A DNA stretch of 32,662 nt from Candidatus Nanopelagicales bacterium (lineage in GTDB: Bacteria; Actinomycetota; Actinomycetes; S36-B12; UBA5976), in contig JBIKSQ010000002.1 in the NCBI GenBank assembly GCA_044348555.1, forward strand, positions 1 to 32,662, in the 5' to 3' direction. The translations under genes and the position numbers were made by a program. The notes below the pieces were generated by a model. That model saw nothing but the letters and a program-made list of their open reading frames with translations. It was not told the origin of the DNA and did no database searches. This document shows, piece by piece, positions 1 through 32,662 of this stretch. The stretch's first letter is position 1. Each line of letters begins with the position of its first letter.

Positions 1-2168
1 TTTCGATGAATTCCCCTGCCTTTGAAATTGCAGACGCCCAAGCGATCATTACTTTTCTTGGAACCCGAAAAGAAGTCATACAGGAAGGTGCTGATGATCC
101 AAGAGTTGGTTTTGCAGGTGGCTCTTACGGCGGTGCGCTTTCTTTAATGGTTGCTGGTTACGACAATCGGGTTGATGCGGTTGCTGCCGACATCACCTGG
201 AACAACCTCGAGCAAACACTTTTCCCGCAAGGCGCAACCAATTCCTTTAGTCCAGGCATATTTAAACAACTCTGGACTGGTTTCTTTTTTAGTGTAGGAA
301 TGGCAACACCCCCAAACATGATCAACCAGTGTGGTCGCTTTACATTGGAATGGTGCGCTGCGTATCAAGAAGCATTTTTACAAGGCCAACCATCAGCAGC
401 TTCACAAGCCTTGATGTTTGCCTCATCGCCAGCAAGTGTGGCATCCCAAATAACTGCGCCGACATTGCTGCTACAAGGTCAGTCAGACTCGCTGTTTCCA
501 CTTTCCGAAGCTGATGCAACATACAGCCAAATCAAAAATGCGAATCCTGAAACTCCAGTCAAAATGGTTTGGCACGGTGGTGGTCACGATGGTGGGCTGG
601 ATGAAAGCGACAGAATTGAAAACCTCACCCTCGCTTGGTTTGAGGACCACTTAGCCGAGCGCAAAAGTGCCGGGACTGATTTTGAAATCACGCTAAGAAG
701 CGGATCTGTTATCAGTAACAACTCAGATCAGCAGTTTGAAATCTTTAGCCGGCAGGAATATCCCGGTCTGAACGGTTCATCCACTGAGGCAATAACTGTC
801 GGGGAAGCTGGCGTTGGTCAGCAAATCATTCGACCAGCCGGTGGTGTACCTGCAAACATAACCGTACTGCCAGGCGTAAGCGGTGGGTTGAGTTCGCTTG
901 TGAATCGGCCGCTACCAAACCAATCTGCGGTCTTCGATTCTGCTGTACTTGAGAACAGCTACTTCATATCTGGTTCTAGTTCGGTGTCTCTACAAGTTTC
1001 TGCGGTAGAGGTCGTACCTGAAGCAACCTTGTTTGTAAGTCTTCGCATTGTTGGTGATGGGCAGCGAGAAACTTTGCCGAATGGCTTGGTCACTCCTGTT
1101 CGAGTTTTCAACGTCGGCCCTGATCCCCAAACGGTTGAGGTTGAACTGCCAACAATTGTGCAAGAAGTAAATCCAGGCGAAAAATTGCGAATTGTTGTTA
1201 CAACCACAGACTTCGGATATCGAATGCCATTAGTAGGCGCCCAATACGAAGTCGCACTGGCAGACAACACAATGCAGTTGGCAACTGCAAACAACTTCAC
1301 AAACTTGAATGCCCAACTTCCACCGCTTGTTTGGATTGTGGGCGCCTTGCTGATGGCATTGCTAATTGGAATTGGCTCCTGGCTAATCCGGCCGCGGAAC
1401 AAGGCAGCAGTTCGAGAAGATCTGCTAGATGTGCCCGTGCGGATTGAGAACTTGGCAAAAGAGTTCAAGGGTGGTTTACGGGCAGTCAACGACATCACTT
1501 GGGAAGTCCCGGCTGGCAAAGTGATTGGTTTACTTGGGCCGAACGGTGCAGGCAAAACGACTACGATGCGAATGATTATGGGTCTTATTAGACCGACCGA
1601 AGGCGAAATCTTCGTGTATGGCAACAAGGTGGCAGCCGGCTCGCCAGTGCTTTCGCAGATTGGTTCACTGGTTGAGGGTGCGGGCTTCCTGCCACATCTC
1701 ACCGGCCGCGAGAATCTGGATTTGTATTGGAAAGCCAGCGGACGTTCGGCTGAAGATCCACACCTCGATGCTGTTTTGGAGATTGCGGACCTAGGTACAG
1801 CTCTCGATCGGAAAGTTCGGACTTACTCTCAAGGCATGCGCCAGCGGCTTGGAATTTCACAAGCCATGTTAGGTATGCCAAAACTATTGATGCTGGATGA
1901 ACCTACAAACGGTCTCGACCCACCACAAATTCGGGCAATGCGCGAGATGCTCATGTCCTATGCCGATACGGGTCGAACCGTGATTGTTTCGTCTCACTTA
2001 CTAAGTGAAGTTGAACAAACTTGTTCGCATGTGATTGTGATGCACCGCGGTCAGTTGGTAACCACCGGTCGGGTAGACGAATTACTTGAAGGTAAATCCC
2101 ACCTTCGCCTGGAGGATTTCTTCCTCGAGGTTGTTGGCGATGACTTAACGATTGGAAAACAGGCATGA
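1..2168 (+). CDS. Fusion protein, 5'-truncated by the window edge: CocE/NonD (S15)-like alpha/beta-hydrolase domain + beta-sandwich + single TM helix + ABC transporter ATP-binding domain
   Basis: There is no stop between position 3 and the ATG at 6, and the nucleophile elbow GGSYGG sits only 38 aa in (nt 117-134), so about 100+ aa of the hydrolase fold must lie upstream. Acid/His-like blocks are LLLQGQSDSLF and GGGHDGG. The hydrophobic helix LPPLVWIVGALLMALLIGIGSWLI (nt ~1317-1388) is followed by RPRNK. ABC motifs: Walker A GPNGAGKT (nt 1536-1559), signature YSQGMRQRL, Walker B LLMLDEPTNGLD, H-loop SSHLL. Confidence 0.85.
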   Translation, partial: SMNSPAFEIADAQAIITFLGTRKEVIQEGADDPRVGFAGGSYGGALSLMVAGYDNRVDAVAADITWNNLEQTLFPQGATNSFSPGIFKQLWTGFFFSVGMATPPNMINQCGRFTLEWCAAYQEAFLQGQPSAASQALMFASSPASVASQITAPTLLLQGQSDSLFPLSEADATYSQIKNANPETPVKMVWHGGGHDGGLDESDRIENLTLAWFEDHLAERKSAGTDFEITLRSGSVISNNSDQQFEIFSRQEYPGLNGSSTEAITVGEAGVGQQIIRPAGGVPANITVLPGVSGGLSSLVNRPLPNQSAVFDSAVLENSYFISGSSSVSLQVSAVEVVPEATLFVSLRIVGDGQRETLPNGLVTPVRVFNVGPDPQTVEVELPTIVQEVNPGEKLRIVVTTTDFGYRMPLVGAQYEVALADNTMQLATANNFTNLNAQLPPLVWIVGALLMALLIGIGSWLIRPRNKAAVREDLLDVPVRIENLAKEFKGGLRAVNDITWEVPAGKVIGLLGPNGAGKTTTMRMIMGLIRPTEGEIFVYGNKVAAGSPVLSQIGSLVEGAGFLPHLTGRENLDLYWKASGRSAEDPHLDAVLEIADLGTALDRKVRTYSQGMRQRLGISQAMLGMPKLLMLDEPTNGLDPPQIRAMREMLMSYADTGRTVIVSSHLLSEVEQTCSHVIVMHRGQLVTTGRVDELLEGKSHLRLEDFFLEVVGDDLTIGKQA

Positions 2169-3058
2169 GTACTCAAACCCCAATGAAGGCACTCGACATG
2201 GTTTTCCAAAGTTCAAAGACATTGCCATTTCGGGTAGAAATAATTCGACAGGTAAAGCGTCGTCGAACGCTGGTCGCCTACTTACTAATGGTCGCGCTTC
2301 CGCTAATCGTGGTTGCGGCTGTAAAGCTGGGACCAGATTCTGGTGATTCCGGCGCTAGTACTAGCGGTGGTGGATTTGGTGGCGGCAACCTAAATCTCAT
2401 TGGACTTGCGACTTCAAGCGCCTGGAACTTCACAATTGTTTTGATGTTGTTCGGTAGCGGTTTCTTGTTAACAACTGTTTTTGCACTCTTTCACGGTGAC
2501 ACAATCGCTAGCGAAGCAAGCTGGTCAACCTTGCGTTACCTATTAGCAGCGCCAGTCCCTCGGCGCCGATTGCTCTTGATAAAGATGCTGGTTGCGCTTG
2601 TGCTCTCGTTGGGATCGATTGTTACGTTGGCCGTTTCTTCATATCTAATCGGGCTAGCCGCTTTTGGTGGTGGAGATTTAGCCAGCCCGCTCGGTGGAAC
2701 TTTTGGCAACAGCGATGCATTCGTTCGAGTTAGCGTTATCACCGCATACATCTTCATGACCTTGTTGTTTGTCTCGGGCCTTGCCTTTTTGATGAGCGTA
2801 ACGACGGACGCACCTCTTGGTGCAGTTGGAACAGCCGTGATGATTTCGATTGTGCTGCAGATTCTGAACGCGCTCGAAGCGCTCGGCACCATCCGCGAAT
2901 ATCTACCCGGCTGGTACGCAGATGCTTGGGTTGGCGTACTTGATCCAAACATCAGCTGGGGTCTTATGAGTCGCGGTGTTGCTTATTCAATTGTGGCTTT
3001 TGCAATCTTCACTGCATGGGCATTCTTCAAGTTCGAGCGAAAAGACATTTACACCTGA
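2165..3058 (+). CDS. ABC-2 type transporter permease
   Basis: The start overlaps the upstream stop (ATGA at 2165-2168), suggesting translational coupling to the ABC ATPase. 297 aa with about 6 hydrophobic segments. The N-terminal region RVEIIRQVKRRRTLVAYLLMVALPLIVV is typical of ABC-2 permeases. Confidence 0.75.
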   Translation: MSTQTPMKALDMVFQSSKTLPFRVEIIRQVKRRRTLVAYLLMVALPLIVVAAVKLGPDSGDSGASTSGGGFGGGNLNLIGLATSSAWNFTIVLMLFGSGFLLTTVFALFHGDTIASEASWSTLRYLLAAPVPRRRLLLIKMLVALVLSLGSIVTLAVSSYLIGLAAFGGGDLASPLGGTFGNSDAFVRVSVITAYIFMTLLFVSGLAFLMSVTTDAPLGAVGTAVMISIVLQILNALEALGTIREYLPGWYADAWVGVLDPNISWGLMSRGVAYSIVAFAIFTAWAFFKFERKDIYT

Positions 3059-3127
3059 GTAAATGTCTGGATTGACATTGAATTGCGTCGTTCGGCTAGT
3101 GTTCGCAAACCCTACGGACGAGGACAC

Positions 3128-5407
3128 ATGAAAAAATTCATCATCGCCTTCTTGACAACCCCGCTATTGATCTCAACCTTGATTTCACCGGCTAAAGCAA
3201 ACGGGCTGGATTTGACGCCAATTTCTTTTCAGAGTGTTCTTTGTTCTAATAGAGACACCATCTTCACCAGCTTGCAGCAGCACACACTGCCTGAACTGCT
3301 AGCTATAGATCCAGTGAACTTCTACGGGATAAGACGCACCTATCAATTACTCGATAGCACCACTCCAATTGATGACCCAATCGTATTGACCTCAAGCACC
3401 CTTCGAATGAGCGAATCACATATGTTTGATCGGACAGATTTTAATGTTGAAAATCTTGGCGACTTTACTAATTTAAAAATGCAGTTGACTACCGCTGCCA
3501 TTGACGCCAATGGCGATCCGGGGGCTTTCGCTGTGGAAACTTTTGACATTCCGGACATCTACGAAGCAGGCCAAGTTGTTGGCTTGGGCACTGCCAGCGA
3601 GCCCTACTTAGTGAATACGCCTGAGCAATTCAGTGCCTTGCGCTGTCTGGATATTGATAACCGAGAACGAGATCGCTCTGATTGGGACCGTTTGCATGTG
3701 GAGATAACCTCGGATTTGCAGATGAGTGAAAGTGTTTTCATTCCGTTCTCAGTTCGGTACGCAAAGATTGATGGAAATAACCACACCATCTCAAACTTGC
3801 AGACCTTTGGCCACCGCACTGGCATGTTTGCGGACACAAATGACAGCTCATTCAAAAACTTAAATTTCCGCAAAATCCAAATCAATGGCGGTCTAGGTGT
3901 CGGAATTTTTGGGAACTACTGCAACAACGTGGAGTTTGAAAACATTAAAGTTACATTCTCCGACATCACCGCACTTAATGGCGGCACTATCTGCAACGAT
4001 GTTGATAGAGCTCACTTTAAGAATATTGAAGTCGACTCAACCTTCAATATCATCGCCAACGACATTGATTCGGCAGAGTTTCGTGAAAACATTCCCTCAA
4101 TGTATTTTGAACAGGGGATCGGTGGCCTGGTAGGCGAGGCTAGTTCTTCAATGTTTGAAAACGTAAATGTTAAATTCAAAGTGCAAAGTGGTATGGGAAT
4201 CCTGAATCATTCAAGTGAAATACTTGCCAATAATCTGATGGATTTAACAAATATCGGTGGACTATTCGGTAGATCAACGGATGACGTGAACGTAGAACAT
4301 TCAAGCATCGACTTTACGCTCGATTTCGCGGGTGCAAACCGAGCCCGAAACATTGGTGGCGTCACTGGAAATGCTCTAAGTGTCCTTCTGCAAAATGTGA
4401 AAGCTGTCACAGATATTTCACTGACTAACCCAACCCAAAGGTATACAGATGAAACATCAAATTTTGATTCAATTGGTGGCTTGGTTGGTCGAGAAATTGA
4501 TTCTTCCATTTTTGGCTCCTCTGTAACTGGGAACATCGATATCACTGCGTCCGCCAACATTTCAGACTGGCGCATTTCTCATGTAGGCAGTATTTGGGGA
4601 TACACTGAAGAAGATTTACTTGTGCAACGGGTACGGGCTGATGTTGATATATCAATGGCTGTACCCAATGTTTCTGCTGTTGGAGCAATTGGTGGCCGAT
4701 GGAGAATTGCTTGGCTCAAAGATGTCGCAGTCCATTCAGACCTAAACGTCTCCACTAGTAGCAACGAATGTGATGAATTCGGTGTCGGCGCTTTCACTGG
4801 TGAAGACGGTGGCCTAGGTAGAGTTGAGCGGGTTGTAGCAACCGGCAACATTTCCCTGCAAACCAGTTGTAGCAAAAGCAACCTCAGTGGCACTTTCGGT
4901 TATTCGAGATCGGAAAGCAGGGTTTTCTGGAACAACTCATATTGGAACTCCAGCACAGATTCTGATCTTGGCACCAGAACTGACCCTGCTAATGGAGTTG
5001 GCGCAACCACAAACCAGTTGAAGACTCGCAAGTTTTTCAATGCAAAGGAATACGACTTTAAGAAGATCTGGACGATGGATTCTAAAACTGGGTTTGCCAC
5101 ACTTCGCCCGAACAAGGGTTACACCAGTACTGCGTTGAAGGCGCAATCTTCAAAGCAGGGACTCATTGGATTCTCAAACTTGGCAAGCGATAGTCGACGC
5201 ACTTACAAAATCAATTTGCTAAGTTCTGACGCTGGAAAATCTGCGACTATCCGAATCAGAGGCACTGGAAGCGCAAAGTCACTAAAGCGAGTGAAGCTGA
5301 ACCGTCAGGGTGATGCAACTTTCAAGTCAAACGTCACACTAAACGTTGGCGACTTACTTCAACTTGTTGTTGATAAAAAAGTGCGAGTCAAACTATTACT
5401 CAAATAA
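3128..5407 (+). CDS. Secreted GLUG-motif repeat surface protein
   Basis: The longest ORF starts at TTG 3083. ATG 3128 is preceded by GAGGA (5-nt spacer) and yields the signal peptide MKKFIIAFLTTPLLISTLISPAKA. GLUG-type motifs recur (IGGLVGE, IGGLFGR, IGGVTGN, IGGLVGR), and the GTASEPYLVNTPEQF lead-in is common in GLUG proteins. No LPXTG. AT-rich relative to the housekeeping genes. Confidence 0.7.
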   Translation: MKKFIIAFLTTPLLISTLISPAKANGLDLTPISFQSVLCSNRDTIFTSLQQHTLPELLAIDPVNFYGIRRTYQLLDSTTPIDDPIVLTSSTLRMSESHMFDRTDFNVENLGDFTNLKMQLTTAAIDANGDPGAFAVETFDIPDIYEAGQVVGLGTASEPYLVNTPEQFSALRCLDIDNRERDRSDWDRLHVEITSDLQMSESVFIPFSVRYAKIDGNNHTISNLQTFGHRTGMFADTNDSSFKNLNFRKIQINGGLGVGIFGNYCNNVEFENIKVTFSDITALNGGTICNDVDRAHFKNIEVDSTFNIIANDIDSAEFRENIPSMYFEQGIGGLVGEASSSMFENVNVKFKVQSGMGILNHSSEILANNLMDLTNIGGLFGRSTDDVNVEHSSIDFTLDFAGANRARNIGGVTGNALSVLLQNVKAVTDISLTNPTQRYTDETSNFDSIGGLVGREIDSSIFGSSVTGNIDITASANISDWRISHVGSIWGYTEEDLLVQRVRADVDISMAVPNVSAVGAIGGRWRIAWLKDVAVHSDLNVSTSSNECDEFGVGAFTGEDGGLGRVERVVATGNISLQTSCSKSNLSGTFGYSRSESRVFWNNSYWNSSTDSDLGTRTDPANGVGATTNQLKTRKFFNAKEYDFKKIWTMDSKTGFATLRPNKGYTSTALKAQSSKQGLIGFSNLASDSRRTYKINLLSSDAGKSATIRIRGTGSAKSLKRVKLNRQGDATFKSNVTLNVGDLLQLVVDKKVRVKLLLK

Positions 5408-5416
5408 ACTAAACAG

Positions 5417-5459
5417 GAATGGCGGTTGGTGCTTTTGCCGACCGCCATTCTTGTTTTTT
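5417..5459. terminator. Bidirectional rho-independent terminator between convergent genes
   Basis: gaatggcggttgg (5417-5429) pairs with ccgaccgccattc (5438-5450): a 13-bp stem with one G.U and an 8-nt loop. It is followed by ttgtttttt on the plus strand and preceded by an A-rich tract (T-rich on the minus strand). It lies just after the 3128..5407 stop and abuts the 5458..6402 stop. Confidence 0.8.
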
Positions 5460-6402
5460 AGGAAAAGTTTCGCTTCATGAAGTTGACCGTGTTTGTGATC
5501 GCACTGTTAAATGTCGAATCGTAGAAAGTGTGTCCAGCGCCGGATCTTTTTGCGTACTTCACAGTCTTGCCGTTTGCTTTCAACCGCTTGACGGCTTTGT
5601 CTGCCCACTTGACTGGACAAGTCGTATCAGCAGAACCGTGTTCAACCAGAATCGGTTCACTAATGCGATCAAAGTAAGAAAGTGGAGACATCCCCCGCCA
5701 GAAAGATGGATTCTCTTTGTTATCGCCATACTTTCCAATCACATATTTCTTCACATCTGGATCGTTTGCCATCCATTTCTGAACATTCTCCCAAGCCAAC
5801 GTGCTGACCGATGCCCAGACAACAGCAGAATCAAACAAACCAGGACGACTAATTAGAGCGTTGTAAGCAACCGCCCCACCCATCGAACGACCAAAAAGCG
5901 AAAGCTGATTTTTGTTGAATTTTGGATTTGATGAAGCCTTGATTGCTAAAGCTGCATTGATTACATCTTCGGTATATCCGTAGCGCAACTTCTTCATGAA
6001 GTTTGGATCATTGTCCGAACCGGCATGATTTCGGTAATCAACATGGAAAGCCACAATGCCACGACGAGCTAAGTAATCTTGCTCACGCGCCATCCCCTGG
6101 CCAGTTACATAAATATCCGGATCGATGTATCCGTGAGCCAAGATGGCAACTGGAAATGGTCCCCGCCCTTTTGGAATGTTCATGACACCAGTGATCTTCA
6201 AACCGTTACTTCGGTAACTAACTTGATAACGGTCGTACGAAGAATTTGAAGAAACTTTTCGATCAAGCTTGAAGCTCTTACCCACAAAAGTCTGAGACCA
6301 GAGTGTTTGCAAACTCAAATCATTCGCAGTGGCAGGCGTGGTCGCAAAACCCAAAATCAGCGCGATCGAGGCTAAAAATGAAACAAGCGTTTTCTTTAAC
6401 AT
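5458..6402 (-). CDS. Secreted alpha/beta hydrolase (prolyl-oligopeptidase S9 / dienelactone-hydrolase-like)
   Basis: Signal peptide MLKKTLVSFLASIALILGFATTPATA. AILAHGY oxyanion region, nucleophile elbow GRSMGG, acid block GSADTT, His block GAGHTF. Confidence 0.8.
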   Translation of the reverse strand: MLKKTLVSFLASIALILGFATTPATANDLSLQTLWSQTFVGKSFKLDRKVSSNSSYDRYQVSYRSNGLKITGVMNIPKGRGPFPVAILAHGYIDPDIYVTGQGMAREQDYLARRGIVAFHVDYRNHAGSDNDPNFMKKLRYGYTEDVINAALAIKASSNPKFNKNQLSLFGRSMGGAVAYNALISRPGLFDSAVVWASVSTLAWENVQKWMANDPDVKKYVIGKYGDNKENPSFWRGMSPLSYFDRISEPILVEHGSADTTCPVKWADKAVKRLKANGKTVKYAKRSGAGHTFYDSTFNSAITNTVNFMKRNFS

Positions 6403-6447
6403 TTCAAAAGGCTAATTGGTATTTGGGTTACCTGCCATCTGAAGGGT

Positions 6448-7365
6448 TTACTCGGGGATCTCAGCCTCAGGGCCAGAGAAATCCTTCGGAGTATGTGGGA
6501 TCTTTTTGTTGAATTCCCGTTTCCACGCGAATATCGCAAGCGCGATAACTGCAACAATCGTGATGGCAAGCAGCGTCAGGTTGATTGTTGAACTTGTGCC
6601 TGCTGCACCAAGCAACGTGCGCCCGTTTGTGATGATGACCACGCCACCAATTAATACGCCGAAAGGCGCATGCGGCAGGCGACCCGCTAGTCGGGCAGCA
6701 ATTGGGGCCATTAATACTCCGCCGAGCATTAAACCAAGCACGACAGTTACTGGAACTTCAGTTTCCGCAGTACTCAAACCGAACAAGAAACCAAGGCTGG
6801 CCGCGACTGCAACCGCAAACTCAGCTGCACTAACCGTTCCAATCACTAAGCGTGGGTGGGTGCGGGTTGCGGTTAGCAAAGTTGGTGTAGTGATTGGTCC
6901 CCAACCGCCACCGCCGGAAGCATCAACAAATCCTGCAAAGGCACCAAGACCGGCGAGCGTGTAGCCACGAAGCATCTTCTTTTTTGCTTTAATCACTGCG
7001 ATGCCGAAACCGAACCGAATCAGCAGAACTAGTCCGAGCAAAAACAAAAGCCCCGACATGTACGTGCGAGCGCCATCAAGGGAGAACTGAGTTAAAACTG
7101 TTGCTCCGACAAACGCACCAATTGCACCGGGCAGAGCAATCCGCAACAGGATGTGCTTGTCCACATTGCCTTCGCGCCAATGCGACAGACCGCTAGCCAA
7201 AGTGGTCCCGATCTCAGCAAAGTGAACTGCCGCCGAGGCAGCCACAGCAGAAGCCCCGAGCAGAACTAGTGCGGTTGAACTAGTAATGCCGAATGCCATA
7301 CCGAGCGTGCCATCAACAAACTGCGCTACCGCACCAGCGATTGCGTACCAAAGTGTTTCAAGCAT
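6448..7365 (-). CDS. TauE/SafE family sulfite/anion exporter membrane protein
   Basis: 305 aa with about 8 Gly/Ala-rich hydrophobic helices. The N-terminus AGAVAQFVDGTLGMAFG and internal FAGFVDASGGGGWGPI blocks are characteristic of the TauE/SafE (DUF81) family. Confidence 0.75.
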   Translation of the reverse strand: MLETLWYAIAGAVAQFVDGTLGMAFGITSSTALVLLGASAVAASAAVHFAEIGTTLASGLSHWREGNVDKHILLRIALPGAIGAFVGATVLTQFSLDGARTYMSGLLFLLGLVLLIRFGFGIAVIKAKKKMLRGYTLAGLGAFAGFVDASGGGGWGPITTPTLLTATRTHPRLVIGTVSAAEFAVAVAASLGFLFGLSTAETEVPVTVVLGLMLGGVLMAPIAARLAGRLPHAPFGVLIGGVVIITNGRTLLGAAGTSSTINLTLLAITIVAVIALAIFAWKREFNKKIPHTPKDFSGPEAEIPE

Positions 7366-7429
7366 TTTTCCCTCTAATTCTTTTAATGGGGGTAAACTAG
7401 CCCTATTAAAACTATTTCAGGCAAGCGTG

Positions 7430-7912
7430 TCAATTCGGCGCGCCCCACGCGGTTGGATCATCAAGAATTACCTGAATAAAGTCCGGAAAACTTTGATCCA
7501 GTACGTCCTGGAGGCTCACTGTGTCCAAGATTCGGCGCTCTTTAGCCCGAAGTGCAATCCACACCTTTTCCAGCCCCGCAGCAGCGCCTTCATACTCAAC
7601 GCCTTCCGGCCGTTGCCCTCGAACCAAGGTCAATGGGCCATCGATTGCTCTAATCACATCGGCTAAGTGAATTTCTGCGGCAGGTCGGGCCAACTTGAAA
7701 CCACCCGTACGACCTTTTCGGCTCTCAACCAGTCCAGCTCGTTTCAGTGCACTAACTGCTGTACGCAAGTAGTCCTCCGAGAGCGTTTGCTTCTCTGCGA
7801 TGTAATCAAGACTCACCCACTCATCACTGCCTGCGGCGATTTCGAGCATGGCTCGAAATCCGTAGTCGGTTAGGGCTGTAAATCGCATGCCCGAATTATC
7901 GTTGAAAATCAT
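7430..7912 (-). CDS. Rrf2 family transcriptional regulator (cysteine-free type)
   Basis: MRFTALTDYGFRAMLEIA ... LSEDYLRTAVSALKRAGLVESRKGRTGGFKLARP matches the Rrf2 winged-HTH pattern. There is no Cys anywhere in the protein, so no Fe-S ligand set. The internal ATG at 7888 (MRFT...) is the more likely true start. Confidence 0.85.
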   Translation of the reverse strand: MIFNDNSGMRFTALTDYGFRAMLEIAAGSDEWVSLDYIAEKQTLSEDYLRTAVSALKRAGLVESRKGRTGGFKLARPAAEIHLADVIRAIDGPLTLVRGQRPEGVEYEGAAAGLEKVWIALRAKERRILDTVSLQDVLDQSFPDFIQVILDDPTAWGAPN

Positions 7913-7996
7913 GCTGCTGGTTCGAACTAGCCACTTTTTGAAAAATACATCCCTTTATAAATACAGGTACTCTGAGAGTGTGCGAAAGGAGCCGCG

Positions 7997-8425
7997 ATGA
8001 TGGCTTGGATGTGGATTATTGCAGCGGGAGTTCTGCTTGGCGTTGAAATCATGACAGCAGATTTATTGTTTGCATCGTTGGCGATTTCAGCATTAGCTGC
8101 AGGACTCGCAGGTGGACTAGGCGCAAACATGGTTGTGCAGGTGATTGTGTTTGCGGTTACAGCTGCAATCACGATCGGAATGTTGCGCCCAATAGCTTTG
8201 AAGCATTTGCGTAAGCAACCCGCCGATGCAGCCACAAATATGGATGCTCTGGTTGGTGCCACAGCACATACCCTCGAATTAGTCAGCCCAACCGTGGGAA
8301 CAGCAAAACTTTCTGGAGAAGTTTGGACTGCCAGAACAGATGAAGGCGAAGTTCCTGCAAACACCAAAGTTTCTGTCGTGCGCATTGATGGCGCAATCGC
8401 GATAGTCAAAGTTAAGGGAGAATAG
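7997..8425 (+). CDS. NfeD family membrane protein
   Basis: AAAGGAG SD upstream. N-terminal TM helices, then the C-terminal soluble OB-like segment GTAKLSGEVWTARTDEGEVPANTKVSVVRIDGAIAIV. The gene ends 2 nt before an SPFH gene, the classic NfeD-SPFH pairing. Confidence 0.8.
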   Translation: MMAWMWIIAAGVLLGVEIMTADLLFASLAISALAAGLAGGLGANMVVQVIVFAVTAAITIGMLRPIALKHLRKQPADAATNMDALVGATAHTLELVSPTVGTAKLSGEVWTARTDEGEVPANTKVSVVRIDGAIAIVKVKGE

Positions 8426-8427
8426 TT

Positions 8428-9318
8428 ATGGAAGATTTCTTGAGTGCCGGTATCGGATTTTTTGCGATATTGATTCCAATCCTGATTGTTGCAGCTGTAT
8501 TGGTTCGTTCAATTCGAATCGTGCCACAAGCAAATGCTGGAATTGTTGAACGTCTCGGCCGTTACCACCGAACACTTGGGGCTGGCTTAGCTCTTATCGT
8601 TCCTTTCGTTGATCGAGTTCGACCACTAGTGGATTTGCGTGAGCGCGTGGTTTCATTCCCACCACAGCCAGTTATTACTTCTGACAACTTGGTGGTGTCT
8701 ATTGACACTGTTATTTACTTCCAAGTTACTGATGCGAAATCAGCTACCTACGAAATCGAAAACTTTATTCAAGGTATCGAACAACTTGTTGTTACTACCC
8801 TCCGTAACGTTGTTGGTGGGCTAGACCTAGAGCAAGTTTTAACAAGCCGCGATGCAATCAATGCGAACTTGCGCGGAGTACTAGACGAGGCAACTGGCAA
8901 ATGGGGCGTGCGCGTCAATCGGGTTGAACTAAAGGCGATTGATCCACCACCATCAGTTCAGGAGTCGATGGAAAAGCAGATGCGCGCTGAGCGTGACAAG
9001 CGTGCGGCGATTTTGACTGCTGAAGGTGAAAAGCAGAGCCAAATTCTTACCGCAGAAGGTTTCCGCCAAGCCGAAATCCTGCGCGCAGAAGGCGATGCTC
9101 AGGCAGCAATCTTGCGCGCACAAGGTGAAGCCGAAGCGATTGCGAAAGTTTTCGGAGCAATCCATGAAGCCAACCCAGATGAAAAGGTCTTGGCCTACCA
9201 GTATCTCCAGCAGCTACCTGCAATCGCTAATGGCACCGCGAGCAAGGTTTGGGTAATCCCAGCGGAACTCTCAGGAGCAGCAGAGAAACTAGCTAAGGCT
9301 TTCAATCCCGATAAATAG
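8428..9318 (+). CDS. SPFH/band 7 (stomatin/QmcA-like) membrane protein
   Basis: N-terminal TM helix, SPFH core RIVPQANAGIVERLGRYHRTLGAGLALIVPFVDRV...DNLVVSIDTVIYFQVTD, and an Ala/Glu-rich coiled coil (AEILRAEGDAQAAILRAQGEAEAIA). Confidence 0.9.
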   Translation: MEDFLSAGIGFFAILIPILIVAAVLVRSIRIVPQANAGIVERLGRYHRTLGAGLALIVPFVDRVRPLVDLRERVVSFPPQPVITSDNLVVSIDTVIYFQVTDAKSATYEIENFIQGIEQLVVTTLRNVVGGLDLEQVLTSRDAINANLRGVLDEATGKWGVRVNRVELKAIDPPPSVQESMEKQMRAERDKRAAILTAEGEKQSQILTAEGFRQAEILRAEGDAQAAILRAQGEAEAIAKVFGAIHEANPDEKVLAYQYLQQLPAIANGTASKVWVIPAELSGAAEKLAKAFNPDK

Positions 9319-9328
9319 TTAGGCACAA

Positions 9329-9344
9329 CTAGGGAAAACCCTAG
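9329..9344. promoter_or_regulatory. Palindrome CTAGGG-AAAA-CCCTAG inside a conserved block upstream of paralog 1
   Basis: Perfect inverted repeat ctagggaaaaccctag. The block aactagGgaaaaccctagtTaTtccattaactAcctac recurs upstream of paralog 3 (11435-11470) with 4 substitutions. Confidence 0.3.
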
Positions 9345-9379
9345 TTATTCCATTAACTACCTACTTAAGCAACAAACTA

Positions 9380-9420
9380 GAATCATCCGCATCACATAAT
9401 GTGAATCGGGTGATTCTTTA
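9380..9420 (+). terminator. Candidate rho-independent terminator after the NfeD-SPFH pair
   Basis: gaatcatccg (9380-9389) pairs with cgggtgattc (9407-9416): 10 bp with one G.U. The inner cac/gtg pairing extends the hairpin, and tttatta follows. Confidence 0.5.
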
Positions 9421-9450
9421 TTACCGACTTAAAACTTAGAAAGTTGCGTT

Positions 9451-10422
9451 ATGAACTCAAAACTTCGTTCCAGCCTAATCGGCCTATCGGCACTTGCCTT
9501 GGTTCTTACCGGCACTCTTTATGCCCCGAGCCAGGCTGCTAAGAAATTGCCTAGCAACGTAAGTCACACCATACAGCTCGATGGATCTTCGAACTCGAAG
9601 TTAAATGCCACCCAAATCGCATCCTTCAGAAAAAAACTAGTGAACGCTTCTCACCTGACCAAGATTGATTGCGTAATCCGCCATGCTGCAAGCATTTCAA
9701 GCGGTAATCTGGCAAAGGTAACAAGAGCAGGGCAGACTGCTTGCCAGTCAGCCCGAAAAGCCAATCCCAATTTGCAAATTTGGGACATAAGTTTTAGTGA
9801 AAGCTCACGACTCAAAGGCACCAAGTTCAATCTGGCATTGAGTGTGTACGCCCCAAGAACGGTTTCGTTTCAAAATACAAACGAAAGAGAAGTTGAACTT
9901 CCTTCAAATTCTAGAGTCTTGAGTTTCAATGGCTCGTACTTGATTCCAGATGCTCCATCAACAGATGTCGCTCATGTGGAATTTCTACATTGGAATTCCC
10001 AGCCAGATGGGAGCGGCACAATTTATCTGCCTGGCGAAACAACCAGAATAAAGCACGCGCTTACTTTGTACCCATATTACGAAGGCCACACCATTAATTT
10101 CAATCTAGTTTCATTGAACACGTCGGTAGGAAGTAACTATCAACTTCTCTACTGGTCAACAAGTAACAGCTACCTGATACCAGTTCTCTCAGCATCGACG
10201 TCTTTTCAGGCTTCAACTGATGAAAATGAGATGATAGTCAATCTCCCTGGAATAATGACTAATACAACAGGTTTTCTTGCCATGCCGGGAATTAACGTCA
10301 GCTGGATTGGAGCTGGGACTTGCCCAATGATCGGTGCTGTGGCAGATGCATGCACAACTTTCAAAATCACCTACACGACAAGTGGAACCGTCACTTTCAA
10401 TTTTGAAGGTTACGTTTCTTAA
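9451..10422 (+). CDS. Secreted protein of unknown function, tandem paralog 1 of 3 (Cys-pair N-domain, Listeria/Bacteroides Flg_new-like repeat, Cys-pair C-domain)
   Basis: Signal peptide MNSKLRSSLIGLSALALVLTGTLYAPSQA|AKKLP. Four conserved Cys in two pairs. The central segment RTVSF...FLHWNSQPDGSGTIYLPGETTRIKHALTLYPYY resembles the tVtF..F.GW....dG..y......v....tLYa.w pattern of InlB B-repeat/Flg_new domains. Alignable along its full length with 10452..11420 and 11521..12501. Confidence 0.8.
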   Translation: MNSKLRSSLIGLSALALVLTGTLYAPSQAAKKLPSNVSHTIQLDGSSNSKLNATQIASFRKKLVNASHLTKIDCVIRHAASISSGNLAKVTRAGQTACQSARKANPNLQIWDISFSESSRLKGTKFNLALSVYAPRTVSFQNTNEREVELPSNSRVLSFNGSYLIPDAPSTDVAHVEFLHWNSQPDGSGTIYLPGETTRIKHALTLYPYYEGHTINFNLVSLNTSVGSNYQLLYWSTSNSYLIPVLSASTSFQASTDENEMIVNLPGIMTNTTGFLAMPGINVSWIGAGTCPMIGAVADACTTFKITYTTSGTVTFNFEGYVS

Positions 10423-10451
10423 ATCCTACAAAGTTCTTAGAAGGTTGCGTT

Positions 10452-11420
10452 ATGAATAAGAAGCTTCGTGCCAGCCTGGTCGGTTTGTCGGCACTTGCCT
10501 TAGTTTTTGCCAGCAGTTTGTATGTCCCAAGTCAAGCTGCAAAAAGATTACCGGTCAGCCTTAGCCAAAGCGTTGAATTGAGTGCCACTTCAAATTCGAA
10601 ACTCAAGCCAACCCAAATAGCGGCTTTCAAAAAGAAGATTGCCAAAGGTTCACATCTAACTTTGTTCCAGTGCGCAGTTAAACATGCTGAAGACATATCT
10701 GAGACAAACTTGGCAAAGGTAACTAAAGCAGCTCGAACGGCATGCCAGTCAGCTCGAGCAGTTACGAAAAATCTCAAGAATGTGGGTTACGAATACTACG
10801 AGGATTCAAAATACACAGGTACAAAGTTCAAACTTGAAATCTACGTATTTGGTCCAAGGATCGTTTCCTTCAATCACGTAGGCCTCAATATTTCCCTACC
10901 CGCAAATTCAAAGATCCTAAAATTCAATGCCTCATATCTAACTCCACCAGCTCCGACTGGAGTAGTAACTGCGGCTTCATTTATGAGTTGGAATACTCGA
11001 ATGGACGGCACTGGAATTGACTACCAACCTGGCCAGAGGATCAAAGTCAAGCATCAGCTTGATTTATATCCAAAGTATGTTGGGCACACACTCAACTTCA
11101 ACATCGTTTCGTTAGACACAGCGTCTGGGAGCAACTACCAGATTCTTTACCACAATGTAATGGAATTCGATTTACAGCCAGTATTTTCCAAGTCAGTGCA
11201 AATTTTTGTTCCAACTGACGAGAGTATGTTGGTGATGTATGTACCCGGTATATCAGCCAACACGTCAGCCTTCTCAGTGACTCAGGGACTAAGTGTTAAC
11301 CTCGCAGGAACTGGGTTTTGTGGCGCAATCGCATCTGTAGAAATGGAATGTTCAATTTTTGAGATTACATTCTCTAACAGCGGAACGATTACCTACGACC
11401 ACAACAATTACGATTCATAA
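10452..11420 (+). CDS. Secreted protein of unknown function, tandem paralog 2 of 3
   Basis: Signal peptide MNKKLRASLVGLSALALVFASSLYVPSQA|AKRLP. Same four Cys and same domain order; FMSWNTRMDGTGIDYQPGQRIKVKHQLDLYPKY. Only 29 nt separate it from paralog 1, and it carries the conserved 16-nt leader cttagaaggttgcgtt. Confidence 0.8.
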   Translation: MNKKLRASLVGLSALALVFASSLYVPSQAAKRLPVSLSQSVELSATSNSKLKPTQIAAFKKKIAKGSHLTLFQCAVKHAEDISETNLAKVTKAARTACQSARAVTKNLKNVGYEYYEDSKYTGTKFKLEIYVFGPRIVSFNHVGLNISLPANSKILKFNASYLTPPAPTGVVTAASFMSWNTRMDGTGIDYQPGQRIKVKHQLDLYPKYVGHTLNFNIVSLDTASGSNYQILYHNVMEFDLQPVFSKSVQIFVPTDESMLVMYVPGISANTSAFSVTQGLSVNLAGTGFCGAIASVEMECSIFEITFSNSGTITYDHNNYDS

Positions 11421-11436
11421 ATACCTCAACCCCTAA

Positions 11437-11452
11437 CTAGAGAAAACCCTAG
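11437..11452. promoter_or_regulatory. Imperfect copy of the CTAGGG-AAAA-CCCTAG element upstream of paralog 3
   Basis: ctagagaaaaccctag, embedded in the same conserved block as 9329-9344. Confidence 0.25.
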
Positions 11453-11520
11453 TAAATCCATTAACTCCCTACTGGGGAGCAAGATAGAATCATTGAGTTA
11501 AACACTTAGAAAGTTGCGTT

Positions 11521-12501
11521 ATGAATAAGAAGCTTCGTACCAGCCTGGTTGGTTTTTCGGCACTTGCCTTAGTTCTTGCAGGCACTCTGTACGCCCCAAG
11601 TCAAGCTGCAAAGAAACTGCCCTCGAACATAAAACACACCATCCAGCTCGATGCATCTTCAAAGTCGAAGTTAAATGCCACCCAAGTCGCATCCTTCAGA
11701 AAAAAAATAGTGAACGCTTCTCACCTGACCAAGGTTGATTGCGTAATCCTCCACGCTGAAAGCATGTCAAGTGGGAATCTGGCAAAGGTAACAAGAGCAG
11801 CTCAGACTGCTTGCCAGTCAGCCCGAAAAGCCAATCCCAATTTGAAACTTGAAGACATAAGCTTTCGTGGAAGCTCACGCATCAAAGGCACAAAGTTCAA
11901 TCTGGAATTAAAGGTGTACGCTGCAAGAACTGTTTCCTTTAAAAAGGCTTTAGGAATCAACACACCGCTACCAAAAAAATCCAAGATTTTGAAATTTAAT
12001 GCAAAATACGAATTACCCGATGGGCCATCCACATTTGTTGCTGGTGGATCTTTCGTGGGCTGGAATACGCAAGCCGATGGACGCGGTGTTGACTACCAAG
12101 CCGGCCAAACCATCAGAGTCAAACATGCAATCCAGCTACACCCTAAGTACGTTGGCCACACAATCAACTTCAATATAGTTTCGCTAGATACTAACTTTGG
12201 TAGTAACTATCAACTGTTGTACTACGCGCCTGGTGACAATAATTACCAGCGCCCAGTTTTTTCAACCTCTCAACCCGCATTTGTCACAAGTGATGTCAAT
12301 GTAATGATTCTGTATGTTCCTGGTGCTGTATTTAATACGTCAGGCTTTACATTGACGGATGGTATGAGTGTCACCTTAACTGGGGCTAACGGCGGTTCTT
12401 GCCCAGATATTTCCTCGGTAGATACTCAATGCACAGAGTTCACCATTACCTACCTGTTCAGCGGAACCGTCACTTTTGATTACCAAAACTCTATTCAATA
12501 G
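11521..12501 (+). CDS. Secreted protein of unknown function, tandem paralog 3 of 3
   Basis: Signal peptide MNKKLRTSLVGFSALALVLAGTLYAPSQA|AKKLP. The N-domain is nearly identical to paralog 1, including a 42-nt identical run (11803-11844 = 9733-9774). The C-terminal half is strongly diverged. Confidence 0.8.
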   Translation: MNKKLRTSLVGFSALALVLAGTLYAPSQAAKKLPSNIKHTIQLDASSKSKLNATQVASFRKKIVNASHLTKVDCVILHAESMSSGNLAKVTRAAQTACQSARKANPNLKLEDISFRGSSRIKGTKFNLELKVYAARTVSFKKALGINTPLPKKSKILKFNAKYELPDGPSTFVAGGSFVGWNTQADGRGVDYQAGQTIRVKHAIQLHPKYVGHTINFNIVSLDTNFGSNYQLLYYAPGDNNYQRPVFSTSQPAFVTSDVNVMILYVPGAVFNTSGFTLTDGMSVTLTGANGGSCPDISSVDTQCTEFTITYLFSGTVTFDYQNSIQ

Positions 12502-12510
12502 AGTCGATCC

Positions 12511-13137
12511 ATGAAAAATATCGAAGTGTGGATGGACGTAGTCTGCCCATGGAGTCGACTGGCTTTGATTGAGCTTGATCGCACTATCGCTGAAAACAAC
12601 ATTCCAGCGAGAGTGCGGTTACGCAATTTTCGGATTGACCCTGAAGCATCGTCAAACGACTATGGTCAAACGACAATTGAACATCTGTGTTTTACACTAA
12701 ACATAACGCCCGATAAAGCTTTCGCCATTCTAGAAGGCGTGATCAATGCTGGCACCGAGCAAGGTGTAACTTTCAATTTCGAAACGGCACGTGGCGGAAA
12801 CACTCTTGATTCGCACCGGCTCATTCAAGTCGCTAACAAATACTCACTGTCCATTCCAGTTGCCCTAGCAATTTCGAAAGCCCACTTCGAAGATGGAAAA
12901 CTGCCTGGGGAACTCGGCCTGCTAGTCGAAATCGCCAGACAGGTTGGCTTACCTGAGGATGCGATCCAAAAGTTTGAAACCATAAACTCTTACAACGATG
13001 AAGTTCTCGCGGATGAAGAGTTGGCTAGTGAGTTAAACATTGAATCAAGGCCAACCATTTTCATCAACGGTGAATTGGCGTTTGTTGGACTACCCAAACA
13101 GACCGAACTTCTTGCAGTATTAACAAGAGAACTCTAG
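12511..13137 (+). CDS. DsbA/FrnE-like thioredoxin-fold protein (2-hydroxychromene-2-carboxylate isomerase family) with a CPWS site
   Basis: N-terminal IEVWMDVVCPWS aligns with the DVVCPWC motif of the FrnE/DsbA-like family. C-terminal RPTIFINGELAFVG corresponds to the cis-Pro region. No signal peptide. Starts 9 nt after paralog 3. Confidence 0.7.
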   Translation: MKNIEVWMDVVCPWSRLALIELDRTIAENNIPARVRLRNFRIDPEASSNDYGQTTIEHLCFTLNITPDKAFAILEGVINAGTEQGVTFNFETARGGNTLDSHRLIQVANKYSLSIPVALAISKAHFEDGKLPGELGLLVEIARQVGLPEDAIQKFETINSYNDEVLADEELASELNIESRPTIFINGELAFVGLPKQTELLAVLTREL

Positions 13138-13156
13138 TTTTGAAAACAAGTCAAAA

Positions 13157-13615
13157 CTAAACAGTTACGTAGACAAAACCTTTTTTCACCGAAGTTTGGT
13201 AGGTTCTTAACGCACTAGATGCAGGGCCCTTTGTTACTTGTCCAGTAGTTGCGTTAAAAGTTGAACCATGTGCAGTACACACGACATTTGTGCCACTCAT
13301 GCTGCTCATCCGAACACCTTCGTGTGTGCAGGAACCACTGAAAGCTTTGAAGGTACCTTTTCGTGGCTGAGTGATGATTATGTATTGGCCATTAAGCGTG
13401 TAGGCCTTAACTCCACGAACCGGGATTGCACTGGTGCGGGCAGCCTTCACTCGTTTGCTAGCAGCGAGTGCCACTTCAGATTGAGCACTGAGCCCAAGTG
13501 CCGCAAGTCCAGCAGCTGCGAACTTAAAAACCTGTCGACGAGTCACACTTTGCTGTAGTGGCTCGTAGTTACTGCGATCTGGTTGAGGGCAACCATTCCC
13601 TGCTGTGTTTTCCAT
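13157..13615 (-). CDS. Tat-exported small Rieske [2Fe-2S] protein
   Basis: Twin-arginine motif TRRQVFKF followed by AAAGLAALGL. Rieske ligand boxes CTHEG and CTAHGSTF, with the downstream GQVTKGPA motif. Confidence 0.85.
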   Translation of the reverse strand: MENTAGNGCPQPDRSNYEPLQQSVTRRQVFKFAAAGLAALGLSAQSEVALAASKRVKAARTSAIPVRGVKAYTLNGQYIIITQPRKGTFKAFSGSCTHEGVRMSSMSGTNVVCTAHGSTFNATTGQVTKGPASSALRTYQTSVKKGFVYVTV

Positions 13616-13674
13616 GAAGGCACAGTATTCAGATTTCAGGATTTACGCCACGCCTAAATTGGTAGTCTTTGTAC

Positions 13675-15846
13675 ATGAGGACTCGGAGCATCAGTGCATC
13701 TATAGCAATTTTGATGCTTGCGGCAGGAAGTCTCTCTCAAATCTCATCACCCGCTGTGGCTGCACCTCAATGCCGTTCTGCACCAATACTGAGTGCAACT
13801 CCATCCAATTCCTGGACACCAACTTCTGGGGTTTCAGTCCGGACTTGGAACTTCGCTCAAGGCATTTCACACAACGGGCCCGAAGCCACCCGGGTTTCGG
13901 TAGCAACCGCAAATCTTGAATCATTCGATCTGAAACCAATGCATTCAGGTTTTCCGACGGTGTCCAGCCCATTCACGATGGTCAGTAGATATAACGCCTA
14001 CGCCGCGATTAACACAGACTTTTTTGATCTTAGTTGGCCCGCTTTTGCGTGGGGTCCTGTAGTCACAGATCGAGTTCCTGAATACATGCCACTTGTCTAC
14101 ACAAACGGCGGATGGCAAGCCAGCTGGTTAAAAGTTGTCGGCACGGTTGAAGCGGTTCCCGATAAAGCTGAAGGTTATGTGACATCCGGCTCATTAAAAA
14201 CTTCCTGGAATGAAATTGCTTTAGGTGGATTGAATCTAAAAAGCCTCCCAACAAACACTGCGATTGTTTACGATAAGGACTTTGTTGGGAACACTCCCAA
14301 GGGTGATGCCACTTTGGTTGTCCAAAACGCAGTGGTGATTGAATCTTTTCCAGCCGGTGTCTCCATCCCCGTGCCCAGTGGCGCCAAGGTAATTCAGGCG
14401 GTTGGTCTAGGCGCGACAAAAATCCGCACAGTTGGTGTGCAGCCACGTGCAGAAATAAAAATTGACGGCCCTGTCTCCAAGGGATTCGTTACCAAAGGAA
14501 CCTTGAAAACCGCAAAAGGAAACATTTCAGTTGTTGGAGTAAATCTCTCGTCATTAAAAAATGGTGCCACAATTTTCAACAAAAACTGGAAAGCCCGCAG
14601 CACACCAAAAGGTGCGCTGACCTGGGTCATCGCGAATGAGAAGATTGTTAAAGTGTTTAAGTCTGGCTCAACCGTAAAACCAACTTCGGAAACCACCGTC
14701 GTGCAGTTCCTCAAGCCATCAAAAGCAGCCAAAGCTGTGACACGTGGGGCTGCGACAAAGCTTTCGCATTCTGTGCCAAGTACTGCTCGGGGATACCGAA
14801 CTAGTGGTGACATCAGAGCTGCTGCAGGTGATATTCCAGTCGAAGCAATCAACTTGACGCTTGCGAATCCAAAAAATGCACTTATTTTTGATAGTAACTG
14901 GAAAACAGAAACACCTAAGGGCGCCATAACTTTAAAGATCCAAGACAACTCAATCATTGAGGTCGACTTGGATGGGAATACCTCTCGACCAGCCCCCGGC
15001 CAATACGTAGTTCAAATTCCTGCACGATTGACTGATTTGGCAAGCAACTTTTCAGCAGAAACTTCTGCTGTAATTGAACTGGATTTACCTTCAACCAGAA
15101 TAAATGCGCTAACTAGCACTCTGATTCGAAGTGACAGCAAGCTTGTGGTTGGGAACGACACCATTCCTATAGGCGCAATTAACCACAATCGCATAGCCAG
15201 CGACCAAGCATCTTTATACAATGCAAACTGGCTCAGCAGCAATCAAGATCGGCTAACTCAAGCTGGCCGGAGCAGTGTTGTGATTCGGGATGGGAAAGTT
15301 GCAGCGATCTACCCAACTGGCGCAAACCTTTTCGTGAACGACACTGACACGATTATTCAATTCCCACGTTTGTTCCGTGCTCAAGTAATTGCCTGGGCAG
15401 TTGGTACTCCAGCCACCATCGAACTTTCGGTTGAAAGTAAAAACAAAAAAGACTTAATAAACGCATTCGGCAGAGGCCGACCAAATCTGAACGACGGTGA
15501 AGTGGTCGCTGTGTGCGATCCGAACGACGATGGTGTCCGACCTCGCACATCGATTGGCTGGGATGCGGCTGGCAACGTGTGGCTAATCACTGGATCGCCG
15601 ACTGGCTCAAATTTGGATAACGACGGCTACCGAGACGGTGGTGCGACAGTCATCCAAATGGCGCAGTGGCTTAAGCAGCTTGGTGCAACTGAAGCAGTCT
15701 CATTCGATGGTGGCGGTTCAACCTGGATGATGCGGAATTCGCCGGATGGTCCACGACGGGTGGATATGGCTGACCCTGGTAATAGCAACAACCCATGGAT
15801 TCGCTCAGTGCCAGTCTCGCTTGGGATAGTGGATCGCACTGACTGA
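13675..15846 (+). CDS. Secreted phosphodiester glycosidase (NAGPA/DUF2233-like) protein with amplified internal module
   Basis: The ORF opens at TTG 13669; ATG 13675 gives MRTRSISASIAILMLAAGSLSQISSPAVAAP. N-terminal YAAINTDFFD and C-terminal RPRTSIGWDAAGNVWLITGSP...ATVIQMAQWLKQLGATEAVSFDGGGSTWM are the two halves of the NAGPA-type domain. Confidence 0.7.
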   Translation: MRTRSISASIAILMLAAGSLSQISSPAVAAPQCRSAPILSATPSNSWTPTSGVSVRTWNFAQGISHNGPEATRVSVATANLESFDLKPMHSGFPTVSSPFTMVSRYNAYAAINTDFFDLSWPAFAWGPVVTDRVPEYMPLVYTNGGWQASWLKVVGTVEAVPDKAEGYVTSGSLKTSWNEIALGGLNLKSLPTNTAIVYDKDFVGNTPKGDATLVVQNAVVIESFPAGVSIPVPSGAKVIQAVGLGATKIRTVGVQPRAEIKIDGPVSKGFVTKGTLKTAKGNISVVGVNLSSLKNGATIFNKNWKARSTPKGALTWVIANEKIVKVFKSGSTVKPTSETTVVQFLKPSKAAKAVTRGAATKLSHSVPSTARGYRTSGDIRAAAGDIPVEAINLTLANPKNALIFDSNWKTETPKGAITLKIQDNSIIEVDLDGNTSRPAPGQYVVQIPARLTDLASNFSAETSAVIELDLPSTRINALTSTLIRSDSKLVVGNDTIPIGAINHNRIASDQASLYNANWLSSNQDRLTQAGRSSVVIRDGKVAAIYPTGANLFVNDTDTIIQFPRLFRAQVIAWAVGTPATIELSVESKNKKDLINAFGRGRPNLNDGEVVAVCDPNDDGVRPRTSIGWDAAGNVWLITGSPTGSNLDNDGYRDGGATVIQMAQWLKQLGATEAVSFDGGGSTWMMRNSPDGPRRVDMADPGNSNNPWIRSVPVSLGIVDRTD
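14170..15438 (+). repeat. Four tandem ~100-aa coding repeats inside the phosphodiester-glycosidase-like gene
   Basis: Units start at GYVTSGSLKT, KGFVTKGTLKT, GYRTSGDIRA and STLIRSDSKL. Each contains an N(L/H)..-...-(F/Y)(D/N)(K/S/A)N(W/F) segment, then PKG(D/A)(A/L/I)T... or AGRSSVVIRDGKV, and ends with (V/I)(V/I)Q(A/F/I). Confidence 0.7.
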
Positions 15847-16166
15847 TGTGCGGGTTTTGTGGGCACTCCCAAAATGACAAGGCGCAGTTGCCGGCCGTAT
15901 AAGGGCGACTCCCAAAACTCAAAATAGTACAAAAGGTTCATACCCATACTTAAAGGCCTTTAAGGTCGTCTGCGCACCCATTCTCCGAGCCTTAATTCCT
16001 GATGAATAATTGCGTAACAATTTGGTACCGTCTTTGAATTTCAACTTGAAATCGCTTTCACAGACTACTTACGGTTCTCCCACGTGTGTGCGCACGGATA
16101 TCGGTGAACGCAATTTCTGGATGCGCCCGCATTCGGATGTTCGCCACATTCTGTGGAAGGAACACA

Positions 16167-18230
16167 TTGATTAACTTAAATTTCAACGGTCGGAAGCTGG
16201 TTGGTTTAACGGCTTCTGCACTTATTGCGATTGCAAGCGTGAACCTGGGAGTTCCCGCTATGGCAAACGGTCTAGCCGCAACTGAAACCACTCTAACCTT
16301 CGAAGACGGCGACACTCTTGGTGCTGACGCGGTTGGCGCAAATGGTCTACAGGACCCAGTCGGTTCATTCGAAGGTGCAATCACCACGATTGCAGATGTC
16401 CCTGCAGGTGGCGGAACTGGAAAAGGTCTCCATCTTGTAAAACAAGCTGCACCAGCCGGTCAGCCTTGGGCAGGTGCGACCCTCATGGATTCGAGCACTA
16501 GCAACATCCGGATTACTGCCGCAGATCTCTCTGCTATCACTTTTGATTACTACTCACCAGATGGCGTTAATTCGCCGCTGATGGTTAAGCTCGAAAACAA
16601 TTCAGTCAACATCGAATTCGTTAAGACTGCATCACCAGGTTGGAACTCGATGTCTTTCGACTTCTCCACCCAAGGTTCATGGAGCGACAGCATCGAATAC
16701 ACCAAGATCACTGTCTTCCCGAACTGGAACAACCCAACAGTTACCAACACTGGGCAGACATATGTATTCGACAACTTCAAAGTTAACACCGCTGATGAAC
16801 CTGTGGTTGGCCCACAGGCAGATCCAGTATTTCTAACCTTTGAAGATGACGACACTCTCGGCGCTGGAGCCGTTGGCAACAACGGTCCTGGAGATGAAAC
16901 CGGAACCTTTAGTGGCGCAACCACGACAATCGCAAACGTCCCAGCTGGCGGTGGAGATGGCAAAGGCCTTAACATCGCAAAGGCTGGTGACCCTTGGTCA
17001 GGCGTAACAGTGTTGGACATTTCCACTTCTGAAGTGAAAATCACTGCGGCTGGACTTGCCACTATCACGTTTGATTACTACTCACCTGACAACATCGATT
17101 CACCAATCATGGCCAAAATTGAAGGTGCTGGCGGGTCCAACGCGATTGAATTTGTAAAGACTGCTTCCTCAGGTTGGAACTCAATGTCATTCGACTTCTC
17201 CACGAAGGGTGAATGGAGCGCAAGCAACGTCTACACCAAATTGACCTTGTTCCCTAACTGGAGTAACCCAACTGTTACAAACACTGGGCAGATCTACGTG
17301 GTCGATAATCTTGGTGTCAACGGTGGCAAAGCAGACCCATCTGCAAAAGCGACTGTGTTGACCTTCGAAGACAGTGACACCCTTGGTGCACTCGTTTCGG
17401 GACTATCAACTGTTGAGAAACCAACCGGTGCTTTTGAAGGTGCATCTGTATCTATCGAAGCTGCACCAGCTGGTTGTGAAGTCGGCGACAGCCTGCATCT
17501 CGTCAAAGAGGGTAATCCATGGTCAGGTGTTACGGTGCTTGATACCTCATCCAGCAACATCTTTGTTGCCGCATCAGGTAAATCAACCATCACTCTCGAC
17601 TACTACTCACCAGATTCAGTTATGTCTCCACTTATGCTCAAGATTGAGGGCGCAGGCGGTGCTGGCGCAATTGAATTTGCCCAGATGGCAGAGCCTGGTT
17701 GGCAGACTCTGACGTACGACTTCTCAACCAAACAAGGTTGGAATTCAAACTTCGAGTACACCCGCCTGGCTATCTTCCCGAACTTTGATCCGCAAAACGC
17801 AACCTCGGTGACCAACACCGGTCAGGTCTACGTCATTGACAATGTGAGTGTTAACGGTGGCGTAGTCGCTGGAGATTGCACACAGGAAGAAGAACCTGAA
17901 GTCATTGCTCCAACTCGCACCAAGGCACCAACCATCAGCGGAACTGCCAAGGTTGGTAAGACTCTGACTGCGAAGAGTGGCACATTCACTGGAACTGACC
18001 CGGTCGTAACCTACCGCTGGTTCGTATGTGAAAAGGCTGCCTCTAAGGCATCTGCTACACAGCCAGGTTCACTCAAGTGCAAGGCAATCAGTGGCAGTGC
18101 AGGCAACAAGAATAAAATGAAAGCAGCCAAGTCACACGCAGGTAAGTTCCTGCGCGTCTCTCAAACGGCAACCAACTCAGCTGGTTCCGTGACGGTTTAC
18201 TCTGCAACCTCTAAGAAGATTGCTAAGTAA
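16167..18230 (+). CDS. Secreted protein with three CBM-like beta-sandwich repeats and a C-terminal Ig-like domain
   Basis: The ORF opens at GTG 16086. In-frame TTG 16167 is preceded by GGAAGGA (5-nt spacer) and gives LINLNFNGRKLVGLTASALIAIASVNLGVPAMA as signal peptide. There are three ~165-aa repeats, then PTISGTAKVGKTLTAKSGTFTGTDPVVTYRWF...GKFLRVSQTATNSAGS, an adhesin-type Ig-like repeat pattern. Confidence 0.7.
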   Translation: MINLNFNGRKLVGLTASALIAIASVNLGVPAMANGLAATETTLTFEDGDTLGADAVGANGLQDPVGSFEGAITTIADVPAGGGTGKGLHLVKQAAPAGQPWAGATLMDSSTSNIRITAADLSAITFDYYSPDGVNSPLMVKLENNSVNIEFVKTASPGWNSMSFDFSTQGSWSDSIEYTKITVFPNWNNPTVTNTGQTYVFDNFKVNTADEPVVGPQADPVFLTFEDDDTLGAGAVGNNGPGDETGTFSGATTTIANVPAGGGDGKGLNIAKAGDPWSGVTVLDISTSEVKITAAGLATITFDYYSPDNIDSPIMAKIEGAGGSNAIEFVKTASSGWNSMSFDFSTKGEWSASNVYTKLTLFPNWSNPTVTNTGQIYVVDNLGVNGGKADPSAKATVLTFEDSDTLGALVSGLSTVEKPTGAFEGASVSIEAAPAGCEVGDSLHLVKEGNPWSGVTVLDTSSSNIFVAASGKSTITLDYYSPDSVMSPLMLKIEGAGGAGAIEFAQMAEPGWQTLTYDFSTKQGWNSNFEYTRLAIFPNFDPQNATSVTNTGQVYVIDNVSVNGGVVAGDCTQEEEPEVIAPTRTKAPTISGTAKVGKTLTAKSGTFTGTDPVVTYRWFVCEKAASKASATQPGSLKCKAISGSAGNKNKMKAAKSHAGKFLRVSQTATNSAGSVTVYSATSKKIAK
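16287..17855 (+). repeat. Three tandem ~500-nt coding repeats (16287-16787, 16827-17321, 17352-17855)
   Basis: Each unit reads (T/F/V)LTFED.DTLGA...G.F.GA...I...PAG...G..L...K.G.PW.G.T.(M/L)D.S.S.I......ITFDYYSPD..(N/D/M)SP(L/I)M.K.E.....IEF(V/A)(K/Q)(T/M)A.(P/S)GW(N/Q)(S/T)(M/L)(S/T)(F/Y)DFST...W.....YT(K/R)....FPN(W/F)....(V/T)TNTGQ.YV.DN..VN. Confidence 0.85.
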
Positions 18231-18242
18231 AGATCCACAGAG

Positions 18243-18283
18243 AAAACCCCCTGTGTCATCACCAGATGACACAGGGGGTTTTT
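18243..18283. terminator. Bidirectional rho-independent terminator between convergent genes
   Basis: Perfect 14-bp stem: ccccctgtgtcatc (18247-18260), loop acca, gatgacacaggggg (18265-18278). Flanked by aaaa upstream and ttttt downstream. Confidence 0.9.
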
Positions 18284-18292
18284 ACTACCCAA

Positions 18293-19276
18293 CTATTGCC
18301 AGTAAATCTTTGCTTTGTAGCCCTTTGGGTTTCCATAGTTGTAAGCCTTGAGAACTTGTAGACCATTAGTTCCCTTTGGTGCGTTAACTTTAAGTGTCAC
18401 GATTCCACGAGCGTTAGAAATTCTCGACCAAGTATCCAAATCATCACCTTCACCCCAGGTATCAAAAGTAACTGTCTTACCAGCTACTGGCTTACCTTTG
18501 AGGTTAGTGAGTTTGAAAGACACGTCAACAGCTTTACCTGCTGTTGCCTTTATTTCTTTTCTTAACGGAGTTATTTTTGGATTAACGAAATGAAGAACCA
18601 AAAGATCCTTGTCTTCTAAACGGTCTTGGGCTTCGCTTGGATGCGCAACCATGCTTGGAGCAATGGTGCTTGATACGCACATGACATCATCAGAGCAAGG
18701 AATACCATCAGAGTAGAAACTCAGTTTGTTTTGAGCTACTGGGAACGCTTCACCCATTATGTTGTAGTTGGTCATGGAGAAAGTGGCATTACCGAATGAA
18801 TCAGTGGTTGCAAGAATTGCTGTTTCGCCTGCACCCATCTGTGGTTGATCACCACACCAGTCACGGACAATCGTGTTTGAATTTGGACGGTTAAAACCAG
18901 GGTAATTTGTGGCTTGCGGAGTAAAGAAAGTCGTCTCACTGCAAGACGCACGCTTGTTTACAACTAGATAAACAACGCGGTTCTGAAACGGCACACCATC
19001 TTTGTTGGTGTATTTGAAAGTCAAACTTACATCGCCACGTACATCAGCAAACATGTGTAAAGACCGAAGTCCTTTGCCGTAAAACTGATCCCACGTACCT
19101 TTTGCTTCGGCTGTCGTGTTAACAGAATTCCTAGATGTTGGCTCCGGTGAGACTAAGCGCATGATTACGTTACCAGGAACTGGTGGGTTGTAGACCGCTG
19201 CAGTCGTTGCCATTGGTTGCAACGAGATTGAAATCAGCGAGACCAGAATCGCAAGGATTGCCCCTCTTTTTTTCAT
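18293..19276 (-). CDS. Secreted protein with Ig-like (Big_1/invasin-like) beta-sandwich domains, function unknown
   Basis: AAGGA SD. Signal peptide MKKRGAILAILVSLISISLQPMATTAA. C-terminal ATAGKAVDVSFKLTNLKGKPVAGKTVTFDTWGEG...ISNARGIVTLKVNAPKGTNG resembles bacterial Ig-like group 1 domains. Lies 50 nt downstream of the GH16 gene on the same strand. Confidence 0.6.
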   Translation of the reverse strand: MKKRGAILAILVSLISISLQPMATTAAVYNPPVPGNVIMRLVSPEPTSRNSVNTTAEAKGTWDQFYGKGLRSLHMFADVRGDVSLTFKYTNKDGVPFQNRVVYLVVNKRASCSETTFFTPQATNYPGFNRPNSNTIVRDWCGDQPQMGAGETAILATTDSFGNATFSMTNYNIMGEAFPVAQNKLSFYSDGIPCSDDVMCVSSTIAPSMVAHPSEAQDRLEDKDLLVLHFVNPKITPLRKEIKATAGKAVDVSFKLTNLKGKPVAGKTVTFDTWGEGDDLDTWSRISNARGIVTLKVNAPKGTNGLQVLKAYNYGNPKGYKAKIYWQ

Positions 19277-19326
19277 TTATCATCCTTTGGTTTGGCTCGC
19301 ACAAGCATTGGTTGAGTATTACTTTG

Positions 19327-20772
19327 CTATTCGATTGTTACCTTGCCAACACCGTCAACTGAGTAGTACTTCACCCAGTCAACTTTCACTTCGGAGTTGG
19401 AAATTCGGGAGTCGATGGCTCCACCAAAGTGGCCGCCCATCGCTAGGTTGAGAATTGCGTAAAACTTCGGATCCTGGCCTTGTGCATTTTTGCCGAATGG
19501 CCAGTGCGCTAAGCCAGATTGTGCCTTCGAGACTGTATAGACAAGCTCATCATTAATGTAAAAAGTGACCTCGTCCTCGAGCCACAACATTCCATAGCGG
19601 TTGTAGCTCTCGCTTAGATCAACAAGCGTGTCCTTGATGCCACCCAAGTAAGTGTGGCCACCGCCGCTGTTGGCAAAATGAACTGTGCCATATGTGAGTT
19701 GTGGGAAAGATCCCTTGTATTCCCAGATATCCAGCTCACCACAACGTGGCCAAGGTACAGTACGAATGTTTGTCCCAAGCATCCAGAAAGCAGGCCAGGT
19801 CCCGGCGCCTTTAGGAGCCTTAATGCTTGCCTCCATGTAGCCGTAAGTGAAAGATACTTTGTTGAAGGTTGTGATTTTTCCACTGCGCCATTCACATCGA
19901 CCGTAATAGCAATTCTGGGTTGAAGTGTTGTCATACCGTTGGGCTCGAATGGTGAGACTTCCGCTTCCATCTTGTCGGTTCTGGGATTCTAGGTACCACT
20001 GACGCTCACCGTTACCCCAACCACAGTTGCTATATGGGGCCTGACAGCCATCACTAATGTCAGCTGTCCAATACGAGCTATTCGGAGCCGTATTGGCTGC
20101 AGCGTTAAAATTGTCCTCCCAAAGGAGCACGCGCTGTGGTCCACTAGACCGTGGGGCAATTGTTACGCTCTGCGTGACTGTCTGGGCGGCAACATGAGAC
20201 CGAGTTGCTTCTGCTGAAAACTCAACCACGCACTCACCGACAGCAAGTGGCTTTAGTGCATTGTTCTCGATGCGACATCTGTTCGGGGTTGTGACGTTTG
20301 CTAAAACATTGTTCGATGGGGAAGACACCTGAATCACTTGAGGTTCTGCATCAATAAACATGTCCTGCAACTTTGTGGCAGCGATCTTGTTTGCTTGTTT
20401 GTTTTGCTTGCCAATAAAAACTGTTCTGATTGGTAAGGACTGATGCTTGGAAGTCACACTCCAGATTGAGATCTCGTAATTTGATTTTTTATCGAGACCA
20501 GTAAATGAGGCCTCGCGCACACTTAGTTTTGTGCTGGAAGTTTTGGTGAGATCCCGAGACTTAATCTGAACCCTGAAACCGGTTGGCCTTATTTCACTTT
20601 TCCAAGGTGCTTTCCAACCAACGACCAGATTTGAGCCCCTCCAGCTTGCTGAAATGGAAGAAGAGGGCAACAACTTTGAATTAAAAATTAGCGCATTTGA
20701 AGGAGCCAGCACACTAAGCAAAACAATTAAAACGCTGAGGAAAACAGCAGATTTGTTAAGTGATTTAAACAC
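19327..20772 (-). CDS. Secreted glycoside hydrolase family 16 (laminarinase/beta-glucanase-like) with N-terminal FN3-like and Ig-like domains
   Basis: GH16 catalytic motif E-x-D-x-x-E as GELDIWE, preceded by GTWPAFWMLG and WEDNFN...NGERQWY blocks. The ORF opens at GTG 20868, but GTG 20772 yields a canonical signal peptide (M)FKSLNKSAVFLSVLIVLLSVLAPSNA. FN3-like segment SWRGSNLVVGWKAP...YEISIWSV. Confidence 0.85.
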   Translation of the reverse strand: MFKSLNKSAVFLSVLIVLLSVLAPSNALIFNSKLLPSSSISASWRGSNLVVGWKAPWKSEIRPTGFRVQIKSRDLTKTSSTKLSVREASFTGLDKKSNYEISIWSVTSKHQSLPIRTVFIGKQNKQANKIAATKLQDMFIDAEPQVIQVSSPSNNVLANVTTPNRCRIENNALKPLAVGECVVEFSAEATRSHVAAQTVTQSVTIAPRSSGPQRVLLWEDNFNAAANTAPNSSYWTADISDGCQAPYSNCGWGNGERQWYLESQNRQDGSGSLTIRAQRYDNTSTQNCYYGRCEWRSGKITTFNKVSFTYGYMEASIKAPKGAGTWPAFWMLGTNIRTVPWPRCGELDIWEYKGSFPQLTYGTVHFANSGGGHTYLGGIKDTLVDLSESYNRYGMLWLEDEVTFYINDELVYTVSKAQSGLAHWPFGKNAQGQDPKFYAILNLAMGGHFGGAIDSRISNSEVKVDWVKYYSVDGVGKVTIE

Positions 20773-20943
20773 GCAGTGGCCCTTTAGATGGTTGGATTGC
20801 GGCGCACACTGCAATTGGCACAATTGTACATAAATCAGGAGAAGAATTTTTCCAATATTACGGCCCACTCTTTGTTTCTAGGCACAGCGAATAGCAAAAA
20901 TAATTAAAATATTCAAAATATGAGACTCGTGAGATATAGAACG

Positions 20944-21016
20944 AGCCGCCTGACGGAATCGAACCGTCGACCTTCTCATTACGAGTGAGATGCTCTACCA
21001 ACTGAGCTAAGGCGGC
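20944..21016 (-). tRNA. tRNA-Thr (anticodon CGT)
   Basis: The reverse complement is GCCGCCTTAGCTCAGTTGGTAGAGCATCTCACTCGTAATGAGAAGGTCGACGGTTCGATTCCGTCAGGCGGCT. It has a 7-bp acceptor stem (GCCGCCT/AGGCGGC), D arm GCTC/GAGC, anticodon stem TCTCA/TGAGA with loop CTCGTAA, T arm GACGG-TTCGATT-CCGTC, and no encoded CCA. Confidence 0.95.
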
Positions 21017-21162
21017 GCAGCCCGCAGGCAGCGGCGGAATCTTAACCGACCGAAATAGCGCAAAAATGATGGGCGCTGGTTTCCCAGTACCCATAAATTT
21101 CTAAACCACTTTAACTGATAATGCTTTCGATTAGCCATGACTTCTATTATTTGAGGGTGAAG

Positions 21163-22128
21163 ATGACCCCTTTTTTATTGAGTTTAGTTTTCATCTTTTC
21201 AGTTTCTCAGATTTCAGCCACAGCTAATGCAGAAGAAAACGATCAGATTTCCTACCTGGGTTTCAAATCAGTCTTCTACCCCATGGATTCACCAGACTTG
21301 CTATCACCACCACTAACTCTGAAGCAAGCAGCCAAGTCAAGACCAATCACCAAGAGAAAATTTCTCAATCCCCGAATAGATGGATCTCATAGGTTCCGTG
21401 GAAATGCGATAGCTAATGGTTGTGCTGATGCGGTGCAGGAGCCAGTTTTTTGTGACTTTGGAAACATCGAGTCAGACAAAAACGTTTTGCTTATTGGCGG
21501 AAGTCATATGGGTCATCTAGTGGATGGATTCCTTGAAGCCTTTGACCCAAGAATTTGGAAGATAACAACCGTTTTGAAACGTAGTTGCCGTTTCAAAGAT
21601 TTTCAGAAAGAAACTCCAGGCACCTTTTCAACTGATTGCGCGGCTTGGAGTGCCAATGTTTTGGAGTACGTAACAGCAAATAGGTCAGAAGCAATCGTGA
21701 TGCTTGGTACCACTTCCTATACGAACGGGCGAGAGGACAGCACCAGAGGTTTGCGTTCCATGATTCGTTTGGTTTCAGATAAATCAGACAATCTAATCTT
21801 GGTCCGTGATACTCCACGCTTTCCTAGATCACACGTGAAGTGTCTGCAAGCAAAACCTAAACAGGAAATCTCTGATTGCGTTTTTGAGTTAAACAAAGAT
21901 TTTGAATTAAAGAACAATCCCAAATTTGGACTAGTCGAAAACGCGAACACTGCAGTGATTCATCTGAATCCATACATTTGTTTCAATTTCAAATGTCCGG
22001 CTGCGGTTTCTAACGTTCTTATCTACCGCGACAACGACCACTTAACTCCGACGTTTGCCAAACAATTGGCCCCCGTCATTGCTTATCAAATAAAGGGCCA
22101 GCTACCAGAGCTAGCTTTGACGGAATAG
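21163..22128 (+). CDS. Secreted stand-alone SGNH-type hydrolase domain protein (like the C-terminal domain of OafA/acyltransferase-3 proteins)
   Basis: ATG 21163 is preceded by GAGGG and gives the signal peptide MTPFLLSLVFIFSVSQISATANA (the ORF opens at ATG 21121). Block I-like LLIGGSHMGH; terminal YRDNDHLT (DxxH block). Confidence 0.6.
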   Translation: MTPFLLSLVFIFSVSQISATANAEENDQISYLGFKSVFYPMDSPDLLSPPLTLKQAAKSRPITKRKFLNPRIDGSHRFRGNAIANGCADAVQEPVFCDFGNIESDKNVLLIGGSHMGHLVDGFLEAFDPRIWKITTVLKRSCRFKDFQKETPGTFSTDCAAWSANVLEYVTANRSEAIVMLGTTSYTNGREDSTRGLRSMIRLVSDKSDNLILVRDTPRFPRSHVKCLQAKPKQEISDCVFELNKDFELKNNPKFGLVENANTAVIHLNPYICFNFKCPAAVSNVLIYRDNDHLTPTFAKQLAPVIAYQIKGQLPELALTE

Positions 22129-22233
22129 TCCCTGTGGCTCTATAACACGTCAATCACTCGACTAGATCGAAGCTAGTGCTGCTGTCTCTGTATTACCTGT
22201 CCTTGAGACCGCAATCGTTGTAGTTAGCCTGCG

Positions 22234-22359
22234 CTATTCACAATAGCCACCATCACAACAAGGTTGTATGTAGTAGCACTTAGGGCAGAAGTCTTTGCCA
22301 CCTCGTCTCTCGAGATCAACACCCTCACAAGCTGGGCAAGGTCCAGGCGCTCCCATCAT
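22234..22359 (-). CDS. Small Cys-rich protein (41 aa, 7 Cys; CPxC...CPxC zinc-ribbon-like), below the ORF-track length cutoff
   Basis: Hand translation of the minus strand gives MMGAPGPCPACEGVDLERRGGKDFCPKCYYIQPCCDGGYCE*. AGGAGGA (22364-22370) lies 4 nt upstream of the ATG at 22359. Stop TAG at 22234-22236. Confidence 0.55.
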   Translation of the reverse strand: MMGAPGPCPACEGVDLERRGGKDFCPKCYYIQPCCDGGYCE

Positions 22360-22620
22360 TGTGTCCTCCTAAGTTCGCTTGCGACGCTGTAGCGGCCATA
22401 TCAAATAGTTGATTTCATAGGATACTGAAAGCCAACTTAATTGAGCGGCAAGATGATTCTTACTTCTAAGAAACGCTATCACAATGCTCATTAAAAAGGC
22501 TGCATGTTGCAGAGAATTGCCAAAGGGACACTATGAGAGACGTAACCCAAAAAGCCACCTGCTATCGCTTCATAGGTTCGTCAAAGTGCAGAGTTTCATG
22601 AACCCGCCTACCTTCAGGGG

Positions 22621-23835
22621 GTGCGCAAAATCGACCTGACCAAATCAGCCCTTGATATTCTGCAAGCCGACTTTTCCCACCTCGTTTGTGATGAGCCAAA
22701 AGAGAGTGTTGCATTCCAGGGCGGGCAAACGGCGGCTAGTGCAGCTCTCGAAAACCTCGACATTAACGGATACGCTCGCAAGCGCTCACAAATTTTGCCG
22801 GTGGGCAATCGGGGCGCTTCAGCCCTCTCCCCATACATTCGCCACAATCTGCTGAGTCTGCGACAAGTGTGGGATGCGGTTGCAGACGCCGACTTTGAAG
22901 ACCGCAGCAAATTCCGAGACGAGTTACTTTGGCAGGAATATTCGCGACATTTGTATGCCCGGGTCGGTACTCGACTATTCAGTGAGCTTCGTTATCAACA
23001 ACAGCGCACCAACCCAACCGGCAATCCGTGGAATCGCGACATGAACTGCATCAACCAAGAGTTAAACGAGTTGGAAGAAAGTGGTTGGCTTGTTAATCAG
23101 GCACGCATGTGGCTGGCTTCTGATTGGGCGGTGCGACATCAAGCAGATTGGTTGGCTGGCCAAGAAGTTTTCTACCAACACCTACTGGATGGATCACGTG
23201 CAGCAAATCTGCTGGGCTGGCAATGGAACACGGGAACTGGAACGGGTAAGCCGTACGGCTTTGCGCAGTGGCAAGTGCAGAAACGCGCCCCAGAACTATG
23301 TCGAAGTTGTGACTTCAAAAACAACTGTCCAATCGCCGAGTTTCCTGAAACTGAACAACTAGCTGCTGTGACCGAAGACGATTACCGGATGAGTCGAGAT
23401 ACCGACCCAGAACTAACCAGTGGTCCCAGGTCTGTAATTTATGAGGCAACACCTGATGTTGTTTTACTAACAATCGATTCGCTCGGCGATGCTGATGCTG
23501 CGTTGACTGCTAATCCAGATTTGCCTGTCTGGTTTGTGTTCTACGAATCAAAACTTGAAAAACTTCAACTTAGTTCAAAGCGAATTGTGTTTTATCTTCA
23601 GACTCTGCAGGATTTAGCACAACGGCGAGATGTACATGTTTTTCTCGGTGAGCGCGATGCTGAGATGGCAGCGCAAAAGTTTGCAGTCACCTGGGTACCG
23701 GTTCCATCATTTAAGTCGTTAGCAAACAGCGCGGTTGAGATTCACCCTTGGCCGTGGTTGGTGAAACCACACAGCAAGTCGGTGAAGAGTTTTTCAGCTT
23801 GGCGAAACCACGCAGAGTTACCAACCAAGATTTGA
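22621..23835 (+). CDS. Photolyase/cryptochrome-family flavoprotein with inverted domain order (NewPHL-like)
   Basis: GTG start. The N-terminal two thirds carry FAD-binding-domain motifs of photolyases: ALSPYIRHNLLSLRQV, DELLWQEYSRHLY, GWLVNQARMWLASDW, and FYQHLLDGSRAANLLGWQWNTGTGTG (WQW box). The C-terminal ~130 aa (PDVVLLTIDSLGDADAAL...PVWFVFYESKLEKLQLSSKRIVFYLQTLQDLAQRRDVHVFLG) resembles the alpha/beta domain that is N-terminal in canonical photolyases. Confidence 0.75.
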   Translation: MRKIDLTKSALDILQADFSHLVCDEPKESVAFQGGQTAASAALENLDINGYARKRSQILPVGNRGASALSPYIRHNLLSLRQVWDAVADADFEDRSKFRDELLWQEYSRHLYARVGTRLFSELRYQQQRTNPTGNPWNRDMNCINQELNELEESGWLVNQARMWLASDWAVRHQADWLAGQEVFYQHLLDGSRAANLLGWQWNTGTGTGKPYGFAQWQVQKRAPELCRSCDFKNNCPIAEFPETEQLAAVTEDDYRMSRDTDPELTSGPRSVIYEATPDVVLLTIDSLGDADAALTANPDLPVWFVFYESKLEKLQLSSKRIVFYLQTLQDLAQRRDVHVFLGERDAEMAAQKFAVTWVPVPSFKSLANSAVEIHPWPWLVKPHSKSVKSFSAWRNHAELPTKI

Positions 23836-23852
23836 TCAGTAGTGCCACTCGA

Positions 23853-25373
23853 TTAATCGAGTAGCGGCCAATCTGGTTCGTAGCTTAAATTTTCTGTCGG
23901 GACCATTCCGTAAAGAAAAAAGTCATCAATCACGTTGTCCAAATCAGTTGAGCCTGACATGTAGCCTGTGTGGCCATCGCCGTTGAAGTTAATGTAAACC
24001 CCAATCCCAAGCTTGCTCGCCAAAGCGCGCGCCCATTCATCTGGCGTGGCTGGGTCATAAGTTGTTCCAATCACAACGATAGAAAAGTTGCTAAAGATGT
24101 TTAAATCCTGTGGCAACGGCGTAAACCCGCCAGGCCACCCTTCACATCCACCTTCACTCCAAGCCAAAACTTTGCCAGTGAATGGAGCTGCGGCTACAAA
24201 CTCAGCTTCAATGTCTTGTGGGGTAAGTCCGGAAGGCCCAAAATCTGCGCAGTTGATTGCGATGTTTGCAGCCACGCTGTTATCGGAATACCCGTCGTAC
24301 TCACGGCCCCAGAACCAGTCACTGATGTTTAACAACTCAGAGCCTTTGCCGCGAAATGCCATGCTCAAGCCTTCAATCAACCAGTCCCAACCGCCATTTG
24401 CCGCATACATTGCACCCAAAATTGCATTCCAAGCCTGAGATTCGCTGAGTGGTCGATCTGGATCAGATGTCTTCATTGGTTCTTGATCAAGTCGATCAAG
24501 AAGATCTTTAATGTTCTGCAAAATCTCGGTTTCGCTATCGCCCAAATCGCAGACAATCGCTGCTTCGATGCAGTATCTCGCAAAACGCGAAAGCGATAAA
24601 TCAAAACCCTTCGCTTGGCCCAGTGACAATTCTTTGGTGCTTAATGTGAAATCAACCGCACCATCGAGAACCATGTTTCCAATGTTTTCAGGAAATAGCA
24701 CTGCATACACGGCACCAAGTTGGGTGCCATAAGACTTGCCCAAGTAGTTGAGCTTTGCCTCGCCCATGACTGCCCGAAGCACATCTAAATCTTTCGCCGC
24801 CTCAACTGTTGAGACATGGCTGAGCAAATCACCAGTTCGCTCAAAACAGTTTTCATCGACCTGTTTTCCGAGTTCGAAAAATTCATCAACTTCAGCTGGA
24901 GTATCCGGGGTAGCTTCCGATGCTGCGTACTCATCTAATTCTTCATCTGTGAAGCAGGTAACTGCCGAACTTAGATTCACGCCGCGAGGATCAAATCCGA
25001 TTAAATCAAACTGGTCGATTATTGAGTTGGTGAATTGTGATTCGTAACTCCTTAAGTACTCAATTCCACTGCCGCCTGGTCCACCGGGATTCATAAACAA
25101 AGCTCCAGCCCGCTTGGCTGGTTTATCGGCTAAATGCCGACTGACTGCAATGTTGACCGTGTCACCAGCTGGTTCTGCGTAATCCATGGGAACAACAACG
25201 GTTGCACACTCAAAGAAGACATCGCAGTCTTCCCAAACGAGTTCTTGAGCGTAGTAATCCTCAAGTGAATTTGCTGAGAGTGAGTTTGATGGGAACGGTG
25301 TGGCATCGGAATGTCCGCAGGCACTAACAAACAGCGCAACAACAACGGCTACTGCAGACATCTTAAGTTTCAT
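23853..25373 (-). CDS. Lipoprotein alpha/beta hydrolase (tripeptidyl aminopeptidase-like, S33/TAP family)
   Basis: Lipobox MKLKMSAVAVVVALFVSAC|G. FMNPGGPGGSG oxyanion region, nucleophile GKSYGT, C-terminal NGDGHTGY His block. The start lies 2 nt after the holB stop. Confidence 0.8.
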   Translation of the reverse strand: MKLKMSAVAVVVALFVSACGHSDATPFPSNSLSANSLEDYYAQELVWEDCDVFFECATVVVPMDYAEPAGDTVNIAVSRHLADKPAKRAGALFMNPGGPGGSGIEYLRSYESQFTNSIIDQFDLIGFDPRGVNLSSAVTCFTDEELDEYAASEATPDTPAEVDEFFELGKQVDENCFERTGDLLSHVSTVEAAKDLDVLRAVMGEAKLNYLGKSYGTQLGAVYAVLFPENIGNMVLDGAVDFTLSTKELSLGQAKGFDLSLSRFARYCIEAAIVCDLGDSETEILQNIKDLLDRLDQEPMKTSDPDRPLSESQAWNAILGAMYAANGGWDWLIEGLSMAFRGKGSELLNISDWFWGREYDGYSDNSVAANIAINCADFGPSGLTPQDIEAEFVAAAPFTGKVLAWSEGGCEGWPGGFTPLPQDLNIFSNFSIVVIGTTYDPATPDEWARALASKLGIGVYINFNGDGHTGYMSGSTDLDNVIDDFFLYGMVPTENLSYEPDWPLLD

Positions 25374-25375
25374 TT

Positions 25376-26539
25376 TTATCCCCGAGCTAATTCGATTGTG
25401 AGTGATTCAAGAATCATTTGTGGCTGCGCGTTTGAACCCAAAAGTCTGCGCGCCCGTTCAATTGCTTCCATTCGAGCTCTGGTGTTGGTGAGTTTTGTGT
25501 TGGTTGCTAACTGTTGCAGTTCTACAGTCAGTTCAAGATTTACGACTTCAATTTCACCTTTACCAAGTTGTAGCACAAGAACATCCCGATAGTAGGACAA
25601 CAAATCAGTCAGTGCTTGATCAAGTCGATCCCGCACTGCTCGAGTGCGTCGAGACTTTTGACGGGTTTCTAGATCTTTGAACGCACCCCGGTTAGCCCGC
25701 TCGGCTCGCGCTTTGAGTGTTCCCGATGCGCCCACTGCAGTCATCAACGCCGCCTGTTCGGCTGCATCTTTTTCATCCATCTCAGCATTTGCTTGAGCGG
25801 TTGCAACCGCAACAATGTCTTTAGCAGCGTTGAAACACTCAGCTAAATCAGTCAATCGAGACGGCACCTGCATTATTTGTTGGCGCCGAGTTCGACTGGC
25901 TTCATCGGTTGCCAAAGCGCGTGCCCGACCCACATGCCCTTGCGCAACTCGCGATGTCATGTCCGCCATTGGCCGCGAAATTCCCTCAGCGACCAACAGA
26001 TTTGCCACATCTTGCCAAGCTGGGGTGGCTAACTGCAGCACTCGACAACGGGAGCGAATCGTGGGTAGCACGTCATCGGCGTTTGGTGTGCATAAAAGCC
26101 AAACCATGCTTGGACCAGGTTCTTCAATAGATTTGAGAAGCATGTTGCCACTTACATCACTTAGTCGATCAGCATCTTCAATGACTGTTACGCGATATCG
26201 ACCGCGGCTTGGTCGTATTGTCGATGCGCGCATTAGTTCTTCGGCTTCATCGCGGGTGATGGTGATTTGTTCTGGTACAAAGCGGGTGACATCTGGATGC
26301 GTATCGCTCAAAATTTGTTGGCAATCGGCACAAACTCCGCAGCCTTGCTGCTCACACACAAGTGCTGCCGCGAACAAGATTGCTGCGGTGCTGCGACCGG
26401 CGCCGGGCGGACCGGTCACCAGCCAAGCGTGAGTCATTGAAGAGGCTTTCTGGGTTAGATCCCCGTGTGCATCAACCACTGCGCGTTGGAGTTGTTCAAT
26501 CGCATTAGGTTGTCCGACCAGCCGCTCCCAGATGCTCAT
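25376..26539 (-). CDS. holB: DNA polymerase III subunit delta'
   Basis: LVGQPNAIEQL..., THAWLVTGPPGAGRST P-loop-like region, zinc module CGVCADCQ, and SRC motif TIRSRCRVL. Confidence 0.9.
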   Translation of the reverse strand: MSIWERLVGQPNAIEQLQRAVVDAHGDLTQKASSMTHAWLVTGPPGAGRSTAAILFAAALVCEQQGCGVCADCQQILSDTHPDVTRFVPEQITITRDEAEELMRASTIRPSRGRYRVTVIEDADRLSDVSGNMLLKSIEEPGPSMVWLLCTPNADDVLPTIRSRCRVLQLATPAWQDVANLLVAEGISRPMADMTSRVAQGHVGRARALATDEASRTRRQQIMQVPSRLTDLAECFNAAKDIVAVATAQANAEMDEKDAAEQAALMTAVGASGTLKARAERANRGAFKDLETRQKSRRTRAVRDRLDQALTDLLSYYRDVLVLQLGKGEIEVVNLELTVELQQLATNTKLTNTRARMEAIERARRLLGSNAQPQMILESLTIELARG

Positions 26540-27153
26540 TAGACCTCGAGTCTGGCAGTAACAGCAGCCAAAACTTCAGCAGCGATTTCTGCTACTGGCT
26601 TGCGGGCATCAATCACTAAGAATCTTTCAGGGCTAAGGCCTGCCAATTCTAAAAATGCCGATCGCACATCCGCATGCATCGATTCTGGAGCCGCCTCTAG
26701 TCGATTTGGCACTTCAACTCGGTCCAGCCCTTGGTCCGGGTGAACATCGAGCAAAATTGTGAGATCGGGCCAGAGGCCGTTGGTTGCCCAGTTGTTTATG
26801 TCCCGAACCTGCTCAATACCTAAGCCACGGCCAATTCCCTGATACGCGATTGAAGAGTCCACAAACCGGTCCGAGATGACAACCTTGCCTTGTGTCAATG
26901 CTGGTCGGATTTTTTTCGCAACATGCTCGGCGCGACTGGCTGCGAATAACAGCGCTTCAGTTCGATCATCGAGTCCCTCGTTAGCAAGATCTAAAACAAC
27001 ATTTCTGATTTGTTCCGCAACTGGAGTGCCACCAGGTTCACGAGTCATAACCACGCTTTTGCCTGCAGCTTCAAGCGAATCTGCAAGCAGTTTGGCCTGG
27101 GTGCTTTTACCCGCACCATCGCCACCTTCAAAGGTTATGAACAAGCCTGGCAT
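26539..27153 (-). CDS. tmk: dTMP (thymidylate) kinase
   Basis: FITFEGGDGAGKSTQ P-loop, TREPGGT, DRF(V)DSSIAYQG. The stop overlaps the holB ATG by 1 nt (TAATG). Confidence 0.95.
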   Translation of the reverse strand: MPGLFITFEGGDGAGKSTQAKLLADSLEAAGKSVVMTREPGGTPVAEQIRNVVLDLANEGLDDRTEALLFAASRAEHVAKKIRPALTQGKVVISDRFVDSSIAYQGIGRGLGIEQVRDINNWATNGLWPDLTILLDVHPDQGLDRVEVPNRLEAAPESMHADVRSAFLELAGLSPERFLVIDARKPVAEIAAEVLAAVTARLEV

Positions 27154-29870
27154 TACTCAGCCTCGGGCTCTACTGCTGCTTTTTTGACTGCTGCTTTTTT
27201 GGTAGCGGTCTTCTTTGCTGTTATCTTTTTGGCAGCGGTTTTTTTCGCAGCTGTTTTCTTGGTTGCGACTTTTTTGGTTGAGGGCTTCTTTGCAGCTGCT
27301 TTCTTCGCGCGCTTCTTTACTGGACCACGTTCTCGACGATCAGCTAGCAATTCTTGAGCACGTTCAACCGTTAGATTTTCTGGAGAGTCACCTACTCGCA
27401 GTGATGCGTTGGTTTCGCCATCAGTTACATATAGCCCAAAGCGGCCCTCGCGCAAAGTGATTTCCACACCTGACACGGGATCCTTGCCGTAAGTAGCAAG
27501 TGGTTCAGCAGGAGCGCCTCGACCTCGTTGTTTTGGTTGCGCGTAGATTGCAAGCGCTTCTTCCATTGTGATGTCAAAAATTTGCGACTCACTTGTGAGA
27601 GTGCGGGAGTCTGTACCTCTGCGCAGGTACGGGCCGTACCGACCATTTTGCGATGTGACTTCAACGCCGTCACTATCGACACCAACCACTCGCGGCAGGC
27701 TCATCAGTTTCATGGCATCTTCAAAAGTAATTGCAGTTACATCCATGTCTTTGAACAACGATGCTGTGCGCGGTTTAACTGCACCTCGACCTTTGGTTGG
27801 GACGCCTTCTGGAATGATCTCAGTGACATATGGTCCAAATCGACCAGTTTTTGCTACAACTGTGAATCCAGATTCTGGATGTTCGCCTAGCTCGCGATCG
27901 CCTCGAGGTAATGCAAAAATTTCATCGACCTTGGTTGGTGTTAGCTCGTCTGGGAAAATCAGATCAGCAGGGATATTTGCCCGCTCGTCATCCCGCTCAA
28001 GGTACGCACCATATTTTCCATTTCGCACAACTGCGGTTGAACCCGGAATCACAATCGAACCTGCCAACTTCATGTCAATCTTGGTTTCCCAATCTTGTAG
28101 AAGTTCTTTGAGGCCAAGCACATCCGAGTTCGAACCCCAATAGAAGTTCTTCAGCACTGAAACTTGATCTGCCTCACCAGCAGCAATCTGATCCAGCTTT
28201 GCTTCCATTGATGCCGTGAATTCGTAATCAACCAGTTCGGAGAAATACATCTCTAGCAGCTGAATCACGTTCATCGCATTCCATGAAGGAACCAGCGCGG
28301 TTCCGCGCTTATCTACATAGGCCCGGTTGGTTAGAAGACTCAAGGTTGCTGCATATGTAGATGGTCGGCCAATGCCGAGCTCTTCCATTTTTTTAATCAG
28401 CGAAGGTTCGGTGTATCGAGCTGGTGGTTTGGTTTTGTGACCAGCCGCCTGTACCTCTTCGGCCTGCAGGATCTGTCCCTCTTCAAGGTTAGGTAGACGA
28501 GATTCAGCATCATCTTCGCCTTCATCTTTGCCTAATTCATACGCATCTCGCCAACCCGGCAAAGTTGTGACAGTTCCAGATGCGCGAAACTCAACCTCTT
28601 CGCCGGTTGTTGCGGTTGCATCAATGATTGCGGTTGTGGTTGCTTCTTTTGAATCTACCATTTGCGAAGCCACAGTTCGTGACCAAATCATTTGGTATAG
28701 CTTCAACGAGTCGGCAGACAATTCACCGGCAACATCACGCGGAGTTCGGAACGATTCGCCTGCGGGACGAACTGCTTCGTGTGCTTCCTGCGCACCTTTT
28801 GCGTTTGCACCGTAGCGACGTGGTGAATCTGGAACCGTATCGGCACCGAACATTTCTTTTGCTTGTGAGCGTGCAGCGTTTGTGGCTTGCTCAGAAAGAC
28901 TGGAAGAATCAGTACGCATGTACGTGATGTAACCGCGTTGGTAGAGATCTTGTGCAATGCTCATAGTCAATGAAGATTTCCAGCGGAACTTTTTGCCGGC
29001 TTCTTGTTGTAGCGAAGAAGTTGTAAAGGGCACTGGTGGTTTCTTCGAGAAGAATTTCTGTTTGATTTCGCGAACCTTGAATGGTTGTCCCATTAGCGCT
29101 GCCGAAATTTTCTCAGCAGTTTCCATTCCAAGTAACAACGCGTTCGGTGCGATGAATTCACCGCGATCGTTGAAGGAGTCACCGCTGGCCAACTTTTGTC
29201 CGTTGATGGTTGCAGCTTGCGCTTTAAAGCCCGGTGTTAGTCGTGCGAACAAGTCGGCGTAGTCGGCGGAAATAAATGCCATCCGCTCGCGTTCCCGATC
29301 AACCACTAGCCGTAGTGCAACCGATTGCACACGACCAGCACTCTTGCCACTGGCCCTACGCTGGGTGACCCGACTCAATTCGTATCCGTAAAGCCGATCA
29401 AGTTTGCGTCGCGCCTCTTGGGCTTCCACCAAACTCATATTCAAATCTCTTGGGTTTGCTAGGGCGTGCTGAATTGCTTCCTTGGTGATTTCATGGAAAA
29501 CCATTCGATGCACTGGCACTTTTGGCTGCAATAGCTCGAGCAGGTGCCAAGAAATGGCTTCACCCTCGCGGTCCTCATCGGAGGCGAGATACAACTCATC
29601 GGCGGCTTTCACAGCGCGCTTCAATTCAGCGATAAGGGACCTTTTGTCCGAATTTGGCACATAAACAGCTTCGAAATCGGCATCAACGTTTACCCCAAGC
29701 CAAGCCCAGGACTCACCTTTGATATCCGCTGGAATTTCGGCAGCGCCATCTGGCAGATCCCTAATATGACCAACCGAGGCCATAACGGTGAATTCATCAC
29801 CTAGGTATTTCTCAATCGTCCGCGCCTTTGCTGGCGATTCCACGATTACCAAACGAGATGGTTTAGACAT
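27153..29870 (-). CDS. topA: DNA topoisomerase I with Lys/Ala-rich C-terminal tail
   Basis: TOPRIM start MSKPSRLVIVESPAKARTIEKYLG...GHIRDLP. Active-site region GYITYMRTDS. The C-terminal domains lack Zn-ribbon Cys, and the tail KKRAKKAAAKKPSTKKVATKKTAAKKTAAKKITAKKTATKKAAVKK (nt ~27156-27320) matches the actinobacterial type. The stop overlaps the tmk ATG by 1 nt (TAATG). Confidence 0.97.
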   Translation of the reverse strand: MSKPSRLVIVESPAKARTIEKYLGDEFTVMASVGHIRDLPDGAAEIPADIKGESWAWLGVNVDADFEAVYVPNSDKRSLIAELKRAVKAADELYLASDEDREGEAISWHLLELLQPKVPVHRMVFHEITKEAIQHALANPRDLNMSLVEAQEARRKLDRLYGYELSRVTQRRASGKSAGRVQSVALRLVVDRERERMAFISADYADLFARLTPGFKAQAATINGQKLASGDSFNDRGEFIAPNALLLGMETAEKISAALMGQPFKVREIKQKFFSKKPPVPFTTSSLQQEAGKKFRWKSSLTMSIAQDLYQRGYITYMRTDSSSLSEQATNAARSQAKEMFGADTVPDSPRRYGANAKGAQEAHEAVRPAGESFRTPRDVAGELSADSLKLYQMIWSRTVASQMVDSKEATTTAIIDATATTGEEVEFRASGTVTTLPGWRDAYELGKDEGEDDAESRLPNLEEGQILQAEEVQAAGHKTKPPARYTEPSLIKKMEELGIGRPSTYAATLSLLTNRAYVDKRGTALVPSWNAMNVIQLLEMYFSELVDYEFTASMEAKLDQIAAGEADQVSVLKNFYWGSNSDVLGLKELLQDWETKIDMKLAGSIVIPGSTAVVRNGKYGAYLERDDERANIPADLIFPDELTPTKVDEIFALPRGDRELGEHPESGFTVVAKTGRFGPYVTEIIPEGVPTKGRGAVKPRTASLFKDMDVTAITFEDAMKLMSLPRVVGVDSDGVEVTSQNGRYGPYLRRGTDSRTLTSESQIFDITMEEALAIYAQPKQRGRGAPAEPLATYGKDPVSGVEITLREGRFGLYVTDGETNASLRVGDSPENLTVERAQELLADRRERGPVKKRAKKAAAKKPSTKKVATKKTAAKKTAAKKITAKKTATKKAAVKKAAVEPEAE

Positions 29871-29976
29871 GCTCTCCCTGCCGTAGAGACCCTATATATA
29901 GGAGCCGAGGTTATTTCCCTTTTTCTAGTTTGGCGTATAACCCTGCCCTTTTGTCAAATTTCTCGGTGTGTCGCGG

Positions 29977-31107
29977 CTAGTTCCTAGGTGCTGGAACTAG
30001 TTCCAGGAGTCCAAGACCGACCAACTGCTTTACTGCCACCAGGGTCAGCGCCAACAGGTCAATTTCCTCGATTTCAAGGTGAATAGCCAACTCTTCCACC
30101 ACTTGGTCAATGTTTTTGGAGCCATCACACCGCTGTCGAATTTCATTCAAAAGCGCAGGGAGACCAATCGCACCCCGCCAGTTTTGAAATTCAGAGGCTT
30201 GAAAGTGCCCGAACAGAATTTGACCCGCCGAAAGCTCGCTCGCAGCTCTGAACAAATCAAGCTGCTCAAGCACTTCTTGGCCGTCTGGAATTCGGGCGGC
30301 AGATCGCAAATCTTCGATTACATGTGACGATTCAAAATCGGTTGCGACGGGTTTGCGAACGACCACCCAACCAAAAGCCACTGCTTGGGTAGACCATTCG
30401 GCAAGTCGTTGCAGCCATTCTTGTTTGAGAGATTTGTTTTCGGATAACCCTGCATCTTGTAACCAGGTTTCGACATATTGCTCAGGTAATTGGCTGTCTC
30501 GAAGTGTGACCCAAACATCACAATCGTTTGGCAACCATGCGGCAATTCGCTCTTCCCAAGATTCATTCGATGTCTCAAGCCAACTCAAAAGCACAACTGA
30601 TATTCCACCGGGGTTAAGAAAATCTGAAATGTTTTCTAAAAAGTGTTTGGCTAATCCATCGGCAGGCAAGGGTGATTCGCGATGTACTAAATCAGTGACT
30701 TGCCCAATCACAAACGGTGGATTTGAAACAACCAAATCAAATCTCTTATTCAAAGCTGGTTCAAACATAGAGCCCGCAGCTACCGTGATGTTTTGTAAAT
30801 CGTTTTCAAGCGCGGAAGCGTGCGTGTATCGCAATGCATTTTCGTCAACATCGGTGGCAAACACTTTGTCGCAATGGGTTGCTAGCGCAACCGCCTGCAC
30901 ACCTGATCCACAACCCAAATCCCATGCACTCGCGAAAGGAATGCGCGGCACTAGATGTAAAAGCGTGCGCGAGGCTCCGCCGGGTCCAACCACAATGTTG
31001 CTCGGTAGCGGTAAGCCGAAGGCCGGTAGCTCGTCGTGCAGAATCTGCAAACGACGGCCACCGGCCTCGATTTCGGTTTTACTTGTCAAGATTGACGAGA
31101 TCTTCAT
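29977..31107 (-). CDS. Class I SAM-dependent methyltransferase (NPPF motif, MTS/PrmC-RsmC-like) with C-terminal extension
   Basis: Motif I DLGCGSGVQAVALA, acidic TDVDENAL, motif IV VVSNPPFV. The ORF runs up to 31179, inside the hppA 3' end. ATG 31107, TTG 31089 or TTG 31053 are candidate true starts, and the choice cannot be settled from sequence alone. Confidence 0.75.
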   Translation of the reverse strand: MKISSILTSKTEIEAGGRRLQILHDELPAFGLPLPSNIVVGPGGASRTLLHLVPRIPFASAWDLGCGSGVQAVALATHCDKVFATDVDENALRYTHASALENDLQNITVAAGSMFEPALNKRFDLVVSNPPFVIGQVTDLVHRESPLPADGLAKHFLENISDFLNPGGISVVLLSWLETSNESWEERIAAWLPNDCDVWVTLRDSQLPEQYVETWLQDAGLSENKSLKQEWLQRLAEWSTQAVAFGWVVVRKPVATDFESSHVIEDLRSAARIPDGQEVLEQLDLFRAASELSAGQILFGHFQASEFQNWRGAIGLPALLNEIRQRCDGSKNIDQVVEELAIHLEIEEIDLLALTLVAVKQLVGLGLLELVPAPRN

Positions 31108-32662
31108 CCTCAAATGGATGTGTGATTTCTTCAGCCGCAGCGGCACCTGGTGTCCGCTTTGACCATGCAACCGCACCAATCACGATTGCAACAGAGATCG
31201 CGGTTGCGCCCCAACGAACTTGGTTGTCGTTAGCAAGGTGAGCTGTTACGACGGCTGGAGCAATCAAAAGTGCTACGAGGTTTATAACCTTGATCAGCGG
31301 GTTGATGGCCGGGCCAGCAGTGTCTTTGAATGGATCGCCAACTGTGTCGCCAATAACGGTTGCTGCGTGCGCTTCAGAGTTCTTGCCACCGAAGTGACCA
31401 TCTTCCACAAACTTCTTCGCGTTATCCCATGCGCCACCGGAGTTGGAAAGGAATACGGCCATGAGTGCACCAGCAGCGATTGTTCCGCTGAGGAATGCAC
31501 CAAGAGCTCCGATTCCAAGTCCAAAGCCCACCGCAACGGGTGTGAGAACAGCTAACAAGCCAGGGGTGGCCAGCTCGCGCAACGAATCGCGCGTTACCAA
31601 GTCAACGACCTTGCCGTATTCGGGCTTCTCGGTGCCTTCCATGATTCCTGGATGCTCCCGGAACTGACGCCGAACTTCATGGATAACTGCAGCAGCAGCG
31701 TGGGCAACCGCGTTAATAGCCAGGCCAGAGAACAAGAACACAACCGATGCGCCCAGAATCAGACCGACCAAGTTTGCAGGCTGCGCAACATCGAGAATAC
31801 CTAGATACTGGTAGACCGCTTCAGGGCTTAGATCTGGCGGAGGATTTCCGGCATCGATGTATTCGTTTGTCGCTGTAGTTACCGCATCACGGAATGAACC
31901 GAACAGTGCAGTGGCCGCGAGTACGGCGGTTGCGATTGCGATTCCCTTGGTGATTGCTTTTGTAGTGTTACCAACAGCATCCAACCGAGTAAGAACTGCA
32001 GCAGATTCACCGTGTACGTCGCCTGACATTTCAGCAATGCCTTGAGCGTTATCCGAAACTGGGCCGAACGTATCCATCGAAACGATTACGCCAACAGTGG
32101 TCAACAAACCAGTTCCAGCAAGCGCGATTGCGAACAATGAAAGAACTGCTGAGCCTGAACCCAGAATGAATGCCGAGTAAACCGCAACACAGATCAGAAC
32201 TGCAGAATAAACCGCTGATTCAAGCCCAAGTGAAATACCACTCAAGATAACCGTGGCTGGTCCAGTCAGGGAAGACTTCGCAACCTCATCAACTGGGCGA
32301 CGGTTTGTTTCAGTGAAGTATGCAGTCAGCATCTGAATTGCAGCAGCAAGTGCGATACCAATCAATACTGAGAAGATTGCAATCCGACGTGGGTTGGCAT
32401 CTGCAACCTGAGCAAGCGCTTCAACGTCAAAGCCAGGTAAATCACTCATCGTGACTGGTAGCAGGAAGTACGCCGCTACCGAGACCATCGCAGCAGAAAC
32501 TAATGCAGAGAGGAAGAAGCCACGGTTGATTGCGTCCATACCGTTTTTGTCTGACGGACGAGGAACCACTGCCAAAATACCGATAACTGCTGTGATAACA
32601 CCAATCGCAGGCACAACCAATGGGAACACGAGTCCGAGTTCACCAAACGAAGCTTTACCCAA
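31079..32662 (-). CDS. hppA: Membrane-bound proton-translocating pyrophosphatase, K+-independent type (5' end outside the window)
   Basis: DAVGNTTKAITKG (Lys in GNTTKA marks K+-independent enzymes), GDTVGDPFKDTAGPAINPLIKV, and DNAKKFVEDG. The ORF is open to the window edge at 32662. Confidence 0.95.
   Translation of the reverse strand: MGKASFGELGLVFPLVVPAIGVITAVIGILAVVPRPSDKNGMDAINRGFFLSALVSAAMVSVAAYFLLPVTMSDLPGFDVEALAQVADANPRRIAIFSVLIGIALAAAIQMLTAYFTETNRRPVDEVAKSSLTGPATVILSGISLGLESAVYSAVLICVAVYSAFILGSGSAVLSLFAIALAGTGLLTTVGVIVSMDTFGPVSDNAQGIAEMSGDVHGESAAVLTRLDAVGNTTKAITKGIAIATAVLAATALFGSFRDAVTTATNEYIDAGNPPPDLSPEAVYQYLGILDVAQPANLVGLILGASVVFLFSGLAINAVAHAAAAVIHEVRRQFREHPGIMEGTEKPEYGKVVDLVTRDSLRELATPGLLAVLTPVAVGFGLGIGALGAFLSGTIAAGALMAVFLSNSGGAWDNAKKFVEDGHFGGKNSEAHAATVIGDTVGDPFKDTAGPAINPLIKVINLVALLIAPAVVTAHLANDNQVRWGATAISVAIVIGAVAWSKRTPGAAAAEEITHPFEDEDLVNLDK

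Follow-up and report, generated by a model that had tools for sequence, protein, structure and literature searches.

Three neighbouring head-to-tail genes of an uncultured low-GC actinobacterium (Candidatus Nanopelagicales) are closely similar in some segments and strongly diverged in others, which raises the question of how such a patchwork came about and what the encoded proteins may do. They were analysed within a stretch of 32,662 nucleotides, referred to here as the window. As an earlier note on this DNA had reported, the genes are intact ORFs on the + strand: p1 (9451..10422, 323 aa, orthogroup A), p2 (10452..11420, 322 aa, orthogroup B) and p3 (11521..12501, 326 aa), which is a chimeric gene. 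The array slot lies 3' of an NfeD-SPFH (NfeD-Band_7) operon, position 9319 being the base directly following the stop codon of the Band_7 gene. The start of p2 is 29 nt past the end of p1, and these two genes are probably on one transcript.

The N-termini of p1-p3 read MNxKLRxSL, followed by a hydrophobic stretch and then SQA/AKK, and judged by inspection they are predicted Sec/SPase I signal peptides (encoded by 9451-9540, 10452-10541 and 11521-11610). Neither a lipobox Cys nor a twin-Arg motif was found in these signal peptides; the proteins fail as lipoproteins, the first Cys being residue 74 and the cleavage region PSQA/AKK. All family proteins (~32 kDa) have a fixed three-domain order after the signal peptide, i.e. 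an N-domain (9541-9855, 10542-10856 and 11611-11925 in p1, p2 and p3), a Flg_new-like module (9856-10086, 10857-11084 and 11926-12156) and a C-domain (10087-10419, 11085-11417 and 12157-12498). The N-domain is basic (pI about 10) and alpha/beta with one disulfide, and its Cys pair C74/C98 is invariant across all family members. The C-domain is an acidic beta-sandwich (pI about 4), in most members with a loop disulfide; its Cys pair (CPxIxxVxxxC) is found in all three window copies and is missing in one orthogroup elsewhere (P0011-13). The shared signal peptide and both Cys pairs had already been noticed, and all are indeed present in p1-p3. The charge dipole (basic N-domain, acidic C-domain) is seen in 14/14 members. 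AlphaFold gave a pLDDT of 83 for whole p3 and 88 for the C-domain alone. No LPXTG, lipobox, SLH, LysM or other recognised anchor was found in the family proteins; the C-termini of p1-p3 (...TFNFEGYVS, ...TYDHNNYDS and ...TFDYQNSIQ) fail as sortase signals and sit within the last beta-strand/helix of the C-domain.

The family is very rare, narrow and lineage-specific. A k-mer-seeded search retrieved 13 relatives in 5.8e9 clusters (P0016 and P0018, also considered as relatives, were repeat artefacts), and an N-domain profile search retrieved four real clusters (50% identity) in 1.84 billion representatives, all about 320 aa long with identical architecture. Among GTDB species representatives, a signal-peptide pattern scan found nothing, and none of the 80 loci reached via the adjacent Band_7 protein encodes the family; the closest Band_7 matches there are from Nanopelagicaceae-type MAGs (82-89% identity, with NfeD at only about 50%). 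A scan of JGI metagenomes yielded only unrelated Flg_new-repeat proteins. No family member was found in viral contigs or PHROGs, and a phage origin was therefore rejected; the GC3 of the array (0.43-0.44) equals that of its flanks, and so gives no compositional hint of foreign origin. The N- and C-domains have no match in Pfam, NCBIfam, PHROG or PDB, and Foldseek, run with the models of the whole protein and of the C-domain, returned no PDB match under E 1e-3, in keeping with the earlier statement that the proteins belong to no characterised family.

The central module resembles Flg_new (PF09479), and the resemblance is as weak as the earlier note had said. Among p1-p3 only p3 matches the profile (E 0.0016), and membership by score fails, with 18.9 bits against a gathering threshold of 27 bits; sub-threshold matches occur in 10/14 family members (best E 4.3e-5). 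Using tblastn, residues about 125-228 match metagenome Flg_new repeats at 30-50% (E 2e-8 to 1e-4), Foldseek aligns 77 columns (rmsd 2.3, 21% identity, weak E of 8e-3) to a viral protein that carries an InlB-like annotation, and the signature VxF...LP...F.GWNT..DG.G..Y..G is visible in the family alignment. The module (~75 aa) probably carries the signature of the Flg_new / Listeria-Bacteroides repeat (InlB B-repeat) and may have a matching beta-grasp-type fold; Flg_new carriers elsewhere are exported, as the family proteins are predicted to be. In contrast to those carriers, where the repeat comes in tandem copies, the family proteins hold a single one scoring under the Pfam threshold; its two flanking domains occur nowhere else, and the usual partners (LRR, GW, LPXTG and other known domains) are missing. 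In bioRxiv 10.1101/2024.12.31.630911, the B-repeat is described as a spacer or 'periscope' domain with a beta-grasp fold.

For the N-domain, the secondary-structure order in the p3 model (beta-alpha-beta-alpha-beta-beta) would fit OmpA-like/SiiA peptidoglycan-binding folds, and Foldseek aligns it to 6qvp (SiiA/OmpA-like) with a TMt of 0.57 and a weak E of 0.015, although FtsZ C-terminal domains match equally well. The OmpA profile (PF00691) gives no match even at E 10, hhalign against an OmpA-family protein of one related locus (L002) gives a probability of 5%, and the position equivalent to the OmpA-like binding Arg varies in the family. The likeness suggested by these models is weak, and the FtsZ C-terminal, SiiA, pilin and adhesin resemblances may serve as weak leads at fold level only. 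PDB profile searches matched residues 193-239 to the SARS-CoV-2 spike receptor-binding domain (single-copy E about 0.02-0.2), matches which were judged to be due to chance; the entry matched at E 5e-5 contains this domain twice in tandem.

Identity along the three genes is non-uniform. At nucleotide level p1 and p3 share an identity of 0.86-0.93 across codons ~31-120, which falls to 0.50-0.64 beyond, and the 42-nt identical run described earlier is exact (9733-9774 = 11803-11844); the 92 nt before it contain nine mismatches rather than the five or so first counted. In the signal-peptide region (codons 1-30) p2 and p3 are the closer pair, as had been observed (0.89, vs 0.74-0.77 for the other pairs). 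The C-terminal divergence also stands, and its extent had been underestimated: it covers about 190 aa instead of ~130 aa, because it starts at the boundary between the N-domain and the Flg_new module. Maximum chi-square analysis places the breakpoints of p1/p3 around aligned nt 37-420 (difference rate 0.133 inside, 0.427 outside) and those of p2/p3 around nt 1-90 (0.111 inside, 0.418 outside); for both pairs, 0/100 permutations reach the observed value, a figure inflated by the signal-peptide regions being constrained in all pairs. A repeat finder recovers the same mosaic segments. p3 can accordingly be read as three segments, a clean pattern in its informative sites: a 5' tract shared with p2 (11521..11610, + strand), covering the RBS and signal-peptide coding part, with 89% identity to p2 10452-10541 and 86% to L2_3, the position-3 gene of L002; a p1-type tract (11557..11940, + strand) matching p1 9487-9870, with an A-type stretch at about 11600-11930 by informative sites (83 of about 92 are p1-like); and a remainder that is of a fourth type. 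The p1-type tract is about 330-380 bp long and 87-93% identical to p1, vs about 55% elsewhere.

Recombination or gene conversion between copies, which the earlier note had proposed from the mosaic pattern, is well supported. Stronger constraint on some segments could in principle produce a mosaic without any recombination, and the constrained signal-peptide regions behind the inflated permutation tests are of this kind; we consider this explanation highly improbable, however, since dS falls from saturation (>1.7) to 0.23 within the tract in the p1/p3 pair only, since domain trees conflict (the p3 N-domain groups with the p1 orthogroup with 99% bootstrap, and its Flg_new module with a different group with 85%), and since the L002 locus has another gene body between 95%-identical flanks. 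The signal-peptide regions elsewhere are likewise more alike between paralogs within a genome than between orthologs (e.g. 94% for L1_1/L1_2), and p3 shares its kind of junction between N-domain and Flg_new module with the single-copy gene of L004. The p1-type tract of p3 probably came from a donor other than the resident p1, from which it differs by 12-13%, whereas the difference between p1 and its L002 ortholog is 3%.

The earlier note also read the pattern as diversification of an exposed C-terminal module, as in families under diversifying pressure, which the substitution rates do not bear out. Saturated dS marks the paralogs as old, and purifying selection maintains each of them: between orthologs, dN/dS is 0.11-0.30 overall (0.00-0.10 in flanking genes) and 0.13-0.49 for the C-domain in well-diverged ortholog pairs, and the 0.8-0.9 of the near-identical pair W_1/L2_1 comes from very few changes. 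No dN/dS above 1 was found for any domain or any 30-codon sliding window, and arms-race selection is therefore not demonstrated. Conserved N-termini with diverged C-termini are no trait of the family; they are the footprint of one exchange in p3, confined to one pair with sharp breakpoints; p1 and p2 diverge equally across domains (dN of 0.43, 0.48 and 0.50 for N, Flg and C domains). This equal divergence and the ortholog ratios below 1 mean that recombination is shown and diversifying selection is not. That such selection is nevertheless the main cause, and that gene conversion holds the N-terminal part uniform, seems unlikely to us: in orthogroups A and B the C-domain does evolve at about double the rate of the N-domain (W_1/L1_1 dN is 0.30 vs 0.14), and local pN/pS reaches 0.7-0.9 at codons 241-285 of p1 orthologs, but the two domains are equal in rate in orthogroup C.

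Comparison of about 6 independent haplotypes extends the patchwork to strains. The slot is syntenic in L001-L005 with 1 to 3 copies (one in L004, three in L001, L002 and L005), and a comparison of the kind that the earlier note had proposed shows that C-domains, and entire alleles as well, vary between strains. At least five other metagenome contigs carry the window haplotype at 99.9-100% identity, and sample 3300059473 holds two haplotypes. By blastn of L002 against the window, the mature-coding part of p3 forms a strain-variable cassette (11622..12520, + strand) with no collinear counterpart in L002, where a different gene body occupies position 3 between flanks about 95% identical to the window; its breakpoints lie within the signal-peptide region on one side and at the 3' end on the other, and identity across p2 drops from 0.96 to 0.81 toward the cassette boundary. 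Orthogroups A, B and C hold positions 1, 2 and 3 in L001 and L002, and B and C are also in place in L003 and L005. This retained order, with each orthogroup under purifying selection, would be expected if the paralogs were non-redundant subunits of one assembly (an S-layer-like lattice or heteromer). The pairing of an acidic, putatively exposed domain with a basic anchor-like domain would also resemble the organisation of S-layer proteins. We regard a subunit role as quite improbable, given that L004 manages with a single copy, the window is without a type-C gene, position 1 of L005 is of type D, and p1 of L173 is broken by a 25-nt deletion.

The slot behaves like the replacement flexible genomic islands of aquatic prokaryotes, in which homologous recombination exchanges gene versions and divergence peaks at the boundaries (Lopez-Perez et al. 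2014, PMC4033161); such islands are also described for Planktophila (PMC12817590). The same locus is used across strains with differing gene versions and recombination in conserved flanks, divergence rises toward the boundary, and the products are exported, as far as predicted signal peptides tell. The islands comprise 13-50 glycan-biosynthesis genes, whereas here a single gene body of ~0.9 kb is exchanged in a 3-kb array, and exchange between resident paralogs comes in addition. A patchwork from recombination between copies and strains is nothing unusual in a variable slot of a genome.

A perfect 7-4-7 palindrome, ACTAGGGAAAACCCTAGT (9328..9345, + strand), lies 3' of the Band_7 stop and 5' of p1 and could, from its sequence, be a terminator hairpin or operator. 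It is kept upstream of position 1 in L001/L002/L004/L005 despite a flank dS of about 1, occurs in the window only at 9328-9345 and 11436-11453 (0.02 matches expected by chance), and among 173 loci is found in family loci only. A promoter-like element 5' of p1 (9353..9383, + strand; TTAACT, 19 nt, TAGAAT) rests on the conservation of both hexamers across divergent loci, because a promoter/terminator consensus scan did no better than chance. It is followed by a strong hairpin with a U-rich run (9379..9423, + strand; RNA fold z-scores of -5.6 to -7.4 in the window, L001 and L005), with compensatory changes in L005 and missing upstream of p3; it looks like an intrinsic terminator, either that of the NfeD-Band_7 operon or a leader attenuator. 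The repeat finder and sequence inspection show a second palindrome copy with one mismatch 5' of p3, together with TTAACT, 18 nt and TAGAAT (11436..11490, + strand). An Rfam scan of the window matched one tRNA only, located elsewhere. Programmed antigenic-variation systems (pilE/pilS, vlsE and sap type) have one expression site and promoterless or truncated silent cassettes. The array fails as a set of silent cassettes: p1 and p3 are each preceded by a conserved promoter-like element, and all copies are full-length ORFs with their own signal peptide and RBS, in a start context TAGAAAGTTGCGTTATG common to all (one-base variant GAAGG upstream of p2). The Campylobacter fetus sapA homologs and the Lactobacillus slp genes are surface-protein families recombining via a conserved 5' region; like them, the array consists of clustered paralogs joining a shared 5' or anchor-encoding part to differing bodies, and unlike them it has neither silent cassettes nor a single invertible promoter, and shows no sign of programmed switching.

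Downstream, a DsbA-like thioredoxin-fold gene (12511..13137, + strand; PF01323 E 1.4e-22) starts 9 nt past p3. Its CPWS motif is kept in L002 and L004, and L001 has three family copies and no DsbA-like gene, so that its being part of the array system is doubtful. It is unlikely to be a dedicated oxidase, with no signal peptide, a monothiol CPWS motif and its absence from L001. A NAGPA-domain gene lies a few genes from the array in the window lineage and adjoins distant family members in two arrangements (upstream in L166, downstream in L167), which would fit a family of accessory or binding partners of a NAGPA-type phosphodiester glycosidase, acting in wall-zone glycopolymer remodelling and not as a coat or receptor. 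We think this rather improbable, as only three lineages are involved, their gene order may reflect shared ancestry, and in the window the DsbA-like gene and a Rieske gene of opposite orientation intervene.

Taken together, we slightly favour a joint reading in which a narrow Sec-exported three-domain family, inferred to have an envelope role, recombines at three scales in a variable slot; the proteins would most likely be non-enzymatic envelope-associated binding or coat proteins of a small replacement-type flexible locus. The recombination itself is homologous and is shown at all three scales. At the first, the 5' end (RBS and signal-peptide region) is homogenised between copies within a genome; at the second, a swap at the boundary between N-domain and Flg_new module has put a p1-type N-domain on another body in p3; at the third, the whole mature-coding cassette at position 3 is replaced between otherwise about 95% identical strains, by crossovers in the conserved signal-peptide region on one side and in the 3' flank on the other. 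The cationic N-domain may tether the protein to the anionic wall, with the Flg_new module as a spacer and the acidic C-domain as an exposed binding or coat surface, and allele turnover may mirror interactions with phages, grazers or ligands, an idea put forward for replacement islands. More specifically, the family might be a strain-specific outer coat or phage-receptor layer, with a new cationic anchor, Flg_new spacer and acidic head, in which domain-boundary recombination and single-gene cassette swaps among co-existing strains create new anchor-head pairings. This is a doubtful proposal; if true, it would show constant-diversity dynamics at one-gene resolution in a genome-streamlined planktonic actinobacterium.

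As it stands, the locus documents in detail, for a tiny family, an evolutionary pattern that is common and will not surprise specialists; it can serve annotation and mark strain-level diversity. If the envelope role holds, it would be a compact and tractable case of abundant streamlined aquatic bacteria varying an exposed protein via domain-boundary recombination and single-gene replacement, rather than large glycan islands, and would add two unclassified extracellular domains, one of them a possible new wall-binding module.

The three genes under study, p1 (9451-10422, 323 aa), p2 (10452-11420, 322 aa) and p3 (11521-12501, 326 aa), lie head to tail on the + strand, as the earlier note had described, and their proteins share 48-63% pairwise identity overall. 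Their N-termini (MNxKLRxSL, a hydrophobic stretch, then SQA|AKK) read by inspection as Sec/SPase I signals, with neither a lipobox nor a twin-Arg motif, in line with the Sec signal peptides claimed for all three. At nucleotide level p2 and p3 are the closer pair in the signal-peptide region, as proposed (identity 0.89 over codons 1-30), and the reported near-identity of p1 and p3 in the N-domain is found over codons ~31-120 (identity 0.86-0.93; 0.50-0.64 beyond). The 42-nt identical run between p1 and p3 is exact, but the preceding 92 nt contain 9 mismatches, not the ~5 first counted. Both low-divergence tracts were recovered by a maximum chi-square scan (0/100 permutations match the observed value), and a repeat finder gave the same segments. 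Informative sites divide p3 into a clean three-part pattern: 11521 to ~11600 is nearest to the position-2/3 type, ~11600-11930 to the p1 type (83 of ~92 informative sites), and ~11930-12498 is diverged and D-like (orthogroup D, defined below). With conflicting domain trees (see below), these results bear out the claim of recombination between copies: the mosaic of p1-p3 results from homologous recombination at three scales. In the exchanged tract, dS between p3 and p1 is 0.23, far under the saturation reached in the rest of these paralogs and higher than that between p1 and L2_1, the position-1 gene of the syntenic contig L002 (0.03-0.06), so the resident p1 is improbable as the donor. The distances suggest a group-A gene from a different strain as the probable donor, or an exchange older than the present haplotypes.

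A comparison of copy number across relatives, which the earlier note had proposed, gave three copies in the array slot of the syntenic contigs L001, L002, L003 and L005, and one copy in L004. Using per-domain identity matrices and bootstrapped trees, we defined four orthogroups: A (position 1; p1, L2_1, L1_1 and, by N-domain only, L4_1, names giving contig and position), B (position 2; p2 and its orthologs), C (position 3; the genes of L001, L002, L003 and L005) and D (L5_1 and P0004-6, further family members). Though at position 3, p3 is not of type C: the N-domain nests in group A at 99% bootstrap, the Flg_new module groups with D at 85%, and D is also the closest type for the C-domain (69% nucleotide identity to L5_1). 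L4_1 has a junction of the same kind near codon 110, which marks the N|Flg_new boundary as a recurrent crossover point. In other genomes, paralogs resemble one another more in the signal-peptide region than orthologs do (for example 94% for L1_1/L1_2), pointing to local homogenisation.

L002 and the window are collinear at ~95% identity over 5796-11621 and again from 12521, and the intervening 11622-12520 (the mature-coding part of p3) has no collinear counterpart in L002. Toward the 11622 boundary, identity across p2 drops from ~0.96 to 0.81; this is the signature, a rise in divergence at the boundary, that has been described for replacement flexible genomic islands (PMC4033161). The window haplotype is 99.9-100% identical over 3192 nt in at least 5 other metagenome contigs, and in one JGI sample it occurs together with a different haplotype. 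One contig with the otherwise identical haplotype, L173, has a 25-nt deletion (~1299-1303; window equivalent ~10136-10160) that leaves p1 as two ORFs, of 231 aa and 63 aa; unless this is an assembly error, p1 would be dispensable in some cells.

The diversifying selection suggested by the earlier note is not supported: dN/dS is below 1 in every domain and every 30-codon window, with a maximum of 0.7-0.9 at codons 241-285 of p1 orthologs. Whole-gene dN/dS of family orthologs is 0.11-0.30, with 0.45 for p1/L2_1, whose members are nearly identical, and that of the C-domain 0.13-0.49 (0.81 for p1/L2_1, from very few changes), as compared to 0.00-0.10 for flanking genes and 0.10-0.15 for the NAGPA gene; the family is thus under purifying, somewhat relaxed, selection. 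Nor did conservation of the N-terminal part hold as a generalisation: dN between p1 and p2 is near-equal across the N, Flg_new and C domains (0.43, 0.48 and 0.50).

An alignment of 14 family sequences gave a confident AlphaFold2 model of p3 (pLDDT 83, pTM 0.71), which predicts, after a disordered signal peptide, three parts: an alpha/beta N-domain (residues ~35-135; beta-alpha-beta-alpha-beta-beta), a small beta module (136-212) and a beta-sandwich C-domain (213-326; pLDDT 88 modelled alone). Both Cys pairs in the initial description are real: C74 and C98 are invariant in all relatives, the most distant included, and CPxIxxVxxxC occurs in the C-domain of every orthogroup except one. The Flg_new-like module proposed earlier stands as a probable divergent Flg_new (Listeria-Bacteroides) repeat, with sub-threshold HMM matches in 10 of the 14 family members, but p3 itself scores 18.9 bits, below the 27-bit cut-off. 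Residues ~125-228 match Flg_new repeats of unrelated metagenome contigs (tblastn), and the module superposes on a viral protein annotated as internalin-B-like (Foldseek; 77 columns, rmsd 2.3). In all 14 members the N-domain is strongly basic (pI 9.8-10.6, net +8 to +13) and the C-domain acidic (pI 4.1-4.6, net -4 to -10). As the earlier note had it, no characterised family was recognised: the N- and C-domains have no match in Pfam, NCBIfam, PHROGs or PDB sequences, and Foldseek against PDB gave nothing better than E 3e-3. The N-domain has fold-level likeness only: it resembles the C-terminal domains of FtsZ and SiiA's OmpA-like peptidoglycan-binding domain (weak; target-normalised TM-score 0.57, E 0.015), and profile comparison with an OmpA-family protein gave 5% probability. 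Separately, the family profile weakly matches receptor-binding domains of SARS-CoV-2 and related spikes at residues ~193-239 of p1-p3 (PGQ..K....L...F.G.V.A.N...LD..VG.NY..LY; 12097-12237 in p3), which we judged coincidental (single-copy E ~0.02-0.2).

A k-mer-seeded search of 5.8 billion clusters found 13 relatives and one unrelated Flg_new protein. Against 1.84 billion representatives, the N-domain profile found four real clusters, all sharing the three-domain architecture at ~320 aa (two further matches were repeat artefacts), and a profile including distant members gained one more protein. Neither the N- nor the C-domain profile matched other ORFs of the window or of ~170 fetched loci, and the family was not found in viral contigs. 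p1-p3 are members of a genuine family of exported three-domain proteins that is very rare and occupies a strain-variable slot.

A perfect palindrome, ACTAGGGAAAACCCTAGT, found at family loci only, is common to the upstream regions of p1 and p3 and is followed by a conserved element (TTAACT, 18-19 nt, TAGAAT); the sites are at 9328-9423 and 11436-11490 in the window, and at L001 7472-7489, L002 3532-3549 and 5640-5657, L004 7506-7523 and L005 2040-2057. A strong hairpin with a U-run, with compensatory changes in L005, lies upstream of position-1 genes only. From sequence these elements may be candidates for an SPFH operon terminator, an operator or an attenuator. The RBS/start context TAGAAAGTTGCGTTATG is essentially common to p1, p2 and p3 (p2 has GAAGG for GAAAG).

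The gene order is S9 hydrolase, TauE and Rrf2 (all -), NfeD and SPFH/Band_7 (+) directly before the array, a DsbA-like gene (12511-13137, +) 9 nt 3' of p3, Rieske (-) and an NAGPA-type phosphodiester glycosidase (13669-15846, +, 725 aa), with more secreted-protein genes 3' of it; TopA, tmk and holB are encoded in other parts of the window (GC ~48%). The closest matches of the Band_7 protein (82-89%) come from MAGs with the labels Nanopelagicaceae, Planktophila and other planktonic Actinomycetota; synteny does not extend to these MAGs, and none of them contains the family. On this evidence the source is an uncultured actinobacterium of low GC, and a finer placement would be tentative. The DsbA-like gene has a monothiol CPWS in place of CPWC and no signal peptide; CPWS is kept in L002 and L004, L001 lacks the gene altogether, and the gene's dN/dS (0.19-0.34) is high for the region. 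Between Rieske and NAGPA, relatives have an OmpA-family gene (L002 7921-8682, L001 11284-12051) that the window lacks at the corresponding place (13630-13658), and L002 has an additional 199-aa ORF ahead of a 703-aa gene, so the whole neighbourhood is indel-rich. Other observations include an ORF (6-2168; also L004 263-2740) that joins, in an unusual combination, a Peptidase_S15/PepX_C-like alpha/beta-hydrolase region and the ATPase domain of an ABC transporter, with a gene for an ABC-2 permease after it; two ORFs with no Pfam or NCBIfam match (3083-5407, 774 aa; 16086-18230, 714 aa), the second with internal nucleotide self-similarity (16536-16775 and 16832-17308, cross-strain blastn); and a tRNA gene (20944-21016, -), the sole Rfam match in the window, between a GH16/fn3 gene and an SGNH-domain gene.

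We propose that the family proteins are putatively non-enzymatic and envelope-associated: the cationic N-domain would be a wall anchor, the Flg_new module a spacer (the B-repeat is described as a beta-grasp 'periscope' domain; bioRxiv 10.1101/2024.12.31.630911) and the acidic C-domain the exposed part. Less strongly indicated is a functional link to the NAGPA-type enzyme, whose gene adjoins distant members of the family in two arrangements. The 725-aa protein is secreted, with a C-terminal NAGPA domain and, by eye, repeated ~95-aa modules; the homologs next to distant members (L166 1-867; L167 3193-4449) lie in two different orientations. Replacement islands have been described for aquatic bacteria, Planktophila included (PMC4033161; PMC12817590), and by analogy we infer that allele turnover in this slot may have the same kind of cause. 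A mosaic made by recombination is a known kind of phenomenon, here in a protein family that is new and tiny.
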